This document shows positions 1 to 64,000 of a stretch of 64,000 nt of DNA, in pieces. The position numbers and the translations under genes were made by a program. This DNA comes from an uncultured Gammaproteobacteria bacterium. GTDB lineage: Bacteria > Patescibacteriota > Patescibacteriia > Magasanikbacterales > JBBTQS01. How positions within the stretch are numbered: position 1 is the stretch's first letter; every line of letters starts with the position of its first letter. The notes below the pieces were generated by a model, which was not told the origin of the DNA, did not search any database, and saw only the letters and a list, made by a program, of their open reading frames with translations. Location of the stretch: assembly GCA_964627525.1 (NCBI GenBank), contig CAZVIA010000003.1, positions 21,367 through 85,366 of the forward strand, in the 5' to 3' direction.

Positions 1-264
1 GTTTTTAATAAGAAAAAAACAAAGCCATTTGAGTTGATGAAGTTTTGGGCTAAGTTTTTTATGGAAGGAAATTGTGATAAGTGCACGCCATGTCGTGAAG
101 GAGTGTTTCAAATTTTTAAGATGATGGAAAAACGGAAAATAGAAAAAAAGAAATTAGCTGAGTTGTTAGAAGTTTTAGAAAAAACAAGTTTTTGTGCTTT
201 GGGTAAGGGGGTTACTTTGCCTTACAGAAGTTTTATTAAAAAAATTTTAAATGAAAAAATTTAA
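1..264 (+). CDS. C-terminal fragment of a NuoF/HydB/HndC-like NADH-binding flavoprotein subunit, 5'-truncated by the window edge
   Basis: Frame is open from base 1. A CDKCTPCREG motif matches the NuoF-type C-terminal 4Fe-4S site, and the gene sits immediately upstream of hydA. Confidence 0.55.
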   Translation, partial: VFNKKKTKPFELMKFWAKFFMEGNCDKCTPCREGVFQIFKMMEKRKIEKKKLAELLEVLEKTSFCALGKGVTLPYRSFIKKILNEKI

Positions 265-1966
265 AATCACAATTAATGGTAAAAAAGTTCAGTGCGAGCA
301 AGGGCAAACTGTTTTGCAGGTTGCGCGAAAAAATGGAATAAATATTCCAGCTTTATGTTATCATCCTGATTTAAAAATTAAAGAAAATTGTCGTTTGTGC
401 TTAGTTGAAGTCAAAGGACAAAAAGGTTTGCAAACTGCTTGTTCAGTTAAGTGTGAACCAGGAATGATTGTAAAAACTAATTCTTCTGCAGTAAAATTTG
501 CACGAAAAATTAATTTTGAATTAATTTGGTCGCAACACAGTGTTAAGTGTGGTGATTGCACAAATGCATTTGATTGTAGTTTTAAAAAAATAGGAGCAGA
601 CGTTGGTGTTGATTTTAATAAATTTGAAAAGCGTGATAAAAAAAGTAAGATAATTAGATTTGGACCATCGATTGAATTTGATGTTTCAAAATGTATTGAT
701 TGTAGAAATTGTATTGATGCTTGTGAAAAGCAGGGAATTAATTTTTTTGAGCTTGCAGAAAAAGATAGTTTTCAGCAAGTGACTCCTTCTTGCTCAAAAG
801 ATATTGATTGTATTTATTGTGGTCAGTGTATTGTTCATTGTCCTGTTGGTGCTTTGCAAACAGTGAGCGAAGAAAAAGAAGTTGAGAAAGCCTTAAAAGA
901 TAAAAATAAAATTGTTGTGTTTCAGTTTGCGCCGTCAATTCGTGCAAGTATTGGTGAGGAATTTGGGATGAAGCATGGTTCTGTTGTAACAGATAAATTA
1001 TCTAATGCAATTCGTAAGTTGGGGGCGGATTATGTTTTTGATGTAAGTGTTGGTGCAGATTTTACAACTGTTGAAGAAGCAAAAGAATTAATTGAGCGCA
1101 TAAAAGAAAAAAAGCATTTACCAATGTTTACTTCTTGTTGTCCAGCTTGGGTAAAATATGTTGAGTTTTATAAACCAGAATTAATTCCAAATTTAACAAC
1201 AGTTCGTTCGCCACATATTATTTTGGGTGGTATTGTTAAAAATTATTGGGCAGAAAAAGAAAAAATAAATCCGAAAAAAATTGTTGTGGTTTCAATTATG
1301 CCTTGTACTTCAAAAAAATATGAAGTGCGGCGCAAAGAATTAAAAGTAAAAGGTTTGGCGCCAGTTGATTTGGTTTTAACAACAAAAGAATTGGCTTTGA
1401 TGATGAAAAAACATAGAATTGATTTGTCTAAAGTAAAAGCAAAGTCAGCAGATAATCCTTTGGGTGATCCATCAGGAGCTGGTGTAATTTATGGTGCAAG
1501 TGGGGGAGTGATGGAATCAGCTTTAAGAACTGCTTATGAAGAAATTACTGGTTGTAAGTTATGTAAATTAGATTTTAAAAATGTACGCGGGATTAAGGGT
1601 TTGAAAACAGCAGATGTAAAAGTTGGTAAATTAAAAGTTAAAGTTGCTGTTGCAAATGGTATTACAAATGCACAACAAATTTTAGAGGAACTTAAAAAAG
1701 ATCCTAAAAAATATCACTATGTAGAGGTTATGGCTTGTGAAGGTGGTTGTATAGGTGGGGGTGGCCAGCCAACGCCTGTTGATAATGATATTAGAAATAA
1801 AAGAGTTGCAGCTTTGTATAGTATTGACACAAAGAAAAAAGTTAGGCGTGCACATGAAAATCCAAATGTTAAAAAAACATATAAAGAATATTTTGTTTCA
1901 GAAAAAAAGATTAAACCAATTTGTCACACTAAATTTTTTAAAAAGAAAAAAGAATTTAAACCTTAA
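251..1966 (+). CDS. hydA: [FeFe]-hydrogenase catalytic subunit HydA with N-terminal ferredoxin-like Fe-S domains
   Basis: The three H-cluster signature motifs are present: TSCCPAW, MPCTSKK, and EVMACEGGCIGGGGQP. The N-terminal region is Cys-rich with 2Fe-2S/4Fe-4S motifs. Confidence 0.85.
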   Translation: MKKFKITINGKKVQCEQGQTVLQVARKNGINIPALCYHPDLKIKENCRLCLVEVKGQKGLQTACSVKCEPGMIVKTNSSAVKFARKINFELIWSQHSVKCGDCTNAFDCSFKKIGADVGVDFNKFEKRDKKSKIIRFGPSIEFDVSKCIDCRNCIDACEKQGINFFELAEKDSFQQVTPSCSKDIDCIYCGQCIVHCPVGALQTVSEEKEVEKALKDKNKIVVFQFAPSIRASIGEEFGMKHGSVVTDKLSNAIRKLGADYVFDVSVGADFTTVEEAKELIERIKEKKHLPMFTSCCPAWVKYVEFYKPELIPNLTTVRSPHIILGGIVKNYWAEKEKINPKKIVVVSIMPCTSKKYEVRRKELKVKGLAPVDLVLTTKELALMMKKHRIDLSKVKAKSADNPLGDPSGAGVIYGASGGVMESALRTAYEEITGCKLCKLDFKNVRGIKGLKTADVKVGKLKVKVAVANGITNAQQILEELKKDPKKYHYVEVMACEGGCIGGGGQPTPVDNDIRNKRVAALYSIDTKKKVRRAHENPNVKKTYKEYFVSEKKIKPICHTKFFKKKKEFKP

Positions 1967-1986
1967 AATTTTAAATTTATAAATAT

Positions 1987-2499
1987 ATGTCCCAAATAAA
2001 AGCCATTGCACTAAATAAACAAAACACAATTGCTTTGACACAATTTGTTGTATTAATAGGAATTGCAACTGTTGCACCTTTATTTCACAATCAGTGGACA
2101 ACAGGACCAATAGTAAATGCAACTTTGTTTGTGGCAGCAGCTTTGCTAGGAACACATAATGCAATTTTAGTTGGGTTATTTCCAAGTTTGATTGCAATGT
2201 CTGTTGGTTTACTTCCAGCACCTTTGGCGCCAATGATTCCATTTATTATGGTGAGTAATGCAATTTTAATAATCACTTTTTCTTATTTTTGGAAAAAACA
2301 ATTTTGGGGTGGAATGTTATCAGCTAGTATTTTAAAATTCGGATTTTTATTTGCAACAAGTACTTTAGTAACAGGTCTTTTGCTTAAGCCAGAACTTGCT
2401 GGAAAAGTTGCAGTAATAATGAGTTGGCCACAACTAGCAACAGCTTTGCTTGGTGGTGTTATTGCTTTTGGGGTTTTAAAAGTAATGAAGAAAGTTTAA
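1987..2499 (+). CDS. small polytopic membrane protein, possibly an ECF-transporter S-component-like protein
   Basis: About five hydrophobic helices in 170 aa; no catalytic motif. Confidence 0.3.
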   Translation: MSQIKAIALNKQNTIALTQFVVLIGIATVAPLFHNQWTTGPIVNATLFVAAALLGTHNAILVGLFPSLIAMSVGLLPAPLAPMIPFIMVSNAILIITFSYFWKKQFWGGMLSASILKFGFLFATSTLVTGLLLKPELAGKVAVIMSWPQLATALLGGVIAFGVLKVMKKV

Positions 2500-2506
2500 T
2501 TAAAAA

Positions 2507-3952
2507 TTATTTTTTTCTTACAATAATATAAACATGTGTAGCAACTGCCTCACTTCCAGGAATCCACATAAAAATTAAATCTAAAAATTTTAGCGGACCA
2601 ATAACCAACATTAAAATGTGTGTAATAAATGGCGCTGCTTTTCGTGAGCCAAAAGACAGAATAACACCAAGCCAATAAGCTAAAAACATCAGTAAAGCAC
2701 TCAAGGGTCCAGAGCGCACGCCTTTTTTTATAATTTCAAGATCACGAAACATGTGCTGTAATCCATTGATAGTGTAGCGATTAAAATCATCTGGAGAAGC
2801 GTGAAAAGGATGAATAAATGGCACACTAATATAAGCATAGCCACCTGGTTTTAAAACCCGAATCATTTCATTGGTCATTGCTTTGGGATTTGGTACATGC
2901 TCAAGAACAGATTCACTCACAAGAGCTTCAATAGAATTATTTTCAAAAGGCAAGTGTTCAGCATCAGCAACAATATCAACTTCATCAAAAGGAAAAACAT
3001 CTAAATTTATAAAATCTTCACCCCAACGATGTGGCCCAGAACCAATGTCTAAAATTTTTGTTTCAGGTTTTAAATACTTGCGAATTTTTTTCGGCCCATT
3101 AACCAACATCAACACAGGACAAAACAAATGCCAAATAAAATAATATAACGCGGGAAATTGTTTGAGAAAAGTTTTTAGCCAATTAATTCCAGTTTTGTGT
3201 TCTTGTGCATTTCTTTTAAAAACTTCCTTGTTAATAAAAACTTTTTTCGGGCGAGGTTTATTTTTTCTTAAATGTAATAAGCGATCACTTAAAATTACAG
3301 CGATTGCTTTAAAACCATCTGAATATTTTATTTTTTTGCCGTCCTCAATATCACGAGGTGAATGTGAAATTGGCGCTTCAACAATTTTATATCCATGACG
3401 TAAAGCTCCTAAAGTAAAATGAATTTCTGATTCAAATTTCCCTGGGCAAAAAAATCGCGCAGATTTTTTTGGAAAAAGTTTATAGCAAGTCCAAACATCT
3501 GTTAGTTTTACACGATACAGTGTGTTGATTAATTTTGTAATAATCCAAACACCAAGTCTAGGAATTATAAAACCTTTTCGTTTTACATGATGCAAATTGC
3601 GTGAACCATAAACACAAGTTTTTTCATCAATAATTTGCTTTACTAAAGAAGGGATTTCAGCAGGGTTGTATTCAAGGTCAGCGTCTTGAATAATAATATA
3701 ATCACCAGTCGCCAAACTCAAACCATCTGTAACTGCACTTCCTTTTCCGCCGTTTTTTTTGCGGTAATGTACAGTAATTTTGTCTTCAAAAGTTTTTAAA
3801 ATTTCACGCGTGCGATCTGTAGAAAAGTCATCAACAACAATAATTTCTTTTTCCCAATTAGGAATAAAAATATTTAAAACTTGCTGAAGAAGTTCAGCAA
3901 CAGTTTTTTCTTCGTTATAACAAGGAATTACTATGGATAATTTACGCATCAT
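2507..3952 (-). CDS. bifunctional family-2 glycosyltransferase fused to a class I SAM-dependent methyltransferase
   Basis: The N-terminus has LSIVIPCYNEE...DDFSTD...QDAD, the GT2 DxD pattern. The C-terminus has LDIGSGPHRW...LPFENNSIEALVSESVLEHV, a type-11 methyltransferase pattern. Confidence 0.7.
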   Translation of the reverse strand: MMRKLSIVIPCYNEEKTVAELLQQVLNIFIPNWEKEIIVVDDFSTDRTREILKTFEDKITVHYRKKNGGKGSAVTDGLSLATGDYIIIQDADLEYNPAEIPSLVKQIIDEKTCVYGSRNLHHVKRKGFIIPRLGVWIITKLINTLYRVKLTDVWTCYKLFPKKSARFFCPGKFESEIHFTLGALRHGYKIVEAPISHSPRDIEDGKKIKYSDGFKAIAVILSDRLLHLRKNKPRPKKVFINKEVFKRNAQEHKTGINWLKTFLKQFPALYYFIWHLFCPVLMLVNGPKKIRKYLKPETKILDIGSGPHRWGEDFINLDVFPFDEVDIVADAEHLPFENNSIEALVSESVLEHVPNPKAMTNEMIRVLKPGGYAYISVPFIHPFHASPDDFNRYTINGLQHMFRDLEIIKKGVRSGPLSALLMFLAYWLGVILSFGSRKAAPFITHILMLVIGPLKFLDLIFMWIPGSEAVATHVYIIVRKK

Positions 3953-5324
3953 AATTTATTTTTTTGCAACGACAAAGTTTTTTATATAAAACAGAAATAC
4001 CGTAAAAAGCAAACATAAATAAAATTGGATTTATTGGCATACGAAAACGACCGTTTACACCCAAGCCATTTACACAAGTTGTTGCCATAAAATATAAAAC
4101 TAACAATAACAATAGCACGACAGGTAATTTAAATCCAAATCTTTTCAAGTACACGGCAGTTCCAAAAATAAAAAATAAAGTAATCAAAATCCAAAGTATT
4201 CTTCCAAACAAAACCAAAGCCATTGGAGATTTCGCCAATCCCCACATCTCATGTAAAAATTCCATTGGATTATTTAATAATAAAACCAAGGCAGGTTTTT
4301 CTAAATAATTAGATGGACGAATGCCAGTATACTGCAAAACCATTAGCATTCCATCATGCGTGAAAAAAGTTATAGCACTTGTGCCAATACTTTGAACCAA
4401 GCCCATAGGGTGCGCCAAAATAACTGGAATTGCATCGCCAATATATTTACTACTATTTCCAAGATTAATATCAGTGGATTTTAAACCTGAAGCATAAAGC
4501 AAATCTCGTTCGTGTCTGTAGTTAGTGTCATTTTCAAAAGACAAAACAGATGGAACTAAATATGTTGCAACATTAAATGCAGGTTGTGCAGTCATTCCCG
4601 GAACTCCGAATTGTTTGTAATTTCTGTAAAACCACGGCATTGCAAATAGTAAGATAATAAAAACAAAAAGCACTGCTGGTCTTAAAGATTTTTTCCAAGA
4701 AAATTTGCGATGTTTGCGTAAAAAATATATTACAACCAACGGAAGAATAAAAGCAATATATTGAGTTGTTGGTTTTATCATTAAAGCTGCCCCAAAAGAA
4801 ATTGAAAGCCAGAACATTATTTTGAGATCAGGTTTTTCAAGAAATTTTAAGAAAAGTAAAATAGATAATAAAAATAATGCAATGAAAAAAGTTTCAGTCA
4901 CAAAAAGAAATGAGAAAAGCATTGAAAGTGGTTCTAAAGCCATGGCCAGCCCCACCCAAAAGGATATTTTTTCAGAAACAAAATAACGTGCAATTAAATA
5001 TGAAAAAACAGGGATTAAACAAGCCACAAGAATTTGTAAAATTGCTGCCAGCCAATATGAACCAGGTGCAGATAATAATCCAGCTAATAATAGGGGATAC
5101 AACGGCGGACGAAGTGGGTTTGGTGTGTAAGGGGGTTCAGTTTCAAAAGCAAAACCATTTCTATTGATTATATTTAGGGCAATTTCAAGATATCCATCAT
5201 CTCCATAGGTTGTTGCCTCAATAGAAAAATCATTGTGACTGAAATTAATTAAAAATAACCCAGCGCGTAACACCAAGGCAATTAAAAATAAAGCAAGTAT
5301 TGTTTTTGAAAAAAACTTTTTCAT
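3942..5324 (-). CDS. ArnT/PMT-like (GT39/GT83 family) polytopic membrane glycosyltransferase
   Basis: More than ten transmembrane helices and a dolichyl-phosphate-mannose / 4-amino-arabinose transferase-like topology. Overlaps the upstream GT2 gene by 11 bp. Confidence 0.5.
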   Translation of the reverse strand: MKKFFSKTILALFLIALVLRAGLFLINFSHNDFSIEATTYGDDGYLEIALNIINRNGFAFETEPPYTPNPLRPPLYPLLLAGLLSAPGSYWLAAILQILVACLIPVFSYLIARYFVSEKISFWVGLAMALEPLSMLFSFLFVTETFFIALFLLSILLFLKFLEKPDLKIMFWLSISFGAALMIKPTTQYIAFILPLVVIYFLRKHRKFSWKKSLRPAVLFVFIILLFAMPWFYRNYKQFGVPGMTAQPAFNVATYLVPSVLSFENDTNYRHERDLLYASGLKSTDINLGNSSKYIGDAIPVILAHPMGLVQSIGTSAITFFTHDGMLMVLQYTGIRPSNYLEKPALVLLLNNPMEFLHEMWGLAKSPMALVLFGRILWILITLFFIFGTAVYLKRFGFKLPVVLLLLLVLYFMATTCVNGLGVNGRFRMPINPILFMFAFYGISVLYKKLCRCKKINYDA

Positions 5325-5446
5325 GTTATCAGGGCTAAAAAGACTAATGTACTAAACTAAGCTAAATTGTACAGTTTTTATGAAATCTGCGCAAGATTTT
5401 TTTTGAAAAAAATGTGTAAAATAAGCTAAATTTAGGCAAAAATCCC

Positions 5447-5475
5447 TTGACAAAAGTGCCTAAATATGATATAAT
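5447..5475 (+). promoter_or_regulatory. perfect consensus sigma70 promoter, TTGACA-17 bp-TATAAT
   Basis: TTGACA at 5447-5452, a 17-nt spacer, and TATAAT at 5470-5475. The SD AAAGGGAGA lies 5 nt upstream of the ATG at 5536. Confidence 0.7.
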
Positions 5476-5535
5476 ACTATCAATTCGTGTGCTGACTTTG
5501 GCATTGTCAGCCACAACAAAGAAAGGGAGACAGAC

Positions 5536-5946
5536 ATGGAAGGGTTTTTTTACAATCAGTTGGCAGAAGGTTTGTTGCTGGGTATTTTCTCGGGAATCCT
5601 AGTCTTCGTTATCTGCTTCGGCAGAAAGGTGGGGATCGACTGGGCGTATGAGGAGATCAAAGGCAAGCTCGTAGTCGCAGCGTTCACGATGTTCGCGGCG
5701 GGATTCCTCATGATGCAGAGTTACCATGTGGGGCAGATGAACGAGTTCTACTATCTTGCCTACACGCACAACGACGTCTGGACAACTAACGTCCCGATTG
5801 TGGCGCCGTGGGGTTACTTGCTCGGAATGCTGGTGACAACCACTGCAGTGTCGATCGTGGGGGTTAGTTTCTTGAGTCTTGTCGAGTGGTGGTACGCTCG
5901 GCAGGTTCGCATGTCACCGCGCAACGGCAACGGCGGCACGGCGTAG
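5536..5946 (+). CDS. GC-rich (about 55-60%) small integral membrane protein, function unknown
   Basis: Clean ORF with 3-4 TM helices. GC content and codon usage differ sharply from its neighbours. It has its own promoter, SD and terminator. Confidence 0.6.
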   Translation: MEGFFYNQLAEGLLLGIFSGILVFVICFGRKVGIDWAYEEIKGKLVVAAFTMFAAGFLMMQSYHVGQMNEFYYLAYTHNDVWTTNVPIVAPWGYLLGMLVTTTAVSIVGVSFLSLVEWWYARQVRMSPRNGNGGTA

Positions 5947-5987
5947 ACTCCGACAGTCGCGCGCCGTCCTCAATAAGCCACAACACC

Positions 5988-6040
5988 GCGCCCCAGTAAG
6001 ATCGTCACAGGTCTTGCATCTGGGGCGTTCTTTTTTATTT
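5988..6040 (+). terminator. rho-independent terminator
   Basis: An 8-bp GC stem (CGCCCCAG/CTGGGGCG) followed by TTCTTTTTTATTT. Confidence 0.6.
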
Positions 6041-6307
6041 AAAATAAATATCTTTTCTGTGTTTAATTATAAGAATTGTCAACAAAATTAATTGACCATT
6101 TGAATTTTTTTTAAAAATTGCACGATAGTTTCCAATTCTAAATCTGTACAAGCCTTTAAAATAACCAACTAAAGGTTTGGTATGTTTGAGTGGGTTTTTA
6201 TCCTCACAAAAAAATTTAATTTTACTAATTATTTTTTGAGCTTCTTGTTTTTCAATTTTTTGTAAATCTTTTATAGCCTTTTGTGTGTACAAAATTTTAT
6301 ATTTCAT
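6035..6307 (-). CDS. relE: RelE/ParE-family type II toxin
   Basis: 90 aa with a YRFRIGNYRAIF...IIKHRKDIY motif typical of RelE/StbE. Overlaps the upstream antitoxin by 4 bp. Confidence 0.7.
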   Translation of the reverse strand: MKYKILYTQKAIKDLQKIEKQEAQKIISKIKFFCEDKNPLKHTKPLVGYFKGLYRFRIGNYRAIFKKNSNGQLILLTILIIKHRKDIYFK

Positions 6308-6555
6308 ACAACCCCAAGCATATTTTCAACTTCTTTTTGTGTGAGTAAGCGTTTATTTTTTACATCATCAAGAGCTTCATCAACATCCTTAATTAAGTTT
6401 TCAAGAATAGACTCTTTTTTTGAAAGGGGATGTAACTCAAAAATTGGTTGATTTTTTTTCAAAATAATTAGTTTTTGATTTTTGATTTGAGCTTGTGAAG
6501 AAATTTTAGCCATATTTTGACGGAATTCTTTTAAGCCAACAAAGCGGGTAGTCAT
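6304..6555 (-). CDS. Phd/YefM-family antitoxin
   Basis: 83 aa, Phd/YefM-like N-terminus, located immediately upstream of the relE-like gene with an ATGA overlap. Confidence 0.6.
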   Translation of the reverse strand: MTTRFVGLKEFRQNMAKISSQAQIKNQKLIILKKNQPIFELHPLSKKESILENLIKDVDEALDDVKNKRLLTQKEVENMLGVV

Positions 6556-6665
6556 ATGATTTTTTATATAAAAACTATGTGTACTTTAAGTGTACACCTC
6601 ACCAAAAGACGTGTCAAACAAATTTTATGCTACAATAAAACTGAAAAAACCCAAGATAAAATAAA

Positions 6666-7790
6666 ATGAATACAAAAAACAAAATTTATTTAGTAGTAGG
6701 TTTGGTTTTTTGCGTAATAATCGTGGGTTTTTGGGGTTTTGACAAAAAAACCCAGCAAACAATGCCAAAAGTTGAGATGCCAAAAATGTCTGAACAAAAG
6801 ATTCCACCAACAAAAGACGTTAATATAGAAACAGATATCCAGGATATATACAATAAATATTCTACGCACTTAGATAAACAATGGACAGGTGATGGCTGGA
6901 AATACAATGTGCCTTCAAGACATTATAAAGAAATAAATAAAAATTCCTCACAAAATCTGCGAATGCAAATGACTTTTGCGAGTTTTTATAAATACAGAGA
7001 AGATGGATCTTCAAAAGCAAAAATCAAAACAGTTTTTGATCAGGTTTTTAAAGAAGTTTTGCCAAATCAAATATTTTTTGTATCAAGAGATGATAAAATT
7101 ATTTCAACAAGATCATTTCACGACGCGATAGGTTTGTTTTTGGCTTTAGAAATTTTTGGACAAAACCAACATTTATTTACTGAATTAGAAAAAGTTCAAA
7201 TAAAAAGACAGGCAGAAAAAATGTTGCCATGGATTTTAAAAGCACCAGACACTGAAAATCGGGCATTATTGGGTGCTGCATATGGAAAAAAGATTTTGGA
7301 AAATCCTGTGATAAGTTTTTCAGAAAAAGAAAAACAAGAATACAGAGACTTGATAAATCAGAAAATTCAAACAGGTTTAAAAAATATAGACAGCAAAAAT
7401 ATTTATCATGAGGGTGGAAAAAATAATTTTAGTTTGCATTATCATGTTGTTTCAGCTGCGATGTTGTTTGTTTTGGGAGAAAATGAAATTGCCAGGAAAA
7501 TGTCTCAATATGTTCATGATAATTATGAGATAGGGAAGTTGAGTTGGGAGGGTTCGCACAGGCCTACGGGAATTGGACTACAGACAGTTTTACTAAGAAC
7601 ATTTTTGGAAAAAAACTTAAACACAATTTATTGGGCAGATTTTTGGGCTAAAGAGAAAAATGCAAGAGGTTTTATTGACCCAAAAAACGCTGACAGATTG
7701 GTTTGGTATGATGATATCGACAAAACCTATAATGATGACTATTCTTTTGCAAATATGGTGGAAATAATTGGGTTTGGTATGAGCTATTGA
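6666..7790 (+). CDS. hypothetical membrane-anchored exported protein
   Basis: N-terminal TM anchor followed by a 340-aa soluble domain with no recognisable motif. Confidence 0.4.
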   Translation: MNTKNKIYLVVGLVFCVIIVGFWGFDKKTQQTMPKVEMPKMSEQKIPPTKDVNIETDIQDIYNKYSTHLDKQWTGDGWKYNVPSRHYKEINKNSSQNLRMQMTFASFYKYREDGSSKAKIKTVFDQVFKEVLPNQIFFVSRDDKIISTRSFHDAIGLFLALEIFGQNQHLFTELEKVQIKRQAEKMLPWILKAPDTENRALLGAAYGKKILENPVISFSEKEKQEYRDLINQKIQTGLKNIDSKNIYHEGGKNNFSLHYHVVSAAMLFVLGENEIARKMSQYVHDNYEIGKLSWEGSHRPTGIGLQTVLLRTFLEKNLNTIYWADFWAKEKNARGFIDPKNADRLVWYDDIDKTYNDDYSFANMVEIIGFGMSY

Positions 7791-7908
7791 CAGAATTACC
7801 TAAATCTGCTATACTATAACCGGATTTAAGCTAATATTATCACATAGAAATAAGGTCGGATTTCTATTTTTATTAGGAGTCCGTATTAATTAATCATCAA
7901 AAGATACC

Positions 7909-8106
7909 ATGACTGGTTCAATCAAAAAGTTGACTGACAAAAATTTTGGTTTTATTGTTTTGGATGAGGGTGGAGACAATTTGTTTTTCCACGCTAACAA
8001 TCTAGTAGATGTCGATTTTGACTCTCTACAAGAAGGCGATAAAGTTGAATTTGACGTAGTAAGTACGCCAAAAGGTCAAGCAGCTGAAAACGTAAGAAAA
8101 GTTTAA
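7909..8106 (+). CDS. cspA: cold-shock protein (CspA family)
   Basis: 65 aa with FGFI...DNLFFHANNL RNP motifs of the cold-shock domain. Confidence 0.85.
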   Translation: MTGSIKKLTDKNFGFIVLDEGGDNLFFHANNLVDVDFDSLQEGDKVEFDVVSTPKGQAAENVRKV

Positions 8107-8204
8107 ATTAATTTAAATTTTTTATAAAAGCAAAAAACTCGCTTTCGGGCGGGTTTTTTGTTTGTAGGATATTTGTATTTTGGGCGCAAATCTCAAACCA
8201 ACAA

Positions 8205-9998
8205 TCACGAAGCTTTTTTTCTGTTAGATCTGATGCGATCAACTTCAGTAAGTTGTTGTTTTCTTAAACGAATATTTTTTGGAGTAACTTCTAAGTATTC
8301 GTCTTTTGCCATTAACTCTAGGCCACGTTCCAAAGTAACAGGAAGTGGTGGTGTTAAATTTAGCGCATCATCAGCACCTGAAGAACGCATATTGGTTAGG
8401 TGCTTTCCTTTAATAGGATTAACAGTCATGTCCATTCCCTTAGATGTATTTCCAATAACCATTCCTTCATATACCTCAATATTTGGTCCAATATATAAAG
8501 CACCTCGTTCCTGTAAATTTGCCAATGAATAACCCAAAACTTTTCCAGTCTCACCAGAAATCATTGAGCCAACGTCTCGTTTTTCAATTTCACCAGCATA
8601 AGGTTTAAAACCAATCATTTCACTTGCAAGAATTCCTTCGCCATGAGTATCAATTACAAATTCATTTCTATAACCAAGTAATCCTCGAGTTGGAATTATA
8701 AAGTTTAAACGAGTGTGTGATTGTTCTGGCGCCATGTTTAACATTTTACCTTTACGTTTTGCAAGTTTTTCAATAATTGTTCCCACAAAACTTTCTGGAA
8801 CATCAATAGTCAACTCTTCAAAAGGTTCGTGCTTTGTTCCGTCAATTTCTTTAATAATAGCTTGTGGTTGTGATACTTGAACTTCGTATCCTTCGCGTCT
8901 CATGTTTTCAAGCAAAACAGCAACGTGTAATTCTCCACGTCCAAGAACAGCAAACTTATCTGGTTGAGATAAATCAACTTTAATTCCAACGTTTACTTCT
9001 AATTCTTTTTCAAGGCGAGCACGAATTTGTCGGCTAGTTACATATTTTCCATCTTGTCCTGCAAACGGAGAAGTATTAACCAAAAACTGTAATGAAATAG
9101 TTGGCTCATCAATAGTAATAGCTGGAAGAGATTCTTGTGTTTTGTCTTCACAAATTGTGTCTCCAATATAAATATTTGAAATACCTGCGATCATTGCAAT
9201 GTCTCCAGCAAAAATTGTATCAACTTCTTTGCGTTGCACACCTTCAAAAGTAAATAATTTTGTAATATTGCTTTTTGAAATTTCACCATTAATTTTTTTC
9301 ACCTGCACAGTGTCGCCTAAAGAAATTTTTCCTTGATAAACTCTACCAATTCCCATTCGCCCAAGATAATTATCATATGCTAGATTAAACGGTTGAAATG
9401 CAAATTTATCTTCAGTATTATTTGAAGCTGGCTCAACATGTTTGATTATAGTTTCCAAAAGTGGTGTTAAATTTTTGTGTTTATCATTAAGATTAAGAAC
9501 TGCTGTTCCGACTTTTGCATTTGAATATACTGTCACAAAATCAAGTTGTTCATCATTGGCACCAAGATCCATAAATAATTCTAAAACTCGGTCATGTGCC
9601 CAGTCTGGTCTAGCAGCTGGCTTATCAATTTTATTTAAAACCACAATTGGTTTCAACCCAAGTTCTAAAGATTTTTTCAAAACAAATTTTGTTTGAGGCA
9701 TTGGCCCTTCTTGAGCATCAACAATAAGTAAAACAGAATCAATTGATCGCAAAACACGTTCAACTTCAGATCCAAAATCAGCATGCCCAGGTGTGTCTAC
9801 AATGTTGATTTTTGTATCATTAAAAATCACTGAAGTGTTTTTTGAATAAATCGTAATACCACGCTCTTTTTCAAGATCGTTTGAATCCATGCTAATATTC
9901 TCATCAGTAACCATTCCAGTTTGACGCATCAAAGCATCAGTAAGGCGGGTTTTTCCATGATCAACATGTGCAATAATCGCAATGTTTCGAATTTCCAT
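8205..9998 (-). CDS. typA: translational GTPase TypA/BipA
   Basis: [19 protein letters not shown] and NKIDK G-motifs within a BipA-length protein. The likely start is the internal MEIRNIA at 9998; the ORF-track start at 10094 adds a non-conserved 32-aa extension. Confidence 0.85.
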
Positions 9999-10133
9999 AT
10001 TTAATAAATTCAAAACGCCCACTAGTAGGGGACGTGACTGAGTGAGTATATAGGATGTAGAGGTATTTGTCAAGCTCGCGTTCCTGGTTGCCAAGCTTGG
10101 TCTGTGTTAGTATGAAGTATATAATTTACTACT

Positions 10134-10631
10134 ATGCGAATTCCTTCTAGAAAACCAGGTAAATATTCTAATCTTTCTCCAGATCCAAATATTACTCAGC
10201 AGAAAAAACTAGAATTAGAAACCAATCTTGCTCAGCTTAAAAAGAAAAAACCTCATGCAGCAAAAGAGGTTCAGCGTTTGGCGGAATTGGGTGATTTTTC
10301 AGAAAATGCTGAATATCAACTTGCCAAAGGACGTTTGCGAGGAATTAACCGTCGTATTCTTGAGATTGAAGATCATCTTAAGCGCGCCATTGTGATTTCA
10401 GTGCAGAAAAATATTAATGAGGTGCAATTAGGTGATACTGTTACAATTAAAATAGATGATCAGAAAAAAACTTATACTATTTTAGGTCCAACAGAAACCA
10501 ATCCTGCAAAAAGTATTATTTCTCATCTTTCGCCAATTGGCAGTGCGCTTATTGGTAAAAAACCCAATGACACTTTTCCAATTACTGTTGCTGGAAAAAC
10601 AAAACAGTGTACAATTATTTCAAAACATTAG
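10134..10631 (+). CDS. greA: transcription elongation factor GreA
   Basis: GDFSENAEY acidic finger motif and a C-terminal ISHLSPIGSALIGK FKBP-like motif. Confidence 0.8.
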   Translation: MRIPSRKPGKYSNLSPDPNITQQKKLELETNLAQLKKKKPHAAKEVQRLAELGDFSENAEYQLAKGRLRGINRRILEIEDHLKRAIVISVQKNINEVQLGDTVTIKIDDQKKTYTILGPTETNPAKSIISHLSPIGSALIGKKPNDTFPITVAGKTKQCTIISKH

Positions 10632-12016
10632 CTACGACTTCTTCGACTTGTTCCACTTCTGTTTCGACCACCACTTCGGCCACCGCCACTGCGACGACTT
10701 GCACCGCTTCTGCGACCAGCACTTCTTCGTGTTGCACCACTGCGTTTTCGTTTTTCGCCCGAACTATTATCACCACTGCGACCTGAATTTCCACCAGAAC
10801 CACGACGTGATTTGTTTCGCGAATTAAAATGTGATCTATTTGATCTGTGAGATTGTTTTTCTTGTGGAGGTTTTGGTCTTTCTGGAGAAAGTGTTGGAAG
10901 TGCCAAAACAGGAAGTGACTTACGAATAAGTCGCTCAATTTTTTTAACATCAGCTTTTTGAGACGGTGTAACAAAAGAAATTGCTTTTCCGTAGCGCCCT
11001 ACACGCCCAGTTCTTCCGATACGATGAACATAATCTTCTGAATTATCAGGTAAGTCAAAGTTGATCACCAAAGAAATATGTTTAACATCAATACCTCTAG
11101 CAGCAATATCAGTTGCAACAAGTACTCTGTATTTGCGTTTTGCAAAACCATTAAGAGCTAGTTCACGTTGTTTTTGAGAACGGTTTGAATGAATTTCTGT
11201 TGCAGTATGACCTATGTAACGAATGTCACGAGCAATACGTTTTGCGCCATGTTTAGTTCTTGAAAAAATAAGCACAGTGTCTTCTTTGTATTGTTCCAAA
11301 AGAGAATCAAGTAATCGCATTTTGTCATTTTTTCTAATAACAAAAATCTCTTGCACTACATTTTCTGGCAAAGTTCCTTGAGGTGCAATTTCAATACGCA
11401 ATGGAATTTTCATAAATTCACTTGCCAAAGATGAAATTGATTTTGGCATAGTAGCTGAAAACAACATTGTCTGTCGTTCTTTTGGAGCAGATTTTAAGAT
11501 CTGTTTAATTTGAGGTAAAAATCCAACATCAAGCATTCGATCTGCTTCATCAAGAGTAATAACGCTTGTGTTTTTAAGTGAATATAATTTTTGATCCATT
11601 AAATCAGCTAAACGTCCAGGAGTAGCAATAACAATATGAGGGTTTTGTCTTAAAGATTTTACTTGAGGTCTTTGAGAAACTCCTCCAATAATTACCGTGG
11701 TGCGAAGTCCGATTGGGCCACCAATTTGTTTAAGTGATTTTTCAACTTGTAAAGCAAGTTCTCTAGTAGGAACTACAACCAGTCCCTGTCCTTTATCAAG
11801 TGCAATGCGTTGAATCATTGGAATACCAAAAGCCAGTGTTTTTCCAGTACCAGTTTGCGCAACACCAACAACATCCTTACCTTTTATAGCAGCAGGAATG
11901 ATTTGGTTTTGGATTGGCATTGGGGAATTAAACCCGTTTTTTGTAAGAATAGTTAATATTTTTGTAGCTATTCCTAGGTCACTAAATTGACCTGCCTTTT
12001 GATTATTTTTATTCAT
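10628..12016 (-). CDS. DEAD-box ATP-dependent RNA helicase with an RG/RS-rich C-terminal tail
   Basis: Q motif, AQTGTGKT, PTRELA, DEAD, SAT and HRIGRTGR motifs. The C-terminal tail is a low-complexity arginine-glycine repeat. Confidence 0.85.
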   Translation of the reverse strand: MNKNNQKAGQFSDLGIATKILTILTKNGFNSPMPIQNQIIPAAIKGKDVVGVAQTGTGKTLAFGIPMIQRIALDKGQGLVVVPTRELALQVEKSLKQIGGPIGLRTTVIIGGVSQRPQVKSLRQNPHIVIATPGRLADLMDQKLYSLKNTSVITLDEADRMLDVGFLPQIKQILKSAPKERQTMLFSATMPKSISSLASEFMKIPLRIEIAPQGTLPENVVQEIFVIRKNDKMRLLDSLLEQYKEDTVLIFSRTKHGAKRIARDIRYIGHTATEIHSNRSQKQRELALNGFAKRKYRVLVATDIAARGIDVKHISLVINFDLPDNSEDYVHRIGRTGRVGRYGKAISFVTPSQKADVKKIERLIRKSLPVLALPTLSPERPKPPQEKQSHRSNRSHFNSRNKSRRGSGGNSGRSGDNSSGEKRKRSGATRRSAGRRSGASRRSGGGRSGGRNRSGTSRRSRS

Positions 12017-12117
12017 AAGTTGATAATGCAGTCTACCAGAAAAACGATATTATGTCAAGTTTTATAAACTTAAACACAAAAGTAACAAAAAAAGCCTAGA
12101 TTAAATAGGCTATTTTT

Positions 12118-12260
12118 TGTGATTAGATGGGCTATTTACGCTTACTTCTCTTTTTTGCCTTTTCCTCAAGCATTAGCTTTTTAATCTCAAGACGTTTTTT
12201 GGTTTTTCGTGAACGGGTTTTTTTCATTTTCCCGATTCCTGTTGTTCTTTTTGCCATATA
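12118..12260 (-). CDS. possible small, highly basic protein of 31-41 aa
   Basis: The reverse strand encodes M(AKRTTGIGK)MKKTRSRKTKKRLEIKKLMLEEKAKKRSKRK. The internal ATG has an AGGA SD 9 nt upstream. It is below the ORF-track length cutoff. Confidence 0.2.
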
Positions 12261-12397
12261 ACACACATTCTACTATCTATGATGGTTTTTGTAAAGGCCA
12301 GAGGACTATTATAACAAATTGACAAACCCTCTACATCCATTATACTTTATATATATTAAAAAGAGTTGATCAAATTTAGCCCTACCACAAAACTTGT

Positions 12398-14764
12398 ATG
12401 AATAAAGAATTACCCAAAAAATACGATCACAAAACAACTGAAGATAAAATCAAAAAACTTTGGGAAAAGGAAAAAGTTTTTGAATTTAATTTTGATGAGA
12501 GCAAACCAATTTACGCAGTAGATACACCTCCTCCTTATGTTTCTGCAGATCATTTGCATTCAGGTCATATAATGTCCTATGCTCAAGCAGAATTTATTGT
12601 GCGGTACAAACGCATGAAAGGATTTAATGTTTTTTATCCAATGGGTTTTGATGATAATGGTTTGCCTACAGAAAGATTTGTGGAAAAAAAATATAATATA
12701 GATAAGTCAAAAGTTACAAAGCAAGAGTTTATAAAAATTTGTCTGGAAGAAACAAAAAAAGGTGCGCAAACTTATAAAGAATTGTGGACCAATTTAGGGA
12801 TTTCAGTTGATTGGTCAAAAACTTATAGCACAATTAATCCAACAGCGATAAAAGTTTCGCAGTGGTCGCTGATAGATTTGTTTCAAAAAGGTGCTTTGCA
12901 CAGAAGTGAAGCTCCTGTTTTGTGGTGTCCGCATTGTCAGACAGCTTTGGCTCAAGCAGATTTAGAAGACAAAGAAGATGAGTCAAAATTAAATTATATT
13001 ACTTTTAAATCAAGTGAGGGCGATGATCTTACTATTGCAACTTCTAGACCAGAGTTGTTGCCAGCTTGTGTTGCTTTGTATGTAAATCCAGAGGACAAGC
13101 GATTTAAACATTTGATTGGAAAAACTGCGACAGTGCCTTTGTTTGATTATGAGATTCCAATTAAGCCAAGTGAAAAAGTTGATATGGAATTTGGGACTGG
13201 TTTAATGATGGTTTGTACTTGGGGAGATCAGGAGGATTTAGATAAATGGCGCACAGATAAATTAGATACACGACCTTTGATTAAAGAAGATGGAACTTTG
13301 GGTGAAAATGGTGGTAAGTACAAAGGTATGTATTTGTTAAAAGCTAGAAAAGTTATTTTAGAGGATCTTGATGCGGCAAAATTTCTCACAAAACAAGAAG
13401 ACATCACACATTCTTTAAATGTTCATGAAAGATGTTCAACTGCAACAGAATTTGTTCTTAGTAAGCAGTGGTTTATAAAAATTGATGGGATGAAAGATGT
13501 TTGGTTAAAATATGGTGAACAATTAAATTGGTATCCAAAGTTTAAAGCCAAAGATTATGAGATGTGGGTAAATTCAATTAAATGGGATTGGTGTATTTCA
13601 AGACAGCGATATTATGGTGTGCCTTTTCCAATTTGGTATTGTAAAAAATGTGATGAGCCAGTTTTTGCTGAAGAAAAAGATTTGCCAATTCATCCAACTG
13701 AAAAAAATGCACCTGTTGATAAATGTTCAAAATGCGATTCCACAGATTTTGTTCCAGAAAACGATGTAATGGATACTTGGGCAACTTCTTCTTGCACTCC
13801 ATTTTTATTAAAGGAGTTGGTTGAGGAAAAAGCTAAGGATGCTGTTTTTCCAGTGACACTAAGACCAAATGCTTTTGAGATTATTAGGACTTGGGATTTT
13901 TATTCAATGGTAAAAAGTCATTATCATTTTGGAAAATTGCCTTTTAAGGATGTGATGATTTCAGGTCATGGTTTAGATGAAAAGGGTAAAAAAATATCTA
14001 AGCGTTTGGCTAATTATATTCCAGCCGACAAGTTGATTGAGGAGTTTGGTGCAGATGCAATTCGTTATTGGGCAACAGGTGCAACACTTGGTCGGAATTT
14101 GCGTTTTAATAAACAGGAAATTCAAAAAGGGAAAAAAACTGTTACAAAGTTGTGGAATGTTGCGCAGTTTTTGATTGTGAATAATGCTGAATTTAAAGCT
14201 GAAGAACAACCGGTTTTGGAGTATGCGGATTTGTGGATTTTTGAAGAATTAAACAAAACTATAAAAAGAGCCACAGCTTTGTTTGATAAATATGAATACT
14301 CTAAAGCGCGTGATGAAATTGATGTTTTCTTTTGGTCAAAATTTACTGACTATTACATGGAGTTTATTAAACATCGCTTGTCTGGAGATGATGATCAGTC
14401 AAAAGTTGGTGCGCAATATTGTTTTACAAAAGTTTTTGAAAATATTTTGAAAATGTATGCGCCAATTATGCCGTTTGTTACAGAGGAGTTGTTTCAGGTA
14501 TTTTTTAAAGATGTTAAAGGTTCTGAAAAAACTATTCACTTGTGCGCTTGGCCAGAGCAAATTGATGTTGAGGGTGGGGAATTAGACATTTCTGATTTTG
14601 ATAGTGCGATTGAGGCGATTAATGAGGTTAGGGGATTTAAGTCTGTAAATAATATGTCTTTGGGGACTGAATTACCAGAATATAAATTAAAAACCAAAGT
14701 TGATTTAGAAAAATACGGGGATTTTATTAAAAAAGCTATAAAAGTAGGGGGGTTGTTGGCTTAA
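12398..14764 (+). CDS. valS: valyl-tRNA synthetase (short form)
   Basis: Class I HIGH-like motif (HLHSGH) and KMSKS-like motif (KISKR). The editing-domain stretch NPEDKRFKHLIGK...DMEFGTG closely matches the ValS CP1 consensus NPEDPRYKDLIGK...DMEKGTG. Confidence 0.7.
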   Translation: MNKELPKKYDHKTTEDKIKKLWEKEKVFEFNFDESKPIYAVDTPPPYVSADHLHSGHIMSYAQAEFIVRYKRMKGFNVFYPMGFDDNGLPTERFVEKKYNIDKSKVTKQEFIKICLEETKKGAQTYKELWTNLGISVDWSKTYSTINPTAIKVSQWSLIDLFQKGALHRSEAPVLWCPHCQTALAQADLEDKEDESKLNYITFKSSEGDDLTIATSRPELLPACVALYVNPEDKRFKHLIGKTATVPLFDYEIPIKPSEKVDMEFGTGLMMVCTWGDQEDLDKWRTDKLDTRPLIKEDGTLGENGGKYKGMYLLKARKVILEDLDAAKFLTKQEDITHSLNVHERCSTATEFVLSKQWFIKIDGMKDVWLKYGEQLNWYPKFKAKDYEMWVNSIKWDWCISRQRYYGVPFPIWYCKKCDEPVFAEEKDLPIHPTEKNAPVDKCSKCDSTDFVPENDVMDTWATSSCTPFLLKELVEEKAKDAVFPVTLRPNAFEIIRTWDFYSMVKSHYHFGKLPFKDVMISGHGLDEKGKKISKRLANYIPADKLIEEFGADAIRYWATGATLGRNLRFNKQEIQKGKKTVTKLWNVAQFLIVNNAEFKAEEQPVLEYADLWIFEELNKTIKRATALFDKYEYSKARDEIDVFFWSKFTDYYMEFIKHRLSGDDDQSKVGAQYCFTKVFENILKMYAPIMPFVTEELFQVFFKDVKGSEKTIHLCAWPEQIDVEGGELDISDFDSAIEAINEVRGFKSVNNMSLGTELPEYKLKTKVDLEKYGDFIKKAIKVGGLLA

Positions 14765-14802
14765 TTTAGAGATTAATTTAGGGGGAAATTAAAGTGCAAA
14801 GC

Positions 14803-14831
14803 TTGACAAAGTCAGGCTTATGTGCTATATT
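14803..14831 (+). promoter_or_regulatory. near-consensus sigma70 promoter, TTGACA-17-TATATT
   Basis: TTGACA at 14803-14808 and TATATT at 14826-14831, upstream of the GGGGGTAAAG SD and the ATG at 14878. Confidence 0.5.
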
Positions 14832-14877
14832 TTTGTGTCTGGCAATTTTGCCAAGACCAAGGAAACTGGGGGTAAAG

Positions 14878-15381
14878 ATGAGGGAGAGAATGATATTTTT
14901 CTGTGCTATTTTTGTGCTTATGGCCGCTCTAGTCTATGTCTTTGGTTCCAAAAAGGATTCACCAGAAGTTCAAGAAACAACAGGTGAGCCAAGAAGTGAA
15001 TATAGTGTGGTATTTTGCGAAGTGGGTGAGTTTACAAGTGCTAGGCTTGAGATCACTGGGAATTACTTTCATGATTTTGTTGATCTAAAAGAAGGTAAGT
15101 CTTTTCCTTTGGGAATGGTTTGTGGTAAATGGCACCCCATCAAAGAGTGGGAAGGTCATTTCCAGGTCAATCTTATTCCAAGTAGAAAATACAGTCAGGT
15201 TTTGGTGTGCCTAAAGGGTTTCCCAAATAAAAATAACGTAGGAAGTACGTGTTATAAAGTGATTGATCGCGAGGGTGATTTTGGGATTGTCAGGACCATA
15301 GAGCTTAACATTGGGGAAGAAAAAAACCCTGATCTTTGGCCAGTTCAAAGTTTTGATATGGCGCCACCACCGTCTAACTAG
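14878..15381 (+). CDS. hypothetical exported or membrane-anchored protein, first gene of a GC-richer three-gene operon
   Basis: N-terminal signal-anchor MRERMIFFCAIFVLMAALVYVFG and a strong SD. GC is about 43-45% against about 33% in flanking genes. Confidence 0.5.
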   Translation: MRERMIFFCAIFVLMAALVYVFGSKKDSPEVQETTGEPRSEYSVVFCEVGEFTSARLEITGNYFHDFVDLKEGKSFPLGMVCGKWHPIKEWEGHFQVNLIPSRKYSQVLVCLKGFPNKNNVGSTCYKVIDREGDFGIVRTIELNIGEEKNPDLWPVQSFDMAPPPSN

Positions 15382-15410
15382 GCATAAGACACAGAAACAA
15401 GGAGGCCAAA

Positions 15411-15890
15411 ATGACATCCACAGAGAAAAAGCCTCAGGCTAAAGTTCTTGTGGTCAGTGTGTCAGGTTCCGTTCGGCAATTTTTGGGGAGTGTTGTAGAA
15501 CAAAGAGGTCGTGCTGTAACCAAAGTCCGAAATATTGCTTTTGCTGTTGAATTCATGTTGCATCAAGATGTTGATTTGGTGCTAGTTGATTTGCACCTAG
15601 AAGGCTCGCTGGATTTGATGGTTGAAGCCAAACAAAGACAACCAAATGTGTGTTTGTTGGGGATTGCGCGACATGATACTAATCCAGTGATTGTGTTAGG
15701 TGCATTGCAATTAGGTGGTATGCTAAACTGCCTGGTCATACCTGAAGATGGTCTGGGTGTTGTGTCAGAATTTACACGTGGTTTATTTGCAGATATCATA
15801 GATTCTGGTTTGGAATCAATCAAAGTTGCTTGCCCTCAGTGTAAGGGTGAGGGAACTGTACAGCGTTTTCCTGGTAAAGAAACACCCTAA
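15411..15890 (+). CDS. receiver-like (CheY-fold, non-canonical) domain protein with a C-terminal CxxCxGxG zinc-finger motif
   Basis: VLVVS...DLVLVDL receiver-like pattern lacking the acidic pair. The C-terminal CPQCKGEG is a DnaJ-type CxxCxGxG motif. AAGGAGG SD is present. Confidence 0.45.
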   Translation: MTSTEKKPQAKVLVVSVSGSVRQFLGSVVEQRGRAVTKVRNIAFAVEFMLHQDVDLVLVDLHLEGSLDLMVEAKQRQPNVCLLGIARHDTNPVIVLGALQLGGMLNCLVIPEDGLGVVSEFTRGLFADIIDSGLESIKVACPQCKGEGTVQRFPGKETP

Positions 15891-16041
15891 AGTTGAGAGT
15901 TGCCAACAACTACTTGAGAGCCACTAAGCTTAACGCGCTGGTGGTTTTTAAGTTGTCTAAAAAACTTGACACATCAACCCAACAGTGCTATTGTTTTTTG
16001 TTAAACAAATTTGTTTAACACATGCACGGGAGGGGGAGAAA

Positions 16042-17067
16042 ATGAGGATACTTGAGGTTTTTGCTGTCTATGTTATGGATGTAGTGTTAGCTGGAGTTGG
16101 TTGGGTAAAATGGTTTTACTCTAGGTGTAGGTTTTACATTAAAACCAATATTCTGAATCAAGTGATGTACAAGATTAATCCTAAGCAAAGTGTGCGAATG
16201 TACATGCAAGCAAGTCTGTTGTCTTTACAAAAAGAAAAAGATGAGTTTGCTACATTGGATTTGTTGTTTAGTTTGCCACCACATCTGTCTGATGTTTTGA
16301 CGAATTTTATGATGTACATTCAAGGTGCAAAGGAAATCATGCAATCTTGTGGCACATGGCCATTTGAAAATGAGGATGAGGAATTTAGTAGTACCAAGCT
16401 CAAGCTTATTTATTCCAAACTTGCAAAGTTTTTTCTTGAAAACAAGTGTAGGGGTTTTTTGGAATATGATGAAGCTTTGGATTACCAAGATGCTTTATTG
16501 TGCGAACAACTAAGGCAGTTGATCGGTGCAATGTCTGCAATAGGTAATCCTAGTGCTAGATTTGATCCTTGGTTTTATTTTGCAATGTGGTCTGAGGAAT
16601 TGGATCTTGTTGAGATTGCTTTTTGCAGGTCTTTAGGTAATTACTTGATTGCGCGTGCTAATAAGCAAAGAGCTAACATAAAAGATTATGTACCACCTGG
16701 TTTACCACCAGAATTTGTGGTCAAGTTGATTGAAATGGTTGCAGAGATTAATTTGATTGAGTTGAGTTTGTCAGAAGCAGATAGATTTTATGATGACATT
16801 GGAGTGGATCATAAGACAAGTGATTTCAATACAGTGTGTTTGTTCTTGGGTGGTTATCTGTGTCATCTTTGTGTGGGGGAGTCATTTCCAATACTAGATT
16901 GTGAAATTGGTTTGTTATACCGTGGTCAGATTACAAAGTACTTGGCACATGTCATGTATTCTCTTGTAACTACTGTGCCTGGTGATGAACCAGATCTTTT
17001 ATTTTTCTCTCCTATGGATTGGAAGGATCAAACTTTTGAATTTGAAAGTGAATGGGATGGTGAATAA
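16042..17067 (+). CDS. hypothetical acidic cytoplasmic protein of 341 aa, no recognisable domain
   Basis: GGGAGGGGGAG SD followed by an ATG at 16042. The ORF-track start at 15985 is likely an upstream extension. Confidence 0.5.
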   Translation: MRILEVFAVYVMDVVLAGVGWVKWFYSRCRFYIKTNILNQVMYKINPKQSVRMYMQASLLSLQKEKDEFATLDLLFSLPPHLSDVLTNFMMYIQGAKEIMQSCGTWPFENEDEEFSSTKLKLIYSKLAKFFLENKCRGFLEYDEALDYQDALLCEQLRQLIGAMSAIGNPSARFDPWFYFAMWSEELDLVEIAFCRSLGNYLIARANKQRANIKDYVPPGLPPEFVVKLIEMVAEINLIELSLSEADRFYDDIGVDHKTSDFNTVCLFLGGYLCHLCVGESFPILDCEIGLLYRGQITKYLAHVMYSLVTTVPGDEPDLLFFSPMDWKDQTFEFESEWDGE

Positions 17068-17107
17068 GTTGGGGATTTTGAAAAAAACTTTAAAAAACAA
17101 CAAAGAG

Positions 17108-17140
17108 CCGTGCGTTTAACAGTGTACGGTTTTTTGATTG
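17108..17140 (+). terminator. probable rho-independent terminator of the three-gene operon
   Basis: An imperfect hairpin CCGTGCG...TGTACGG followed by TTTTTTG. Confidence 0.35.
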
Positions 17141-17151
17141 TTAGTTTTCTC

Positions 17152-17189
17152 TGTTCACTATTGTGAAGAATGTTAGAGTTGAGTTTTGT
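17152..17189 (+). repeat. 38-bp junction repeat, copy 1 (TGTTCACTATTGTGAAGAATGTTAGAGTTGAGTTTTGT)
   Basis: One of six copies of a conserved repeat containing the palindrome TTCAC-TATT-GTGAA and a GATGTTAG(A/G)A core. Confidence 0.8.
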
Positions 17190-17383
17190 TTAGAATTGCA
17201 CTAATCTTTCTTAAATAATAAGATTTTGGTACAGTATATTTGTACTGAATATTTTATGTCTAAAAAATATCAAAAACAATCTGTTATTTATCAAGGTAAA
17301 ACTGGAGCTATTAAAGGAAAAACCCGAAAGATAAAGATAAGATGATTGGGTTGGTTTTGTTGTTGTTGAAGAAATAGTTTTAG

Positions 17384-17421
17384 TGTTCACTGTTGTGAAG
17401 GATGTTAGAACTGGGTTTTGT
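17384..17421 (+). repeat. 38-bp junction repeat, copy 2
   Basis: TGTTCACTGTTGTGAAGGATGTTAGAACTGGGTTTTGT. Confidence 0.8.
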
Positions 17422-17492
17422 GTCATATAATAAGTTTTAATATCTTTATAAAAACACACTGCCCACGTTAATGAGCAGTGTGTGGTAAGAAT

Positions 17493-18014
17493 TCAATAAC
17501 GTTGTCTTTTTGGTTTAATACCTTTGAGATAATAATCAATCCTTTCTTTTTTCCACATTTTTTCAATATTAGCATCATCAGTTCTTGTGCCTGGATAAAC
17601 TCTATTTTTGCCTTTTTCTAAGGTTCTCTTTAATCCAAAACTTTTTGAATCAATATGTGCAATAGTAAGTTCATCAATCAGTTGATCTACTTTTTGTCTT
17701 GTGCTTTGATCTACCCCTTCTCTTTTGCGATCTATGCTATTAGATGTGTTTGGGTCATTACCATGTCCTTCACCTAATAATACTTTTAATTCATCTATGC
17801 TAATTGTTAAACCATGCTTGCTTTGTATTGTTTTACCAATTGCATACAAACAATCATATTTATTTAAACGCATGAAATAACCTTCTTTGTCCTTGAATAC
17901 GAATTTTACAAGGGTGTGATTTTCATCAACCTCTTGTTCAATATTATATTCTCTTTCTTCTCTGTATCGGGATCCTTGGTCATAATTATATCCATATTTT
18001 TTTGGTTCTGTCAC
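17493..18014 (-). CDS. hypothetical protein of 173 aa
   Basis: Clean ORF lying between repeat copies 2 and 3; no recognisable motif. Confidence 0.45.
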   Translation of the reverse strand: MTEPKKYGYNYDQGSRYREEREYNIEQEVDENHTLVKFVFKDKEGYFMRLNKYDCLYAIGKTIQSKHGLTISIDELKVLLGEGHGNDPNTSNSIDRKREGVDQSTRQKVDQLIDELTIAHIDSKSFGLKRTLEKGKNRVYPGTRTDDANIEKMWKKERIDYYLKGIKPKRQRY

Positions 18015-18204
18015 TACTTGCCACCCCTTTTTGTTGGTTAATGTTTGTTGAAATTTACCACCTAGTCTTTTCTGTGTTATTTTGATATTCGTAATTATAG
18101 TTTTTTTAATTTAAAATTAGCTATTTTTTTTGTATAAAAATATTTTGTTCGTGGTTATTGACAAAAAACTTGTTAAATGTTAAGTTGTTGTTCTATTAAA
18201 AACT

Positions 18205-19038
18205 ATGAAAATATTTGATGAAAACCAAAAATTAATTTTTAAATTACAGAAGTGTGGTTTAACAAAAAAACAGACCACTGTTTATCTTGGTCTTTTAGAA
18301 TTAGGAGGTGCTTTTCCTTCAAAAGTTTCTGATTATGTAAACATGAATAGATCAACTGTTTATAAAATTCTTAGTGATTTATCTATTAAAAATTTAATTG
18401 TTGAAACAAAAAAAAGAGGTAAGTGGTTTTATTGTGTTGAAAAACCAGAAAAACTATTGTCTCACAACAAACGCAGGATTAATATATTAAATAAAGAAAT
18501 TAAAAGTACTGAAAATGTTTTAAAGGATTTAAATAGTTTATTTTCTTTAAATTTACAAAAACCAAAAATTAAATTTTATGAGGGTGTTGAAGGGGTCTTA
18601 GAAGTGTTTCGTAGTCATCTGAATATTGAAAAGCCGTATGAAATGTTGGCTGTTTGTAATGCATCTAAGTTTTTAAAATTTATTCCTAATAAGGAATTAA
18701 AAAAATATTTGAAAGCAAAAGAAAAGTTGGAGATTACAACCAGGGGATTAGTGCCAGATACAAATACAGACATCAAATATAATAATAGTGCTTGTAAAAA
18801 TGCTGGGGTTAGCAAAAAAACATGGCCAAAGTTGAGGTTTGTTTCTTCAGAGGTTTTTAATATGGGAAGTGATATAACTGTTTATGGTGAGGATAAAATA
18901 TCAATTATAAATTTTACTAATGATAAATTGATAGGGATTATCATCGAAGATAAAACTATACACGATATGTTTAAAATGGTCTTTAATCTTGCGTGGAAAG
19001 GTGCTGAGAGGGGTTGTTTAAGATGTTCACTATTGTGA
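18205..19038 (+). CDS. TrmB-family-like HTH transcriptional regulator; paralogue of the gene at 24712
   Basis: The N-terminal LTKKQTTVYLGLLELG...STVYKILSDLSIKNLI winged-HTH pattern resembles TrmB. The last six codons and the stop lie inside repeat copy 3. Confidence 0.5.
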   Translation: MKIFDENQKLIFKLQKCGLTKKQTTVYLGLLELGGAFPSKVSDYVNMNRSTVYKILSDLSIKNLIVETKKRGKWFYCVEKPEKLLSHNKRRINILNKEIKSTENVLKDLNSLFSLNLQKPKIKFYEGVEGVLEVFRSHLNIEKPYEMLAVCNASKFLKFIPNKELKKYLKAKEKLEITTRGLVPDTNTDIKYNNSACKNAGVSKKTWPKLRFVSSEVFNMGSDITVYGEDKISIINFTNDKLIGIIIEDKTIHDMFKMVFNLAWKGAERGCLRCSLL

Positions 19039-19061
19039 AGGATGTTAGGATTGGGTTTTTT
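19024..19061 (+). repeat. 38-bp junction repeat, copy 3
   Basis: TGTTCACTATTGTGAAGGATGTTAGGATTGGGTTTTTT. Confidence 0.8.
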
Positions 19062-19125
19062 TAGATATTTTATAATTTCAGTCGGTATGGTAGTATAGAT
19101 TATATAAGTTTAATCAAATAAATAT

Positions 19126-19557
19126 ATGAATTTTCAAATAGAAAATTGTGGTTTTTGCCAATATAATAAAACCAAAAATACATTCAAAAAAATGAATTTT
19201 CAGCCAAGTGGAATTGAAGGTGGAGGTCAAAATAGCGCAGAAAGAGCTGGTTTTTGTAAAGATGGGAATAATCCAGAGACGTGCGAGACATGTAAAACAG
19301 AAAATGAAATTAAATTAATGGAAGCTCAAGCTGAAATTGATAATAGAGCAAAAATAGTGGACGCAGAAGCAGGTGAGTTAAGAGCACAAAGTATTAGGGC
19401 TACTGGTGAGCAAATGCATAGACAGATGGCAGATGATGCAGAAATGACTGCAAGGCAAATGGAGAGGTTTGGTTATGGAAAAGGTAAAGAAAGGTTAAAT
19501 ACATTTCATGACAAAAACGAAGAATTTTACGATCAAAGAGGTAGAAAAAAAGAATAA
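19126..19557 (+). CDS. hypothetical zinc-ribbon protein (CGFC...CETC) with a coiled-coil C-terminus, copy 1
   Basis: 143 aa with two CxxC pairs and an A/E/R-rich helical tail. Confidence 0.5.
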   Translation: MNFQIENCGFCQYNKTKNTFKKMNFQPSGIEGGGQNSAERAGFCKDGNNPETCETCKTENEIKLMEAQAEIDNRAKIVDAEAGELRAQSIRATGEQMHRQMADDAEMTARQMERFGYGKGKERLNTFHDKNEEFYDQRGRKKE

Positions 19558-19627
19558 TAGTTATATAAGGTTATTAAACAGAAGTTTTTTTGTTTGTGTT
19601 AATATAGTAAATATTTAATCAAAAACC

Positions 19628-20200
19628 ATGAGAGGAGAAAGAAGACCTGGAGAAGGTTCTAATGCGCGTGAGTTTAAAGCGCCCTCATCACTTTCTGAAG
19701 AAGATCATTATTCTACTTTGGGAGTTTCTAGAAATTCTAGCCCTGCTGAACTTAAAGCAGCTTATCGTGCGTTGGCACAAATCCATCATCCAGATAAAGG
19801 TGGTAATGAGGAAGATTTTAAACTTGTTGGTCAAGCTTTTGAAGTTCTTAGTGATCCAGGTCAGCGTGAGACATATGATCTTACTAAGTTTGCGCCTAGC
19901 AGTCCTGAACAACAAACATACGAAACAGGTGTTAGGCAGCCTACTGAAGAAGAAAAGAGAAGAATGGATGAGGAACTTGCCAAAGATAGAGCCAGAAGAG
20001 AAAAAGAGAGAAAAGAGAGAAAAGAAAAATGGAGAAAAGAACATCCAGAACTTGCAAGACAGCAAGATGAAATTGGGGCAGCTAAAAAAGAAGCAGTAAG
20101 CCAAGTAAAGGAAGATTTAGCCAAAGCAAAGGAAGATTTAGCAAAAATGAAAACTGATTTAAGAGCTAGGGCAGCTGAAATGAAAAGTAAACGGTTCTAA
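19628..20200 (+). CDS. J-domain (DnaJ-like) protein with a K/E-rich coiled-coil tail, copy 1
   Basis: DHYSTLGVSRNSSPAELKAAYRALAQIHHPDKGG...FKLVGQAFEVLSDPGQRETYD is a canonical J-domain with the HPD motif. Confidence 0.75.
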   Translation: MRGERRPGEGSNAREFKAPSSLSEEDHYSTLGVSRNSSPAELKAAYRALAQIHHPDKGGNEEDFKLVGQAFEVLSDPGQRETYDLTKFAPSSPEQQTYETGVRQPTEEEKRRMDEELAKDRARREKERKERKEKWRKEHPELARQQDEIGAAKKEAVSQVKEDLAKAKEDLAKMKTDLRARAAEMKSKRF

Positions 20201-20241
20201 TATTAACATTACCTATCTCAATTTTTACTTGAACTTAGTAG

Positions 20242-20279
20242 TGTTCACTATTGTGAAGGATGTTAGGATTGGGTTTTTT
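20242..20279 (+). repeat. 38-bp junction repeat, copy 4
   Basis: Identical to copy 3. Confidence 0.8.
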
Positions 20280-20343
20280 TAGATATTTTATAATTTCAGT
20301 CGGTATGGTAGTATAGATTATATAAGTTTAATCAAATAAATAT

Positions 20344-20775
20344 ATGAATTTTCAAATAGAAAATTGTGGTTTTTGCCAATATAATAAAACCAAAAATACA
20401 TTCAAAAAAATGAATTTTCAGCCAAGTGGAATTGAAGGTGGAGGTCAAAATAGCGCAGAAAGAGCTGGTTTTTGTAAAGATGGGAATAATCCAGAGACGT
20501 GCGAGACATGTAAAACAGAAAATGAAATTAAATTAATGGAAGCTCAAGCTGAAATTGATAATAGAGCAAAAATAGTGGACGCAGAAGCAGGTGAGTTAAG
20601 AGCACAAAGTATTAGGGCTACTGGTGAGCAAATGCATAGACAGATGGCAGATGATGCAGAAATGACTGCAAGGCAAATGGAGAGGTTTGGTTATGGAAAA
20701 GGTAAAGAAAGGTTAAATACATTTCATGACAAAAACGAAGAATTTTACGATCAAAGAGGTAGAAAAAAAGAATAA
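20344..20775 (+). CDS. hypothetical zinc-ribbon protein, copy 2 (identical)
   Basis: 100% identical duplicate. Confidence 0.5.
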   Translation: MNFQIENCGFCQYNKTKNTFKKMNFQPSGIEGGGQNSAERAGFCKDGNNPETCETCKTENEIKLMEAQAEIDNRAKIVDAEAGELRAQSIRATGEQMHRQMADDAEMTARQMERFGYGKGKERLNTFHDKNEEFYDQRGRKKE

Positions 20776-20845
20776 TAGTTATATAAGGTTATTAAACAGA
20801 AGTTTTTTTGTTTGTGTTAATATAGTAAATATTTAATCAAAAACC

Positions 20846-21418
20846 ATGAGAGGAGAAAGAAGACCTGGAGAAGGTTCTAATGCGCGTGAGTTTAAAGCGC
20901 CCTCATCACTTTCTGAAGAAGATCATTATTCTACTTTGGGAGTTTCTAGAAATTCTAGCCCTGCTGAACTTAAAGCAGCTTATCGTGCGTTGGCACAAAT
21001 CCATCATCCAGATAAAGGTGGTAATGAGGAAGATTTTAAACTTGTTGGTCAAGCTTTTGAAGTTCTTAGTGATCCAGGTCAGCGTGAGACATATGATCTT
21101 ACTAAGTTTGCGCCTAGCAGTCCTGAACAACAAACATACGAAACAGGTGTTAGGCAGCCTACTGAAGAAGAAAAGAGAAGAATGGATGAGGAACTTGCCA
21201 AAGATAGAGCCAGAAGAGAAAAAGAGAGAAAAGAGAGAAAAGAAAAATGGAGAAAAGAACATCCAGAACTTGCAAGACAGCAAGATGAAATTGGGGCAGC
21301 TAAAAAAGAAGCAGTAAGCCAAGTAAAGGAAGATTTAGCCAAAGCAAAGGAAGATTTAGCAAAAATGAAAACTGATTTAAGAGCTAGGGCAGCTGAAATG
21401 AAAAGTAAACGGTTCTAA
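20846..21418 (+). CDS. J-domain protein, copy 2 (identical)
   Basis: 100% identical duplicate. Confidence 0.75.
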   Translation: MRGERRPGEGSNAREFKAPSSLSEEDHYSTLGVSRNSSPAELKAAYRALAQIHHPDKGGNEEDFKLVGQAFEVLSDPGQRETYDLTKFAPSSPEQQTYETGVRQPTEEEKRRMDEELAKDRARREKERKERKEKWRKEHPELARQQDEIGAAKKEAVSQVKEDLAKAKEDLAKMKTDLRARAAEMKSKRF

Positions 21419-21459
21419 TATTAACATTACCTATCTCAATTTTTACTTGAACTTAGTAG

Positions 21460-21497
21460 TGTTCACTATTGTAGAGGATGTTAGAACTGGGTTTTAT
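21460..21497 (+). repeat. 38-bp junction repeat, copy 5 (variant TGTTCACTATTGTAGAGGATGTTAGAACTGGGTTTTAT)
   Basis: The palindrome is disrupted (GTAGA instead of GTGAA); this copy ends the duplicated block. Confidence 0.75.
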
Positions 21498-21539
21498 TTG
21501 ACTTGATTTAGTAAATATGCTAATTTCAATATAGATTAC

Positions 21540-21700
21540 AATTTAATATAAACGTATCCAGAGAGTAGAGATGTTAAGGGAATTGACCCAAAGCTCTACC
21601 CGCAACCTATTTGTTTAGGTGCGAAATTCAACCCTATTGGGATAGATACTAGGAATCACTGGATGACGTCGCCCTTAAGGTGACTTTTTATTTTAGTTAT
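21540..21700 (+). promoter_or_regulatory. structured GC-richer leader ending in an intrinsic terminator (riboswitch- or attenuator-like)
   Basis: Several local hairpins (GTAGAG...CTCTAC; CGCAACCT...AGGTGCG). A terminator GUCGCC-cuuaa-GGUGAC followed by TTTTTATTTT lies at about 21665-21700, immediately upstream of the ORF at 21711. Confidence 0.35.
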
Positions 21701-21710
21701 CAAGGTCATC

Positions 21711-21962
21711 TTGTGGGCGACATCATCAAAAAACAGCCTTGCATCAATTCCGATGCAAGGTGTTGTTTTTTGTAAAAAGCCCAAAAAGAGAGTGACTATG
21801 GCCTGGGAAGGAATGAGAAAGTGTGTTTTCTGTCGCAGTGCTTGGTGTAAGTGTGGAAATCTGAGAAGAGAAAGAGAAAGGGTAAAGGCTGGTGGGAAGA
21901 GAAATAAATCAAGAACCTACACCAACAAGACTCCTCGGCTAGGGATTGTGAGGGTAAACTAA
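21711..21962 (+). CDS. small Cys- and K/R-rich hypothetical protein of 83 aa
   Basis: ORF with FCKKPKK...CVFCRSAWCKCGN. Weak evidence; could be non-coding. Confidence 0.25.
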   Translation: MWATSSKNSLASIPMQGVVFCKKPKKRVTMAWEGMRKCVFCRSAWCKCGNLRRERERVKAGGKRNKSRTYTNKTPRLGIVRVN

Positions 21963-21977
21963 ATAAACAACACAAAC

Positions 21978-22018
21978 AAGAAAACCGTTGTGTATAACAC
22001 ATAGCGGTTTTTCTTTTA
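21978..22018 (+). terminator. rho-independent terminator
   Basis: ACCGUUGUGU-auaa-CACAUAGCGGU stem with G-U pairs, followed by TTTTTCTTTT. Confidence 0.5.
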
Positions 22019-22022
22019 AAAA

Positions 22023-22060
22023 ATGTTCACTATTGTGAAGGATGTTAGAACTGGGTTTTG
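22023..22060 (+). repeat. 38-bp junction repeat, copy 6
   Basis: TGTTCACTATTGTGAAGGATGTTAGAACTGGGTTTTGT; the last copy, abutting the ABC-transporter operon. Confidence 0.8.
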
Positions 22061-22118
22061 TGTACCCCATGGTGTGTAACACTATATTATTTAGATTGGG
22101 TATGTCATTTCTATTTTC

Positions 22119-22910
22119 TTAACAGAGGATGTCAAGATCAGTTTTAGTGGCATTGCCAGTCCAATGTATAATTTTTCTTTCCAAAATACTGAATAATTTG
22201 TTCAGAGTAAAACCTAATAATCCGACAATAATTATATAAGCATAAAGTTCAGCGATTTTATAAGTAATGTAACTGTCGTAAATTTTTTGTCCTAAACCAA
22301 ATTTTGTTCCTATAAACATTTCTGTAACCACTACCACAATTAATGCTAAAGAGATTGCTACTCGTAAACCGATTGCAATTTGAGGCAGTGCAGCAGGAAT
22401 AATTATTCTTTTGATCAGCTGATATTTCGATGCATTATATATTTTTCCAACTTTAATCATTAGATGGTGGATATTCCAAACACCGAGTATTGTGTTTATT
22501 TGTATAATCCAAAAGCAAATAAAGACAGTAATAACTATTTTTGATAAGTCTCCAATTCCAAAGAATAGCAAAAATAAAGGGAAAAGAGCTGTGGCAGGAA
22601 GTGCGCGAAAGAATTCAATAGTTCCTTCTAAAAGAGAAAAGAGTTTTTTGTTTAGTCCAATTATAATTCCACACGATATGCCAAAGAAAGCGGCAATGAG
22701 AAATCCTGTAAAAGTTCTATAAAATGTTTCTTGTAAATCAATTAAGTAGTCATGACTCACAATGATGAGAAAGACTTCTTTTATGTTTGGAAGATAGAAT
22801 TGATTTATCTTGAATAGATAATTTGAAGCTGCCCAAATTAATAAGAACGAGATAGGTATCAAAAGAGGGGTGATGAATTTTTTACATTTTAATAGTTTAG
22901 TTTTCATCAT
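22119..22910 (-). CDS. ABC transporter permease (nitrate/sulfonate/bicarbonate, SsuC/TauC-like family)
   Basis: Six TM helices with an EAA-like loop; overlaps the upstream substrate-binding protein gene by 14 bp. Confidence 0.7.
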   Translation of the reverse strand: MMKTKLLKCKKFITPLLIPISFLLIWAASNYLFKINQFYLPNIKEVFLIIVSHDYLIDLQETFYRTFTGFLIAAFFGISCGIIIGLNKKLFSLLEGTIEFFRALPATALFPLFLLFFGIGDLSKIVITVFICFWIIQINTILGVWNIHHLMIKVGKIYNASKYQLIKRIIIPAALPQIAIGLRVAISLALIVVVVTEMFIGTKFGLGQKIYDSYITYKIAELYAYIIIVGLLGFTLNKLFSILERKIIHWTGNATKTDLDILC

Positions 22911-23886
22911 TGGCTTTTTTTAAGTACCGTGGCTCTATTAAGTTTATGTAGTCAATTTTTTGTTTAGGATCAAACCATTCTTTTTCTAGTGTCAATTCAT
23001 CAAGTAAATCATCTTCGAGACTAATTTTAAAAGTATATTTATCCCAACTATCTTTAAGCTGGTCTTTATCCATTCCAGTTATATCAGAGACTATTTCTAT
23101 TGATTTGTTTCGATCTTGTTGGATAAAGTCAGTCGCATCAATTAAAGCTTTTTGAAATGCAATTATTGTTGTCTGGTTAGCCTCATTTTCAAGAAAAGAA
23201 TCAGTTGCCATTGTTAGATATGGTAAGGCATGCAATCCTTTTTCTTTGCCAAAAATTATTATTTTGTCAGCTCCGATTAAATTAGTTGTGTTTGTTATAA
23301 ATGGTTCCCATGCACAGAAAGCATCGAGCTCCTTATTTTGTAGTGCACTTGGTAATGCTAGTGGCTGATTAAGTTTAATCAATTCATAAGTATCTTTTTC
23401 AATTCCAACTTCCTTTAGAGTATTGATAATAGCTAATTGTGTTATTGTTCCTTTTACATAACCAATCTTTTTGTTTTGTAAGTCAGATAATGTATTAATG
23501 TTTGAATCAATTCGTGCAATTATTTGAAAATCATCAGCCAATGTGACTTGATTAATTATTTTTACATCTCCTCTCTGAAATGAAAAATGCACAAAAGGAG
23601 TAACTCCAGTTGATGCAAATTGAGCTTTATTAGATGTTAGTGCATGCAGTGTTTCAAGACCTGTTGTAAAATAAACCATCTCAACATCTAGACCGTTTTT
23701 TTTAAAGAATTCTTTTTCCTTGGCGATGATATATGGTGCTGCCAAAGGAATTTTATGTGTAGCAAAAACAATAGAGCGTGTTTCTTGTTGAGATTCTTGA
23801 ATCGAATTGTTGGGTAAGAGATAGAATAGTCCAAAAATGGCTATTAAAGATAATATTACAAGTATTGGGTAGAGAATTTTTTTCAT
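22897..23886 (-). CDS. ABC transporter substrate-binding protein (NMT1/SsuA-like)
   Basis: N-terminal signal anchor plus a periplasmic binding-protein fold pattern. Located between the ATPase and permease genes. Confidence 0.6.
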   Translation of the reverse strand: MKKILYPILVILSLIAIFGLFYLLPNNSIQESQQETRSIVFATHKIPLAAPYIIAKEKEFFKKNGLDVEMVYFTTGLETLHALTSNKAQFASTGVTPFVHFSFQRGDVKIINQVTLADDFQIIARIDSNINTLSDLQNKKIGYVKGTITQLAIINTLKEVGIEKDTYELIKLNQPLALPSALQNKELDAFCAWEPFITNTTNLIGADKIIIFGKEKGLHALPYLTMATDSFLENEANQTTIIAFQKALIDATDFIQQDRNKSIEIVSDITGMDKDQLKDSWDKYTFKISLEDDLLDELTLEKEWFDPKQKIDYINLIEPRYLKKANDEN

Positions 23887-23905
23887 ATGTTTATTTAATT
23901 ATTGG

Positions 23906-24661
23906 TTATAATTGATTAAGATATGACAATAAAATTTTATTTTTAAATGTTGCAAAGTTTGAACTACCAATGATTTTTGTGTTTCTTGGATAAGGTAGTG
24001 GATTTTTAAATATATTTGATATGGTTGTTGGTTTATTGCTTAATAGAACAATTTTTTGTGCCAGAAAAATCGCTTCATCTATATCATGAGAAACATATAT
24101 TGTAGTGATCTTTTTTTTCATCCATATATCATGTAGTTTTGTTAATAAAAATAATTTTGTTTGATAATCAAGTGACGAAAGAGGTTCATCAAGTAGATAT
24201 AAGTCTGGTTCAATAATTAATCCTCGTAAAATAGATATCATTTGTTGTTGCCCACCACTTAGTTGATAAGGGTATTGATTGAGATCTGTGTTTATGTTTA
24301 AGTTTTTACATATTTGGGAAAAAAGTTTTTTTTGCTCCAACTTGTTAATGTGTCTTAGTTTGAGAGGGAATAGTATATTGTCTTTTACTTTAAGCCAAGG
24401 GAAAAGTGATTTTCTGTAATCTTGGAATACCATTGCAATATTAGGTTTTTTCTTATTTTGGTTATTAATAGAAAACACTCCATTTGTTGCTTTGGTCAAA
24501 TTACTTATTATTTCAAGTAAGGTAGTCTTTCCACATCCGTTTGGACCTAAGAGAGCAACAAATTCACCTTGTTGAATGTTTAGATTTATCTGTTTGAGAA
24601 CCTCGACAGGGTGGTCTTTGTTTGAAGTGTAATTTTTACTAATATTAGTTAGTTTAAGCAT
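23906..24661 (-). CDS. ABC transporter ATP-binding protein
   Basis: Walker A GPNGCGKTT, signature LSGGQQQ, Walker B LLDEP. Confidence 0.85.
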   Translation of the reverse strand: MLKLTNISKNYTSNKDHPVEVLKQINLNIQQGEFVALLGPNGCGKTTLLEIISNLTKATNGVFSINNQNKKKPNIAMVFQDYRKSLFPWLKVKDNILFPLKLRHINKLEQKKLFSQICKNLNINTDLNQYPYQLSGGQQQMISILRGLIIEPDLYLLDEPLSSLDYQTKLFLLTKLHDIWMKKKITTIYVSHDIDEAIFLAQKIVLLSNKPTTISNIFKNPLPYPRNTKIIGSSNFATFKNKILLSYLNQL

Positions 24662-24711
24662 ATTTGTCTTTATATACTTTACAATACTATACTAATCTAG
24701 TATGTTAAATA

Positions 24712-25560
24712 GTGTCGTCGACATGCGACAACAAATATAAATTTATGCTTGAAAAGGTATTTATTAAATTAAATTTGGATGAAAAACATACTAGGGTTTA
24801 CTTAACACTTTTTGAAGAGAGTGTTTCGACTGCTGGTAAATTATCAAAGAAGTTAAGTATTCCTCGTTCTACTTTGTATGGTTTGCTATATGATTTAAAT
24901 AAAAAAGGCTTGGTAATTCAAAGTGAAAAACAAGGAATAAAAGTATGGCAGGCTGAATCACCTGATAAGTTAAAACATTTAATCAATAATGAAATTAATA
25001 ATTTGGAAGATTTAAATTTGAACTTATCTACATTAATTACTGAATTGAAAAACAAGGAAAAACAAGATTTTGTTAGTCCTAAATTTAGCTATTTTGAAGG
25101 TCCTGATGCTTTAAGGCAAATGCTTAAAGATGTGTTATGTTATAGAAATATCGATACTATTGCTTTTTGGCCAATTAGTGAAATGATAAAAATATTAGGA
25201 AAAGATTTTTTTATATATTCTAATAAGGAAAGAATTAAGCGTAACATTTCTGCAAAAGTACTTTGGCCAAATGATAGGCAGGTGGATTTAAAAGATAATG
25301 TATTTTTAGGAGTGGGGAATGATTTTAAAAGAGAAATTAGAATTGCTCCCAAAAACATAGATTGTTCTATGGGATATTGGGCATATGAAAACAAAGCAGC
25401 TTTTTTGTCTTCAAAAAAAGAAAGCTTTGGTTTTATTGTTGAAAGTGTTGAATTAAAGCAGTTGTTAGAAACTCAATTTAATGTTTTGTGGGAATTATCA
25501 AAGTCTATAAAACCACAAAAAGCTCACACACAAAAATTTATTAATGAGCTGAACTTGTAA
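24712..25560 (+). CDS. TrmB-family-like HTH regulator, paralogue of 18205-19038; divergent from the ABC operon
   Basis: Same architecture and alignable residues (RVYLTLFE...STLYGLLYDLNKKGLV...PDKLKHLIN). The true start may be the internal Met at about 24745. Confidence 0.5.
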   Translation: MSSTCDNKYKFMLEKVFIKLNLDEKHTRVYLTLFEESVSTAGKLSKKLSIPRSTLYGLLYDLNKKGLVIQSEKQGIKVWQAESPDKLKHLINNEINNLEDLNLNLSTLITELKNKEKQDFVSPKFSYFEGPDALRQMLKDVLCYRNIDTIAFWPISEMIKILGKDFFIYSNKERIKRNISAKVLWPNDRQVDLKDNVFLGVGNDFKREIRIAPKNIDCSMGYWAYENKAAFLSSKKESFGFIVESVELKQLLETQFNVLWELSKSIKPQKAHTQKFINELNL

Positions 25561-25830
25561 ATAGTTCTAATTTCCACATAAGTTATTTCGATTATCCTTT
25601 AAGTTTACAAAAATGGTTTCCACTTTTGGATGCGCTCAGAACTATGAATTGAGGTAATTATAAAGATTTTTTCAAGGTGACTAACCTTTCAATTGAAGAA
25701 GTTTTTGTTTGATTATTTCTTTTAGACCTGCTTTTTCTAATTTTATTTTTTTGTTTGTAAGAGATTATACCTAAAATTTCTACTATGAATCCTATTAATG
25801 TTCCTGTGATCGATAATTTTTATATTAAAA

Positions 25831-26901
25831 TTAACTATTACCTTTTTTAATATTACAAGGTCTACACAAGAGTTGTGCATTTGAAAGCACTGTTCTACCC
25901 CCTTTACTCCACGGATCTACGTGATCCATAGAAAGCTCTTCAGTGTAAAAGTATTTATTACAAATTTTGCATTTATATTTGCCTTCATTGTTAGGCTTTT
26001 GTTTTTTTAAGAATTCTTTTTTATCATCAATAGAAAATAGTCGTTTATCATCAACACTAATATTTTTCACTATAGCTTGGATAATGTCTTCGATCTCCTG
26101 TGCCTTATTAGTCAACTTTGCATCATCGCTTTTTAAATATTTTTTGACTCTTAAATTAATTTCATCTTTATTCTTTTTCCATATTACTGAATCTTTGATA
26201 TATTTTCTGGCCAAGTTGAAATAAATATCCAACTGGCCATAACTGTTAAATATATTACTTATAAATTTAATGTATTTAGTAATATCTTTTTGATCAGTAA
26301 CAAACGATTCATTTTGGTTTTGACTTACATAATCATTTATATTAGCTGTGTCTTTTGGTAAATTTCTTAAGATCATTAGTAGTTTTAATATTTTATATTG
26401 ATTTTTTCCACGACTATTAGAGCCCAACACTTTTATGGCATCTCTGTCTTGTTTTGCGTATGTAGATAACCCTCTTAAATATTCACCATAAAAAAGACCA
26501 TTTAACACTTCGTAGTTAGATAAAGGTACGCCTAAGGTGTTTATTCTTCTAAAGATTTCTCTTTTCAACTCCTCCTTTCCTTCACAAATTATTATTGAGA
26601 GTTCGGTTTTATTTATTATTTCTTGAGTTTTTTTGTCTGTCTGTTTCCAAAGTTTTTCCTCGAATAGTATGTCATTTTCAATGAATTTTTTTATTGCTTC
26701 AATTCTTTGTTTTCCATCTAAAACTTCTAGTATGCCCTTTTTATTTTTCCAAAAGTAAAAAGCTGGCAATGGAATTCCTTTAACAATACTGTCTACAACC
26801 AATATTTGCTTATTAGTGTCGTAGACAATTTCCCTTTGAAGTTCAATATCACTAATAATTTTGCCATCCCTTACTTCCTCGTATAAGTGTTTTATGTTCA
26901 T
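25831..26901 (-). CDS. DUF262 (ParB/GmrS-like) N-terminal domain fused to a C-terminal HNH nuclease; GmrSD-like putative restriction endonuclease
   Basis: LEVLDGKQRIEAI, the DGQQR motif of DUF262, at the N-terminus. The C-terminal CKICNKY...DHVDPWSKGG...CRPCNIKKG is an HNH motif. Confidence 0.65.
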   Translation of the reverse strand: MNIKHLYEEVRDGKIISDIELQREIVYDTNKQILVVDSIVKGIPLPAFYFWKNKKGILEVLDGKQRIEAIKKFIENDILFEEKLWKQTDKKTQEIINKTELSIIICEGKEELKREIFRRINTLGVPLSNYEVLNGLFYGEYLRGLSTYAKQDRDAIKVLGSNSRGKNQYKILKLLMILRNLPKDTANINDYVSQNQNESFVTDQKDITKYIKFISNIFNSYGQLDIYFNLARKYIKDSVIWKKNKDEINLRVKKYLKSDDAKLTNKAQEIEDIIQAIVKNISVDDKRLFSIDDKKEFLKKQKPNNEGKYKCKICNKYFYTEELSMDHVDPWSKGGRTVLSNAQLLCRPCNIKKGNS

Positions 26902-27905
26902 ATTTTTGGATTTTTAAACAAGTCCTTGTTTTTTATTATTATTCTTTCAAAAGGTGCTTTAAATGGCTTTCCGTCTTTTTCAATCCATAGTGTCGCTTTG
27001 TCTCCTTTAAATCTAATGGTTTTTTCAACCTGCACACCTTTACCTATAATTTCAAATTGGTCAGGGTTATATTTTGTTAAAAATGTTATTGGAACTCCCA
27101 TCTCGCCTTTATAATCATATGGTATGTTTTTTGTTTTGTTGACATCAATTCCATTGTAATTATAGTAATTTGGATATTTCTCGGAGTCGTAAGATTCGGT
27201 CAATATCATTCTGTCGTGACGATACGATACATCTAGGTTTGTATACCATTTACATGCTCTAGGCACAGAACCTTCTGGGTTTTTTGAAAGTAGTAGAGTA
27301 TTATCAATTAAACGAAAGCCAGTTAACTGCTTGGCGTAACCAAGCCACATTTTGTCGTCTTTTATGTGACTAAAGATTTCTTTATATGTTATGGCTGTTA
27401 AGGGGCCAATGACTAAAAAATTCATTTTATTTTTAAACATTGTGTCAATGAATTCTCTAAATTGACTAAATGGCGGGTTTGTTATTACTAAGTCATATTT
27501 TGAATAATCAACATCCTGAAATTTAACACCTTTACCTGTTGCAGGATTATATCCGCTGGCAGAAATAGATGATATGTCATAAGTGTCAGCGTGAGCCACT
27601 AGAAATTTAACAAAATTACATTTAATCAAAGACAACTCTTTTTCTATTTTCTTTTTTGATGCTTTAATATTTATTTTTTTTATTGTTCCTCCGCTGTCTA
27701 GTAGATTTGATGGGGTGATGTAACCTTCTTCTTTGAAAACAATTTCTTCTTCATAACTTTCATCCCAATCACAAGGGCATAATATTCTTTTACTTTTTAG
27801 TTGCTCCTTATATAAAGAAACTTCTTTTGATATGTCTTCGTATAAAGTGTAGAATTCATCGTCCTTGGCCTTATTTGCTTTGTATAGTGATTTTTTAGTG
27901 CCCAT
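26898..27905 (-). CDS. EcoRI-methylase-family N6-adenine DNA methyltransferase
   Basis: Collinear with M.EcoRI as recalled: DEFYT, CPCDWDE, DLVITNPPFSQFREF, KMWLG, CKWYTNLDV, GVPITFLTKYNPDQFEII. Overlaps the downstream nuclease gene by 4 bp. Confidence 0.8.
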   Translation of the reverse strand: MGTKKSLYKANKAKDDEFYTLYEDISKEVSLYKEQLKSKRILCPCDWDESYEEEIVFKEEGYITPSNLLDSGGTIKKINIKASKKKIEKELSLIKCNFVKFLVAHADTYDISSISASGYNPATGKGVKFQDVDYSKYDLVITNPPFSQFREFIDTMFKNKMNFLVIGPLTAITYKEIFSHIKDDKMWLGYAKQLTGFRLIDNTLLLSKNPEGSVPRACKWYTNLDVSYRHDRMILTESYDSEKYPNYYNYNGIDVNKTKNIPYDYKGEMGVPITFLTKYNPDQFEIIGKGVQVEKTIRFKGDKATLWIEKDGKPFKAPFERIIIKNKDLFKNPKI

Positions 27906-27919
27906 ATAAATTTATTTTG

Positions 27920-28030
27920 GGCAAACAAAAAAGGGTGCCCGAGTTGCGAACACACCTTTCAGAATCCTTGCGGATCCCTACAAGCGGTTTTCGGGACACC
28001 CATCTCTACGCTCGTAGAGCGGGTGCCAAA
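27920..28030. other. GC-rich structured intergenic element of about 110 bp between divergent genes
   Basis: Nested complementary segments GGGUG-CCCGA...UCGGG-A-CACCC, and a CTCTAC-gctc-GTAGAG hairpin; composition is unlike the flanks. Confidence 0.3.
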
Positions 28031-28159
28031 AAAGACCCAAAATCCGCATTAAATTTTTAATTCTGAAAAATGTGTTCGCACTAATATGATAACAGAAATG
28101 TACATATAAAGTAAATGTGCATATTGATTTTTCTACCATTTTTGTTATGGTTTAGGTAA

Positions 28160-29296
28160 ATGAAAATTAAAATTATTATGGATATAACAGATATCGAAAA
28201 TGAATTGAATTCCTTGTATAAGAGTGCAAAGCGTTCTATTGAAAAAGGCTTGTCTTTTGATGTGTGCGTAGATATATACAAATATATAGATTTCATTGAT
28301 AAAAATGAAATATTGCATAAAATAGCAATTGATATTATATCTGTGCGTGAACCATTGTCGGATGAAAATAGGAATCTTGTGGAGAAAACAAAGTATTCGA
28401 TAGTAAAAAAATATGATTTTGCTAAAAAATTTATAGATAGAAGTAATGATTTAGAATTATTAAAACTTTCAAAACAGTTTGTTGAATATTCCGACGAGAG
28501 ACAAACAGGTCTTCCTAGGGAGTTTGATAGGTGTAGGGTAATGCAAAGTAGTCTACACTCAATCATGCGTAGACTTGAACAACTCAATTTAACAAATGAG
28601 ATTTTTCAAAATGAGAATTGGTTGTTTTTAAATAAAAAAATGGATGAGTGTTTTAAGTTGCTTTTTGAATCAGAGAGAAAATTATCCCTAGAAGCAATAC
28701 TAGAACCTTGGGGCGCGTTTATAAAATTAAATGATATGCACACAGGTATTGAAGAGTATAGAGTGGGCAAAAGAGAATACGATGATGGTTTTTATGCATC
28801 AAGTGTTTCTATAATCAGAGATGAGTTTGATGAATTAAGAAATAATATTAAAAGTAACTATAGGTGGGTATTTGTGGATGAGGATTGGGGCAGGATTTTA
28901 GACCTGGTTCAAAAAGAATTTGTAAAGAGATTAGAAAATCAAAAACTCTATTTTATTACTAAAAAAGGAAAAAAGTTTTTTTATTTAAACAAACTGATTA
29001 ATTTTGATTACAAAAACCCGCCTAGATATTTAAGGTCATTTATTGTTTTGTTTAAACTTCAACCATTTGGCGGTTCTGTGTCTTATGATGAGTGCCTATT
29101 AAAGGCAAAAGAATTAGGTTTTTCAGATATTTTAGAAAAAAAAGACTTGCAGAATGACTTAACAGTTTATTCATCCAGTCTCTACAGGAACACTGGTCTC
29201 CCAGCTAAAAATGAAAATAGTGTTTACTTGATTAAGACCGATAGGAAACAAAAAGGTTTTTTATTTAACAATTCCATCATCATAAATAACAACTAG
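28160..29296 (+). CDS. hypothetical protein of 378 aa on the mobile element
   Basis: Clean ORF; the antisense ORF 28081-28587 is rejected as non-coding. Confidence 0.5.
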   Translation: MKIKIIMDITDIENELNSLYKSAKRSIEKGLSFDVCVDIYKYIDFIDKNEILHKIAIDIISVREPLSDENRNLVEKTKYSIVKKYDFAKKFIDRSNDLELLKLSKQFVEYSDERQTGLPREFDRCRVMQSSLHSIMRRLEQLNLTNEIFQNENWLFLNKKMDECFKLLFESERKLSLEAILEPWGAFIKLNDMHTGIEEYRVGKREYDDGFYASSVSIIRDEFDELRNNIKSNYRWVFVDEDWGRILDLVQKEFVKRLENQKLYFITKKGKKFFYLNKLINFDYKNPPRYLRSFIVLFKLQPFGGSVSYDECLLKAKELGFSDILEKKDLQNDLTVYSSSLYRNTGLPAKNENSVYLIKTDRKQKGFLFNNSIIINNN

Positions 29297-29441
29297 TAAA
29301 GTCTTATTTACGCTAGTGGATGGCTATCAAAGTAGCTGTTTTTTTGTTTAATTTAAGCCTGTGTATGGGTGGTGTTAGTGTTTTGATAGCATAAGAAATA
29401 GGTTGGATACTAGAGATATTAATTATTAATATAATATTAAT

Positions 29442-29690
29442 ATGGAATATCTCAAAGAATCAGACCATTTCAAAACCACAGACATGTCTTTGGTTTCGAC
29501 ATTAATTTACTTAGGTTATCAAATAACTGCAATTGATGATCACAATCCATCAAAAGTGCATTTTGTAATAAAGCGAGATGGTAAAACAGATGAGGTGATT
29601 CAGTCTTACTGGAATAAAGAATTATCTGTTGAGCCACTTGCTTTTTTTAATTGTATTAAAGAAGTAAAAACAAGAATACGTAATACATAA
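29442..29690 (+). CDS. small hypothetical protein of 82 aa (DUF5659-like, phage-associated small protein)
   Basis: FKTTDMSLVSTLIYLGYQITAID...VHFVI pattern. Confidence 0.3.
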   Translation: MEYLKESDHFKTTDMSLVSTLIYLGYQITAIDDHNPSKVHFVIKRDGKTDEVIQSYWNKELSVEPLAFFNCIKEVKTRIRNT

Positions 29691-29856
29691 AGCATGTTAT
29701 CAGAAAAGTCAATTCAGAAATTTCAAGAACTGTACAAAAAACAGTTTGGGATTGGTTTGTCTGAAAAAGAATCTCAAGAAAAAGCAATACAATTACTTGA
29801 GTTATTTAAAAAAGTTTACAAGCCAATAACAATTAGAAAAATTAGATTAAAATTAT

Positions 29857-31146
29857 ATGACAATAAATAAATTTGAACCTTTGGGTTCAGAAGAGCTTGT
29901 AAAAATACTAGGCACCACAATAAAGCAAGATGAGACAAACAAAGTTGTAACTTTCTTATGCCAGCTTTCTGCCTATGGAGCTGACAATCAATTTAATATT
30001 TCATTCAATGCACCTAGTAGTACTGGTAAGAGTTTTATCCCAACTGAGGTTGCAAGGCTTTTTCCAAAAGAAGATGTAGTTAAAATAGCTTATTGTTCTC
30101 CAACAGCTTTTTTCCACGACGTTGGTAGAGCAGATGAGAAATCAAAAGGTAAAATAATTGTTGATTTATCAAGAAAAATAATGATCTTTTTAGATCAGCC
30201 ACACATGCAACTATTAGAAAGGTTGAGACCATTACTTTCACATGATGAAAAGGAAATAAATATAAAAATTACAGATAAATCTCAGAAGCAGGGTCTGAGA
30301 ACCAAAAACGTAATTATCAGAGGTTATCCGTCCGTGATTTTTTGTACCGCAGGGCTACGAATCGACGAGCAAGAAGCCACACGTTTTCTTTTGCTCAGTC
30401 CAGAAATTAATGAAGAAAAAATACGCCAATCTATTGAAGAAACAATAAAGAAGGAAGAGGACGATGATTATTACAGAAAAGTCCTTGAAGGTGATCCAGA
30501 CAGGGTGTTGCTAATGGAGCGAATAGTTGCAATAAAAGAAATGGGGATTGAGAATATAAAACTACACAATGCGAGTTCTCTAAAAGAACAATACTTGTCA
30601 AAAAATAAAAAATTACTCCCAAGACATCAAAGAGACATAAAGCGTTTTATTTCAATTGTTAAGTGTTTTGCTTTGCTTAATTGTTGGTGGAGAAGTGTTG
30701 AGGGTAAGACAATATTAACAAGCGAGGATGATGTTAAGGAGGCTTTCAAAATTTGGGATGTGCTTTCAATTAGTCAGAGTCATAATTTACCACCATATAT
30801 ATTCCGTTTCTATAACGACGTGCTGATTACTGCGTGGGATGAGTTAGGTCTTAAAAACAAAGATGAGATGTTGGTTGATATAGACTCGAAGGGATTAACA
30901 ATGAAGCAAATATTAGATAAACATTATAAAGTTTATGGAAGAATGTTGGATGCATATCAATTAAGAACACAAATACTTCCGATGCTGGAAACTTCTGGCT
31001 TGATAATTCGTGAAAAAGATGAAAGTGATAAGCGTAAAAATCTGATTTGCCCGAGTTCTATTTATTTTCAACAAAACAGTGTTGTACTGGCTGATAATGA
31101 GGAAGAGATTGAAGAATGTAATTCATTAGATAATATAGTGTTTTAA
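29857..31146 (+). CDS. P-loop NTPase, phage/plasmid replication-associated (primase-helicase or VirE-like), putative
   Basis: Walker A NAPSSTGKSF and Walker B IMIFLDQ; mobile-element context. Confidence 0.4.
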   Translation: MTINKFEPLGSEELVKILGTTIKQDETNKVVTFLCQLSAYGADNQFNISFNAPSSTGKSFIPTEVARLFPKEDVVKIAYCSPTAFFHDVGRADEKSKGKIIVDLSRKIMIFLDQPHMQLLERLRPLLSHDEKEINIKITDKSQKQGLRTKNVIIRGYPSVIFCTAGLRIDEQEATRFLLLSPEINEEKIRQSIEETIKKEEDDDYYRKVLEGDPDRVLLMERIVAIKEMGIENIKLHNASSLKEQYLSKNKKLLPRHQRDIKRFISIVKCFALLNCWWRSVEGKTILTSEDDVKEAFKIWDVLSISQSHNLPPYIFRFYNDVLITAWDELGLKNKDEMLVDIDSKGLTMKQILDKHYKVYGRMLDAYQLRTQILPMLETSGLIIREKDESDKRKNLICPSSIYFQQNSVVLADNEEEIEECNSLDNIVF

Positions 31147-31149
31147 AGG

Positions 31150-31758
31150 GTGGGGTGTATGAAAAAACAATCAAAAGAATTAACAAAGTATTTAGATAAA
31201 AACGAGTTGAAAAAGGTGAAAAAGAAATTAATACACGCTGACATAGAATTCACCCCTAGACACGTTCTTAGTGATTTTGATATCAAACTAGAGAAGTACG
31301 AGAAAAGCACGGGAAAACAAAAAATAAAGGCTAAAAAAGCACTTCTGGAGTCGTTAGAGAGGGCTGTTTTTGTTGTGGGTTTGGATAATCATTTTCCATT
31401 AACAGAAATAATAAGTTCTGATAGAAACAGGGGGTTGATGGTTGATTTTGCTGACAGTCTTGTTGAAGAATATAAATGTAAAACATCTTATGAAAAAGCA
31501 TTGGTTCACTTAGTGGTTGGGTCGTATGCTAAATATTTAGAGTATTCAAAGTTTTTTAATACATGTAGAAAAATTGAGTATTTAACAAAAGAAAAAGTTG
31601 ACTATTACTCCATGATAGCCAAAGAAGCAGATAGGGCTCATCGTAGTTTTATTTCAGCACTTACTACATTACAACAAATTAAATCTCCACCAATAAAAGT
31701 AAGTGTTAAAGCCAATACAGCTTTTGTTGCTGAGAATCAGCAATTGAATAAGAACTAA
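31150..31758 (+). CDS. hypothetical protein of 202 aa
   Basis: ORF with a GGGTGGGG SD. Confidence 0.4.
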   Translation: MGCMKKQSKELTKYLDKNELKKVKKKLIHADIEFTPRHVLSDFDIKLEKYEKSTGKQKIKAKKALLESLERAVFVVGLDNHFPLTEIISSDRNRGLMVDFADSLVEEYKCKTSYEKALVHLVVGSYAKYLEYSKFFNTCRKIEYLTKEKVDYYSMIAKEADRAHRSFISALTTLQQIKSPPIKVSVKANTAFVAENQQLNKN

Positions 31759-31759
31759 T

Positions 31760-32095
31760 ATGAAATCATTGTCTAACAATAATTCAGGAAAAAAATTATT
31801 AACTGATCAGTGTGAACAGATTAAGATTTCTGACGTTTTTAAACGTGTTAAAACAGGTTATATCAGGTGTTTGAAAGAAAAAATGGTGGTAAATGGTGGA
31901 AATATTAGTTTGAAAAAAAGTAGTGTAAACAATGGTGGGGTGCGTTATTGGTTCGCATGCCCCTTATGCGGTGTTAGATGTGGGATTTTGTACAAAAGTC
32001 CTTTAGGTGAAAATATTGGTTGTAGAAAGTGTTTAAATCTTGATTATAGATCTAGGAGATATAAAGGAATGATTGAAAATATAAAAATTAAGTAA
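31760..32095 (+). CDS. hypothetical zinc-ribbon protein of 111 aa
   Basis: CPLCGVRCG...CRKC. Confidence 0.4.
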   Translation: MKSLSNNNSGKKLLTDQCEQIKISDVFKRVKTGYIRCLKEKMVVNGGNISLKKSSVNNGGVRYWFACPLCGVRCGILYKSPLGENIGCRKCLNLDYRSRRYKGMIENIKIK

Positions 32096-32224
32096 TATAA
32101 TAAAAGTGCTTACCCAACTTATTAAATACACATGCCAGCTTGCTAATTGTAAAGGGTGGTTCTACCAGCAAGCGCTTTGTGTGTGAGTTGGGTAAGCTAG
32201 AACCATCCTTTTTAGATTTGTTTT

Positions 32225-33832
32225 ATGAAAAAAGATAATAGTAAAACTTATTTCCTTTATGCACGAAAAAGCTCAGAGTCAGAAGATAGACAAATGCAAA
32301 GTATTGAAGATCAAACAGAGAAATTGGAAGAGCTAGCCAAGTTAAAAGGATTAAAAATCAAAGACATATTTACAGAAGCAAGATCAGCCAAAAAACCAGA
32401 CAATAGACCTGCTTTTACTGAAATGCTTGATAGGTTGAGTAAAGGCGAAGCTGATGGTATTTTGTGTTGGAAAATAAATCGTCTTACAAGGAATCCTATT
32501 GATAGCGGTAAGTTAAGTTGGATGCTGCAACAAGGAATTATTAAATCAATTCAAACTTATGATAGGGAATATTTACCAACTGATAATGTGATTCTTTTTA
32601 ATGTTGAGAGTGGAATGGCTAATCAATATATTTTAGATTTGAGCAAAGATGTAAAAAGAGGAATGGAAAAAAGAATAAGAAGTGGTTGGAAAAATGGACA
32701 AGCTAATATTGGTTATTTGAACCATAGAGATCCAATAGAAGGTTTAAAAACAATTATTAAAGACCCCGATCGTTTTGGTTTGGTGAGAAAAATGTGGGAC
32801 ATGATGCTAACAGGAAATCATTCTGTTTCAGATATTTTAGATATAGCAAACAATAAGTGGGGTTTTCGCACGAAAAGAACAAGAAAAAAAGGTGGGACAC
32901 CATTATCAAAAAGTACTCTTTATAAAATATTCAATAGTCAGTTTTATGCTGGGATTATTGAGCATAAAGAAGAAGTGATCATTGGTAAACATGATTCAAT
33001 GGTTACATTGGATGAATTTGACCGTGTTCAAGAATTACTAGGCAAAAAAGGGAAGCCAAGACCTAAAACACATAAGTTTCCATATACAGGCACAATAAGA
33101 TGTGGTGGTTGTGGTGCAATGATTACAGCAACAAAGAAAAGGAAGTATATAAAAGTTGATAATTGTTATAGGGAATATGTTTATTATCACTGCACAAAAC
33201 AAAGAAAGTATGTTAAATGCAATCAACCAAGTTTGAAAGTTGAAGAGTTGGAAGAACAAATAGATAAACAACTACAAAGTATTACTATTTTGCCAGAATT
33301 TAGAGATTGGGCTTTAGAAGCTCTTAATGAAATGAATGATCAAGAGATTCTTGATAGAGGTAAGATATATGAATCACAACATAAAACATTAGTACAAACA
33401 CAAAGAGAATTGGATAATCTAACTAAGATGAGATATAGAGATCTTATAGATGATGAAATGTATGTAAAAGAAAAAATAGATTTACAAAATAAAATTACAA
33501 AACTAGAAGTTTCGTTAAGAGATACAGAATCAAGAGCGAAAGAGTGGTTAGAATTAACTGAGAAGACTTTTGATTTTGCAACTTATGCAAGAGTTCATTT
33601 TAAAAACGGAGATTTAGAGACAAAAAAACAAATCCTTAGAACTATTGGAACTGAATACACACTAAGGGACAAAGTATTGGAAATTAAGCCAAAAGAATGG
33701 TTAGTGCCTATTAAAGAGGGTTATCCAGCACTTGAAGAAAAATATTACGCATTAGAACTGGATAAAACCCCTATAAATAAAGAACAAAACAAGGCTTTTG
33801 CCTTGCTTCGTTCACAATGGTTCGGGGACTAG
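32225..33832 (+). CDS. large serine recombinase (phage-integrase type)
   Basis: N-terminal resolvase catalytic domain YARKSSESEDRQMQSIEDQ...RLTRN, a recombinase domain, a Cys4 zinc ribbon (CGGCGAM...HCTKQ) and a coiled-coil tail. Confidence 0.85.
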   Translation: MKKDNSKTYFLYARKSSESEDRQMQSIEDQTEKLEELAKLKGLKIKDIFTEARSAKKPDNRPAFTEMLDRLSKGEADGILCWKINRLTRNPIDSGKLSWMLQQGIIKSIQTYDREYLPTDNVILFNVESGMANQYILDLSKDVKRGMEKRIRSGWKNGQANIGYLNHRDPIEGLKTIIKDPDRFGLVRKMWDMMLTGNHSVSDILDIANNKWGFRTKRTRKKGGTPLSKSTLYKIFNSQFYAGIIEHKEEVIIGKHDSMVTLDEFDRVQELLGKKGKPRPKTHKFPYTGTIRCGGCGAMITATKKRKYIKVDNCYREYVYYHCTKQRKYVKCNQPSLKVEELEEQIDKQLQSITILPEFRDWALEALNEMNDQEILDRGKIYESQHKTLVQTQRELDNLTKMRYRDLIDDEMYVKEKIDLQNKITKLEVSLRDTESRAKEWLELTEKTFDFATYARVHFKNGDLETKKQILRTIGTEYTLRDKVLEIKPKEWLVPIKEGYPALEEKYYALELDKTPINKEQNKAFALLRSQWFGD

Positions 33833-33891
33833 GATTTGAACCTAGATTGGCGGTACCAGAAACCGCAGTCCTACCATTAGACGATCCCCGA
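33818..33891 (-). tRNA. tRNA-Gln (anticodon CUG)
   Basis: Cloverleaf with acceptor TCGGGGA/TCCCCGA, a 3-bp D stem, anticodon loop TTCTGGT, T-arm CTAGG-TTCAAAT-CCTAG, and an encoded CCA. Overlaps the recombinase 3' end by 15 nt. Confidence 0.85.
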
Positions 33892-33938
33892 GGTTGGGCG
33901 AAATTTGTTGAACAAATTTCGCCCATAAAACAAAATTT

Positions 33939-35642
33939 TTACATAACTTCACCACCAAAAGCTTCTGCTAGATCACTTAAGTCCTTCGGTGCTTCAGAAG
34001 GCTTTAAACCATCAGAAGGTCTCACAACAGCAGGTGAGGACGATCCAAAAGCTGTGGCAGTATCTTGTACCATACCATCTTTCACAACACAGTCAAGTTC
34101 AATTCTTTCGCCAAATAATTCTTTTAAAGCATCTTCAACACAGGCTTTGTTTTTTATTTCCTTAATTTTGTCAGCATGAAAAGAAAAAGGCAAATTCACA
34201 ATCAACTTACACCCTTCAATTTTTGCTGGTTCAGCCATTTTTAAAACAAAACTCAAAGAATTATTTTCTTTTTGTACTAAGCTTACACACTCACTCCAAC
34301 GCGATTTAATATCTTCAACAGATGATTTTATATCTCCATGAAAACTATGCACAATTTTTTCCTTAACTTCTTCAACAACTTCACCAACTTTTTCTTTAAT
34401 AGATGTTTTTTGTGCGAGAGGTTGGGGCTCGTTAGGTTTAGGTTCAGCTTTTACCTCTTGGGCATTGGTTTGAACGTCAGTAGTAGTCCTAGTATTAGCT
34501 TCAGTCCTAGTTTCAGCCCCAGCTACAACTTGGCCATCGTCACACAATTCAACAATCGCCATTTCCAACGGCAAATTTGGCAAAGGAGCGCTTGGTGTCT
34601 TAGTTCGCGCTTCTAAAAATTTACTTAAAATTTGTACAAAATTATTATTAGAAAATCCTACAGCCAACTTACGCATTTTATCCATAGTTTCTACATCATA
34701 AACACTCAACTCCTCATCATTTGCAGCATCAAATTTTATCAACATTGTTGTGCGCACTAAATCAATTAAGTGTGTACAAAAAACATAAAAATTTATAGCA
34801 ACATTATCTAATTCAAAAATAATTTTTAAACCTGTGCTTGCATTTTTTTCACTAACAGCTTCCAGAATTTTTACAGCTTCATCAGTAAAAAGTTTTGGCA
34901 AAATGTTTTCACAATCACTAACACTAATTTTTCCATCCTTAATACTTAAAACTTGCCCCAACAAACTTTCTGCATCACGCAAACATCCTTCAGACAAACC
35001 AGCTATGCGATTCAAAACTTTTTCATCAACTTCACGCGATTCATCTTTTAAAATCCTCAACATTTTTTCTTTAATCAAACCATGTCCAACTCGTCTAAAA
35101 GAATATTCTTCACAACGTGACCGAATAGTAGCTAATAATTTATGAGCTTCGGTTGTTGCTAAAATAAAAATCACATGTTCAGGTGGCTCTTCCAAAGTTT
35201 TTAACAAAGCATTAAAAGCACTTGTTGAAAGCATGTGCACTTCATCAATAATAAAAACTTTATACTTAGATGAAGTTGGCGCAAACTGAACATTATCAAT
35301 TACATATTCCCGCACTTTATCAACACCAGTATGACTTGCTGCGTCAATTTCAATAACATCAATAATTTGTCCGTTTTTATAAGCAATACATTGCGGACAT
35401 TTTTCACAAGGTTCAGCAGTGTCTGTTCCATCATCACCACTTTTACGATCAGTACAATTTACAGCTTTAGCTAACAACCGAGCGATTGTAGTTTTACCAA
35501 CACCTCTTGGTCCAGCAAACAAAAAACTGTGCGCCATGCTATTTTTTTTCAGCGCATTAGTTAAAGTTTGTACAATATGATCCTGCCCAATAATATCCCC
35601 CCAACGTTGTGGGCGGTATTTGCGGTATAAAACCGAACTCAT
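33939..35642 (-). CDS. dnaX: DNA polymerase III subunit gamma/tau
   Basis: FLFAGPRGVGKTT Walker A, an AAA+ clamp-loader signature and a Cys4 zinc module. Confidence 0.85.
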   Translation of the reverse strand: MSSVLYRKYRPQRWGDIIGQDHIVQTLTNALKKNSMAHSFLFAGPRGVGKTTIARLLAKAVNCTDRKSGDDGTDTAEPCEKCPQCIAYKNGQIIDVIEIDAASHTGVDKVREYVIDNVQFAPTSSKYKVFIIDEVHMLSTSAFNALLKTLEEPPEHVIFILATTEAHKLLATIRSRCEEYSFRRVGHGLIKEKMLRILKDESREVDEKVLNRIAGLSEGCLRDAESLLGQVLSIKDGKISVSDCENILPKLFTDEAVKILEAVSEKNASTGLKIIFELDNVAINFYVFCTHLIDLVRTTMLIKFDAANDEELSVYDVETMDKMRKLAVGFSNNNFVQILSKFLEARTKTPSAPLPNLPLEMAIVELCDDGQVVAGAETRTEANTRTTTDVQTNAQEVKAEPKPNEPQPLAQKTSIKEKVGEVVEEVKEKIVHSFHGDIKSSVEDIKSRWSECVSLVQKENNSLSFVLKMAEPAKIEGCKLIVNLPFSFHADKIKEIKNKACVEDALKELFGERIELDCVVKDGMVQDTATAFGSSSPAVVRPSDGLKPSEAPKDLSDLAEAFGGEVM

Positions 35643-35644
35643 AA

Positions 35645-36445
35645 TTATTCTTCGTTAATAAAATATTCAACCGCAGCCCATTTGCTTGGTGCGTCTTTTG
35701 GTGTTAAAACCACAACCTGCTGACCAGCTCTTCCTTTATGATAAGTAATAGCTGCAGTTAAAACTCGATACGGACTGTTCTCACATATTACACGATAAGT
35801 ACCATCTTCCTCAAGTACTAATTCTCCAACCCTGCGATCTCGTTCAATTGGCCCAATTTGTTTGAAAATCAACGTGCCGTTTATGGTTACTGTAACTTTT
35901 AATAAATCTCCCTCAACCAACTTGGATTTTGAAGCATAATTAGGTGGGATTGGATATGATTTTCCATCATGACCAACCATTCCTTCGCCATTAAAAACAC
36001 CTTCATGAATATCTGCAGAACTTTCTGTTGTTGTAAAAACAGGGGAGTGTGTTTTTGGAATTAAATTGTCTGGAGTGTCTGGCAATGGTGGGTTTGAAGA
36101 ATTTGAAAAATCCGAAATATTTGAAACTACTTGTTCGTTTTTTTCTCCTAAAACGGTTTTAAGTTTAAAAAGTAAATTTTCAATTTGTGAAATATAGTTG
36201 CCAACTGTTTGGGCTTGTGTTTGAGTTTGGTTGAGAGTTTCAGTCTTGATTGAAATAGACTCATCTAAAATCGCAGTTGGAGTTTCAGTCTCGGCTGAAA
36301 TAGGCACTGAAGTAACAAATTCATTTTCTTCTTGAGCTATTGTACTTGGAAGCCCAGTATCTTTTTCGGTTTGCCCAGATGCGTTTTCTTCTTCAGGCAT
36401 GATGTCATTAATATGCGATTGTAAAATATCGTTTATACCATTCAT
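35645..36445 (-). CDS. hypothetical protein of 266 aa, co-transcribed with the VirB4-like ATPase and dnaX
   Basis: Its stop abuts the dnaX start. Confidence 0.45.
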   Translation of the reverse strand: MNGINDILQSHINDIMPEEENASGQTEKDTGLPSTIAQEENEFVTSVPISAETETPTAILDESISIKTETLNQTQTQAQTVGNYISQIENLLFKLKTVLGEKNEQVVSNISDFSNSSNPPLPDTPDNLIPKTHSPVFTTTESSADIHEGVFNGEGMVGHDGKSYPIPPNYASKSKLVEGDLLKVTVTINGTLIFKQIGPIERDRRVGELVLEEDGTYRVICENSPYRVLTAAITYHKGRAGQQVVVLTPKDAPSKWAAVEYFINEE

Positions 36446-36480
36446 ATTTTTTTTGGTTTTATTAAAATTTGTTTTAAGTT

Positions 36481-39057
36481 TTAAGTAGTAGGTTCAGTAG
36501 GTTGAGCCTCACCCAATGTATCTGAAACACCAAGAGCAGAACGATCCATTACTTCTTCTGCAACAATTTTTCTGTCACGACCATATTTTATTCGTGACAA
36601 TTTAATTATACTTTTTGCATACTCTTCATTTTCTGGAAGAGGTGGTTCTGTTGCCATATTAAATGGTTTGGCAGCAGTGTTATCTATCAACAATTTAACG
36701 TATGCAGTAAATTTTTCTACATTAATTAAATCATAAGCATTAAACACAGGTGCAAATTCTTTTGCTAAAATTTCTGAATCATCAGGTCCAATTCTAAATG
36801 CACACATAGTACCAGCATTACCTAGCACAGCGTCACGAACAGAAGAATCTCCTTTGGTAGAATCTGAAAGCTGTCCCATATATTGGTGAGCCATTATTAA
36901 ATTCAAACGATATTTACGAGCTTCAGACAAAATTGTTGAAATTGAATCTGTAATAAAGTTTTGAAATTCATCAATATATAAATAAAAATCATGGCGTTTG
37001 TCTTCAGAAATATCAGCACGACCAAGCGCAGCCATTTGTAATTTGGCAACAATAATCAAACCTAACAGCTTTGCATTAACTTCACCAGTTGTACCTTTGG
37101 CCAAATTAATTAACAAAATCTTTTTCTTATCCATTATTTCGCGAAAATCAAAACCAGATTTATTTTGTCCAATAATATTTCTCATCATTTCATTTCCAAC
37201 AAAACGCCCAACTTTTGAAATCAAATAACCAAGTGTTTCTGATTTGTGGAAGTCAGAAGTTTTTGCCATTTCTTTTTCCCAAAAAGCACGCACAACAGGA
37301 TCTTTAACTTTTTTAACCCAACCTTGTGCAAAAGCATCATCTGAAAACATTCTTGGAATTTCAGCAATTGTTCCAGGTTCTTTGATATCCGCCATTAATG
37401 TAAGCATCACATTTCTCATTTGATGTTCAAAAATAGGGCCAATCATTTCAGCTCCAAAAAGTTTGTAAAAAATTGAAATCATTTCCTGCACAACAAAATC
37501 TTTTTGGTCTTCTGTTTTTGCTTCAAGCATATTCAAACCAACAGGACGATCCATGTCTGAAGGATTGAAAATAATTACATCATCTTTTCTTTCTTCTGGA
37601 ATATTAGCTAAAACATGCATTACCAAATCTCCATGAGGATCTAACACACAAACACCTTCGCCATTTTTAACATCTTGAATTATCATGTTTTCCATGTACA
37701 CAGATTTTCCAGAACCAGACTTACCAATAATGTACATGTGACGACGACGATCTCCACGTTTAATTCGTACAGGAGTTTTTTCATTTCTATATAAAGCTTT
37801 ACCCAAAAGCAAGCCTTCTTCTGGCATGTTTGAAGGTGGGGGAGCTTTACGCGCAGACAACCAATTAATATTTGGAGTTTCAGTTGAAGGCAAAGGCAAA
37901 TGCCACATGCTTGTAATTTCTTCTGTATTTAAAATTATGGTTTTATTATCATGAAAAGCTCGATAAATAAAATCTTCTATTAAATGTCCTTGACCTCGCG
38001 GAGCTAAAGCTGAAAAAGAATTTCCGTATTGATAATTATTAAATTGTGAAAATGCATTTAATAAAGAATCTAAGTGTTGGCGCGCAGTTGTGTCATTATC
38101 TGTAGCAACAACAATTCTAATGTTTACATCTAAGCCAGCTTTTGAAGACTTAGCTTCAATTCTTTTTACAATCTCTTCTTCAGTTGCATTCATTCTAAAT
38201 GAATCTGGTGTTGATTGCATTTGCTGCTGCTGATCTTTTTGCCCAGTACCCAAAGCTTGTCCAAGAGCATTTCCAGCACTACTGCTTCCAGCTCCACCTC
38301 CCATTAATCCCGCATGCTTTTGTCCTTTGTATCTTCCTTTTTGCATTTTCTTTGAAATCATGGAAGTTTGTGACCGCCATTTTTTCTTAGAACTTCTTAT
38401 CACAAACTGAATTGCTGCACCTTCTTCTTTTGCTAATTTGCTCAAGGGATTTGTTAGGCCAGACAAAGGATCGCTTTCAAGTTCTTTGTATGTTTTTAAT
38501 GTGTGTGAAAAATGTTTTTTAAAAACCAAATACGCACCAATAATTGAACTGTCTTTTTTGAAAAAATTATAATCCTCGGTTTCATCAATTTGTGCATTAG
38601 GATATTGTGCAAGAATTTGTTGTGTTAAAAATTGTTGCAGTTTATTTGGCACAACAATATAAAAAGAAATCAAACCTTTGTTCATCACCATTTCAAAACT
38701 AATGTGATCTGTTCTTCCACGCAACCATGTCATAAACCCTCTTTGTGCGCGCAAACCACCAATTGTTGCAAACAAAGTTTCAGCAACAGCAATATCTTGA
38801 CGTATTCCATCAATTGAAACCTCTTCTTGTTTGTCTTTTTCAGCTTTTTCTTTTGGAATGCGAACAAGCAAAGTTTTCATGTTCAAACTTACGTGTTTGC
38901 GAAATTTTTGTTTAAGAACAGAACGTAAAATAAACAAAGATCCAACACCTGCCAAAATGCTAGCAATTCCAATAATTAATGAGAATATTAAAACTTCAGT
39001 ACTTGTTCCACTGCTCGCATAATTAGCTTGAGTGGTTAGTGTTAATTGTAAAAACAT
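36481..39057 (-). CDS. VirB4/TrbE-like (DUF87 P-loop) type IV secretion / DNA-translocation ATPase
   Basis: Two N-terminal TM helices; Walker A IIGKSGSGKS at about aa 440; Walker B LYIDEFQNF; RKYRLNLIMAHQ resembles the RKxN...ATQ motif. Confidence 0.5.
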   Translation of the reverse strand: MFLQLTLTTQANYASSGTSTEVLIFSLIIGIASILAGVGSLFILRSVLKQKFRKHVSLNMKTLLVRIPKEKAEKDKQEEVSIDGIRQDIAVAETLFATIGGLRAQRGFMTWLRGRTDHISFEMVMNKGLISFYIVVPNKLQQFLTQQILAQYPNAQIDETEDYNFFKKDSSIIGAYLVFKKHFSHTLKTYKELESDPLSGLTNPLSKLAKEEGAAIQFVIRSSKKKWRSQTSMISKKMQKGRYKGQKHAGLMGGGAGSSSAGNALGQALGTGQKDQQQQMQSTPDSFRMNATEEEIVKRIEAKSSKAGLDVNIRIVVATDNDTTARQHLDSLLNAFSQFNNYQYGNSFSALAPRGQGHLIEDFIYRAFHDNKTIILNTEEITSMWHLPLPSTETPNINWLSARKAPPPSNMPEEGLLLGKALYRNEKTPVRIKRGDRRRHMYIIGKSGSGKSVYMENMIIQDVKNGEGVCVLDPHGDLVMHVLANIPEERKDDVIIFNPSDMDRPVGLNMLEAKTEDQKDFVVQEMISIFYKLFGAEMIGPIFEHQMRNVMLTLMADIKEPGTIAEIPRMFSDDAFAQGWVKKVKDPVVRAFWEKEMAKTSDFHKSETLGYLISKVGRFVGNEMMRNIIGQNKSGFDFREIMDKKKILLINLAKGTTGEVNAKLLGLIIVAKLQMAALGRADISEDKRHDFYLYIDEFQNFITDSISTILSEARKYRLNLIMAHQYMGQLSDSTKGDSSVRDAVLGNAGTMCAFRIGPDDSEILAKEFAPVFNAYDLINVEKFTAYVKLLIDNTAAKPFNMATEPPLPENEEYAKSIIKLSRIKYGRDRKIVAEEVMDRSALGVSDTLGEAQPTEPTT

Positions 39058-39058
39058 T

Positions 39059-39592
39059 TTATTTTCGTAAATTCAGAATTTTTTCAGCTTTGATTTTTGC
39101 TTTTTTTTCTAAGAAAAACTTATTGACTCCAGGTATCATCTTTAGCCAATTAGAAATAATAGATAATACTTTTTTAATTTTAACAACACCAGATTTTAAA
39201 ATTTGTCTTATTGTTGACGTAGCTTTTTCACCCTCAAGTTTAAATTCAGTTTGTTGTTCAGGACTCATTGTAAAATAAACTTCTTCTAAATCATCTTCTA
39301 ATATTTTTTCAATTTCTTTTGTGAGCTCGTCTTTTGGAATTTGAATTTGTTGAGTGGAAGTTTCTTGGGTTTGTGTTGTAGTTGTTGTCGGAGCTGGAGC
39401 TGGATCTAAAGTCGTAGTTTCAGTCGCAACTTCTTGTGTTAAATTTTCAACAATAGCTTCTGTTGTTTCTGTTTCAACTTTTTTGTCAGGTGTTTTAGGT
39501 AAAGCAAAACCACCCTTTTGTTCAGGATTTTTTTTCGTAACCTTTTCAGGTTTTGTTTTTGTATTTACCATATTTGCATTATACCAGTTCAA
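39059..39592 (-). CDS. hypothetical T/E-rich protein of 177 aa
   Basis: Low-complexity acidic, threonine-rich middle section; upstream of the VirB4-like gene with a 1-bp gap. Confidence 0.35.
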   Translation of the reverse strand: MNWYNANMVNTKTKPEKVTKKNPEQKGGFALPKTPDKKVETETTEAIVENLTQEVATETTTLDPAPAPTTTTTQTQETSTQQIQIPKDELTKEIEKILEDDLEEVYFTMSPEQQTEFKLEGEKATSTIRQILKSGVVKIKKVLSIISNWLKMIPGVNKFFLEKKAKIKAEKILNLRK

Positions 39593-39631
39593 GAAAAATT
39601 ATGGTATACTTATTTTATTAAAAAGCTGTGC

Positions 39632-40564
39632 ATGGCATCTAAATACATTCACACTTTAAAATTAAATAAAATTGATTGGGTGCATGTCACTAAATCTGAT
39701 CCAGAGATTTTGGAGGAGCTAACAGAGAAATTTGATTTAGATCCACAAGATGTACAAGAGGTGTTACCACCTAATCGTCGTTCAAAAATGGTCAAAAGGG
39801 AGGGCTATGTATTTTTGATTTTACATTTTCCTGTTTATAATCGTACAACTGGCAGAATGGTGAGCCATGAGTTGTACTTTTTTGTTACAAAAAACACATT
39901 GATCAGCATAAGTCCACAAGGCACTCCGGCTTTAACAAAAATTTATAAAGAAGTTCATGATGGTGATTGGCTTGATGAAGCTGGAAAGGCAAGTGAGTTT
40001 TTGTTGTGGATAATTCATGAATTATTAAATGAGGTGTTTCCAATGTTAAGGCATGTTGGAAATGATTTAGAGGAAATTCAGGATCAGATTTTTGAAGTAA
40101 AGCATAAGCACAAGAAAAATGTGCTGGAAATTTTGAGAATTAAAACAAACATTGTACTTGTAAAGCGTGCAATGCAACCACACAAAAATTTAGTGGAAAA
40201 ATTTGCTGATAATTTAAAGGGAACTGTTTTGGGTGGGGGAGTGAATTTGGAATATGAAACACAACACATTAGGGAGATTGCAGTTGAGTTGTGGCAGTTG
40301 TTGGCTTCTCAAGAAAGCACGATTAATGATTTGCACGAAACAAATGAGTCGCTGATTAATAGCCGAACAAATGATATTATGCGGACTTTGACGATTTTTT
40401 CTGTGATTGTTTTTCCTTTGACGCTGTTGGCTTCAATGTTTGGAATGAATACTGTGAATACTCCGATTGTTGGGCATGCAATTGATTTTTGGATGATTGT
40501 GATTGTGATGATTGTTGGAACTATTGGAATGATTGCGTTTTTCAGGGCGAAAAAGTGGATTTAG
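39632..40564 (+). CDS. corA: CorA-family magnesium/cobalt transporter
   Basis: Two C-terminal TM helices and the MFGMN signature. The internal Met at 39632 is taken as the start. Confidence 0.8.
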   Translation: MASKYIHTLKLNKIDWVHVTKSDPEILEELTEKFDLDPQDVQEVLPPNRRSKMVKREGYVFLILHFPVYNRTTGRMVSHELYFFVTKNTLISISPQGTPALTKIYKEVHDGDWLDEAGKASEFLLWIIHELLNEVFPMLRHVGNDLEEIQDQIFEVKHKHKKNVLEILRIKTNIVLVKRAMQPHKNLVEKFADNLKGTVLGGGVNLEYETQHIREIAVELWQLLASQESTINDLHETNESLINSRTNDIMRTLTIFSVIVFPLTLLASMFGMNTVNTPIVGHAIDFWMIVIVMIVGTIGMIAFFRAKKWI

Positions 40565-40674
40565 GTGGGGAAAATTTAATAATTATGCAAAAACATAAGC
40601 AGTTTAGCGACTGTTTGTTTTTATATTACCAACCATACGCTTTTATCGACACGTTTGTCTGTTTTGGAGTGGCT

Positions 40675-40703
40675 CTTGACAAAATCTTTAATTTGTGCTA
40701 TAC
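40675..40703 (+). promoter_or_regulatory. near-consensus sigma70 promoter, TTGACA-17-TATACT
   Basis: TTGACA at 40675-40680 and TATACT at 40698-40703. No ORF follows. Confidence 0.5.
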
Positions 40704-40709
40704 TAGTTT

Positions 40710-40902
40710 AGTCAATCAGGTGAAAGCCTTTATTGCTTGACCATGTTGGGTCAGGTGGGCAGAGATACGAAACCAGTCAAATGGGAGTAGGGTTTGGCCA
40801 CGGCATCAAAGGTGGAAAGCTGATTGTACTTTCCCGCTAGTTACAGGTCTGAAAACCTGGGCGGAAGAGGCGGTCTGAACATCGGATCGCCTATTTTTTT
40901 TT
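40710..40902 (+). ncRNA. candidate small RNA of about 190 nt, class unknown, with its own promoter and intrinsic terminator
   Basis: GC-richer than the flanks. Ends in an 8-bp stem (AGGCGGTC/GATCGCCT) plus T9 at 40868-40902. No ORF with an SD. Confidence 0.4.
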
Positions 40903-40914
40903 ATAAATTTTTAA

Positions 40915-41265
40915 TTTAAATAAAAAAGAAGGGGTTCCGTGGGAAAACCCCTTCTTTAATGCCTACTAGCTTTTCGTAGTGATAGTGATGGCATGCAGAG
41001 CTTCGTGTTACAGAAGGTCCTCACATCTACAAAAAGACTAGCTCAGCTAGGTTAGTAAGGGCTTGCTGCAGTATGACCAATGTATTTACTACACTTTCTC
41101 ACCCAAAGATAGGGTGCTCGCGGGATTCGAACCCGGGCTGCAGGGCTGATCAGGCCAACACCCAATCTCTTCCTCCGTTAATCGTCGCGCGGTTTCCAGT
41201 GGCAGACTGATGATAAGATAGCATGTTGGGTTTGGGTGTGCAAGAGGTGTGGGTTTTCAAGAAAT
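40915..41265 (-). ncRNA. candidate structured RNA on the minus strand containing a tRNA-like T-arm (GGTTCGAATCC); possible tmRNA-like or other RNA
   Basis: GC-rich in an AT-rich genome. The minus strand reads ...CCCGGGTTCGAATCCCGCGAGCACC... A perfect 11-bp hairpin (AAGAAGGGGTT/AACCCCTTCTT at 40926-40956) followed by a T-run on the minus strand acts as its terminator. Confidence 0.35.
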
Positions 41266-41317
41266 AGTTTTTTATAGTAAGATGCAGAAGGAGTTAAACT
41301 TGGGGAGGGTGTTTCAG

Positions 41318-41545
41318 ATGACGAGGTATTTTTTGGTTTCTTTGGCAATGGTGCTGATTGGTCTTGGGTCTGTTGTTGTAGATCGATTCTATGGTGTTTC
41401 ACCTTTTCCAAGTGGAGCACTGGCTGGTGGCGGTGTTGCTTTGGTTTTGGTTGGGTTTTGCAGTGCGGCGGCAATACTAAAGATGGTGGTAGCTCGTGAT
41501 CGTGACGCCCGTACAAATCGTGTAAATGAGGAAACACGGACTTGA
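41318..41545 (+). CDS. GC-rich small two-TM membrane protein of about 75 aa
   Basis: GGAGGGTG SD followed by the ATG at 41318. It encodes MTRYFLVSLAMVLIGLG... GC is about 50%. Confidence 0.4.
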   Translation: MTRYFLVSLAMVLIGLGSVVVDRFYGVSPFPSGALAGGGVALVLVGFCSAAAILKMVVARDRDARTNRVNEETRT

Positions 41546-41659
41546 ACCTATGCATAACAGCATAAACAAACTCCATGTTGGCGTCCTTGAGAGGGGAGGG
41601 TCAGTATGGAGTTTTGTGATTATTTGGGGCGGTGGTGTTTTGGTCAATTAATTAAAAAA

Positions 41660-41980
41660 TTAGTCCCACAATGTCCCGTCCAGCCCTAAAACAATACCTA
41701 ACCAAAGTGCGACGATAAAAGCTAATGCGCTAAATAAAAAAACCAAAAAAATTGTTAATTTCTTTTTGGGGCGAATAAAGTTTTTAAGATAAAAAGATAA
41801 AATACCCAATGCTCCAGCTAGGGGTGTAATAATTAAAGGTCTGATTTTCCAGAGTTTTCCCCAATTTGGATCTGGTTCATCAACTGAAAATACAAGAAGA
41901 GAAATAATAATCAAACCTATTACTGCGCCTAGGAGCATTCTTTTAAGTAGTGATTTTGGGCTTGGGGGTTGTGGGGTCAT
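41660..41980 (-). CDS. small membrane protein of 106 aa
   Basis: Three predicted TM helices. Confidence 0.45.
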   Translation of the reverse strand: MTPQPPSPKSLLKRMLLGAVIGLIIISLLVFSVDEPDPNWGKLWKIRPLIITPLAGALGILSFYLKNFIRPKKKLTIFLVFLFSALAFIVALWLGIVLGLDGTLWD

Positions 41981-42129
41981 AAATCATTCTCACAAATCTA
42001 TTAACAAATTTTCCCTAAATTTAACCAAAAAATTTAATCATTCTAAAAACTTGACATTGTTATTTTGTTGTGTTAATGTTTTATGTCACGAAAGGTTTGT
42101 GGCAACTCTTTAAAAGAAGGAGGATAAAG

Positions 42130-42582
42130 ATGTCATTTGATCGGGCAAATATTGACCGTGCCATTGTGATGACTCAGTATGATTTGCGTGGTTTTCTTAG
42201 TCCTCTGGGTTTTAGGTATAAGGAGCACACACCTAAGACGTTGGATGCAACAACATGCAATCTTGTTGCTTTTGCTATTGGGTTGGGTAAAGATGATAAA
42301 ACACAATTGACTGAAAATGATTATGTAGATTATTTTACTAGTACTTATGATGAGTACCTTGCTATGTGTAAGCGGTTGGTTGAGGTTTGCGACTGTTCGC
42401 AGAAGGAGGCAATCCAACTGATCATCCAAGATATTGTTAGGCGTAGCAACCAAATGAAGGTTGAAGTTGCTGATGGCGATATGGAACCCTCTCCGTACCT
42501 TTTGCCTCTTTCCAAGGACAATCGTTGGGGAAGGGCAATTTGTGTCTTGGCTGAAGTATTTGAGGTTGACATCAGTAAATAA
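42130..42582 (+). CDS. hypothetical protein of 150 aa, GC-richer than its surroundings
   Basis: Strong SD GAAGGAGGATAAAG followed by the ATG at 42130. Confidence 0.5.
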   Translation: MSFDRANIDRAIVMTQYDLRGFLSPLGFRYKEHTPKTLDATTCNLVAFAIGLGKDDKTQLTENDYVDYFTSTYDEYLAMCKRLVEVCDCSQKEAIQLIIQDIVRRSNQMKVEVADGDMEPSPYLLPLSKDNRWGRAICVLAEVFEVDISK

Positions 42583-42656
42583 ACAATTTTAACTCTCTGT
42601 CTTAACACCCTAACAAGAAGCTTTGTGCTGTCTGAGTGCAGTCAAGGTTTCTTTTT

Positions 42657-44165
42657 TTAAACTCTCCCCAAAACCTGCCCATTCTCACCATCCTTAACAT
42701 CCCAACCTTTTTTCTTTAACAAATCCCGCAACTTATCAGAACTTTCCCAATCTTTGTTTGCACGAGCTTTGGCACGCTCATCCAAAATCTTTTGCACATA
42801 TTTTGGAATTTCGCCAGCACTAATAGCCCCACCACTGCCACTACCAGATCCAATCCCAGCCCCACTGCTGGGGTTTTTTATTTTATTTAATAAATTCAAT
42901 CCCAACACATCGTCCAAAATCAAAACCGTAGCAACAACTTCAGGATTTACATCACCAGATTTTCCAAGAGCTTTCCAAATAAATCCCAAAGCCTTAGAAG
43001 TGTTTAAATCATCATTAAAAGATTTTATAACTTGTTTGTACAGTGTTTCATCACGTTTAGACGCTGGCTTAACCAAACTTAATCGAGCAACTAATTTTTC
43101 TAAACCAGCTTTTGCACCATCTAAAGCATCCCAAGAAAAACTAATCTGCTTGCGGTAATGAGTTTGTAACAAAAAATAACGATAAGTCAAAGCATCATAA
43201 CCTCGCTCAATCACATCATTTAAAGTAATAAAATTCCCAGCAGATTTTGCCATTTTGGTTTCAGCCTCAGTTTTAGAATCATCCTTAGCCCCCGCTCCAG
43301 CACCACCACTAATAACAACAAACTCATTATGCATCCAAAACCGCGCAAACTCTTTACCAGTCGCACTCTCACTTTGTGCAATTTCATTTGTGTGATGAAT
43401 TGGAATATGATCAACACCACCGCAATGAATATCAATTGTCTGACCCAACTCTTTCATTGCCATTGCAGAACATTCAATATGCCATCCAGGAAAACCTTTA
43501 CCCCAAGGAGAATCCCATTCCATTTGTCGTTTTTTCGCTCCAGCCTTAGCCCCACCAGCCCCAATAACATCAGAAAATTTCCACAAAGCAAAATCAGTCG
43601 CACCACGCTTTTCCTTAATATCAACACGCGCGCCTTCTTGAATTCCTTTTATATAATCAGCCCCAGCCAATTTTCCATAATCAGCCAACTTAGAAGTATC
43701 AAAATAAATTCCATCAGAAGTTTTATATGTAAAACCTTTTTCCTCCAAAACTCCAACCAATTTAATTTGTTCCTTAATATAATCAGTGGCACGAGTAAAT
43801 TTTGTTGGCTCCAAAATATTTAAATCCACCAAATTTTGTTGAAAAGCCTTAAAATAAAATCTAGACAATTCCCAAACATCCTTTTTCTCTTTCAAAGCCG
43901 CGCGCTCCAACTTATCTTCACCATCATCTGCATCATCTGTTAAATGCCCAACATCTGTGATATTCATCACATGTTTTACTTTAAATTTATTCATCAGCAA
44001 AACTCGTTTTAAAATATCTTCAAAAATATAACTGCGCAAATTTCCAATGTGCGCATAATTATAAACAGTTGGTCCGCAAGTGTATAAATTTATAGTCTTA
44101 CCTTTCAAAGGTTTGAAAGTTTGCTTTTTGCGTTTGAGTGTGTTGAAAAGTTTTAATTCCATATG
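42657..44165 (-). CDS. cysS: cysteinyl-tRNA synthetase
   Basis: CGPTVYNYAHIGNLRSY (HIGH) and KMAKSAGN (KMSKS). The start is probably the internal MELKLFN; the annotated upstream extension is not conserved. Confidence 0.85.
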   Translation of the reverse strand, partial: HMELKLFNTLKRKKQTFKPLKGKTINLYTCGPTVYNYAHIGNLRSYIFEDILKRVLLMNKFKVKHVMNITDVGHLTDDADDGEDKLERAALKEKKDVWELSRFYFKAFQQNLVDLNILEPTKFTRATDYIKEQIKLVGVLEEKGFTYKTSDGIYFDTSKLADYGKLAGADYIKGIQEGARVDIKEKRGATDFALWKFSDVIGAGGAKAGAKKRQMEWDSPWGKGFPGWHIECSAMAMKELGQTIDIHCGGVDHIPIHHTNEIAQSESATGKEFARFWMHNEFVVISGGAGAGAKDDSKTEAETKMAKSAGNFITLNDVIERGYDALTYRYFLLQTHYRKQISFSWDALDGAKAGLEKLVARLSLVKPASKRDETLYKQVIKSFNDDLNTSKALGFIWKALGKSGDVNPEVVATVLILDDVLGLNLLNKIKNPSSGAGIGSGSGSGGAISAGEIPKYVQKILDERAKARANKDWESSDKLRDLLKKKGWDVKDGENGQVLGRV

Positions 44166-44226
44166 CATATTGCTATGTGTATATACTAACACAACAAATA
44201 TATTTTGTGGTATACTATTTTCATCT

Positions 44227-45315
44227 ATGGGATTATTTTCAAAATCAAATGAACATGTTTTAGGTGTAGATATTGGTGCTGGTGGAGTAAAAATGGTTGA
44301 GCTTGTAAAAAGTGGCAAGCGACCAAAACTTTTTACTTATGGAATTGCAAATGCAAGTGCGCCAATTATCCACATGCAATCTGAAACTCCTGAAGAAGAG
44401 GAAAAAGCTATTGGTTTACAAGCTACGCGTTTGCGTAAGGTTTTTGATGCGTCAAAATGTCAGGCAACAAAAGCTGCAGCTAGTATTCCTGTGTCGCATG
44501 TTTCTAGTCTAATGGTAAGAGTTCCAGAAGGTGAGCCAAAAACAATGCAAGAGCAAGCAGAAGCTCAAGCAATAAAATTATTACCATACCCTGTGGAAGA
44601 AATGGTTTTGGACACAAGAATTATGAAAGAGCGAATGGCGGATCTTGGTGAGAAAAAATCTAAAAAAACACGTGAGGTAATGGTTGTGGCAACTTTAAGT
44701 AAAATTGTTGAGCGTTACAGTAAAATTTTTGCAAAAGCAAATATTCCTTTGGACAGTTTAGAAACAGAGGCTTTTGCTTTGGTGCGTGCTTTGGTTGGAA
44801 ATGATCCATCAGCTGTTATGATTGTGGATATTGGAACTGAACGTACAAATTTTTTCATGGTAGAGCGCGGAATTCCAAGAACACAAAGAAGTATAAGTTT
44901 GGGTGGGGCTACTTTTACAAAAACTATTCAGGAAATTGTGCAAGTGGAAAAAGATGAGGCAGAGCAAATTAAAAAAGACTTAAGTAGATCTGAAAATCCT
45001 GATGCGCAAAAAATTGTTCGCGAGTTGTTGGATAGAAGTTTGAAACCAATAATCAAGGAAATTGATTATGGTTTTATGTTATTTTCAGAACAAATCCATC
45101 GCAAAAATACCAAACCAGAGAAAATTATCTTAACTGGTGGTAGTTCTGGAATTCCACAACTTGGTCATATGCTTGAACAAAATTTTCAGATCAAGTCATA
45201 TATTGGAGATCCATGGGCACGTGTTTTGCATGCAAGTGATTTAAAACCAGTTTTGCATAGTATAGGTCCGAGAATGAGTGTAACACTTGGGTTGGCAATG
45301 CGTTTGGCGATGTAA
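44227..45315 (+). CDS. pilM: type IV pilus assembly ATPase-fold protein PilM
   Basis: VLGVDIGAGGVKMVEL actin-like N-terminus. The internal Met start is at 44227. Confidence 0.7.
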   Translation: MGLFSKSNEHVLGVDIGAGGVKMVELVKSGKRPKLFTYGIANASAPIIHMQSETPEEEEKAIGLQATRLRKVFDASKCQATKAAASIPVSHVSSLMVRVPEGEPKTMQEQAEAQAIKLLPYPVEEMVLDTRIMKERMADLGEKKSKKTREVMVVATLSKIVERYSKIFAKANIPLDSLETEAFALVRALVGNDPSAVMIVDIGTERTNFFMVERGIPRTQRSISLGGATFTKTIQEIVQVEKDEAEQIKKDLSRSENPDAQKIVRELLDRSLKPIIKEIDYGFMLFSEQIHRKNTKPEKIILTGGSSGIPQLGHMLEQNFQIKSYIGDPWARVLHASDLKPVLHSIGPRMSVTLGLAMRLAM

Positions 45316-45332
45316 AAATAAAAACAAAGGCT

Positions 45333-45686
45333 ATGTCAAAAATATTATTTGTTGAGCCAGATAAATTTTTAGCAGAAATTTTACAAAAAAAATTGGAATT
45401 AGAAAACCATCAGGTGCATATTGAGCCAAGTGCCAAGCGCATGGTGGATTATTTAAAAAAGAAAGTTCCAGATATAATAGTTGTGGATAATAGTGTTGGC
45501 GCAGTAGAGGTTTTGGAAAATTTGTCTGAAAATACAAAATTTAGTAAGATTCCAGTTGTGGTGCAAGCTCCACATATGAGTAGGGAAGAGATAAAACAAA
45601 TTTATGATGCTGGTGCTGTTTCAATAATAATTTCAACGCAAGCAACACCAACAGAAATTGTTAAACAAATTACAAAACATATTTAA
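45333..45686 (+). CDS. single-domain receiver-like (CheY-fold) protein
   Basis: ILFVEPD...IIVVDNS pattern; possibly a pseudo-receiver. Confidence 0.5.
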   Translation: MSKILFVEPDKFLAEILQKKLELENHQVHIEPSAKRMVDYLKKKVPDIIVVDNSVGAVEVLENLSENTKFSKIPVVVQAPHMSREEIKQIYDAGAVSIIISTQATPTEIVKQITKHI

Positions 45687-45692
45687 AAAAAT

Positions 45693-46163
45693 ATGATGAA
45701 TAAGCGCAAAAGCAAACGAAAAGGTTTTACATTGATTGAATTATTAGTAGTAATAGCTATTATCGGGATTTTGGCGACTCTCGCTGTGGTGGCTTTGGGC
45801 CAAGCAAGAGAGCAAACTCGGGATAAAGTTAGGATTGCAGATTTAACAATTGTTCATGCAAATCTTGAGTTGTTTTTTGCAAATAAAAAAGAATATCCAC
45901 GAGCAGATCAAGTTGTATCAATTGGAGTTGGGGAGTATAGATTGATTTGTGATGATGAAGCCGATGGTTTTGCAATAAATAATGAGGATTGTGTGGATAC
46001 AGATTTGGCAAGTATAATTCCAGTGGCTCCTAATGGTACTGGGTCGTATCAATACGAATCAAAAGAACCGTACACAAGTTATAGTGTTAGTGCGACTTTG
46101 GAAGGTGAAATTGATGGTTTGACTGGAACAGTGCGAATTGGTCCTGGAGGAGTTATACAATAA
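45693..46163 (+). CDS. type IV pilin / pseudopilin
   Basis: Class III signal KGFTLIELLVVIAIIGILA. Confidence 0.85.
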   Translation: MMNKRKSKRKGFTLIELLVVIAIIGILATLAVVALGQAREQTRDKVRIADLTIVHANLELFFANKKEYPRADQVVSIGVGEYRLICDDEADGFAINNEDCVDTDLASIIPVAPNGTGSYQYESKEPYTSYSVSATLEGEIDGLTGTVRIGPGGVIQ

Positions 46164-46189
46164 TTTTGGTTTAATTTTGGGCGAAATTT

Positions 46190-46978
46190 ATGAATGAGTA
46201 CGAATGGGGGAAAATCGTATTAATTTTTGTTTTAGGTGCGAGTATTGGAAGTTTTTTGCATGCAATGGTTTGGAGAATTCAAAACAATTTTCCAATTATT
46301 TTGTCGCGTTCGCGTTGTGAAAAATGTGGTGTAGAATTAAAATGGTATGAATTAATTCCTTTGATAAGTTATTGGATTTGCCGTGCAAAATGTGCAAAGT
46401 GTAAACAAAAATTAAGTATCTCGTTGTTTTTGGTTGAGGTAGTAACTGGTTTAGTTTTTGTTGGTTTGTATTATCATCATTTTTATAATTTAGGATGTGT
46501 AGATTTTAGAGAAATGTGTGGAACAGCTTTTTGGTTACAGCTGTTTTTCTTTTGCGGATTATTTGCTTTATTTTTGTCTGACTTGTGGTATCAAACTTTG
46601 CCAGATTCGCTAACAATAACTTTGATTGCAATTTTATTATTATTAAATTTGTTTGCACATATAAATCCTTTGGGAGAAGTATTGATTGGCGCAGCAATTG
46701 GAGGTGGTGTGTTTTTGTTTCAATGGTTGATTAGTAAAGGAAAGTGGATTGGTTCAGGAGATATAATTTTGGGAGTAATTTTAGGTTTGTTATTAGGTAT
46801 AAAAGTTATTGGAGCAATTGCAGCTGCTTATATTTTTGGCGCGATCGTAGCAATTTTCTTGTTAGTTTTCGGGAAAAAGAAAAAAGGGGACACAATGCCA
46901 TTGGGAGTGTTTTTAACTTTTTTTGGTCTTGTGTTTTTTATGTTTGGTGATAGGATTGTTGAGTGGTTTATTAAGTAG
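46190..46978 (+). CDS. pilD: prepilin peptidase PilD
   Basis: N-terminal CxxC...CxxC zinc motif and the polytopic A24 peptidase pattern. Confidence 0.75.
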   Translation: MNEYEWGKIVLIFVLGASIGSFLHAMVWRIQNNFPIILSRSRCEKCGVELKWYELIPLISYWICRAKCAKCKQKLSISLFLVEVVTGLVFVGLYYHHFYNLGCVDFREMCGTAFWLQLFFFCGLFALFLSDLWYQTLPDSLTITLIAILLLLNLFAHINPLGEVLIGAAIGGGVFLFQWLISKGKWIGSGDIILGVILGLLLGIKVIGAIAAAYIFGAIVAIFLLVFGKKKKGDTMPLGVFLTFFGLVFFMFGDRIVEWFIK

Positions 46979-48976
46979 TTGGTTTTATACAATATGAATA
47001 AACATCAAGCTAAAAAAAGAGCTGAAAAGTTGAAACAAACAATAGATGATTTGCGATACCGTTATCATGTTCTTGATGATCCAACAGTTACAGATGAAGT
47101 TTATGATTCTTTAACGCGCGAGTTGCGTGAAATTGAAAAAGATTTTCCAGAGTTAGTAACAAATGATTCTCCAACACAAAGAATTGGTGGTTTGCCTTTG
47201 GAAAAGTTTCAAAAAATAAAACACACTGTTACGCAGTGGTCTTTTAATGATGCTTTTTCAGAAAAAGAAGTTGAGGATTGGGAAGTGCGCATTAAAAAAA
47301 TGTTAGCAAAAAAACTTGGGCATGAAGTTCACGACATGACTTATGTTTGTGAATTAAAAATTGATGGTTTGCATGTTGTTTTGACTTATGAAAAAGGTTT
47401 GTTAAAAACCGCTGCAACTCGTGGTGATGGAAAAGTTGGTGAAAATGTTACTAGCAATATAAAAACAATTCAAAGTATTCCTTTGCGCTTGCGTGAACCA
47501 TTAAATTTAGTTGTTGAAGGTGAAATTTGGTTAAGTGAAAAAGAATTAAAACGTATAAACAAGCAACGTGAAAAAGATGGGATTGCGGTTTTTGCAAATC
47601 CTCGCAATGCAGCAGCTGGGACAATTCGTCAGCTAGATCCAAAAATTGCAGCTTCCCGCAAATTAGATGCATTTTTATATGATATTTCTGGTGGCGATCA
47701 AAGGGTTTTACCAAAAACTCAAGTTCAAGAATTAGAATTATTAGATAAATTGGGTTGTAAGGTTAATAAGTTATGGAAAGAGTGTGGAAAAATTAGTCAG
47801 GTTTTAGATTTTTGGAAAAAATGGGAGCCACAACGAAATTCTAAGGATTTTTGGATTGATGGAGTTGTGGTTAAGGTTAATCAAAGAAAATATCAAGAAG
47901 CACTTGGTTACACTGGAAAAGCTCCGCGCTGGGCTTTGGCAATTAAGTTTGCAGCAGAAAAAGCAACAACTGTTTTGCGTGAAGTGCATTGGCAAGTTGG
48001 GCGCACGGGTGCAATTACTCCTGTTGCTACTTTTGAGCCGGTTTTGGTTGCTGGTTCAACTGTTACTCATGCAAGTTTGCATAATGAAGATCAAGTTGAG
48101 CGTCTTGGTGTTAAAGTCGGAGACACTGTTGTAATTGAAAAAGCTGGGGATATTATTCCAAAAGTAATTCAGGTTTTGCCAAAAATGCGCACAGGAAAAG
48201 AAAAGAAAATTATTTCACCAACTAAATGTCCGATTTGTGATTCAGATGTTATGCGTCGTAAAGGTGAAGTTGCAATAGTTTGTACAAATAAAAAATGTTT
48301 TGCACAACAAAAACGTCAGTTAATTCATTTTGCTGGGAAAAAAGGTTTTGATATTGAAGGTCTTGGTAAAAAAATTGTTGAGCAATTAATTATTCAAGGT
48401 TTAGTTTCTGAACCAGCAGATTTTTTTAAATTAACAAAAGGGGATTTAGAGCCTTTGGAAAGATTTGCAGAAAAATCAGCTGAAAATTTGGTTGATGCTA
48501 CTAAAGCAAAAAAACAAATTCCAATGTGGAAGTTTATAAATGCTTTGGGAATTCGTTTTGTTGGTGAAGGTGTTGCGCAGTTGTTGGCAGATAATTTTTC
48601 AGGTATAGAAAAAATGAAAAAAGCCGAAGCAGGGGATTTTGAGAAAATTGATGGCATTGGAGAGAAAGCGGCACAGGCTTTAGAAAGTTTTTTTCAAGAA
48701 AATAAAATTTTAGATAATTTGTTAGATGTTGGTGTAATGCCAATTTCAGAACACACTAGCGGGAAGTTTAAGGGAAAGGTTTTTGTTTTTACAGGAAGTT
48801 TGCAAAATATGAGTCGTGATGATGCAAAAGAACTAGTTCATGATCAGGGTGGAACAGTTTCAAATACTTTAAGTAAAAAAACTCATTATTTGGTTGTTGG
48901 TGAAAATCCTGGATCTAAATTAAAAAAAGCCAAAGCTCTCGGCATAAAAATTATAAACGAAAAGGACCTTAGGTAG
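46979..48976 (+). CDS. ligA: NAD-dependent DNA ligase
   Basis: KxDG adenylation motif (CELKIDGLHV), a Cys4 zinc finger, HhH motifs and a C-terminal BRCT domain. An alternative start at 46994 is possible. Confidence 0.9.
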   Translation: MVLYNMNKHQAKKRAEKLKQTIDDLRYRYHVLDDPTVTDEVYDSLTRELREIEKDFPELVTNDSPTQRIGGLPLEKFQKIKHTVTQWSFNDAFSEKEVEDWEVRIKKMLAKKLGHEVHDMTYVCELKIDGLHVVLTYEKGLLKTAATRGDGKVGENVTSNIKTIQSIPLRLREPLNLVVEGEIWLSEKELKRINKQREKDGIAVFANPRNAAAGTIRQLDPKIAASRKLDAFLYDISGGDQRVLPKTQVQELELLDKLGCKVNKLWKECGKISQVLDFWKKWEPQRNSKDFWIDGVVVKVNQRKYQEALGYTGKAPRWALAIKFAAEKATTVLREVHWQVGRTGAITPVATFEPVLVAGSTVTHASLHNEDQVERLGVKVGDTVVIEKAGDIIPKVIQVLPKMRTGKEKKIISPTKCPICDSDVMRRKGEVAIVCTNKKCFAQQKRQLIHFAGKKGFDIEGLGKKIVEQLIIQGLVSEPADFFKLTKGDLEPLERFAEKSAENLVDATKAKKQIPMWKFINALGIRFVGEGVAQLLADNFSGIEKMKKAEAGDFEKIDGIGEKAAQALESFFQENKILDNLLDVGVMPISEHTSGKFKGKVFVFTGSLQNMSRDDAKELVHDQGGTVSNTLSKKTHYLVVGENPGSKLKKAKALGIKIINEKDLR

Positions 48977-48993
48977 TTAAACTTAAGATCCTC

Positions 48994-49281
48994 TTAGTCA
49001 TCATTGCCCCAATCTGCGTCAGAAATCTCGGCTTCATTAAAGGCAAGAGTAGCAGCGACTAGGAATGTCGTGTCTTCAGAAAGGTCACGATCAACCACAT
49101 TATCAGGACTATCCTGACACAAAGTCCATTTTTTCGTGAATCGACCGTCTGGTGGGTAAATTTGAAGACTGGGCATGTCAACGCAAGTCCAATAACCGCG
49201 TTGTCCTTTTTCTCCAAATTCGGGTTTTACCCAGTAAAACTCAAAACCATTGACGTGTTTCTTTTTTATGTTGTCCCCCAA
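48994..49281 (-). CDS. hypothetical protein of 95 aa, GC-richer
   Basis: Clean ORF; composition is unlike its neighbours. Confidence 0.35.
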   Translation of the reverse strand: MGDNIKKKHVNGFEFYWVKPEFGEKGQRGYWTCVDMPSLQIYPPDGRFTKKWTLCQDSPDNVVDRDLSEDTTFLVAATLAFNEAEISDADWGNDD

Positions 49282-49349
49282 AAGTCACCCCCACTTATGG
49301 TTGAGTTAACACCTTAACATATATGCTAAAAAAATGCTATAGTGGGTCT

Positions 49350-49640
49350 ATGAAATTGGAAAAAACAGAAATTGAGCGTATTGCAGGGTTAGCTTGCTTG
49401 AAATTAAGTTCAGAAGAGGTGGAAAAGTTTCAACAACAGCTTTCTGCGGTTTTAGAGTACATGGAAGTGCTAAATGAGGTGGATACTTCGCAAATTGAGA
49501 TTACTGCACAGGTGACTGGTCTGGAAGATGTGCTGCGCACTGATGTTATTCAGGATTGTCCAGAATCACAAAAACGAAAAATCATTGAACAATTTCCTTT
49601 TGAGCAAAAAGATGCATTAGAGGTGCCAAAGATTTTGTGA
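49350..49640 (+). CDS. gatC: Asp/Glu-tRNA amidotransferase subunit C
   Basis: IERIAGLACLKLSSEEVEKFQQQL...DTSQIE pattern; located immediately upstream of gatA. Confidence 0.8.
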   Translation: MKLEKTEIERIAGLACLKLSSEEVEKFQQQLSAVLEYMEVLNEVDTSQIEITAQVTGLEDVLRTDVIQDCPESQKRKIIEQFPFEQKDALEVPKIL

Positions 49641-49655
49641 TGGTTTAGAAATTTT

Positions 49656-51101
49656 ATGACGATTCCAGATTTTAGAAAAAAATTAGATAGCAAAGAAATT
49701 AGCTCTGTTGAATTAACAAAGCAATATCTTGAGACCACAAAAAAATTAAATCCAGATATTAATGCTTTTATTACAATTTCTGAAGAAACTGCTTTGTCTC
49801 ATGCAAAAAAAGCAGATGACATGATTGCTAAAGGTGAGGCAAAAGAGCTCACGGGAATTCCTTATGCAATTAAAGATGTAATTTGCACACAAGAAATTCG
49901 TACAACTGGTGCTGCAAAAATTTTAGATAATTATATACCACCTTATGATGCAACTGTAATTGCACGAATTCAAGATCAGGGTGGGGTTATTATTGGAAAA
50001 CAAAACTGTGATGCGTTTGGTCATGGAGGTTCAAATGAAAATACACATTATGGTTCAGTAAAAAATCCTTGGGACAAAACAAAAATTCCCGGAGGAAGTA
50101 GTGGTGGTTCAGCTGCTGCAATTGCAGCAGACATGTGTGTTTATTCAATTGGTGGAGATACAGGTGGTTCAGTTCGTCAACCAGCTGGGATGTGTGGTGT
50201 AACTGGTTTGCGTGCAAGTTATGGACGAAACTCTCGCTATGGTTTAATGCCAATGGCGTCTTCTTTAGATACAATTGGTCCTTTGGCACAAACAGCTGAA
50301 GAAGTTGCAATGATAATGGATGTGATTGCTGGGCAAGATTTATTAGATGCAACAACAGTTCCTGAACCAGTGCCAAATTATTCTTGGGAAATTAAAAAAC
50401 CTTTGGAGCAGTGTACAATTGGAATTCCTAAAGAATATTTTGAGGAAGATGGAATTGAATCAGATGTTTTAGAAGCAGTGGATAAGGGGATTGAGCAATT
50501 AAAACTAATGGGATGTAAAGTGCGAAATGTTTCTTTGCCACACACAAAATATGCGATCGCAACTTATTATATTATTATTTCATCAGAAGATAGTAGTAAC
50601 TTGGCGCGCTTAGAAGGAATTCGTTATGGTGTTCGCGGGGAAGGTGAGTCTTTGTTTGATGTTTATAAAGATGCGCGCGCAAAAGGTTTTCCAGATGAAG
50701 TAAAGCGAAGAATTATGATTGGAACTTATGCTTTATCTTCTGGATATTATGATGCTTTTTATAAAAAAGCTCAAAAAGTGCGCACTTTGATTAAGCAGGA
50801 TTTTAATGATGTTTTTGAGGATGATGTGGATTTGTTGATTATGCCAACTGCACCAACAACTGCTTTTGGGTTGGGTGAAAAAATTGATGATCCTTTGCAA
50901 ATGTATTTAGCAGATACTTATTGTGTGTCTGCTGGGTTAGCTGGAGTTCCAGGAATTTCTGTGCCATGTGGTTTTGATTCAAAAAAATTGCCAATTGGTA
51001 TGCAGATTATTGGTCAGCGAATGCAAGAATCAAAAGTTATGCAGTTAGCTCATAATTATCAACAACATACAGACTGGCACAAGCAAAAGCCAAAATTATA
51101 A
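49656..51101 (+). CDS. gatA: Asp/Glu-tRNA amidotransferase subunit A
   Basis: Amidase signature GGSSGGSAAAIAA; typical length. Confidence 0.9.
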   Translation: MTIPDFRKKLDSKEISSVELTKQYLETTKKLNPDINAFITISEETALSHAKKADDMIAKGEAKELTGIPYAIKDVICTQEIRTTGAAKILDNYIPPYDATVIARIQDQGGVIIGKQNCDAFGHGGSNENTHYGSVKNPWDKTKIPGGSSGGSAAAIAADMCVYSIGGDTGGSVRQPAGMCGVTGLRASYGRNSRYGLMPMASSLDTIGPLAQTAEEVAMIMDVIAGQDLLDATTVPEPVPNYSWEIKKPLEQCTIGIPKEYFEEDGIESDVLEAVDKGIEQLKLMGCKVRNVSLPHTKYAIATYYIIISSEDSSNLARLEGIRYGVRGEGESLFDVYKDARAKGFPDEVKRRIMIGTYALSSGYYDAFYKKAQKVRTLIKQDFNDVFEDDVDLLIMPTAPTTAFGLGEKIDDPLQMYLADTYCVSAGLAGVPGISVPCGFDSKKLPIGMQIIGQRMQESKVMQLAHNYQQHTDWHKQKPKL

Positions 51102-51124
51102 TTTTTTAAAGTTCAGAATTTTTT

Positions 51125-52501
51125 ATGTCAAAATCCCAACCTCGGTCAAAACCCCAACCTCAGCCAAAATCCCAGCCTAAGAAAAAACTAGATCCATCAA
51201 ATCCATATTCATTTACATATGAACACGCGCAACCAAACTTTCGTGATACTTGGCGAATTTTTAGAATCATGGCAGAGTTTGTGGATGGTTATCAGTTTTT
51301 GGGGTCATTTAATAAAGCTGTAACGGTTTTAGGTTCTTCGCGTTTACCAAAAAACTCTAAATGGTGTAAAGAGGCAGAGAAGTTGGGTCAGCTTTTGGCA
51401 AAAAATAAATTTGCAACAATTACTGGTGGTGGGCCTTCTATAATGGAAAGTGCAAATAAAGGTGCTTTTGAAGCAGGTGGGGAGTCAGCGGGTTTAAATA
51501 TTCAACTGCCTTTTGAGCAACGAATAAATCCTTATGTAAAAAAATCAATTGCGTTTTATTATTTTTTCACGCGTAAGGTAATGATGACTGCGCCGTCGCA
51601 GGCTTTTGTTTTTTTTCCGGGAGGGTATGGAACTTTAGATGAGTTTTTTGAGGTTTTTGATAATATTGAGTTGGGTAAAACAACTAAGACTCCGATTGTT
51701 TTGGTTAGTAAGGAATTTTGGAATCCTGTTTTGGATTTTATGAAAAAACAGTGTGCTGTTGTTGGGGCTGTTAAAGAAAAATCTATAAATGAAATTATTG
51801 TTGTTGATTCTGCAGAAGAAGCAATTAAGTACGTTCGTAAAAGTAAAAGTAAAAAACAGATGTGTGACTTGGATCCATCGGCTTTTTATTGTGGAAAAAA
51901 TGTTAACTGGCGGATTTTTAGAATTATGGCGGAGTTGGTGGATGGTTTTGAGTTTTTGACTAGTATTAAGGATGATGTAACTGTGCTTGGAAGTAGAAGC
52001 ATAGCGCGAGATTCAGATTATTATGAAGTTGCGTATCAATTGGGTAAGAAGTTGGCTAAGAAAAAATTGACTGTGGTTAGTGGTGGGGCAGATGGTGTGA
52101 TGGAGGCAGTTAGTAAAGGTGCGCATGAGTCAGGTGGAAAACCTATTGGAATTACAATGAAGTTTGATGGTCGTCAAAGAATGAATGAGTTTGTGGACAA
52201 AAGCGTTGGTTTTGATTTTCCATTTGTGCGTAAGGTGGTTTTAACTGCGCCGTCAAAATTGTTTGTTGTTTTTCCTGGAGGGTTGGGGACTTTGCATGAG
52301 TTATTTGAGATTTTGACTTTAGAGCAAACTGGAAAAATGGGCAAGGTGCCGATTTTGCTTTATGATTCAAAATATTGGAATCCTTTGGTTGATATTATTA
52401 AAAGTGGTTTAGCTAAGGAGTATAAGACAATTTCTCCAGAAGATGTACAGTTGTTTAAGGTTGTGGATTCTTTGGATGAGGTAATGAAGTTTAAAGCATA
52501 G
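51125..52501 (+). CDS. tandem double LOG-family (TIGR00730 Rossmann-fold) protein
   Basis: Two internal repeats, each carrying WRIFRIMAE(F/L)VDG and PGG(Y/L)GTL(D/H)E(F/L)FE motifs, plus a low-complexity N-terminal tail. Confidence 0.75.
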   Translation: MSKSQPRSKPQPQPKSQPKKKLDPSNPYSFTYEHAQPNFRDTWRIFRIMAEFVDGYQFLGSFNKAVTVLGSSRLPKNSKWCKEAEKLGQLLAKNKFATITGGGPSIMESANKGAFEAGGESAGLNIQLPFEQRINPYVKKSIAFYYFFTRKVMMTAPSQAFVFFPGGYGTLDEFFEVFDNIELGKTTKTPIVLVSKEFWNPVLDFMKKQCAVVGAVKEKSINEIIVVDSAEEAIKYVRKSKSKKQMCDLDPSAFYCGKNVNWRIFRIMAELVDGFEFLTSIKDDVTVLGSRSIARDSDYYEVAYQLGKKLAKKKLTVVSGGADGVMEAVSKGAHESGGKPIGITMKFDGRQRMNEFVDKSVGFDFPFVRKVVLTAPSKLFVVFPGGLGTLHELFEILTLEQTGKMGKVPILLYDSKYWNPLVDIIKSGLAKEYKTISPEDVQLFKVVDSLDEVMKFKA

Positions 52502-52533
52502 TTTTTATTTTGTGAGGCATAATTTGTAAAGCC

Positions 52534-53397
52534 ATGATTCCTTATTTTGAGTTAACAAGTTTTAATTTAGGTCCTATTTTTGGACTAGGTCCAATCCCCA
52601 TACAAGTGTGGGGATTGTGTGTTGCTATTGGGGTTTTGGTTGGGTTGTGGATTGGTGGTCGCAAATTTCAGTTTATTTTTGGGGTTGATAAAGGATTTTC
52701 AAAAGAGGTTTTTTGGAATATCGGATTTTGGTTAGTGATTGCTGGGTTTGTTGGTGCAAGGTTGGGTCATGTTTTTTTATATGAGCCTGGGTTTTATTTG
52801 GGGGATTGGGTGGAAATTTTTAAAGTTTGGAAAGGTGGTTGGTCTTCAGTTGGCGGTTTTGTTGGGGCTGTGGTTTTTGTGGTTTGGTATTTGCGTTTTT
52901 TAAATATTAAAGCTGTTAAGAGTAAAGGCAAAAAAATTAATTTGTGGAAATTTGCTGATGCAGTTGCTTTTGGTTTGCCAATTGGTTGGGGGATTGGAAG
53001 GCTTGGGTGTTTTTTTATTCATGATCATTTGGGCAAGGTGACGGATTTTTTCTTGGGCATTACTGGAGCTGATGGGGTTGTAAGGCATGATTTGGGTTTA
53101 TATGATGCTTTGCTAGGATTTGGAATTGGAGTTGTGGTTTTTGTTTTGAGTTGGATTTTTTCGCAGAGACAAAACTTTTTGTGGGGTAAGCACAAGGTTT
53201 TTGATGGATTTTTTATTTTATTAGTGGGATTTTTATATGCAGTGCCAAGATTTTTTTTGGATTTTTTAAGAGTGGAAGATTTGGCAGGAGCAGATGCTCG
53301 ATATTTGGGACTGACTCCAGCGCAATATGTGATGATTGGAATAGTTGTGTTGGTTGGCTGGGTTTGGTATAAAAAAGTAAAGGTAAAATCAGCTTGA
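52534..53397 (+). CDS. lgt: prolipoprotein diacylglyceryl transferase
   Basis: GARLGHVFLYEP and WKGGWSSVGG motifs with a polytopic topology. Confidence 0.8.
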   Translation: MIPYFELTSFNLGPIFGLGPIPIQVWGLCVAIGVLVGLWIGGRKFQFIFGVDKGFSKEVFWNIGFWLVIAGFVGARLGHVFLYEPGFYLGDWVEIFKVWKGGWSSVGGFVGAVVFVVWYLRFLNIKAVKSKGKKINLWKFADAVAFGLPIGWGIGRLGCFFIHDHLGKVTDFFLGITGADGVVRHDLGLYDALLGFGIGVVVFVLSWIFSQRQNFLWGKHKVFDGFFILLVGFLYAVPRFFLDFLRVEDLAGADARYLGLTPAQYVMIGIVVLVGWVWYKKVKVKSA

Positions 53398-53416
53398 TAG
53401 TTGGAGGGTTTAAATA

Positions 53417-53501
53417 GGAGAGATGGCTGAGTGGTTTAAAGCGCACGCTTGGAAAGTGTGTTGGGCGCAAGTCCACGCAGGTTCGAATCCTGTTCTCTCC
53501 G
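53417..53501 (+). tRNA. tRNA-Ser (anticodon GGA)
   Basis: Class II tRNA with a long variable arm; anticodon loop TTGGAAA; T-arm GGTTCGAATCC; acceptor GGAGAGA/TCTCTCC. Confidence 0.85.
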
Positions 53502-53577
53502 CAAGTTTTATTTTTATCTTAAGTAGTGGAATTTGAAGCAAAAATAGTTTAAATAATCATTAATTAAACAAAAAATT

Positions 53578-53976
53578 ATGAAGGGATTTAATGCAAATAT
53601 AGAAAAAGACACTTTGGAAAATAATAATTTTCGTAAAGTGCTCTACACTGGTAAGGGAAGTCAACTTGTCCTTATGAGTCTGAAGCCTGGCGAAGAGATT
53701 GGTCTTGAGGTGCATGATGAAAACGATCAGTTTTTTCGCATAGAGGCAGGGCGAGGTGTGTGCGCTATCGATGGAAATGAATATGAGATCAAAGATGGTT
53801 CGGCTATTGTTGTGCCTATGGGTGCAGAACATAATGTTACTAACACCAGTGAAACAGAAGATCTTAAGCTTTATACTATTTACTCACCACCCCATCATAA
53901 GGATGGTATAGTTCGTGCTACCAAAGAAGAAGCTGAAGCTAATGAAGCAGATTTTGATGGTGTGGCGAGCGAGTAG
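53578..53976 (+). CDS. cupin-domain protein
   Basis: Conserved barrel motifs G.E...H.H...F and GAEHNV. Confidence 0.6.
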   Translation: MKGFNANIEKDTLENNNFRKVLYTGKGSQLVLMSLKPGEEIGLEVHDENDQFFRIEAGRGVCAIDGNEYEIKDGSAIVVPMGAEHNVTNTSETEDLKLYTIYSPPHHKDGIVRATKEEAEANEADFDGVASE

Positions 53977-54117
53977 TTTCTATTATTAAAAATTTAGAAA
54001 TTCTCCTAAATAAAATTGATCAGGCTCCCGAAGAAGAAATAGTAGAATAACATCAGAAAATATGTTATTTTAAAAATAGTATTTTGTAAAAAATATACGC
54101 AAAATTAAAACACTTTT

Positions 54118-54573
54118 ATGAAAGATAAAATTTTGGATTTTTTAAAGAGTCAGCAAATAATGACTCTATCCACAGTAAACACAAAGCACCATCCTCAAAG
54201 TAGGCCTATTTTTTATGTGATGGGTGAGGGATTTGATATATATTTTGTCACTCATAGTAATTCAAGAAAAGTTGAAGATATAAAAACTAATAGTGCAGTT
54301 AGTGTCTCTGTGTGGAAGCATGATAAAATGTCGCTTCAAATAGAGGGAAAAGCCGAGTTGATTTCTGATAAAAAAATTATTTCAGATATGTTAGACAAAC
54401 TTGCACAAGTACCAATAGAAGAATCTTCAAGTTTGCATCCTCCTATTTTAAGAGTAAGTCAGGATTCAGATTATGGTGTGTTTAAAATAAAAACTAACGA
54501 GGTTAGGCATTTGGATTTATCAAATGCAAATGTTCAAGAGTCTAAATCAGCAATAGAAATAATTAAACTTTAA
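54118..54573 (+). CDS. pyridoxamine-5'-phosphate-oxidase-like FMN-binding split-barrel protein
   Basis: Length and MTLSTVN...PQSRPIFYV pattern. Confidence 0.45.
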   Translation: MKDKILDFLKSQQIMTLSTVNTKHHPQSRPIFYVMGEGFDIYFVTHSNSRKVEDIKTNSAVSVSVWKHDKMSLQIEGKAELISDKKIISDMLDKLAQVPIEESSSLHPPILRVSQDSDYGVFKIKTNEVRHLDLSNANVQESKSAIEIIKL

Positions 54574-54577
54574 ATAT

Positions 54578-54958
54578 ATGTTAAAAAAAGTTTTATTAGT
54601 AGAAGATGACGCTTTTCTCATTAGATTTTATAAAGCAAAATTAGAGCAAAAGAAATTTCAAACAGTTTCTGTTGAAGATGGTGGTCTTGCAAATCAAACA
54701 GCAAAAGAAGAACAACCAGATGTAATTGTTTTGGATGTGATGTTGCCAAATAAAAATGGTTTTGAAATTTTGAAAGATCTTAAAAAAGATTCTGCAACTG
54801 AGAAAATTCCTGTTATTGTTTTTACAAAATTATCACAAGAGTCAGACAAAAAAGAGTTAACAAGATTGGGTTGCCAAGCTTACATGGTTAAAACCGAACA
54901 CAAATTAGATGATTTGATTCTTGAAATTGAAAAAATAACAATGGGTGGCAAAGCCTAA
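54578..54958 (+). CDS. single-domain response regulator (CheY-like receiver)
   Basis: LLVEDD, VIVLDVMLP and a conserved K; a full receiver. Confidence 0.8.
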   Translation: MLKKVLLVEDDAFLIRFYKAKLEQKKFQTVSVEDGGLANQTAKEEQPDVIVLDVMLPNKNGFEILKDLKKDSATEKIPVIVFTKLSQESDKKELTRLGCQAYMVKTEHKLDDLILEIEKITMGGKA

Positions 54959-54959
54959 A

Positions 54960-55420
54960 AAAATAAAAAAAGAGCCAGACATTACGGAGTGTTATGCTTC
55001 TACGTTTTGTCTGGCCCCTCTCCAGGGGAGTTGTGTGTTTTGCCTAGATCAAGAGCTTGTCATTGCCCTAACTGTTCACAGTGTCTCTTTCTTTTGCTTT
55101 TCAGACAATTCTACCGAGGTAGAAGGGGAGGGAAAAACCAAGGTAGTTTGCCTCAGGCTGGGAGGAGAAACTTGTTGGTAAACAGCAGCTCTTGCAGGCA
55201 CTCTAGACTAACACATTGTCCTGCGAGGAGCACGCGCCGTCGGCGTACTAGAATATTTCAGTGTCGTTGCAGGGGAGCTAGACACCTTGACACTCTTCAA
55301 TCCCTTTATCCGTTCTTACAGGACTAGATACGCGCGCACACTTCCCCAGCACACACGCATCCACACTTTGGAGCAACATAGTGTGCAGGGACAATTTGCA
55401 AGAAAATTATAAATCTTTTT
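54960..55420. other. GC-rich (above 50%) non-coding island of about 460 bp; candidate large structured RNA or a decayed foreign gene
   Basis: No credible ORF (no SD, junk-like composition) and several strong local hairpins (GCCAGACA...TGTCTGGC; CCCCT-ctcc-AGGGG; ACGCC-gtc-GGCGT). Confidence 0.3.
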
Positions 55421-55483
55421 GAAAGTGTTGTCAAGTCCTAGTTGTGTATAGTATTATATATATAGTAATTAAGAAAAAAATTC

Positions 55484-56134
55484 ATGCGTCACAAAAATAA
55501 ACTAGCCTTACAATGGCTTGGTTTTATCATTATTTTAGTCGTTATTTTTGGCGGCTTAATTTGGTTGGGCCAACCCAAAGATCAAGGAGAAGCAAATTTT
55601 AAGGTAGCCGAAGTAACCGAAGATGAGCATATTAAAGGAGATCCAGATGCTGAAATTACAATTATTGAATATAGTTGTTTTGAGTGTCCTGCTTGTTCAC
55701 GTTTTTATTCAGTTTCAAAAACTATTCTCCAAGAAAATCCAAATGTTAGATTGGTGTACAGAAGTTTTCCGTTAAAAAATACACACATGAATGCATTGCT
55801 TTCTGCTCAAGCAGCTGAAGCAGCATCATTGCAAGGAAAGTTTTGGGAAATGTATGATAAGCTTTTTGAAAACCAAGTTGTTTGGTCAAAAAATTCTAAT
55901 GCTCAAAATGTTTTTATAAAATTTGCTGAAGAATTAGAGCTTGATGTGGAAAAGTTTTCACAAGATTTAAATTCAAAAGAAATAGTAAAAAAGGTTGATC
56001 AAAGTTATCGCGATGCAGTGCGATCAAATATTGAATCAACACCTTCTATTTTCTTAAACAATAAAAAAATTAACACACCAGGTAGTTATGCAGCTTTTAA
56101 TGAAATGCTGGAACAATCTTTGGAACAGAAATAA
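55484..56134 (+). CDS. DsbA-family thiol:disulfide oxidoreductase, membrane-anchored
   Basis: N-terminal TM helix and a CFECPAC thioredoxin-fold active site. Confidence 0.75.
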   Translation: MRHKNKLALQWLGFIIILVVIFGGLIWLGQPKDQGEANFKVAEVTEDEHIKGDPDAEITIIEYSCFECPACSRFYSVSKTILQENPNVRLVYRSFPLKNTHMNALLSAQAAEAASLQGKFWEMYDKLFENQVVWSKNSNAQNVFIKFAEELELDVEKFSQDLNSKEIVKKVDQSYRDAVRSNIESTPSIFLNNKKINTPGSYAAFNEMLEQSLEQK

Positions 56135-56564
56135 AATACTTCCAAAGTGGTTGATCCTGACAATTTTGGGATTAGGATTGGTAGGATTTTTGGATACAGG
56201 ATATTTAACTGTGGCACACTTTTATGGTTTAGAAGTTGGGTGTGGTTTGATTCAAGGTTGTGACATTGTTTTGACTAGTAAGTATTCTGTGATTTTAGGA
56301 AAAATTCCAATGGCTTTGTTAGGGATGTTATTTTATTTAGGAGTTTTGATTTTTGCGTATAGTGCTCTTATAAATAAAAATAGTAAATGGCTATTGAGGT
56401 ATTGTTGGGTTTTGGTTTGTGGATGGATTTTTACATTATACTTGATTTATTTGCAAGTATTTGTGTTGCATCAGATCTGTCAGTACTGTATGCTTTCAGC
56501 AGTGACAAGTACATTATTATTTGCTTTTGCACTTGTTGCTTTAAATTTAAAAACATTTAAATAA
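56088..56564 (+). CDS. VKOR-family (DsbB-analogue) disulfide oxidoreductase
   Basis: Polytopic protein with a loop Cys pair (CGLIQGC) and a CQYC active site. Overlaps the DsbA-like gene by 47 bp. Confidence 0.65.
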   Translation: MQLLMKCWNNLWNRNKILPKWLILTILGLGLVGFLDTGYLTVAHFYGLEVGCGLIQGCDIVLTSKYSVILGKIPMALLGMLFYLGVLIFAYSALINKNSKWLLRYCWVLVCGWIFTLYLIYLQVFVLHQICQYCMLSAVTSTLLFAFALVALNLKTFK

Positions 56565-56578
56565 AACTCTAAATAAAT

Positions 56579-56995
56579 ATGGATTATCCATTATCAGATG
56601 ATATACAACAGAATCCTAAAATTTTGATGCAGCGTGCAGGTTATCATGAGTTTATTGACCCAAATACAGGTGAGACAAGTTATATTCGTCGTTTGACTAC
56701 TGAATTCTATCCGCGGTTTCATGTTTATGTTGATGAAACTCGTAAGGGTCGTGTGGTTTCTTTGCATATTGATCAAAAACATGCGTCTTATGCTGGTTCA
56801 AAAAAACATGCTGGGGAATATAGTGGTCCTATTGTTGAGGAAGAATTAGAACGAATTAAAGCTGTGATTAATGGAGAGATTTCCGGAAAAGCTGTTTTAA
56901 CAGGTGTTGAAGAAGTCAAAGATGAAGATGAAGTGGGTGGAGGGGTTTTGCCAAAAGATGGACCAGTTGATTTAAAGAAAAAGTTAGGATTATAA
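56579..56995 (+). CDS. hypothetical protein of 138 aa
   Basis: Clean ORF; no motif recognised. Confidence 0.4.
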   Translation: MDYPLSDDIQQNPKILMQRAGYHEFIDPNTGETSYIRRLTTEFYPRFHVYVDETRKGRVVSLHIDQKHASYAGSKKHAGEYSGPIVEEELERIKAVINGEISGKAVLTGVEEVKDEDEVGGGVLPKDGPVDLKKKLGL

Positions 56996-57033
56996 TTTAG
57001 GGATTAAGTAAGGGTTAAATTAAAACAAACCGC

Positions 57034-57756
57034 ATGGAATATTTCCTTGCCCCATTTCAAGCATTGGAGTATTTAAAAGAGCATAAAAAACTGTGGCGAT
57101 TTGTTGCATGGCCACTTGGAATTACAACAGTGGTTATGTTGTTGTCTTTGCGTTTTATTTATACTTGGGGCAAAGATACTATTTTTGGGTTTTTGGGGAT
57201 TGAAAGTGTTTGGGCTGCAGTGATTTTATTTATAGGAACAGTTGGTTTGTTGTTTATATCTTTTTATGTTTTTGTTTTTTTCTTAAACATGGTTTCTGGG
57301 CCTTTTAATGAAATTTTGTCTGAAAAAATTGAGGACTATGAAGATGGTGAGTTAGATTCTGGTTCTGGGTTTGGGAAAAAATTTAATTTAAAAAATCTTG
57401 GGCGCGAATATCTTCATACAATTACAACTGAAGTTACCCGCTTGGTTATTTTTGCAGTTGTGTCCTTTGTTGTGTTTATGGTTTCTCTAGCTTCAGCAGG
57501 TGTATTTTTTGCTTTGCTAAATGGGGGAGTGGCTTTGTTTTTTATGGTTTTTGAATTTGTTGATTATACTTTGGGACGCAAAAATTATAGTTTTGGGACA
57601 AAGGTAAAATTTATTTTTAAAAATGCCGGGCCGTTTGCTTTGTATGGGTTGGGGTTGTGGGTGTTTTTAATGATTCCTATTTTAAATTTTTTGTTTATTC
57701 CGGTTGCAGTTGTTTCAGCAACTCGCTTGAGTTTGAAGTTTTTGCCGAAAAAATAA
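57034..57756 (+). CDS. polytopic membrane protein (EI24/CysZ-like, putative)
   Basis: Four or five TM helices. Confidence 0.35.
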   Translation: MEYFLAPFQALEYLKEHKKLWRFVAWPLGITTVVMLLSLRFIYTWGKDTIFGFLGIESVWAAVILFIGTVGLLFISFYVFVFFLNMVSGPFNEILSEKIEDYEDGELDSGSGFGKKFNLKNLGREYLHTITTEVTRLVIFAVVSFVVFMVSLASAGVFFALLNGGVALFFMVFEFVDYTLGRKNYSFGTKVKFIFKNAGPFALYGLGLWVFLMIPILNFLFIPVAVVSATRLSLKFLPKK

Positions 57757-57795
57757 AGACTTGTCAAGTTAACAAAAAAAACGTAGTGTTAACAC

Positions 57796-59571
57796 ATGAC
57801 AGACACATCACAAATTAAAGAAAGAATAGATGTTGTAGATTTTTTGTCTGAATATCTTCAGCTAAAACAGGCAGGTGCAAATTGGAAAGGCAACTGTCCT
57901 TTTCATAATGAAAAAACCCCATCATTTATGGTGAGTCGCGAAAAGCAGATGTGGCATTGTTTTGGTTGTGGTAAGGGTGGTGATATTTTTGAGTTTTTAA
58001 TGGAAATGGAAGGAATGGAATTTGTTGAAGCTCTTAAGGTTTTGGCAGAGCGCGCTGGTATTGAGATTAGTTTTTCTGGTGGTGGTTCAGGAGTTTCAGC
58101 AGATAAAAAAACTCGGTTGCGTGAAATTAATTCTTTGGCTACGAAGTTTTTTCAAAAAGTTTTAAAAGAATCTTCAGCTTCAGTTGAGGCGCGGACATAT
58201 TTGGAAAATCGCGGAGTGTCACAAGAAATGATTGAACAATTTCAAGTTGGTTTTATTCCAGAATTAAGTTGGACAGTTTTGACGGATTTTTTGGTGAAGA
58301 AAAAAGGTTTTGGGATTGAAGAGTGTTATGAAGCTGGCACAACAAAACGTTCACAGCAGGGGAGGTATTTTGATTCATTTCGTGGGCGTGTGATGTTTCC
58401 GATTTTTGATGTGCATAATTCTGTTGTTGGTTTTACTGGTCGTTTGTTAAAAGAAAAAGAAGGTGTTGGAAAATATATTAACACTCCGGAAACTCCTTTG
58501 TTTGATAAAAGTCGTTTAGTGTATGGTTTGAATTTTGCAAAACAAGAAGCAAAGCAAAAAGGTTATTTGGTTGTGGCTGAAGGTCAGTTGGATGTAATTT
58601 CTGCACATCAAATTGGTATGACAAATGTTGTGGCTGCATCTGGAACTGCTTTAACTCAACATCATATTCAAATTTTAAAAAGATATGTCCCGCAAATTCG
58701 TGTGGCATTTGATTCTGATTCAGCAGGGGAGCGTGCGGCAAAAAGAGGAATTGATTTGGCTTTAGAAGCTGGGTTGGATGTAAAAGTAATTACAATTCCT
58801 CCAGATGCTGGTGATGATCCAGATGATTGTATTCAAAAAAATCCACAAGTGTGGCGCGATGCAGTTGAAAATGCTGAACCTGTTTTTGATTATTATATAA
58901 ATAGGTATGTTACTTCAGAAGTTCGTGGCAATTCACAAAAATTAAAACAAGTAAGTGATTTGTTAGCAGATGAATTGTCTCGTGTTGGTGATCCAGTTGT
59001 TGCAGATTTTTGGGCGCAAAAAATTAGTGGAGCTTTGGGTACAAGTGTTGAAAGTGTAAAAAATAAAGCTGTGCAAATGTCTGCACAAAAAAATAAATAT
59101 TCTCGTCAAGATAGTGGTGCGCCAAATGGTGCGCCGTCAGAAGTTTTTCAGGAGAAAAAAGTTTTATCAAGAGCTGAAAAATTATCACAATATATAATGT
59201 GTATTTTTGTGAAAATGCCTGAATTAACAAAAGAATGTGCTGTGGATCCATTGCAATTGGCGAGTGAACAAGATCGTTTGCTTTACAGTTTTTTAACAAA
59301 TGATTATAATGAACAACATGGAGATAGTTCTATCTCGTCTTATAAAGAGGTAATTGAACTTCTCGCTTCAGAGAAGTTATTTGGTTTTTCTGAAAAGGAA
59401 ATCAAGCAAGAGTTACAAACCGCGATCGCCGAACTTGCCAAGTTATGGCAAAAGCAACAGCAACAAGTTTTGCTGTTTGAAATTAAACAGGCGGAGGAAC
59501 GTGGAGACAATACTCTTGCAGCAGAATTAACTCAAAAATATCACGAGCTGACCAAAGGTAATTATGCCTAA
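57796..59571 (+). CDS. dnaG: DNA primase
   Basis: [11 protein letters not shown] zinc ribbon and TOPRIM ([17 protein letters not shown]). Confidence 0.9.
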
Positions 59572-60949
59572 GAAAAAACCTACTACAAAAGTGCGCAAAA
59601 AAGTTGCGCCAAAAAAATCTGTTGCACAAGTTAAAGTTAAGTCAAAACCTAAAACTAAATTAAAGTCCGCAAAATCTGTTTCTAAAAAAACTACTTCTAA
59701 AAAAGTAGTTGTTAAGCGCGGAAAGGTTTTGAAAAAAAGTGCAAAAGTTGATAAAAAAGTTTTGAAAAAGTCCGGGAAAAAATCTGGGAAAAAAGTTTTG
59801 AAAAAATCCACAAAACATGCGCCAAAAAAACGTGGGCGTAGACCTTTTATTCCACCTCCAATAGTTTATGAAGTGGAAATGATTTTGCGTAAAGCTAAGA
59901 CGCGTGGATTTTTAACTGAAACAGAAGTTTTGCATATTTTTCCTGAAGTGGAAGAGCATGTACATTATTATGAAGGGTTTTTAAATGAATTGGAAAAGCG
60001 TGGTTTGTCTATTGTTGAAATGAAAGAGGGGTTGTTGGGTCAGATAGATCATAAACAAGATGTGCGTGATGAGTTTCATATTGAGAAAATTACAGACATG
60101 GCGAAGGCATTTAATTTTACGGATATTTCTGCGGATTCAATTCAAATGTATTTGCGTGAGATTGGAAAGATTCCTTTGTTAAATGCTGAACAAGAAGTTG
60201 CTTTGGCAAAGCGTAAAGAGAAAATGGATCGTTTGGCAGAAATGGCTTTGATTGTGGCAAACTTGCGTTTGGTTGTTTCAATTGCCAAAAAATTTGTGGG
60301 AAAAAATTTGACTTTACTTGATTTAATTCAAGAAGGAAATATTGGTTTGTTCCGTGCAGTGAAAAAATTTGAATATCGTAAAGGGTATAAGTTTTCAACA
60401 TATGCAACTTGGTGGATTCGGCAGGCGATTACACGTGCTTTGGCAGATCAGTCGCGAACAATTAGAATTCCAGTGCATATGGTTGAGACTATTAATAAGT
60501 TTATGCAGATTCAGCGAAGGTTGTTGCAGGATTTGGGACGTGATCCAACTCCAGAGGAAATTGCGGCTGAAATGGGACAGGATGTGAAAAAAGTTCGGCA
60601 CATTATTAAGATTTCGCAGGATACTGTTTCGCTTGAGGTTTCTGTTGGGGAAGATGACGATGATTCAAGTTTACAAGACTTTATTGAGGATGTAAAAAAT
60701 GTTACGCCAGATCGTGCGGCAGCGTTGGAGTTGTTGGGAGATTATGTGCGTGATGCAATTGTGGATTTGGCTCCGCGTGAGCAAAAGATTTTGGAGATGC
60801 GTTTTGGTTTGAAAGATGGAATTGCGCATACTTTGGAAGAAGTTGGTCGTGAGTTTGATGTGACTCGTGAACGTATTAGGCAGATTGAGGCAAAAGCTTT
60901 GGAGAAAATTCAAGCAATGCCGATTATTGAGAAGTTGCGGGATTACTAA
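59564..60949 (+). CDS. rpoD: RNA polymerase primary sigma factor with a lysine-rich N-terminal extension
   Basis: Region 2 ([39 protein letters not shown]), region 3 and region 4. Overlaps dnaG by 8 bp. Confidence 0.9.
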
Positions 60950-61000
60950 TTTGTTTGTTTTTTTTGTTTCGGATTTTTTAGGTGTTTTTTAGGATTTTGT

Positions 61001-61028
61001 TTGACAAATTTCAAAAAGAGCGTACAAT
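61001..61028 (+). promoter_or_regulatory. sigma70 promoter, TTGACA-16-TACAAT, for tRNA-Asn
   Basis: TTGACA at 61001-61006 and TACAAT at 61023-61028. A hairpin plus T-run that may terminate rpoD overlaps it. Confidence 0.45.
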
Positions 61029-61058
61029 ATGAGTGCGTTCTTTTTAATAATAAAAAAT

Positions 61059-61133
61059 TCCGGGGTAGCTCAGCGGTAGAGCAGTTGGCTGTTAACCAAT
61101 TGGCCGCCGGTTCGAATCCGGCCCCCGGAGCCA
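61059..61133 (+). tRNA. tRNA-Asn (anticodon GUU)
   Basis: Acceptor TCCGGGG/CCCCGGA, anticodon loop CTGTTAA, T-arm GGTTCGAATCC, encoded CCA. Confidence 0.9.
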
Positions 61134-61201
61134 ATATAAAAAATCACCAAAAGTGTTTTTTTATTGATATATGGTATAGTAAGACAATTTAAAAAGTTTA
61201 T

Positions 61202-61639
61202 TTGTTAAATATGACTAGGCGAAATAAATTTTATATACTTTTGATTATAATTGTTTTTGTGGTTGGGATTATTTTAGCTACACCGTTTTTATTGTTTGGT
61301 TATGTGCGTTTTATGAATAAACTTGTTGTTCATCCTGTTCCTGTTGAGTTGCTTAATCCTGCAGAGCGTGGATTTTTCTCCTCATTGGATGTTATAGAAG
61401 GATTTGATTACCGTCAGTTTGCAACATGCAGGTTTGCATATTGTGAGTATAATACCAGTGCTTCACCTCGTAACGCAGAAGCTGTAGTGATTTATAGAGA
61501 TAATAATAAATTGCATGATCGTAGTTTTGGGAGAGTTCTTGAGGTTTTGGATGGTGGATACAGAATTTCTTATGTGAATGAGCGGGGTGAAATAGAAGAA
61601 CGTGTGATTAAGCGTGAATGGGTTTTGGGTAAGGACTAG
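61202..61639 (+). CDS. hypothetical membrane-anchored protein of 145 aa
   Basis: N-terminal TM helix. Confidence 0.4.
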   Translation: MLNMTRRNKFYILLIIIVFVVGIILATPFLLFGYVRFMNKLVVHPVPVELLNPAERGFFSSLDVIEGFDYRQFATCRFAYCEYNTSASPRNAEAVVIYRDNNKLHDRSFGRVLEVLDGGYRISYVNERGEIEERVIKREWVLGKD

Positions 61640-61647
61640 CAAAATCT

Positions 61648-62451
61648 ATGAAAAAATCTAAAAAATTCAAAAGATCAAAAATTGGTCTGGCTCTGGGAAG
61701 TGGTGGTTCAAAAGGTTTGGCGCATATTGGTGTGATAAAAGTTTTGGAAAAAAATAATATTCCAATTGATTATATTGCCGGCTCAAGTATTGGGGCTATG
61801 GTTGGTGGTTATTATGCAGCTACAAAAAATCTTAAGGAAATGGAAAAAATTGCCATGGGTACTGATTGGAAATTGTTGTTGTCTTTGATTGATCCTTCTG
61901 TGCGTCAAGGTTTGGTTGGTGGTAAAAAAATGGAAAAATTTATGCTGAGCCACATCGGCAAAATAAATTTTAAGGATTTACAAATACCTTTTTCAGTGGC
62001 AGCAACTGATTTAAAAAGTGGTGATGCTGTTGTTTTAAATAAAGGCGATGTTGTTTCTGCGGTTAGGGCAAGTATTTCATATCCTTTGTTTTTAAAACCT
62101 GTGGAATGGAAAAATAAATTATTAACAGACGGTGGTCTGTCTTTACCAGTGCCAGTTGATGTTGTGAGAGAGATGGGGGCAGACATAATAATTGCGGTGA
62201 ATTTAGATGCAAATTATTTTAATGATACTGGTACAAAAAACTCAAAATTTGGTTTTTATAAAATCGCAAACAACTCAATCAATGTTTTGCGTCATCATCT
62301 TGCTTCTTGGAATATTTTAAGTGCTGATGTTGTAGTTGAGCCACAAACAGGTGATATTCATTTAAAAAAACTTGTTGATGGTGAAGATGTAATTTTGGCA
62401 GGTGAAAAAGCAATGAAAGTTCAGATGGTCCGATTAAAAAAATTATTATAA
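61648..62451 (+). CDS. patatin-like phospholipase
   Basis: GSGGSKG oxyanion motif, the GSSIGA GxSxG nucleophile, and a catalytic DGG. Confidence 0.8.
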   Translation: MKKSKKFKRSKIGLALGSGGSKGLAHIGVIKVLEKNNIPIDYIAGSSIGAMVGGYYAATKNLKEMEKIAMGTDWKLLLSLIDPSVRQGLVGGKKMEKFMLSHIGKINFKDLQIPFSVAATDLKSGDAVVLNKGDVVSAVRASISYPLFLKPVEWKNKLLTDGGLSLPVPVDVVREMGADIIIAVNLDANYFNDTGTKNSKFGFYKIANNSINVLRHHLASWNILSADVVVEPQTGDIHLKKLVDGEDVILAGEKAMKVQMVRLKKLL

Positions 62452-62549
62452 AGTTTTAAAGTAAAAATTTCTGCGCGCAAAGCCCCAGACTTGACAATTT
62501 TGTTTAAATTTGATTAGCTTGTCATAACCTTTGGGCTAAGGGGGGTAGA

Positions 62550-63113
62550 ATGGACATTCTAAGATGGTGGGGCGGTTTGTTCTACTTGTTTAACAAGGTT
62601 TTCTTGTGGAGAATGATCCGTGTACTGGATTCGAACAAGAAAAAGTGGCAGATATCTGCTTGGTTAATTTACCTTTTGGGTTTGCCTCCCTGGTTGGTGC
62701 TTTTTGCGTTCAAAAGTGAGTGGATAGTTTTCTGTGTTGAGCTAGGTGGTGCACCATCAATGGCACTTGGTTTGATCATTGGAATTCGTGGAAAAGGCAA
62801 AGAACCAAAATGGATGAATCTAATTGCATACATTGGTGTTGTAATTGGGATTGTCTTGAGTGTTTATCATGTTGGATTTTTTACTAAATTCACCCAAGGA
62901 CTTGAGCTAATGGTTTCTATTGGATTTCTTGTGGGTACAATATTGCTCGCAAAAAAGAATTTTAATGGATTCATTTGCTACATGTTCATGAATGCTGCAA
63001 TGGGCACATTGTTGGTTGTAGACGGAGAATGGTTGCTTGCAGTTCAGCAAGCAATATCAATTTGTTTTGTTTTCGACAGCTACAGGGTTTACAAAAAAAT
63101 CCAATCGGGCTAA
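62550..63113 (+). CDS. hypothetical polytopic membrane protein
   Basis: Five or six TM helices. Confidence 0.4.
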   Translation: MDILRWWGGLFYLFNKVFLWRMIRVLDSNKKKWQISAWLIYLLGLPPWLVLFAFKSEWIVFCVELGGAPSMALGLIIGIRGKGKEPKWMNLIAYIGVVIGIVLSVYHVGFFTKFTQGLELMVSIGFLVGTILLAKKNFNGFICYMFMNAAMGTLLVVDGEWLLAVQQAISICFVFDSYRVYKKIQSG

Positions 63114-63123
63114 GGGAGGGGAA

Positions 63124-63402
63124 ATGAACTCAGAGCAGCAAGACAATTACACTCGATTCTTGGGTGCTGTTAGAGAAAAATGGAGGGAGGACAAGTTCCT
63201 TGATCGTATGGCAAGGTTGTTAAAACAACCTAGGGACAAGATAAATCTTCAAACAAGGGTTTCTCTTGAGCTGGTTGAGGCGGTAATCAATGATTTGACT
63301 TGGCATGGTTGCTCAATTGATCGAGGGTTATTGCCAAAGGGTCGATCTCCTACACTTGGGGAAATTCGAGATATCTTTAGCTATCATTCTGGAGGCGATT
63401 GA
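63124..63402 (+). CDS. hypothetical protein of about 92 aa, GC-rich (about 47%)
   Basis: Strong SD AGGGAGGGG 5 nt upstream of the ATG at 63124. The track ORF starts upstream at a TTG codon. Confidence 0.4.
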   Translation: MNSEQQDNYTRFLGAVREKWREDKFLDRMARLLKQPRDKINLQTRVSLELVEAVINDLTWHGCSIDRGLLPKGRSPTLGEIRDIFSYHSGGD

Positions 63403-63515
63403 TATTTTGTGTGGATTGACACAACATATTTCAGTGTGTGGACAAAATTGTCCATGCGCTGTTTTTTTATGTTATAATTTTTTTAGAATAAAATATTTGG
63501 CCACAATTAAAAAGT

Positions 63516-63905
63516 ATGCAAAAAATTAAGGAGGCTCCAAAACCAATGCGTTTGTTTTATTTTTGGATTGGTCTTATAGCAACATTTGCATACCGCGTTA
63601 TTATTGTTTTAAATTTTTTTGAACCAATTTGGGTTAAGGTTGCGTGGTATGTTGGTACAATAGGTTTTATTTTTTATTTTTGGAGCCGATATTCTGTTGT
63701 AAAACAATTTGATTTTTTGATTGAAAAATATAAGTTGGTGAGTGCAGTTAAAAAAGCATCTGGTATTTCAAAAGATCAAAAAACAGCACTCTCACACATT
63801 GTTAAAACTCTTGATAAAACCAAAGCTCAAATAAATTATGTGGCGATTTTTATTTTGTCAGCAATAGCTTTGATTGCAGGAATAATTTTGGATTTTTTAG
63901 TTTAA
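63516..63905 (+). CDS. hypothetical membrane protein of 129 aa
   Basis: Three TM helices. Confidence 0.4.
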   Translation: MQKIKEAPKPMRLFYFWIGLIATFAYRVIIVLNFFEPIWVKVAWYVGTIGFIFYFWSRYSVVKQFDFLIEKYKLVSAVKKASGISKDQKTALSHIVKTLDKTKAQINYVAIFILSAIALIAGIILDFLV

Positions 63906-64000
63906 ATTTTAGGTAGTCGTAAAAATTTTTACAAACCAAAAACCGAGCAAATGCACGGTCCTTGTTTGGTTTTTGTTGTGGTGGGGGAACTTACTTTTTT

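Follow-up and report, generated by a model that had tools for sequence, protein, structure and literature searches.

A compositionally foreign orphan gene for a predicted membrane protein in an AT-rich bacterial chromosome

Phage morons are horizontally acquired genes defined by a GC content unlike that of their neighbours together with a promoter and a terminator of their own (Cumby et al. 2012, PMC3594210). The first example, gene 15 of HK97, encodes gp15, a small inner-membrane superinfection-exclusion protein (PMC3594210). Here we describe a gene of similar anatomy within a 64-kb stretch of DNA, called the window below, which has an overall GC content of 0.34 and supplies all position numbers. 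The gene encodes 136 amino acids and, as the original prediction had it, forms a self-contained unit: a promoter, a Shine-Dalgarno (SD) sequence, an ORF and a terminator of its own are all found at the positions given in Table 1. We regard it, with moderate confidence, as a recently acquired, moron-like autonomous transcription unit of foreign origin.

Table 1 Features of the GC-rich gene, its surroundings and the comparison regions of the window.
Feature	Position	Strand	Description	Basis or score
Variable slot	5325-8204	.	between PMT_2 (3942-5324) and TypA/BipA (8205-10094)	tblastx synteny map
Inverted repeat (candidate operator)	5430-5438 / 5457-5465	.	perfect 9-nt repeat ATTTAGGCA / TGCCTAAAT, flanking the -35 box	repeat search
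Predicted sigma-70-type promoter	5447-5475 (-35, 5447-5452; -10, 5470-5475)	+	TTGACA-17-TATAAT with TGn extended -10	12/12 match
GC-rich island	5486-6027	+	GC 0.548, flanks 0.288	composition profile; two-state change-point fit, log-likelihood gain 56.6
Predicted 5' leader hairpin	5487-5514	+	9 bp with one bulge	fold -13.2 kcal/mol, z -0.9
Predicted Shine-Dalgarno sequence	5522-5530	+	AAAGGGAGA; GGGAG core 5525-5529, ending 6 nt before ATG 5536	read from sequence
Coding sequence	5536-5946	+	136-aa orphan, predicted integral membrane protein	codon periodicity, GC1/2/3, hydropathy
Predicted intrinsic terminator	5988-6036	+	16-bp bipartite hairpin 5988-6028, then TTCTTTTTT	fold -27.5 kcal/mol, z -3.2
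Type II toxin-antitoxin pair, convergent	6035-6555	-	ParE/RelE-family toxin 6035-6307; Phd/YefM-like antitoxin 6304-6555	
Control island	40710-40895 (also given as 40712-40900)	+		3-periodicity chi2 3, RNA fold z -5.2
Second ORF	41318-41545, or 41249-41545 from an upstream GTG		GC1/2/3 0.61/0.49/0.33	
Control island	54965-55405	-		3-periodicity chi2 11, RNA fold z -3.0

Composition and coding status

GC content at third codon positions (GC3) is in general related to genomic GC content. In the change-point fit both edges of the GC-rich island are sharp, and the 542 bp between them correspond to the body of the predicted transcript, starting ~4 nt past the predicted transcription start and ending with the terminator stem. 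The gene had been described as about 57% GC; it is indeed GC-rich, but the figures are lower (ORF 0.54, island 0.55). By codon position, GC1/2/3 in the ORF is 0.50/0.39/0.73, compared with a GC3 of 0.24 ± 0.043 (maximum 0.34) in the 34 long host ORFs. This GC3 is the highest among the real ORFs of the window, the remaining high-GC3 ORFs being off-frame shadows of real genes. Codon usage is also atypical, with a CAI-like index of 0.31, whereas the host ORFs average 0.71 and none falls below 0.55. These comparisons bear out the original prediction of a composition alien to the genome, and the GC3 value suggests a donor of roughly 55–60% GC. At the protein level, R/(R+K) is 0.57 (based on 7 residues) versus 0.29 ± 0.09 in the host; the GC shift of the amino-acid composition is mild, with most of the anomaly at synonymous sites.

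An abrupt switch in composition at both ends of a segment that no relative carries could point to a metagenome assembly chimera, or to a contaminant fragment within the contig. Assembly integrity was assessed in Logan SRR8062331, ENA SAMN10231901, ENA SAMN10231903, JGI 3300009374 and Logan SRR9166041, which represent at least four samples and different pipelines. Identical junctions are observed in all five assemblies, of which SRR9166041 supports the left junction only, its contig ending inside the ORF at window position 5632. These contigs differ by 0–2 mismatches over 4–11 kb, none of them within the island, and all copies of the gene are clonal. The island also fits exactly between the promoter and the stop codon of the neighbouring gene. 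Since the same junctions recur in five assemblies, an assembly chimera is very unlikely indeed. In the JGI contig the DNA is the same and the ORF is intact, but the 136-aa protein was not predicted by the gene caller. The presence in JGI of an identical PMT_2 protein with the 136-aa protein missing was considered as a possible empty site, and this reading was rejected because the JGI DNA carries the intact ORF. The gene was missed in this one public annotation because of its codon usage, and orphans of the same type are therefore likely to be under-counted in protein databases.

GC islands in AT-rich genomes are more often structured RNAs than foreign genes, and this window holds apparent examples of the former. 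A second 12/12 promoter, at 55434 on the minus strand, is followed by ~430 nt of GC-rich sequence and then a terminator, and no ORF longer than 41 aa was found on the minus strand of that sequence. A near-perfect promoter at 40676 leads a ~190-nt highly structured RNA. Where other GC-rich islands of the window follow near-perfect promoters, they are a tRNA or apparent, stable non-coding RNAs. In view of the shared promoter class and the missing JGI gene call, one could regard the island as a gene for a structured non-coding RNA, with the 136-codon ORF a by-product of low stop-codon content. Codon periodicity and RNA folding were compared with those of two GC-rich non-coding islands of the same window, which served as controls. 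The 3-periodicity chi2 of the ORF is 41.9, a value reached by none of the 733 shuffled sequences that remain open in frame (mean 7, maximum 27), and an open frame itself survives in only these 733 of 400,000 ORF shuffles. G is enriched at codon position 1 and T at position 2. No excess secondary structure is detected in the ORF (z -0.24), in contrast to both controls, and the whole island reaches z values of only -1.4 to -2.1, owed mainly to the terminator. A covariance search of the island against Rfam 15 returned nothing at gathering score, and the best matches at E <= 10 are noise. The frame has no possible start before the ATG at 5536, which is preceded by a well-spaced SD sequence, and the product shows the hydropathy of a membrane protein that obeys the positive-inside rule. 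Given this periodicity and hydropathy, with neither excess folding nor an Rfam match, we conclude that the island ORF codes for a protein; a structured RNA gene with a fortuitous frame is highly improbable.

A second, smaller GC-rich ORF in the window had been proposed to resemble the 136-aa gene. This resemblance does not hold up. The second ORF is an orphan too, but its GC-richness comes from a Gly/Ala/Val-rich composition, its third positions are host-like (GC3 0.33), and BLASTP finds no similarity between the two products (E = 41). It is a different kind of feature.

Expression signals

The promoter was predicted to be a perfect TTGACA-17-TATAAT, and the match is indeed complete, with a TGn extended -10 element in addition. 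From base composition, the estimated chance expectation for TG-extended promoters matching at 12/12 positions is ~0.06 in the whole window. Twelve sites in the 64 kb match at 11/12 positions or better, and one further site reaches 12/12. Near-consensus promoters are thus common here, so that this promoter is typical of the strong native ones and not unique. It is AT-rich, lies outside the compositionally foreign segment and has the spacer motif CCTAAAT in common with the promoter of the cold-shock gene at 7787, and it looks native on these features. The distance from promoter to ATG is 61 nt, and transcription would be expected to start near 5482 and to end near 6036.

Regulation at the promoter could involve the 9-nt inverted repeat around the -35 box, a candidate operator of marginal significance, an equally good repeat being found in ~5% of shuffled intergenic regions (P about 0.05). 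A similar palindrome was sought at the toxin-antitoxin promoter, and none was found. The hairpin of the 5' leader begins 5 nt from the predicted 5' end and is statistically unremarkable. The predicted SD sequence is present, and the minimum-energy fold of the leader leaves both it and the ATG unpaired.

Downstream of the ORF, the 8-bp GC-stem terminator that had been proposed is present as the outer part (5989-5996/6020-6027) of a longer, bipartite hairpin. Its folding energy is matched by 2 of 200 shuffled sequences, and its T-run overlaps the stop codon (6035-6037) of the convergent toxin gene. High expression of the gene is only inferred, from the strength of these signals.

The orphan protein, its neighbourhood and its origin

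The product was expected to be a 136-aa protein with three to four transmembrane (TM) helices. The length and the membrane-protein character stand; hydropathy supports three helices (at about residues 9–29, 43–63 and 92–117) and not four. Combined with the positive-inside rule, hydropathy predicts an N-out, C-in topology, so that the N-terminus of the membrane-inserted protein would face outwards and its Arg-rich C-terminal tail (R122, R125 and R129) inwards. TM2 and TM3 are joined by a long loop of about 28 aa that is rich in aromatic residues. GxxxG-type motifs favour helix packing or oligomerisation. Such small-residue motifs occur in TM1 (G12xxxG16xxxG20) and TM3 (G93xxxG97xxxT101), at a level that is statistically ordinary for a 136-aa protein with 15 glycines. 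A single-sequence AF2 model consists of three long helices at low confidence (pLDDT 66), and no Foldseek match to this model in the PDB or among viral structures has an E value below 0.4.

A homology search had been suggested as a check on the protein, and it was carried out across protein and profile databases. Only the self-match was recovered when 5.8 billion clustered proteins were searched by word index and 1.84 billion representatives exhaustively with phmmer (HMMER). Nothing significant was returned by Pfam (best E 0.14, unrelated DUFs), NCBIfam, PHROGs or PADLOC, and the best PDB sequence matches (E 0.085, antibody chains) are noise. At the nucleotide level, neither tblastn and blastn against phages and plasmids nor scans of viral contigs and JGI metagenome contigs with back-translated patterns revealed a relative of the gene. 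Judged by these sequence comparisons, the protein is a new, family-less orphan. In the literature searched, GC-rich orphan genes of candidate-phyla-radiation genomes have no specific precedent, and the sample accessions are not mentioned.

The gene lies, as originally described, between glycosyltransferase genes and a toxin-antitoxin pair: a GT2-methyltransferase and a PMT_2 glycosyltransferase are on its left, and the ParE/RelE-family toxin and Phd/YefM-like antitoxin are on its right. The toxin matches PF05016 (38.7 bits, E = 1.5e-9) and TIGR02385 (32.2 bits, E = 1.1e-7) above cut-off, and the antitoxin matches PF02604 below cut-off (23.6 bits, E = 4.4e-5). The pair is AT-rich like the host. 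The rest of the slot beyond it is taken up by a 374-aa orphan and a cold-shock gene. The lineage is thinly sampled: among PMT_2 homologues the best reaches 66% identity, and those that follow reach about 45%, one of these being named Parcubacteria, the sole ground for calling the bacterium Parcubacteria-like. Synteny with L003, the sole relative available, is seen on both sides of the slot (TypA/BipA, 85% identical; PMT_2 and GT2-methyltransferase, 66–77%), and no closer genome was found in the databases searched. In L003 the slot is occupied by entirely different content, a single 1130-aa repeat protein. By this synteny, the gene occupies a chromosomal variable slot.

Recent acquisition had been predicted to leave an empty site in related genomes, and the same gene at the same locus and with similar GC in relatives had been named as evidence against it. 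The gene is indeed missing from L003, but L003 is too distant (66% amino-acid identity), and the whole slot too different, for its slot to be a true empty site. A search for an integrase, a transposase or an attachment site around the gene found none, and no integrase lies within 6 kb. A 10-nt direct repeat, AGCCACAACA, flanks the ORF. It was considered as a target-site duplication and then put down to chance, for which the probability is ~0.11; the repeat falls within the island.

Foreign GC3, foreign codon usage and absence from L003 all fit the predicted recent acquisition, and from them we infer the transfer itself. In the proposed sequence of events, a ~540-bp segment consisting of leader, ribosome-binding site, ORF, 3' UTR and terminator would have come from a donor of ~55–60% GC and entered a variable slot of the AT-rich (34% GC) chromosome, where it would now be transcribed autonomously as a monocistronic unit. 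Transcription would be initiated near 5482 from a strong sigma-70 promoter of native type, the unpaired SD sequence would be expected to allow efficient translation, and the long GC hairpin and T-run would end the transcript just ahead of the convergent toxin gene. The product would be a three-helix integral membrane protein with its N-terminus outside and its Arg-rich C-terminus inside, and the GxxxG-type motifs of TM1 and TM3 may mediate packing or oligomerisation of the helices. Several observations fit this account less well. Neither a mobility gene nor a significant flanking repeat is found, and the amino-acid composition is shifted only mildly. No donor or homologue is found, assemblies of the same samples included, a surprising outcome for a transfer that is unameliorated and hence recent. 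In addition, the island coincides with the transcript body and the promoter is AT-rich and native-looking, which would not be expected if a gene had simply been transferred along with its promoter.

The last two of these observations would also agree with a native, lineage-specific gene that was never horizontally transferred, in which RNA-level selection holds the whole transcript GC-rich; the synonymous sites of an ultra-stable or dual-function mRNA would then have been recoded in opposition to a strong mutational bias towards AT. The coincidence of the island edges with the predicted transcript, the stable non-coding RNAs and tRNA that make up the GC-rich islands behind near-perfect promoters elsewhere in the window, the focus of the anomaly on synonymous sites and the lack of a donor are all in line with such selection. 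However, the ORF shows no excess structure, the modest z values of the island come mainly from the terminator, and the gene is missing from the syntenic slot of L003. To our knowledge, no gene has been recoded to a GC3 of 0.73 in a genome with a GC3 of 0.24, and we consider a native origin unlikely.

A different reading concerns the nature of the product. Class I holins have three TM helices, an N-out/C-in topology and a basic C-terminal tail. The predicted topology of the 136-aa protein is the same, its TM1 carries GxxxGxxxG, a perfect inverted repeat surrounds the -35 box, and a toxin-antitoxin module adjoins the gene in the variable slot. The gene could on this basis be a remnant lysis or toxin gene, a holin-like membrane disruptor left by a degraded mobile element and silenced by a repressor bound at the repeat. 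However, no endolysin, phage or integrase genes occur within 6 kb, no holin family of Pfam or PHROGs is matched, Foldseek matches to holins among the viral structures are non-significant (E > 0.8), the dual-start motif is absent, and the repeat is itself marginal against chance. A silenced holin remnant is thus distinctly unlikely.

Recent acquisition of a foreign gene is the best-supported reading, unproven but reasonably probable. If it is correct, the locus would be a clean, minimal case of gene gain in a reduced, AT-rich and probably episymbiotic bacterium, in which a foreign ORF with its own terminator has come under a consensus promoter of resident type, at a chromosomal hot spot beside a toxin-antitoxin module. 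Such cases show that accessory membrane functions are still sampled by streamlined genomes. The unsampled donor could be the host of this organism, or a mobile element of that host. This kind of event is well known and the case opens no long-standing question; what is new is the protein itself.

Comparison with known systems

Like a phage moron, the locus consists of a single gene set between resident genes, with a promoter of its own (12/12 at the sequence level) and a factor-independent terminator (z -3.2), and its GC content stands out from that of the flanks (0.548 versus 0.288). The predicted product is also, like HK97 gp15, a small membrane protein. Unlike those of a moron, however, the flanks are chromosomal (TypA/BipA, GreA, PMT_2, GT2 and hydrogenase-like genes), and neither a significant PHROGs match nor an integrase was found within 6 kb. 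The promoter, moreover, lies outside the segment of foreign composition, and the protein has no sequence similarity or significant fold similarity to gp15 or other moron products. By analogy, the gene is moron-like in anatomy but is not a member of the class, since the phage context is lacking. Many small membrane proteins encoded by morons serve protective roles in exclusion or immunity. An accessory protective role of this type for the 136-aa protein, exerted at the membrane, would be a guess, and a tentative one.

With class I holins and small exclusion or immunity membrane proteins, the protein shares its size class (about 100–140 aa), its predicted three-TM, N-out/C-in arrangement and a positively charged cytoplasmic tail. 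In contrast to holin genes, it has no lysis cassette, family match or dual-start motif, and the TM2–TM3 loop is long. Its likeness to holins is thus one of predicted topology only.

An integron gene cassette offers a further parallel, in that a foreign ORF without a foreign promoter sits directly behind a strong resident promoter. Here, however, there is no cassette array, and no IntI integrase was found within 6 kb. On reading, the 3' UTR contains no GTTRRRY or RYYYAAC core of an attC site, its sole inverted repeat being the terminator.

The gene most closely resembles the islets of atypical composition and laterally acquired ORFans. As in these, it is short, taxonomically restricted, free of homologues and alien in codon usage, and its boundaries are sharp. 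Its location is a variable slot next to a toxin-antitoxin module, and it is missing from the syntenic site of L003, the single relative available. It differs from them in being a single gene with a complete, near-ideal set of expression signals, in having an unsampled donor despite the lack of amelioration, and in being accompanied by no mobility gene, tRNA anchor or flanking repeat. Of the systems compared, the class that fits this locus best is that of orphan genes acquired laterally into a variable slot of the chromosome.

Candidate structured RNAs

The second perfect promoter of the window, TTGACA-17-TATAAT running from 55434 down to 55406 on the minus strand, is followed by ~430 nt with a GC content of 0.49, in which no minus-strand ORF longer than 41 aa is found. 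The unit ends near 54965–55000 with a hairpin and then a T-run. It folds with a z of -3.0 and shows no codon periodicity, and a search of Rfam gave no matches to it, even at E <= 1. We consider this unit a candidate large structured RNA with no recognised family.

On the plus strand, a TG-extended TTGACA-17-TATACT promoter precedes a shorter RNA with stronger folding (z -4.9 to -5.2), in which CAAUCAG/CUGAUUG closes a multi-branch domain and an 11-bp hairpin with a U-run forms the terminator; Rfam again gave no matches at E <= 1.

Separately, a tRNA T-arm look-alike, GCCCGGGTTCGAATCCCGC, was seen at 41100–41140 on the minus strand, within a non-coding stretch (40985–41250, 50% GC). Neither ARAGORN nor Rfam called a tRNA or tmRNA in this stretch, and no excess folding was detected there (z +0.7).

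Features of the window and of the syntenic relative L003.
Feature	Position	Strand	Characteristics
Candidate large structured RNA unit	54965–55434	-	Perfect promoter, GC-rich body, terminal hairpin and T-run
Highly structured RNA (candidate), ~190 nt	40676–40900	+	Promoter, fold z, terminator hairpin
98-aa Gly/Ala/Val-rich two-TM ORF	41249–41545	+	No recognisable family
374-aa N-terminally anchored protein	6666–7790	+	No recognisable family
Perfect tandem duplication	19024–21472		Period 1218 bp; copies 19024–20241 and 20242–21459
1130-aa Thr/Gly/Ser-rich repeat protein	L003 4541–7933	-	Fills the TypA–PMT_2 slot

Promoter spacers and a tandem duplication

An 11-nt spacer motif, CCTCTACATCC, is common to the near-consensus promoters of TypA/BipA (10073, minus strand) and of a 788-aa gene (12319, plus strand), and CCTAAAT is common to the spacers at 5447 and 7787, ahead of the 136-aa membrane-protein gene and the cold-shock gene. 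These shared motifs are a hint that the genome may have sub-classes of promoters, or regulators that bind the spacer.

The tandem duplication, with an identical run of 1231 nt, carries a 190-aa ORF twice. It could be recent and real, or an assembly artefact.

Orphan proteins and the variable slot

Against a set of 5.8 billion proteins, the 98-aa ORF matched only itself. For the 374-aa protein, Pfam, NCBIfam and PADLOC gave no matches, and PHROGs gave just a weak one (E 0.016). In the JGI copy of this DNA (3300009374, Ga0118720_1005657, 5379–5789), the sequence is identical to the 136-aa gene, yet an opposite-strand 42-aa ORF is annotated in its place. Protein databases may systematically miss foreign-codon genes from such genomes.

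The repeat protein occupying the slot in L003 has a signal-anchor-like segment at its N-terminus and is probably a surface protein. In both genomes, the slot would therefore be a hot spot where accessory genes of the cell envelope are found.

Follow-up and report, generated by a model that had tools for sequence, protein, structure and literature searches.

Three Orphan Genes with Strong Shine–Dalgarno Sites at the Edge of a Variable Region in a Patescibacteria-like Genome: A Possible Acquired Accessory Locus

Introduction

Lineages without Shine–Dalgarno (SD) sites, whose ribosomes ignore SDs, are known among the Bacteroidia (PMC7797042, PMC13000453), and in an SD-blind Flavobacterium one strong SD autoregulates rpsU (PMC13000453). 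The bacterium considered here is similar to these lineages in that its annotated genes have A/T-rich leaders and few of its genes carry a strong SD. In contrast to the Bacteroidia, the host is CPR-like, and it is not rpsU that bears an SD but a set of orphans, most of which have foreign-like codons. Three of these orphans, designated g1, g2 and g3, constitute the locus analyzed below. Taken alone, it is one more orphan cluster in a poorly known bacterial lineage; it also raises the question of whether the host ribosomes use SDs at all.

Results and Discussion

Locus Organization and Host

The locus (14803–17140) was analyzed within a stretch of DNA of 64 kb, hereafter the window. The order of elements is valS, g1, g2, g3, a terminator and a repeat-rich variable region; g1–g3 and the promoter-like sites, SDs and hairpins of the locus are found on the plus strand. 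The window encodes GreA, BipA, DnaX, LigA, DnaG, RpoD, GatCA, type IV pilus genes and DsbA/VKOR. Based on GreA, BipA, DnaX, LigA, DnaG, RpoD and other window genes, the host is a bacterium, and it is a low-GC, small-genome, CPR/Patescibacteria-like one. When genome and metagenome collections were searched with its valS, the only matches were one CPR-like contig from a metagenome, with other neighbours (54% identity), and DPANN archaea (44–48%). The host ValRS is of the archaeal/DPANN type.

Open reading frame calling confirmed the three long ORFs of the preliminary description, g1 (14878–15381, 167 aa), g2 (15411–15890, 159 aa) and g3 (16042–17067, 341 aa). By a hand estimate from base composition, stops would make up about 8% of random codons in this DNA. 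GC1 is higher than both GC2 and GC3 in g1–g3, as coding sequence should show, and independent assemblies from ENA, JGI and Logan have the same junctions from valS through g1, g2 and g3. Given ORFs of 167, 159 and 341 codons, the coding-type GC1 and the identical junctions, g1, g2 and g3 are real genes.

Orphan Status

In homology searches covering as many as 15 billion proteins, the only homologues of g1–g3 were near-identical copies from one population, and a comparison to 5.8 billion clusters returned self-matches only. A full HMMER search of g3 against 1.84 billion representatives likewise gave self-matches, apart from a 1581-aa repeat protein (E-value, 6 × 10−5). The latter was rejected as an artefact: its 36-aa repeats each weakly match the same 50 residues of g3. 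Neither g1–g3 nor the core of the 48-nt repeat found downstream of g3 had a match among IMG/VR viral contigs, and tblastn searches of phage and plasmid collections gave no match for g1, g2 or g3. Nor did any PADLOC profile match g1, g2 or g3. No domain match for g1 or g3 was obtained with Pfam, NCBIfam, PADLOC and PHROGs, while the PHROGs matches of g2 were exclusively receiver-like and of unknown function. A PDB sequence search with g1 and g3 returned nothing below an E-value of 0.7, and an Rfam scan of 14700–17500 with E-values up to 1 revealed no RNA family. There are no paralogues of g1–g3 within the window, and the 164 fetched loci held no relatives beyond near-identical copies of the locus. 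The remaining copies share at least 99.8% identity with the locus and represent a near-clonal population with two SNPs within the module. As judged by these searches, the products of g1–g3 are proteins without relatives outside one near-clonal population.

Predicted Properties of g1, g2 and g3

The 167-aa orphan g1 (GC content, 40.5%; GC3, 0.357) was previously regarded as signal-anchored, and hydropathy analysis agrees with this: a single N-terminal hydrophobic span (approximately residues 5–24) follows MRER. The host encodes DsbA and VKOR. The remainder of g1, a domain of about 140 aa with four Cys, probably faces outside the cytoplasm.

Bioinformatics analysis of g2 revealed a degenerate receiver-like part (approximately residues 10–100), a divergent C-terminal part and one knuckle. 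The match to Pfam Response_reg (PF00072; residues 12–94) has an E-value of 2 × 10−4 and a score of 21.8 bits, which is below the cut-off of 30.2, and the matches to about 20 NCBIfam response-regulator models (E-values, 4 × 10−4 to 0.17) are all far under their cut-offs. The ArcA receiver (1xhe) is matched with an E-value of 0.002. Residue D60 of g2, found in LVLVD, occupies the position of the phospho-acceptor Asp that closes beta3 (CheY D57) and is invariant across ArcA, CheY and the two receiver proteins of the host. The Mg2+-binding acidic pair that follows beta1 is absent, with S16-V17 in place of E-D in ArcA and D-D (D12/D13) in CheY. In place of the conserved Thr/Ser of the beta4 end, HMMER aligns an Ala and MAFFT a Gly; and in a manual alignment of a region where neither program is confident, the Lys-Pro position, with the Lys that ends beta5, corresponds to I110-P111. 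Single-sequence AlphaFold2 prediction of g2 gave a mean pLDDT of 37.8, too low for a reading of the fold.

Pseudo-receivers that act without phosphorylation include HP1043, ChxR and FrzS-type proteins. As in these, neither the metal-binding acidic pair nor the Thr/Ser switch residue is present in g2, while the Asp position is kept. Unlike in receivers, the C-terminal half of the domain (alpha4-beta5-alpha5) aligns poorly and the score stays under the Pfam cut-off; there is also no DNA-binding or enzymatic output domain, nor a kinase gene nearby. Thus, g2 contains a degenerate, probably non-phosphorylatable receiver-like domain, and it may act as a phosphorylation-independent adaptor rather than as a two-component regulator.

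Two of the g2 cysteines, C141 and C144, are located in CPQCKGEG (CxxCxGxG, residues 141–148), and two others (81 and 107) in the receiver-like part. The protein thus ends in an exact unit of the kind found in the Cys-rich repeats of DnaJ and in anti-TRAP RtpA. However, g2 has one such unit, whereas anti-TRAP has two and DnaJ four, and two or more are needed to bind zinc within a chain; with a single unit, any zinc site of g2 would require a dimer or a partner. The Pfam DnaJ zinc-finger family was not matched by g2 at E-values up to 1, and the NCBIfam anti-TRAP model was matched faintly (E-value, 0.054). Of the earlier designation of g2 as "receiver-like plus zinc finger", the first part therefore stands as a weak, sub-threshold match, while the second is reduced to the single CxxCxGxG.

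The 341-aa product of g3 is, as first described, acidic (pI 4.66) and Cys-containing (9 Cys), with no match in the domain libraries. It is predicted to be all-helical, and its cysteines include the series C266-x7-C274-x2-C277-x9-C287. The prediction by single-sequence AlphaFold2 (pLDDT, 41.8) was too low for a fold search. An N-terminal hydrophobic helix (residues 1–22) is followed by a basic flank, and this positive charge would keep the bulk of g3 in the cytoplasm. The suggestion that g3 may be an effector thus found no backing, as there is no secretion signal, the flank favours the cytoplasm, and no toxin, defence or phage library entry was matched. In another sample, g3 carries a nonsense allele (E235*, from G16744T), while g1 and g2 are intact. 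This premature stop is tolerated in nature, so that at least one population dispenses with an intact g3.

Promoter-like Sites, Terminators and Transcription Units

A promoter-like site upstream of g1 (P1, TTGACA-17-TATATT; 14803–14831) was already listed in the preliminary description; it has a TG extension and matches 11 of the 12 consensus positions. Sites as good as P1 occur 12 times in the window, compared to 3.5 expected by chance. As they are also found 5' of valS, bipA and tRNA-Asn, P1 is of the normal promoter type of the host, the RpoD gene of which is located at 59564–60949 of the window.

While g1 and g2 are separated by 29 nt, the spacer between g2 and g3 is 151 nt long. It contains a hairpin followed by a U-run (15912–15952), a possible weak terminator or attenuator, which was not called in a consensus terminator scan; the fold of the spacer is more stable than that of shuffled sequences (z, −2.96), with none of 200 shuffles equally stable. 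Further downstream are a second promoter-like site with a TG extension (P2, TTGACA-17-TATTGT; 15966–15994; 10 of 12 positions matched) and, just 3' of its −10 box, a perfect 20-bp palindrome, GTTAAACAAATTTGTTTAAC (16000–16019), which is a candidate operator. The palindrome occurs once in the window even with up to three mismatches allowed; 12 of 100 shuffles yielded one such palindrome match, so that it is weak evidence taken alone. After g3, an intrinsic terminator (17101–17136) with an A-tract on its upstream side forms a 16-pair stem followed by a T-run (fold z, −4.58). It ends, in agreement with the hairpin reported there before, 13 nt 5' of the first 48-nt repeat at 17149.

Because of the hairpin, the second promoter-like site and the palindrome in the g2–g3 spacer, the single three-gene operon proposed initially is doubtful, and the locus looks like two tandem transcription units. 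The first, consisting of P1, g1 and g2, would give a membrane-anchored protein and its cytoplasmic partner. The second, consisting of P2, the palindrome and g3, probably has its own repressor-controlled promoter. These functional readings of g1–g3 derive entirely from hydropathy, the order of the genes and a domain match that falls below its threshold.

Shine–Dalgarno Sites in a Host without Them

All three genes have a strong SD, as had been noted, with anti-SD duplexes of −9.7 to −11.2 kcal/mol. Gene g1 is preceded by an SD-like GGGGG (14868–14872) located 5 nt 5' of the ATG (−9.7 kcal/mol), g2 by a perfect AGGAGG (15400–15405), also 5 nt 5' of the ATG (−11.2 kcal/mol), and g3 by GGGAGGGGGAG (16028–16038), located 5' of its ATG (−11.0 kcal/mol). 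Two alternative starts of g1, GTG at 14794 and ATG at 14890, each have an SD too.

For comparison, 58 curated genes from the one 64-kb window were used, and a strong SD was defined as an anti-SD duplex of −8 kcal/mol or lower, with the anti-SD sequence of the host 16S rRNA assumed. A strong SD was found in 7 of the 58 genes, all seven of which lack any domain hit, and in none of the 38 Pfam-annotated window genes (Fisher p = 2.6 × 10−4). The SD-led genes also have the higher GC3 (p = 0.0014): it is 0.32–0.36 in g1–g3, while the mean of window genes without a strong SD is 0.24. In the nearest available relative locus, none of nine genes has an SD. Two of the SD-led orphans (17493–18014 and 63546–63905) have a host-like GC3; therefore, SD use and foreign composition are imperfectly linked. 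The idea that host genes are mostly leaderless was dropped, as −10 boxes are not enriched just 5' of start codons.

Base Composition, Codon Usage and Possible Origin

The GC content of g1–g3 was initially put at about 10 points above that of valS (33.8%). It is indeed raised, but the excess is 6.7 points in g1, 9.1 in g2 and 2.7, the smallest, in g3. The sliding-window comparison proposed at the time places the whole span (39.1%) at the 96.8th percentile among windows of equal length, but g3 alone only at the 75th. Codon usage, also put forward as a check, is significantly atypical in all three genes relative to the host core genes of the 64-kb window. Conditional on the amino acid sequence, z-scores are −6.9 (g1), −4.7 (g2) and −4.8 (g3), compared to leave-one-out scores of −0.3 ± 1.7 among the core genes themselves. 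The three genes use AAG (46% vs. 18% in the host), AGG (33% vs. 5%) and GTC (17% vs. 1%) more often. The deviant composition and codon usage by which genomic islands are recognized is thus present here, as measured against the host core in the 64-kb window. The module is not flanked by convincing direct repeats or by att-like sites, no mobility gene adjoins it (the nearest recombinase, with a tRNA-Gln, is at 32.2–33.9 kb), and the searches yielded neither a donor lineage for g1–g3 nor, among the near-identical copies, a strain without the module.

The g1–g3 locus is one case of a recurring class, as at least four other orphan modules of the window (5447–5990, 41318–41545, 42043–42650 and 62486–63410) combine a promoter, an SD and raised GC3. 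The gene of the first one (5536–5946) has a GC3 of 0.73 in a genome of 34% GC. A tmRNA at the GC-rich stretch of 41.1–41.6 kb was ruled out, with none found by ARAGORN or Rfam. As the annotated genes are SD-free, an SD combined with raised GC3 picks out a few orphan modules that are self-contained and have the look of recent acquisitions. If this proves true genome-wide, the combination would be a cheap marker of the accessory or foreign gene pool.

The impression of horizontal acquisition given in the preliminary description is supported by the atypical codons, the SDs absent from 38 annotated genes and the orphan proteins. We conclude, with moderate confidence, that the locus of two units between valS and the variable region is accessory and dispensable and was acquired recently. 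The source of the three genes would be an unsampled donor with SD sites and a higher GC3, the route lateral transfer, and their products may form an envelope-associated accessory module.

Alternative Explanations

Some of the same data may be read as those of native genes with no history of transfer, fast-evolving and restricted to the lineage, the SDs and codons marking a special expression class; we regard this as rather unlikely. CPR-like genomes commonly contain orphan genes, the promoters match the type used by the host, the SD-led set includes the two genes with host-like GC3, and neither a donor nor a mobility signature was detected in the viral, phage and plasmid collections or in the flanks. 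The single strong SD of the Flavobacterium rpsU (PMC13000453) would be a precedent for the corresponding, also rather improbable, arrangement in which such genes use an SD route and most others A/U-rich leaders. However, the amino-acid-conditional codon shift runs toward G/C-ending codons, against the mutational bias of the host; codon deviation co-occurs with SDs in most modules, reaching the extreme GC3 of the 5536–5946 gene; and the nonsense allele of g3 argues against a strongly selected role. It is also unlikely that g1–g3 found three new families and together make up an envelope-associated module with which a CPR-like episymbiont senses its surroundings or interacts with its host, with the SD-led orphans as a separately translated regulon and more than relics of transfer; if this were true, SD use would partition the proteome into core and accessory sets. 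A conflict module, with g3 as a secreted or contact-dependent effector accompanied by immunity, or an anti-phage defence, is similarly improbable. GmrSD/HNH, an EcoRI-like methylase and a ParE toxin are found in the same variable region, g1–g3 are small orphans adjoining repeats, and the window includes a gene for a VirD4-like coupling ATPase. Nevertheless, PADLOC, PHROGs, Pfam, NCBIfam and PDB are all blank for g1 and g3, a cleavable signal peptide is missing from g3, whose charge distribution favours the cytoplasm, no catalytic motif is recognizable, and E235* next to intact g1 and g2 misfits a toxin restrained by an immunity gene.

The preliminary description placed g1–g3 at the head of a cassette array. 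In a corresponding reading, they would be the first cassette of the repeat array, inserted in an integron-like manner by the site-specific recombination that also moves the other cassettes. The module ends 13 nt 5' of the first of six 48-nt direct repeats (17149–22068), and the repeats recombine: a 1218-bp tandem duplication bounded by them is present in the window and absent from other assemblies, and in two contigs an alternative junction ends in the repeat-like AACTGGTTTTGT. However, all six repeat copies (17153–22048 in the mismatch-tolerant scan) are downstream of g3, with no copy upstream of g1 even at three mismatches. No integron-type tyrosine recombinase was found in the window, only a large serine recombinase 15 kb away, and the genes between the repeats (TrmB, a 143-aa protein and a DnaJ-domain protein) have host-like codons and no SD, unlike g1–g3. 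The cassette origin is, thus, very improbable. It is no less improbable that the ORFs are non-functional, being chance frames or decaying pseudogenes, as might be proposed from the missing homologues, the low-confidence structure predictions of g2 and g3 and the one nonsense allele of g3. Frames of 159–341 codons are very unlikely to arise by chance in AT-rich DNA, each start codon has a correctly spaced SD, a promoter and a terminator are in place, the N-terminal half of g2 is still recognizably receiver-like, and the frames are intact in all other assemblies. Low AlphaFold confidence is to be expected, given that no alignment is available for g2 and g3.

Comparison with Known Systems

The preferred reading, that of an acquired accessory locus, may be set against two kinds of known systems. 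As in integrons, short direct repeats bound small gene units, here downstream of g3, and recombine, as seen from the duplication and the alternative junction; in contrast to integrons, g1–g3 have no repeat upstream, and no IntI-type integrase was found. The repeat itself (approximately 38–48 nt) differs from attC in that it contains only a 5-bp inverted repeat (TTCAC-N4-GTGAA) and is not an imperfect palindrome. Small genomic islets of acquired orphan genes, a general concept rather than a family, are recognized by their atypical composition; with these, the locus shares the raised GC3, deviant codons, absence of homologues, promoter-to-terminator organization, location at the edge of a variable region and at least one dispensable gene (g3). 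In the present locus, the borders are devoid of an integrase, a tRNA gene or direct repeats, and the clearest marker is an unusual one, that is, the presence of SDs in a host whose annotated genes have none.

Host and genomic context

The window has a GC content of 34.4% and a bacterial gene content, including genes for GreA, BipA, a DEAD-box helicase, DnaX, NAD-dependent ligase, DnaG and RpoD, as well as GatC/GatA, CysRS, type IV pilus proteins, Lgt, DsbA/VKOR, an FeFe hydrogenase and a VirD4-like ATPase. The ValRS (12398–14764) is of archaeal type: its top matches in the genome collections are DPANN archaea (44–48% identity), whereas ordinary bacterial ValRS share about 25% identity with it. 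The top metagenome match (54% identity) is encoded on a contig that also encodes MurC, which indicates that this contig is bacterial and CPR-like. The host is read as a CPR/Patescibacteria-like bacterium. The ValRS matches in the genome and metagenome collections included no sister genome. Within valS, independent ENA and JGI assemblies break at 13275–13280 (contigs end at 13274, others start at 13281), and one contig from another sample crosses these positions unchanged. The break may be a strain-level branch point.

Organization of the three-gene locus

Located between valS and an array of direct repeats, the locus consists of three ORFs, g1 (14878–15381, 167 aa), g2 (15411–15890, 159 aa) and g3 (16042–17067, 341 aa), placed as in the preliminary description. 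The promoter TTGACA-17-TATATT reported there is present at 14803–14831; it is TG-extended, and 11 of its 12 positions match. Twelve sites as good as this one were found in the window (3.5 expected), and comparable sites also precede valS, bipA and tRNA-Asn; thus, the promoter is of the host's ordinary type, not foreign. The Shine-Dalgarno sites (SDs) are likewise real, with AGGAGG 5 nt upstream of g2, GGGAGGGGGAG upstream of g3 and GGGGG upstream of g1. The terminator (17101–17136) is strong, and ends 13 nt upstream of the first copy of a 48-nt direct repeat.

A single operon of all three genes was not borne out. The gap between g1 and g2 is 29 nt and that between g2 and g3 is 151 nt, the latter containing a hairpin followed by a U-run (15912–15952; fold z −2.96), another promoter-like, TG-extended site, TTGACA-17-TATTGT (15966–15994), and a perfect 20-bp palindrome, GTTAAACAAATTTGTTTAAC (16000–16019). 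Two tandem units, g1–g2 and g3, would be the likeliest reading of this arrangement. The palindrome, weak evidence taken alone, is placed where a repressor would block transcription, and is a candidate operator. No terminator was found between valS and g1, so that read-through from valS into g1 is possible.

The direct repeat (about 38–48 nt; core, TGTTCACTATTGTGAAGGATGTTAGAAYTGGGTTTTGT) occurs in six same-strand copies at 17149–22068, contains TTCAC-N4-GTGAA, and its copies bound small gene units; the core is absent from IMG/VR. The repeats recombine, as is evident from a repeat-bounded tandem duplication of 1218 bp (19024–20241 and 20242–21459), which is not duplicated in other assemblies of this population, and from an alternative junction in two contigs, L167 and L169, of two other samples. 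The first 33 nt of these contigs, ACCCTTAATGGCAATATCTAAAATTAAAACTGG, are absent from the window, and TTTTGTATAAAAAT... follows directly, joining at 18128. The junction reads AACTGGTTTTGT, is repeat-end-like and lies just upstream of the TrmB gene, pointing to a strain variant whose left-hand context differs. Breaks at 18107–18133 are also seen in four assemblies. The locus had been proposed to head this array as part of a cassette series, but no repeat copy is found upstream of g1, and the repeats enclose genes (for TrmB, a J-domain protein and a 143-aa protein) that lack SDs and resemble the host in codon usage. The locus adjoins the array and shows no sign of belonging to it.

Composition and translation signals

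The three genes exceed valS in GC content (40.5%, 42.9% and 36.5% for g1, g2 and g3 vs 33.8%), but the previously described excess of about 10 points was overstated. The whole span (39.1%) falls at the 96.8th percentile of equal-length windows, and g3 alone, at the 75th percentile, is unremarkable. Codon usage was compared with that of genes simulated using host synonymous codon frequencies, with the amino-acid sequence held fixed. Against a reference set of one 64-kb window, which also served for the SDs, g1, g2 and g3 fall short of expectation by 6.9, 4.7 and 4.8 standard deviations (host core genes, leave-one-out, −0.3 ± 1.7), with a shift towards G/C-ending codons, e.g., AAG, AGG, GTC, ACC and ATC. 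Codon usage and SD-led starts are two independent signals, by which the proposed foreign origin is reasonably supported. Neither a donor for g1–g3 nor a mobility signature around them was found.

Anti-SD duplex energies were computed with an assumed 16S tail for a curated list of 58 genes. Energies above −6 kcal/mol were obtained for 51 genes, among them all 38 with a Pfam domain, the leaders of which are A/T-rich and without SD, while the seven genes at −8 kcal/mol or below are all orphans (Fisher p = 2.6 × 10−4): g1, g2, g3, 17493–18014 (173 aa), 42130–42582, 62550–63113 and 63124–63402. GC at third codon positions (GC3) is 0.37 in the SD-led set vs 0.24 (p = 0.0014), and two SD-led genes have host-like GC3. 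The whole-window scan added 5536–5946 (GC3 0.73), 41318–41545 and 63546–63905. None of the nine genes on L085, the nearest relative contig, has an SD. In the window, −10 boxes are not enriched directly before start codons, so its genes do not look leaderless.

Counting the three-gene locus, the window contains at least five similar orphan modules. Most simply, the SD-led modules would have come from SD-using donors of higher GC3, and their composition would not yet have converged on that of the host.

Other modules and structured elements

At 5447–5990, a gene (5536–5946; 54% GC, against 34% for the genome) for a 136-aa protein with three to four hydrophobic spans follows a perfect TTGACA-17-TATAAT promoter and an SD; the compositional shift of this gene far exceeds that of g1–g3. 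The protein has no Pfam match, and no Rfam family was found in the region. Next to it (about 6035–6513, minus strand), gene calls on the matching contig L172 include a ParE-family toxin with a small partner upstream, apparently a toxin-antitoxin pair located between the GC-rich orphan and a 374-aa gene. Strong SDs also mark other self-contained orphan modules, most of which have a TTGACA promoter and raised GC3. These lie at 42043–42650 (150-aa protein), 62486–63410 (187-aa multi-pass membrane protein and 92-aa protein), 41318–41545 (75-aa protein with two hydrophobic spans) and 63546–63905 (119-aa protein; AAGGAGG, host-like GC3).

At 40676–40906, a TTGACA-17-TATACT promoter is followed by a GC-rich, highly structured transcript of about 185 nt (fold z −5.5) with a terminator at its end, a candidate unclassified small RNA with no credible Rfam match (E up to 1). 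At about 41105–41150 (minus strand), GCCCGGGTTCGAATCCCGCGAGCACCC resembles the T-arm and acceptor end of a tRNA or tmRNA. No gene was called there by ARAGORN or Rfam; the sequence could be what remains of a tRNA at an integration site beside the GC-rich orphan modules. An ORF of 132 aa (41178–41576, minus strand) is probably spurious. The region 22119–33891 has atypical codon usage (z −3.6 to −7.4), with 28–30% GC across about 22–30 kb. Besides several orphans, it encodes an ABC transporter, a second TrmB, a GmrSD/HNH restriction protein and an EcoRI-like methylase; it ends with a large serine recombinase followed by tRNA-Gln, and looks like a separate integrated element.

Predicted gene products and their variation

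A word-indexed search of g1–g3 against 5.8 billion clusters returned the same sequences only, and full HMMER of g3 against 1.84 billion representatives gave one additional match, rejected as a repeat artefact. No relatives of the three proteins were found in viral contigs or in phage and plasmid records, nor any of g1 or g3 in PDB; PADLOC and PHROGs assigned no family, and AlphaFold2 run without an alignment gave no usable model for g2 or g3.

The g1 product has a positively charged N-terminus followed by a single 19-residue hydrophobic span, and four Cys within the other ~140 residues; an outward-facing, disulfide-bonded domain is plausible, because the host has DsbA and VKOR. Residues 10–100 of g2 match receiver domains weakly yet consistently. 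The phospho-acceptor Asp (D60) is kept; Ser-Val occupies the position of the metal-binding acidic pair, Ala or Gly that of the switch Thr and probably Ile that of the Lys, and g2 would best be called a pseudo-receiver. Its tail has one CxxCxGxG unit, which cannot bind zinc by itself. The g3 product is acidic (pI 4.66), aromatic-rich and predicted to be all-helical, with a hydrophobic helix at the N-terminus, a basic flank after it, and a Cys cluster, C-x7-C-x2-C-x9-C, near residues 266–287.

Copies of the locus from several samples and assemblies are 99.8–100% identical. Only two SNPs were found inside it, both on one contig (L180; SAMN10231901, ENA assembly ERZ23499038): a synonymous one at 16656, and G16744T, which changes Glu235 of g3 to a stop. 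That population can thus do without g3 or, at the least, without its final 107 residues and the Cys cluster within them. This is consistent with an accessory role and speaks against an unopposed toxin; the suggestion that g3 is an effector found no support. Hydropathy, the weak domain match and gene order make an envelope-associated accessory module with a phosphorylation-independent adaptor our best guess for the locus.

The three-gene locus is probably a small laterally acquired orphan islet, a known kind of element. The part worth genome-wide follow-up is the split between SD-bearing and SD-less genes; in Bacteroidia, lineages with SD-less genes and SD-ignoring ribosomes are known (PMC7797042, PMC13000453).

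Follow-up and report, generated by a model that had tools for sequence, protein, structure and literature searches.

Short repeats between small gene cassettes downstream of a tRNA-Gln gene, and the large serine recombinase that may act on them

The stretch of DNA considered here (the window, 64 kb in all) holds, in one of its regions, genes that have little to do with one another and that are set apart by copies of a single short repeat. How might such an arrangement arise, and what could have moved the genes? The features on which an answer depends are these, with the repeat copies numbered c1 to c6 and LSR standing for large serine recombinase.

17152 to 17189, plus strand: repeat c1, the most diverged copy (4/38 mismatches)
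17384 to 17421, plus strand: repeat c2
17493 to 19038: cassette between c2 and c3, with a 173-aa ORF (17493-18014, minus) and a TrmB-like regulator (18205-19038, plus)
19024 to 19061, plus strand: repeat c3
19024 to 20241 and 20242 to 21459, plus strand: duplicated units of 1218 bp each, 100% identical
20242 to 20279, plus strand: repeat c4, a hybrid at the point where the tandem duplicates join
21460 to 21497, plus strand: repeat c5, palindrome broken (GTAGA replaces GTGAA)
21551 to 21962, plus strand: cassette between c5 and c6, with a SAM-I-like riboswitch (21551-21652), terminator-like hairpins and a 69-aa ORF (21753-21962)
22024 to 22061, plus strand: repeat c6
22119 to 25560: ABC block, with a NitT/TauT-type operon (22119-24661, minus) and a divergent TrmB-like regulator (24712-25560)
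25831 to 33832: probable integrated element adjoining tRNA-Gln, with GmrSD/HNH, an EcoRI-like methylase, DUF5659, unknown proteins and, last, the recombinase
32225 to 33832, plus strand: LSR, with Resolvase, Recombinase and Zn_ribbon_recom domains
33810 to 33832, plus strand: LSR/tRNA junction, GTTCACAAT followed by GGTTCGGGGACTAG
33818 to 33891, minus strand: tRNA-Gln (CTG), the putative anchor of the island

An earlier note on this sequence had counted six 38-bp copies of the repeat, and all six are there, although the last begins at 22024 rather than 22023. At up to three mismatches the 38-mer matches at 17384, 19024, 20242, 21460 and 22024, always on the plus strand, and shuffled sequence gives no match at that threshold; c1 was recovered with a 24-nt sub-pattern and by repeat finding. 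Even at up to 9 mismatches in 38, no seventh copy appeared anywhere in the 64-kb window. The six are packed within 5 kb, with none in the other 59 kb, so that within the window there is none of the random intergenic scatter that the note had named as the mark of a generic element. The inverted repeat of 5 bp that it ascribed to each copy (TTCAC-N4-GTGAA) is present in five and broken in c5. Successive copies lie 232, 1640, 1218, 1218 and 564 nt apart. A CRISPR array can be rejected, because these intervals contain genes, whereas CRISPR arrays have regular repeats of 25 to 40 nt with spacers of 25 to 60 nt between them. The most distant copy from tRNA-Gln is c1, which has a terminator and a 341-aa gene to its left; the TrmB-like ORF ends within the first 15 nt of c3, which provide its final codons and its TGA stop; and c6, on the minus strand, lies 58 nt past the stop of the ABC permease gene.

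The genes between the repeats are those that had been proposed from the sequence: a TrmB-like regulator, a DnaJ-domain protein and proteins of 143 and 173 aa, for the last two of which no homologues were found outside the species. The 232-bp unit between c1 and c2 has room for only one possible ORF, of 29 aa (17257-17346). A structured leader had also been proposed, and it reads as a SAM-I riboswitch with a sub-threshold score. The element that carries GmrSD and the LSR has no clear site at its left end, where only weak candidates were seen (25563-25571 and 25722-25737).

The repeats are not peculiar to this locus. They belong to what is apparently an undescribed but widespread family of recombination sites, about 35 bp long, that bound small swappable cassettes. 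The shared core, AGGAYGTTMGAACYNGKTTT, has matches in 114 metagenome contigs, as against one random-looking match in a viral collection, and conservation of the site drops sharply at -14/-16 and at +19, leaving a conserved unit of about 35 nt. Arrays hold 2 to 5 copies, typically 350 to 1500 bp apart, and every significant copy within one locus is on one strand. With the sites read in the sense of the tRNA, the ORF that precedes a site is sense in 56 cases and antisense in 8, and the cargo consists mostly of single accessory genes of highly varied kinds, GNAT, NUDIX, Fic/DOC and glyoxalase among them. In the nearest relative, whose ABC binding protein is 67% identical to that of the window, four homologous sites (core AGTTCGAACGTCCT, against AGTTCTAACATCCT in the window) lie on the same strand, with a cargo that differs from that of the window. 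Two of them flank the TrmB-ABC block, and the sites also flank a zeta-toxin-like kinase and a 249-aa gene.

The idea of a cassette-shuffling locus, with repeats as the points of exchange, has fared well in these comparisons, in that relatives have homologous repeats around different genes and differ in their cassettes. The sharpest case is a pair of near-identical strains (loci L114 and L126) whose sequences agree at 99.75% of positions along 5.5 kb, the last 200 nt having 0 mismatches, and show no relation beyond the final T of the site, so that the switch of cassettes falls exactly at the repeat. A homologous SDR cassette occurs in two different arrays, and there the homology begins inside the site, at GTTCGAAC. 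Sites in one orientation that bound cassettes varying between strains are a trait of integrons, and these arrays share it.

The duplication at the repeats, also noticed earlier, is a perfect tandem copy of 1218 bp, each unit of which encodes a zinc-ribbon protein of 143 aa and a DnaJ-domain protein of 190 aa. Its junction lies within the first 13 nt of the repeat, dyad centre included, and c4 accordingly has an upstream flank of c5 type and is of c3 type from position 14 on. Taken alone, the duplication could equally stem from homologous or slipped recombination on 13 nt of identity. That it arose as an artefact of assembly or by ordinary unequal crossing-over between short homologous stretches, and is uninformative about site-specific recombination, is doubtful in our judgment, even though 13 nt is also the longest identical block common to c3 and c5 and the unit is present once in all other metagenome contigs that span both its junctions. 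Copy number differs between samples, and a separate unitig (L010) consists of exactly one unit plus 13 nt. This unitig has both its start and its end precisely where the shared sequence stops, which requires reads that join the end of a unit to its start and which argues against an artefact.

What ties these arrays to one place in the genome? In all 12 of the loci that bear a tRNA gene the sites are in tRNA-sense orientation, and in 11 of the 12 they lie downstream of the tRNA. At 8 loci 6 to 8 consecutive bases at the end of the site are the same as in the tRNA's own 3' end (for example CCGCTCCA, GTCGCCC and CAGCCAA). One locus (L146) gives the full order: a tRNA-Gln, an antisense LSR overlapping it, 5.8 kb of sequence and then a site that ends in CAGCCAA. 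The window has this same geometry, its repeats being tRNA-sense and downstream of tRNA-Gln; the end of its site, ..GTGAACA, fits the outer flank of tRNA-Gln and the 3' end of the LSR (8/9 nt) better than the acceptor strand.

The LSR is the sole recurrent recombinase near the arrays, found at 6 loci and always on the same strand as the sites, although within the sequence examined these are 6 of about 90 loci and most arrays have none nearby. In the window it lies 10 kb from c6, on the strand of the sites, and the final 5 codons of its gene run antisense across the 3' end of tRNA-Gln. At that junction GTTCACAAT agrees with the left portion of the repeat sequence (GTTCACTAT), and the agreement stops at the AT in the centre of the palindrome; when the 3' end of the LSR is joined to the arm of the site, TTCACAATTGTGAA results. 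Two loci (L144 and L145) carry the site within the LSR ORF itself, at its 3' end and in the same frame. Among the 150 closest LSR homologues, the translated site core, ..W..EDVRT.. (sought as [ED][VI]R[TN] in the last 50 aa), forms the C-terminal tail of 20, and antisense-tRNA motifs occur in the last 50 aa of another 47; control windows gave 0 to 2, with one exception at 11. The site translates as FTIVKDVRTGF in the window and as WSSLVQDVRTSF at L101, and the DVRT frame of the window's sites is out of frame with the window's LSR. From the co-occurrence and the coding overlap we infer that an LSR would catalyse exchange at these sites. Single cassettes may be mobile as well.

We therefore come to the reading that we prefer, and to which we give a probability of about 0.6: the repeats would be att-type junctions of elements and cassettes that were mobilised by an LSR and stacked downstream of a tRNA, with the layout of an integron and yet not an integron. 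Read on the tRNA-sense strand (the window's minus strand), the site begins with a conserved arm of about 25 nt, AAAAC(A/C)(G/C)GTTCTAAC(G/A)TCCT.., that goes with the cassette on that side. After the arm comes a short imperfect dyad, TTCAC-AATA-GTGAA in the window, and then a variable end of 6 to 10 nt, which in most related loci reproduces the 3' acceptor end of the tRNA beside it. The recombinase would be an LSR from the same family as that at 32225-33832. A free, circular element would have its site within the 3' end of the gene for this enzyme, with the arm encoding ..W-x3-V-E-D-V-R-T.., and integration would fuse that gene to the antisense strand of the tRNA and so replace the C-terminus. 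Exchange would occur at the dyad centre, which in c6 would be the AT at 22032-22033. Serial integration at the tRNA could have pushed older units outward and left an array in one orientation, and any unit bounded by two sites might then excise, re-insert or duplicate, which would explain the 1218-bp duplication. The window would hold one such island, running from tRNA-Gln (33891) to c1 (17152) and consisting, in that direction, of the recombinase element, then the TrmB-ABC block and then five small cassettes.

How well does such a site agree with what is known of LSRs? Their attachment sites are about 40 to 50 bp long, with an imperfect dyad around a central crossover dinucleotide. The window has its 5-bp inverted repeat around AT, and the consensus has CTCC-N7-GGAG, with weak symmetry in the outer arms; LSR sites seldom have a palindromic central dinucleotide, as AT would be here. 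The canonical reaction of large serine integrases is between attP and attB, and none is known to use arrays of attR-like sites, so that the building and shuffling of such arrays would need non-canonical behaviour or extra factors.

Could the repeats instead be passive scars, each the remnant of an old and independent recombinase element that has since decayed, so that the cassettes are immobile and the array is only history? If the site is the displaced 3' coding end of a recombinase gene, then every integration must leave one behind, and recombinases are indeed absent near most arrays. Islands of just this build have been described in Prochlorococcus as serial integrations with scattered partial tRNAs (10.1101/2020.12.28.424599). 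The tycheposons found there use tRNA genes as integration targets and have partial-tRNA att repeats on their flanks, a minority carry large serine recombinases, and newcomers push older elements outward, with remnants, tandem junctions and duplications as here (10.1101/2020.12.28.424599). Unlike tycheposons, the units here are often single genes of 0.2 to 1.5 kb that lack a recombinase or replication module, and the repeat is more than a copy of a tRNA end, since its arm of about 25 nt is universal across different target tRNAs. Scars also sit poorly with arrays as compact as L203 (5 sites in 3.4 kb, with ORFs that abut the sites and no recombinase fragments between), with the sharp edges and high conservation of the site, with whole cassettes that differ exactly at the site between 99.75%-identical strains, with one cassette bounded inside the site in two different arrays and with a unit whose copy number varies within a population. 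We consider passive scars unlikely.

Much less probable still is a regulatory or selfish intergenic repeat, whether a TrmB operator, a promoter/terminator module or a REP/MITE-like element. Operators of the TrmB family have TCAC..GTGA half-sites, which TTCAC-N4-GTGAA resembles, and the locus has two TrmB-like genes and promoter-like hexamers after some copies. Against this, the region has about as many promoter and terminator matches as chance would give, the palindrome differs between lineages while the non-palindromic arm is kept, the sites occur alike in convergent, divergent and tandem intergenic contexts and their orientation is uniform within every array; unrelated neighbour genes, the tie to tRNA 3' ends and the embedding in recombinase ORFs also count against it.

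Least credible of all is a true integron with short attC-like sites that act as folded single strands under a tyrosine integrase whose gene lies elsewhere in the genome. Cassettes that mostly hold a single gene, one site after each ORF in one orientation, diverse cargo that differs between strains (GNAT, glyoxalase, NUDIX and toxin-like genes, as in sedentary arrays) and a GTTAGAA core that loosely fits GTTRRRY are what these arrays have in common with integrons, but attC sites are structured and 57 to 141 bp long, whereas the site here is conserved as primary sequence over about 35 bp, with a dyad of only 4 to 5 bp and with none of the R''/L''/L'/R' architecture. The loose likeness to attC in the earlier note thus does not amount to membership. 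DNA folding of all copies on both strands gave only a 5-bp hairpin of about -3 kcal/mol, absent in c5, with mostly unremarkable z-scores. As the note had said, the window has no intI, nor has it any other tyrosine recombinase (Pfam scans of the main ORFs of at least 120 aa gave no Phage_integrase match), no attI or Pc was found, and near related arrays no tyrosine recombinase family reached two of the 129 neighbouring ORFs; anchoring at tRNA 3' ends and a serine recombinase whose own ORF contains the site are foreign to integrons. The palindrome makes better sense as the dyad of a site for a serine recombinase, and the GTTAGAA core as a T-loop-like arm that also encodes the ..DVRT.. tail of the recombinase.

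With the LSR-made array as the preferred reading, two other systems offer partial precedents. In SCCmec, the large serine recombinases CcrAB direct integration at the 3' end of rlmH and the target gene is regenerated, and composites contain tandem elements, including some that have no recombinase, set apart by direct repeats of the integration site. Serine-recombinase elements at the 3' end of a conserved gene are common to both; here, however, the target is a tRNA, the units are 10 to 100 times smaller and the site is in the recombinase ORF. In the mycobacteriophages BPs and Brujita, attP lies in a coding region and integration into a tRNA gene alters the C-terminus of the encoded protein, as it would here, but those phages use a tyrosine integrase and it is their repressor gene that is split, whereas the split gene here would be the serine recombinase itself.

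A broader and decidedly tentative idea is that we are looking at a serine-recombinase counterpart of the integron, in which a large LSR family may capture and shuffle single-gene cassettes at tRNA 3' ends by way of a conserved site of about 35 bp inside its own coding sequence, in small-genome, probably CPR-type hosts of groundwater and sediments, and in which integration and excision may rewrite the C-terminal tail of the LSR (EDVRT-type or tRNA-antisense-type). If this were true, the rewriting could serve as a built-in switch of the direction or activity of the recombinase.

The 38-mer that the earlier note had placed at gene junctions occurs in six plus-strand copies, c1 to c6 (at 17152, 17384, 19024, 20242, 21460 and 22024), with none in shuffled sequence and no further copy in the 64 kb at up to 9 mismatches. 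The copies differ at 0–4 positions, and outside about 40 nt their similarity ends abruptly. Between them lie these gene units:

One unit: a possible 29-aa ORF
One unit: a 173-aa ORF on the minus strand and a TrmB-like regulator (18205-19038, +) with its stop codon inside c3
One unit occurring twice: a 143-aa zinc-ribbon protein and a DnaJ-domain protein
One unit: a SAM-I-like riboswitch (in 21551-21962, +), below the Rfam threshold, and a 69-aa ORF

Among 5.8 billion clusters, the 173-aa and 143-aa proteins were without relatives beyond their own cluster. The riboswitch matches RF00162 at 32.2 bits (E 2e-4), where the gathering score is 44.4. Two terminator-like hairpins and then the 69-aa Cys/Arg-rich ORF come after it, the whole forming its own cassette; it is aimed at the 3' end of an opposite-strand NitT/TauT-type ABC operon, and antisense control of that operon is conceivable.

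What kind of site, then, is this repeat? Integrons are the textbook platform for the capture of single genes, and they need one clade of tyrosine recombinases together with folded attC sites. The layout here is alike, but two defining features that we looked for, IntI (among the window's main ORFs and the ORFs near related arrays) and a structured attC, were not found. Folded as single-stranded DNA, either strand gives just a 5-bp hairpin of about -3 kcal/mol (c5 has no hairpin), which rules out an attC-like structure and a terminator alike. The core is T-arm-like only when a 2-nt insertion is permitted, and a true partial tRNA or pseudo-tRNA is rejected, with ARAGORN detecting no tRNA at the sites. 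A dif/Xer-like site was rejected as well: GGATGTTAGAA agrees by eye with 7/11 positions of the XerD arm, but the palindromic partner arm is absent. Rfam holds no family for the repeats (its sole match is the subthreshold riboswitch in one cassette), and a promoter is ruled out because the region has no more promoter-like matches than chance would give.

Scans for the window's exact repeat variant came back empty from species-representative genomes, JGI metagenome contigs, and IMG/VR viral contigs, and the variant is therefore species-specific. The productive query was the degenerate core only, which could be derived once a relative was known. The ABC binding protein adjoining c6 has a homologue, 67% identical, on contig L101 of the nearest relative, and this relative does hold homologous repeats: four same-strand copies reading ..AAAC(A/T)AGTTCGAACGTCCTGTACTAAGGAGCTCCA, whose core shares homology with the window repeat in reverse complement, AGTTCTAACATCCTTCAC, whereas the palindromic part is unlike (GGAGCTCC there vs. 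TTCAC-N4-GTGAA in the window). These sites border a TrmB-ABC block, a zeta-toxin-like kinase, and a 249-aa gene, and the intergenic regions that contain them are convergent, tandem, and divergent, a spread that speaks against the site acting as a promoter, terminator, or operator.

The core common to both species, AGGAYGTTMGAACYNGKTTT, matches 114 metagenome contigs, many of them from 0.1-um groundwater filtrates; its one match in IMG/VR is coding and random-looking. Conservation around the core runs from about -14/-16 to +19 and is zero beyond, giving the consensus site tGGCTCCGCcTAGTGGAGGAyGTTAGAACCTGTTTT. Arrays consist of 2–5 copies, typically spaced 350–1500 nt apart, and in a profile search all significant copies within a locus were on the same strand. 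ORFs abut or overlap the sites (one contig, L203, packs five sites into 3.4 kb); read opposite to the window's plus strand, the site comes after a sense ORF in 56 cases and after an antisense ORF in 8, with a distance from stop codon to site that is mostly <100 nt. The neighbors are highly diverse accessory genes (GrpB, NUDIX, GNAT, glyoxalase, Fic/DOC, RhuM, GIY-YIG, HNH, kinases, cupin, HIT, SDR).

Four loci (L124:3960-4112, L152:2753-2814, L179:~11000-11055, and L203:~2880-2929) have, before or after the site, either another, partial core (ATGTTCGAACCTT..) or an isolated 3' fragment of a tRNA; they resemble empty junctions or nested integrations. A more distant relative with a 53%-identical binding protein (L106:11746-15180) has, behind the same ABC operon, an array of some ten small ORFs that share one strand, some of them paralogous, with four repeated strong hairpins, AACGCCAATCA-N3-TGATTGGCGTT, and a class I aminoacyl-tRNA synthetase gene at the far end; its repeat differs from the window repeat although the locus is similar.

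Two pairs of contigs bear on the cassette shuffling that the earlier note had suggested. Over 5.5 kb, L114 and L126 share 99.75% identity, with 0 mismatches in the final 200 nt, and they become unrelated right after the last T of the site. An SDR cassette, 84% identical, sits in two separate arrays (L116 and L117), where homology starts within the site at GTTCGAAC and the left parts of the two sites are unlike. The conserved arm thus moves with the cassette on one side, the variable part stays with its context on the other, and the exchange point lies between the two.

The duplication reported at the repeats also holds, 19024-20241 being identical to 20242-21459. Copy c4 is a hybrid: its upstream flank is that of c5, but from the 14th base on it reads as c3, which puts the duplication junction inside TGTTCACTATTGT, a position consistent with the exchange point proposed from the contig pairs. 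Exact-protein look-ups retrieved the same locus from several metagenomes, all near-identical strains of one sample set, and the 1218-bp unit is single in every metagenome contig that covers both its junctions. The strain is present in SRR8062331, SRR9166041, JGI 3300009374/75 and 3300009405, and the ENA SUTE22-1 and SCRA20-1 sets. From one sample came a separate unitig of 1231 bp, which starts with TGTTCACTATTGT and has the same 13 nt at its end. In an assembly graph, such a unitig arises only when reads run from the unit's end back into its beginning, and so a tandem copy or a circle of the unit was present in that sample too.

Many arrays lie near tRNA genes. The site is tRNA-sense in 12 of the 12 loci with a tRNA and downstream of the tRNA in 11, and in 8 loci, its variable end has 6–8 identical bases in a run with the tRNA 3' end, for example CCGCTCCA and CCCGCTC for Gly; GTCGCCC and GCACCC for His; GGAGCAA, GCGGAG, and GGAGCA for Asn; and CAGCCAA for Gln. 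The conserved arm, for its part, resembles a T-arm given the 2-nt insertion (AGGTTCTAACGTCCT against AGGTTCGAA--TCCT). That the palindrome varies between lineages and yet is kept follows from one half having to fit the local tRNA end, to which the inner part of the arm is complementary. Six loci have in common a tRNA-Asn with hpf-fmt-def beside the array, which points to a chromosomal position conserved within that lineage.

Which enzyme acts here? When all ORFs near the sites were clustered, large serine recombinases (LSRs) were the sole recurrent recombinase family, found in six loci including the window (32225-33832) and always on the strand of the sites; no tyrosine recombinase family had two members among the 129 neighboring ORFs. 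One contig (L146) has the full layout of a tRNA-Gln, an antisense LSR overlapping the tRNA 3' end, 5.8 kb of cargo, and a site ending in the tRNA's CAGCCAA. In two others (L144 and L145), the site lies within the 3' end of the LSR ORF, in the same frame, coding for ..(K/E)DVRTCF... The consensus site translates to WLRLVEDVRTCFV and then a stop, the window site to FTIVKDVRTGF, and that of L101 to WSSLVQDVRTSF. Information content is highest at second codon positions, the variable positions of the core are mostly synonymous (GAY, MGA, ACY), and 63% of the array copies have a stop within +20..+40, as against 31% and 7% for the two alternative frames, only a modest signal that these copies are still translated.

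In an independent library, where 1559 homologues of the window LSR have E-values up to 1e-30, we examined the tails of the 150 closest. The last 50 residues held a translated antisense tRNA (..W..[DE]SNP..) in 47/150, about a third, with 0–2 in control 50-residue windows, and the core-encoded [ED][VI]R[TN] (..EDVRT.., usually with W before it) in 20/150, about one in seven, with 0–2 in control windows and 11 in one. Typically, then, a gene of the LSR family has its end either within a tRNA gene or within a site of this kind. Many of the homologues also share an (L/F)EP motif ~40 residues before the end, which could be read from TTCGAACC-like sequence.

The sequences show the site's anatomy, the uniformly oriented arrays, the tRNA anchoring, the cassette polymorphism at the site, and the coding overlap with the LSR family. 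We infer that LSR-borne elements use the site for attachment. A free element would carry it within the recombinase ORF, with a predicted attP of ..CTTCGTTCACAAT joined to TGTGAAGGATGTTAGAACTGGGTTTT.. at the exchange point. Integration at a tRNA 3' end would fuse the ORF to antisense tRNA, and the distal junction would keep the arm together with a copied tRNA end. Once the tRNA end is regenerated, further integrations there would stack units in one orientation, and units bounded by two sites could be excised, reinserted, or duplicated by recombinase in trans.

On this model, the island in the window would read, in minus-strand order:

33891-33818, minus: tRNA-Gln
32225-33832, plus: LSR, antisense to the tRNA, its last five codons antisense to the tRNA CCA and acceptor end
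Cargo: DUF5659, unknown proteins, EcoRI-like methylase, GmrSD/HNH
TrmB-ABC
c6 through c1

The left part of the repeats, GTTCACTAT, has a match, GTTCACAAT, just outside tRNA-Gln and at the end of the LSR, and this match stops at AT, the center of the repeat palindrome; the LSR end joined to the arm makes a perfect palindrome, TTCACAATTGTGAA. Some caveats apply to this window in particular. The putative AT center of the window site is palindromic, the variable end of the site is not a copy of the tRNA-Gln acceptor strand, and the DVRT frame of the window sites is not continuous with the window LSR. At the left end of the GmrSD-LSR element, we found no clear site, only weak candidates. Between the second TrmB-like gene and GmrSD, in the gap 25561-25830, lie two weak repeat-like fragments: AGTTCTAA (25563-25571, inverted) and TTAGACCTGCTTTTT (25722-25737). 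They could be what is left of a decayed site or could match by chance; the closest relative has a full repeat at the equivalent spot, past the stop of its TrmB gene. The TrmB-like ORF within the array takes its C terminus, ..RCSLL and stop, from the first 15 nt of c3 (TGT TCA CTA TTG TGA), and the recombinase reading frame, if carried on through a repeat, would give the same ending.

SCCmec-type composite islands, built by serine recombinases, are close to the window system, and the closest described biology is that of tRNA-anchored islands built by serial integration. Unlike either, the system here has a universal ~25-nt arm common to different tRNA targets, very small cassettes without their own recombinase, and a site embedded in the recombinase ORF. 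A few of the Prochlorococcus tycheposons carry LSRs, and tandem junctions and duplications have been reported there alongside partial tRNAs (10.1101/2020.12.28.424599). In the literature on integrons and serine-recombinase cassette arrays in CPR bacteria, we found no description of this site.

The site family is widespread, and its mechanism is directly testable. If our reading is true, a second cassette platform, mechanistically unrelated to integrons and consisting of a serine recombinase and a short double-stranded site anchored at tRNA genes, would represent convergent evolution of gene-capture arrays, and it would account for the exchange of accessory genes in very small genomes with few classical mobile elements. 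The 35-bp site could serve as a simple marker of flexible gene pools in metagenomes and would account for many contig breaks in such assemblies. A recombinase with the site in its own ORF suggests a testable idea of how serine integrases could sense the integrated vs. the excised state, and compact natural pairs of site and recombinase are of practical interest for genome engineering.

Outside the array, between valS and the first repeat, lie three GC-richer ORFs of 195, 159, and 341-360 aa (14794-17067, +), with no Pfam match above threshold and one weak receiver-domain match. The valyl-tRNA synthetase itself (12398-14764, +) is of archaeal (DPANN) type: among species-representative genomes, where a synteny search found no close relative, its best matches are Woese- and Nanoarchaeota enzymes, 42–48% identical, and bacterial ones reach at most 29%. 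The remainder of the window is clearly bacterial (GreA, TypA, LigA, DnaG, RpoD, and type IV pilus genes).

Follow-up and report, generated by a model that had tools for sequence, protein, structure and literature searches.

Within the window, the whole 64-kb stretch of DNA analysed here, positions 19024-20241 and 20242-21459 are two head-to-tail direct copies of a 1218-bp chromosomal segment, with 0 mismatches in a direct comparison. Identity at this period cannot be due to chance. The arrangement probably reflects a real and very recent tandem duplication, with at least two copies of the unit, in some members of a naturally occurring clonal population of an uncultured Patescibacteria bacterium. 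On the best reading, the event was an ordinary duplication by a known process, either unequal exchange or slippage between short repeats.

Structure of the duplicated unit and its joint

The exact 1218-bp tandem duplication claimed in the initial annotation was thus recovered base for base, together with the doubling of both open reading frames, which encode a 143-aa and a 190-aa protein (Table 1). The left edge of the period-1218 identity is sharp at 19024 (A at 19023 versus G at 20241). On the right, the identity extends 13 bp beyond copy 2, up to 21472 (TGTTCACTATTGT), and ends there, with GA at 20255-20256 versus AG at 21473-21474. Each copy of the unit retains its own upstream region, and no fusion gene was created.

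Table 1. Positions of the duplicated units, repeats, and neighbouring genes in the window
Feature	Position	Strand	Remarks
R0	17152-17188	+	most diverged copy, 30-33/37 vs others; directly after terminator-like hairpin 17101-17136
R1	17384-17420	+	36/37 vs R5
TrmB-family regulator gene	18205-19038	+	ends within R2; outside duplication
Duplication unit copy 1	19024-20241	+	R2, upstream region, 143-aa ORF, 190-aa J-domain ORF; identical to copy 2
R2, left parental repeat	19024-19060	+	overlaps last five codons and stop codon of TrmB-like gene
143-aa orphan protein	19126-19557 (copy 2: 20344-20775)	+	two CxxC pairs, then long helices
190-aa J-domain protein	19628-20200 (copy 2: 20846-21418)	+	lysine/glutamate-rich C-terminal half
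Duplication unit copy 2	20242-21459	+	begins with junction repeat R3; identical to copy 1
R3, junction copy	20242-20278	+	identical to R2
Novel joint	20242-20254	+	13-nt TGTTCACTATTGT, common to R2 (19024-19036), R3, and R4 (21460-21472)
R4, right parental repeat	21460-21496	+	32/37 vs R2
R5, last copy	22024-22060	+	adjoins 3' end of minus-strand ABC-transporter operon

The two copies are connected by one joint, which links unit end to unit start inside sequence common to both parental endpoints. At offset 0, the 13-nt TGTTCACTATTGT is the longest exact match between R2 and R4. At core positions 14-15, where R4 departs, R3 has the bases of R2. The repeat at 21460 had been proposed as a marker of the recombination joint, and it serves as such: R3 follows R2 from core position 14 onwards and has the unit-end context to its left, so that the exchange point lies within the 13-nt block. 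A joint inside the longest exact R2/R4 block is as expected for a homology-guided event.

The one-copy allele in public assemblies

Seven contigs from other samples, found in JGI, ENA, and Logan assemblies (L001, L003, L005, L006, L007, L011, and L015), matched the window, after removal of one copy of the unit, with 0 mismatches. Judged by their sequences, these contigs are the same clone carrying the parental one-copy allele, identical in all other respects, and they bear out the very recent date that the initial annotation had given to the event. Eight other assemblies pass through the locus with one copy.

The locus was recovered in three contigs from JGI sample 3300009374. L015 corresponds to window positions 13281-19142 and stops 119 nt into the unit, L010 comprises 1231 bp (19024-20254), i.e. 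the unit plus 13 bp, and L020 begins at 21354, 119 nt ahead of the end of the unit plus 13 bp. The 1231-bp contig is on record for three samples. Breaks with symmetric 119-nt overlaps are exactly the de Bruijn pattern of a unit node with two entries and two exits; a simple path from the left flank through the unit to the right flank would not produce them. Contig ends of this kind are expected where unit end is joined to unit start in a de Bruijn graph. Together with the sequence of the window itself, they indicate a unit-unit junction that is probably real and confined to a subset of the samples. JGI 3300009374 and the source contig of the window may stem from one sample, in which case these two sources of evidence would not be independent of each other.

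A tandem array and a circle next to one integrated copy would leave identical graph signatures, and an assembler would presumably write the loop as two passes whatever the true copy number, since the minimal traversal of a simple loop should give exactly two copies. One chromosomal copy plus a circular excised or episomal unit, or an array of more than two copies, with the assembler having walked the loop once, would agree with this behaviour and with the single copy in eight assemblies. It is unlikely, however, that this accounts for the window: the unit contains no replication or recombinase gene, a non-replicating circle released by a 13-nt exchange should be far too rare to outlast graph cleaning, and no reciprocal deletion joint was found in JGI 3300009374, where L020 starts at 21354 and L015 passes 19036 unbroken, so that the graph of this sample holds no deletion allele joining left flank to right flank. 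The copy number behind the window may be two, more, or one plus a circle, and that in the deposited genome should be treated as provisional.

The 37-nt repeat family

Both units begin with a repeat, as stated in the initial annotation, which had given its length as 38 bp; the conserved core is 37 nt. The six members of this direct-repeat family (R0-R5), all on the + strand, are confined to 17.15-22.06 kb of the window, with repeat-to-repeat spacings of 232, 1640, 1218, 1218, and 564 bp and genes inside the intervals. Every repeat lies 0-85 nt past a + strand stop codon, R2 overlapping one, and two of the six are not followed by a + strand gene. The core contains a small palindrome with 5-bp arms (TTCAC-TATT-GTGAA), which is broken in R4 (GTAGA in place of GTGAA). 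R1 and R5 are near-identical across 40 nt, including an exact block of 31 nt that extends 4 nt (GTGT) beyond the family core.

Searched with a profile, the window and 28 related loci yielded only the six copies, in agreement with a fuzzy-match search. GTDB representative genomes, IMG/VR, and a JGI contig collection that evidently lacks samples of this organism were scanned for the repeat pattern with 0 matches, and neither a copy of the repeat nor any other similarity was found among phage and plasmid sequences. DNA folding of the six repeats on both strands yielded a 5-bp stem only (-2.2 to -5.5 kcal/mol, most z-scores non-significant), and RNA folding revealed no significant structure (z-scores -1.4 to +1.0). 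A sigma-70 consensus scan found no site within or just past the repeats, and the regional count was no higher than in shuffled sequences. The likeness to parS half-sites (TGTTNCAC / GTGNAACA) fails on the distance between the halves, which is 4 nt too large. In CRISPR arrays, the repeats measure 23-47 nt and the non-coding spacers between them about 26-72 nt; the spacings of 232-1640 bp and the gene-containing intervals do not fit such an array.

The row of same-orientation repeats between small gene modules, placed directly after stop codons, resembles integron arrays and CALINs. An attC site spans 55-140 nt and is an imperfect palindrome, folding into a long hairpin as single-stranded DNA; unlike such sites, the present repeats have no long imperfect hairpin, and the 5-bp stem speaks against attC sites. 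Integron exchange occurs between G and TT of the 3' core site GTTRRRY. The repeat has a single GTTRRR, at core positions 21-26, which is not the exchange point; the exchange lies to its left because R3 already follows R2 at positions 14-15. An integrase gene adjoins complete integrons and is missing from CALINs; the roughly 50 ORFs scanned in the window include no tyrosine recombinase that could represent an integron integrase. One of the modules, unlike integron cassettes, contains two genes that diverge from an intergenic region of their own.

Direct repeats flanking successive modules are also found in IMEX elements and dif modules of the Xer system, where tandem element copies are common. 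A dif site has 28 bp, with two 11-bp arms and a 6-bp spacer, and is located at the replication terminus. The palindrome of the repeats (5+4+5) does not have the 11-6-11 layout, and GC skew stays positive to the left and to the right of 17-22 kb, with no skew switch that would indicate a terminus. In T4-type phages, promoter-stem-loop repeats bracket small gene modules, and like those elements the short intergenic repeats could act as portable homology for the shuffling, loss, or duplication of modules. They differ from the phage elements in their location on a bacterial chromosome, in the lack of a detectable promoter, and in the two copies that have no + strand gene downstream.

If the repeats were sites of a site-specific recombinase, the region from 17.15 to 22.06 kb would be an array of small circular cassettes inserted stepwise, and copy 2 would be an excised unit that re-inserted or the product of an enzyme-made R2/R4 exchange on sister chromosomes. 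The repeats do delimit five segments whose genes are unrelated and mostly orphans, and they sit just past + strand stop codons; R1 and R5 are near-identical beyond the core, as the termini of an inserted element would be; and the joint lies next to the palindrome, where the repeat is most conserved. We nevertheless consider this origin quite improbable. The scanned ORFs include no tyrosine recombinase, and the only recombinase in the window, a large serine recombinase that adjoins a tRNA-Gln gene, lies 10 kb away. No cassette was found in another context, the public contigs varying only in the copies of the unit and in one breakpoint, located at about 18128 away from any repeat, and the searches listed above returned no repeat elsewhere. 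With the joint inside the longest exact block, plain homology suffices and an enzyme is not needed. By a similarly long shot, the six repeats could serve an undescribed, integron-like cassette-accretion platform of Patescibacteria, with a short double-stranded site and a recombinase encoded elsewhere, in which case the duplication would record a cassette in the act of re-insertion.

A pure artefact of assembly or curation, with the unit-unit junction in no read, which the initial annotation had left as an option, would match the single copy that public assemblies of this clone mostly show and the source contig's passage across a break at 13274/13281 where other assemblies stop, so that this contig may be scaffolded or edited, but it is very unlikely, as the k-mers over the joint are new sequence beyond what a graph assembler can invent, and as the separate JGI assembly and the 1231-bp contig of three samples break exactly at the predicted unit boundaries with symmetric overlaps.

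Proposed mechanism and relation to known amplifications

For the preferred reading, a tandem duplication between short repeats, the parental order would be left flank - R2 - unit - R4 - right flank, with the diverged R2 and R4 1218 bp apart. An unequal sister-chromosome exchange, or a template switch during replication, within the 13-nt TGTTCACTATTGT, the one long stretch over which they match exactly, would join unit end to unit start. Each copy carries its 5' region (the repeat and about 65 nt before the first start codon) and both genes, so that the dose of the two genes would be doubled; the neighbouring genes are undamaged. A match of 13 nt is shorter than the length usually required for efficient RecA exchange, and the first step would therefore need a RecA-independent route or a site-specific enzyme. 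Once made, the 1218-bp identity would permit RecA-type expansion and loss, which would account for the presence of the duplication in some samples and its absence from others.

The exact head-to-tail copies and the single joint in a short shared sequence resemble spontaneous bacterial tandem duplications and amplifications. The junctions of such amplifications can show microhomology or no homology (PMC11721125). Tandem amplifications are unstable, and their copy number varies within populations (PMC11721125); the coexisting one-copy allele and the variation between populations seen here are in line with this instability and heterogeneity. Unlike laboratory-selected amplifications, the present one comes from an uncultured Patescibacteria population, and its unit is small (1.2 kb). 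Its endpoints belong to a dedicated local repeat family, whereas elsewhere IS elements, rrn operons, or REP sequences are used. If real, it is a natural duplication at zero divergence in an uncultured bacterium with a reduced genome, one that allows the parental allele to be set against the duplicated one in different samples, and it would indicate that short local repeats can drive changes of gene dose in reduced genomes.

Genes carried by the unit

Within the locus, something new could come only from the repeat array and from its orphan cargo, which consists of a J-domain protein and a helical protein with cysteines. Comparison of the proteins of the island with phage, defence, and NCBI family libraries gave nothing but the J domain and, weakly, a receiver domain, and a 173-aa protein of the region matched only itself. 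Among 1.84 billion representatives, the 143-aa protein likewise had no relative other than itself. Its CxxC motifs are located at residues 8-11 and 53-56; with these two motifs and no family match, the zinc-ribbon label of the initial annotation is not established. A single-sequence AlphaFold model of this protein was poor (pLDDT 62), too low for a fold search.

The J domain assigned to the 190-aa protein was verified (PF00226, 2.7e-19, residues 26-84), and the HPD motif is present in the translation (HHPDKGG). Matches to other proteins comprised the J domain only, at about 31% coverage. A full-length DnaJ or CbpA can be dismissed, as the C-terminal substrate-binding domain PF01556 is missing and the J domain is the sole match; the C-terminal half is charged, of low complexity, and without relatives. 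The GC3 values of both cargo genes (0.20-0.21) equal those of housekeeping genes, a native codon usage that points to the cargo as resident DNA.

Structure of the duplicated unit

Self-comparison of the window confirmed the exact duplication described in the initial annotation: the 1218 bp at 19024-20241 and 20242-21459 are identical, and both ORFs are present twice (see table). The period identity has a sharp left edge at 19024 (19023 is A, 20241 is G), and past copy 2 it extends for a further 13 bp to 21472 before it stops. Each copy retains the direct repeat with which the unit starts and approximately 65 nt 5' of the first start codon, and the joint is crossed by no ORF. A doubled dose of both cargo genes would be the expected effect.

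Positions of features in the window
Feature	Position	Strand	Remark
143-aa ORF	19126-19557; 20344-20775		two copies
190-aa ORF	19628-20200; 20846-21418		two copies
Repeat R0	17152	+
Repeat R1	17384	+
Repeat R2	19024	+	parental
Repeat R3	20242	+	junction copy
Repeat R4	21460	+	parental
Repeat R5	22024	+
Contig L015 (JGI 3300009374)	13281-19142		stops 119 nt into unit
Contig L010 (JGI 3300009374)	exactly 19024-20254		1231 bp, unit + 13 shared bases
Contig L020 (JGI 3300009374)	begins 21354		119 nt before end of unit + 13
valS	12398-14764
SAM-I riboswitch-like element	21551-21652	+
Terminator-like hairpins	21668-21684; 21736-21761		after SAM-I-like element
Cysteine-rich basic ORF	~21753-21962		tiny
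GmrSD/HNH nuclease and EcoRI-type adenine methylase genes	25831-27905		adjoining
Serine recombinase gene	32225-33832
VirD4-like coupling protein	36481-39057
58-nt direct repeat	51244-51301; 51901-51958		in 458-aa gene
Sigma-70 gene	59564-60949
36-nt tandem repeat	59753-59830		5' part of sigma-70 gene

The repeat family and the exchange point

The conserved core of the repeat comprises 37 nt (TGTTCACTATTGTGAAGGATGTTAGAACTGGGTTTT). The six copies, R0 to R5, follow each other at spacings of 232, 1640, 1218, 1218, and 564 bp, and a profile built from them revealed no further copy anywhere in the 64-kb window. The array lies in an orphan-gene region of 7 kb that has valS on one side and an ABC-transporter operon on the other. 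The sequences flanking the six copies are unrelated to one another; a + strand stop codon precedes every copy by 0-85 nt, and a TrmB-family regulator gene ends within R2, which supplies its final five codons and its stop. No similar repeat was found in the nearest GTDB genomes (Patescibacteria MAGs), RNA folding of the repeats gave no significant structure, and no promoter consensus was present within or directly after them. Our best guess is that the repeats may serve, between small gene modules, as boundary elements or sites of protein binding.

R2 and R4 have 32 of 37 positions in common; the longest exact block comprises the first 13 nt of the core. R3 has the context of the unit end on its left and matches R2 from core position 14 on, which places the exchange inside the 13-nt block. 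An exchange between R2 and R4 within this block would join the unit end to the unit start. As the block is the likeliest place for a homology-guided event, the joint position needs no special enzyme. We consider it likely that the unit was recently duplicated in tandem, in part of the population only, by exchange between two short repeats.

R1 (17384-17423) and R5 (22024-22063), which enclose a 4.6-kb segment, agree at 39 of 40 positions, and their similarity continues for 4 nt (GTGT) past the core of the family. Such near-identity would be consistent with the termini of an inserted 4.6-kb element and hints at insertion events; a site-specific cassette platform is kept as a minority reading of the repeats. 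The segment contains no integrase.

One-copy and probable duplicated forms in other assemblies

Exact-protein look-ups retrieved the locus from several samples, in JGI, ENA, and Logan assemblies. Seven contigs of up to 16 kb run unbroken through left flank, unit, and right flank, with 0 mismatches to the window minus one unit copy; thus, the same clone occurs with one copy. In JGI 3300009374, from which the source contig of the window may itself stem, the locus is divided into three contigs, unlike in other samples, where a plain one-copy path merged to one contig. The identical 1231-bp contig is recorded for three samples. Exactly such contig ends arise in a de Bruijn graph (k near 119) whose unit node has two entries and two exits, as it would if some reads joined the unit end to the unit start. 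Judged from these ends, junction reads very probably exist, and the duplication is very probably carried by some samples only.

The graph loop is identical for two copies, many copies, or one copy plus a circle, and an assembler walking it once writes two copies, so that the number two is not fixed by the contigs. One chromosomal copy accompanied by a circular form of the unit is nevertheless unlikely: neither a replication nor a recombinase gene is present in the unit, excision across 13 nt is expected to be rare, and the graph shows no deletion joint. An allele joining left to right flank would break L015 at 19036, where this contig is unbroken.

Comparison with known systems

The structure has the hallmarks of a spontaneous tandem duplication with short-repeat endpoints, namely direct copies, a single joint in shared sequence, and a one-copy parent. 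Tandem amplifications are unstable, their copy number varies within populations, and some junctions show microhomology or no homology (PMC11721125). The duplication in no way departs from this picture and is a fresh example of an already known process; the only route to novelty is the unexplained repeat array together with the orphan cargo.

Other repeat systems were rejected: the repeats form no attC-like hairpins on folding, the joint lies off their only GTTRRR motif (integron-type exchange), their layout differs from a dif site and GC skew shows no switch at the locus, and their spacings rule out a CRISPR array. The window contains no tyrosine recombinase.

Cargo proteins

In the 143-aa protein, two CxxC pairs precede long helices; its sole match among 5.8 billion clustered proteins and among 1.84 billion representatives was itself. 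The earlier label 'zinc ribbon' stays a guess, as the structure modelled from the single sequence has low confidence (pLDDT 62). The 190-aa protein contains a J domain with an HPD motif; no relatives were found for its charged C-terminal half. The GC3 of both cargo genes (0.20-0.21) equals that of the housekeeping genes in the window, identifying the unit as resident DNA.

Genomic surroundings

The presence of valS, bipA, greA, dnaX, ligA, gatA, dnaG, rpoD, type IV pilus genes, and three tRNA genes identifies the window as bacterial chromosome. Its nearest GTDB genomes are Patescibacteria MAGs (BipA identity 64-84%; Magasanikbacteria ~73%). In the closest GTDB relative (locus L048, BipA 84% identical), dnaX lies ~0.5 kb from greA and a DEAD-box helicase gene, whereas ~22 kb (12016-33939) part them in the window; this interval contains the repeat array as well as valS, the ABC transporter, restriction-modification genes, and a serine recombinase. 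This large enzyme (535 aa), the sole recombinase in the window, has Resolvase, Recombinase, and zinc-ribbon domains; its gene adjoins tRNA-Gln, with the gene end overlapping the tRNA gene on the opposite strand (32225-33891 in all). Together with the VirD4-like region it is probably an integrated mobile element.

The SAM-I-like element, which lies past the duplication in a segment bounded by repeats, matched the full Rfam model RF00162 with 32.2 bits (E = 2e-4, 5.4-kb search), below the gathering score of 44.4; downstream lies only the tiny ORF and no methionine/SAM gene.

Within valS, several independent assemblies are interrupted: their contigs stop at 13274 (L049, L050) or start at 13281 (L011, L015), leaving a 6-nt gap where the source contig is continuous; strain variation or scaffolding may cause this break. 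Bases 1-33 of the ENA scaffolds L002 and L004 are unlike the window just 5' of the TrmB-like gene (~18095-18128), and several further contigs begin at 18107-18133; between a 173-aa gene and the TrmB-like gene lies a strain-level breakpoint, away from any repeat. In L002 (6519-7589), two genes (94 and 261 aa) are called in place of the single GmrSD/HNH nuclease gene, and T is replaced by A near window positions 26101 and 26118, likely an inactivating variant in one sample.

The 58-nt repeat (84% identical) in the 458-aa gene with two Lysine_decarbox (LOG-like) domains is an old internal domain duplication. The tandem repeat in the sigma-70 gene comprises 2.2 copies with 76% matches.
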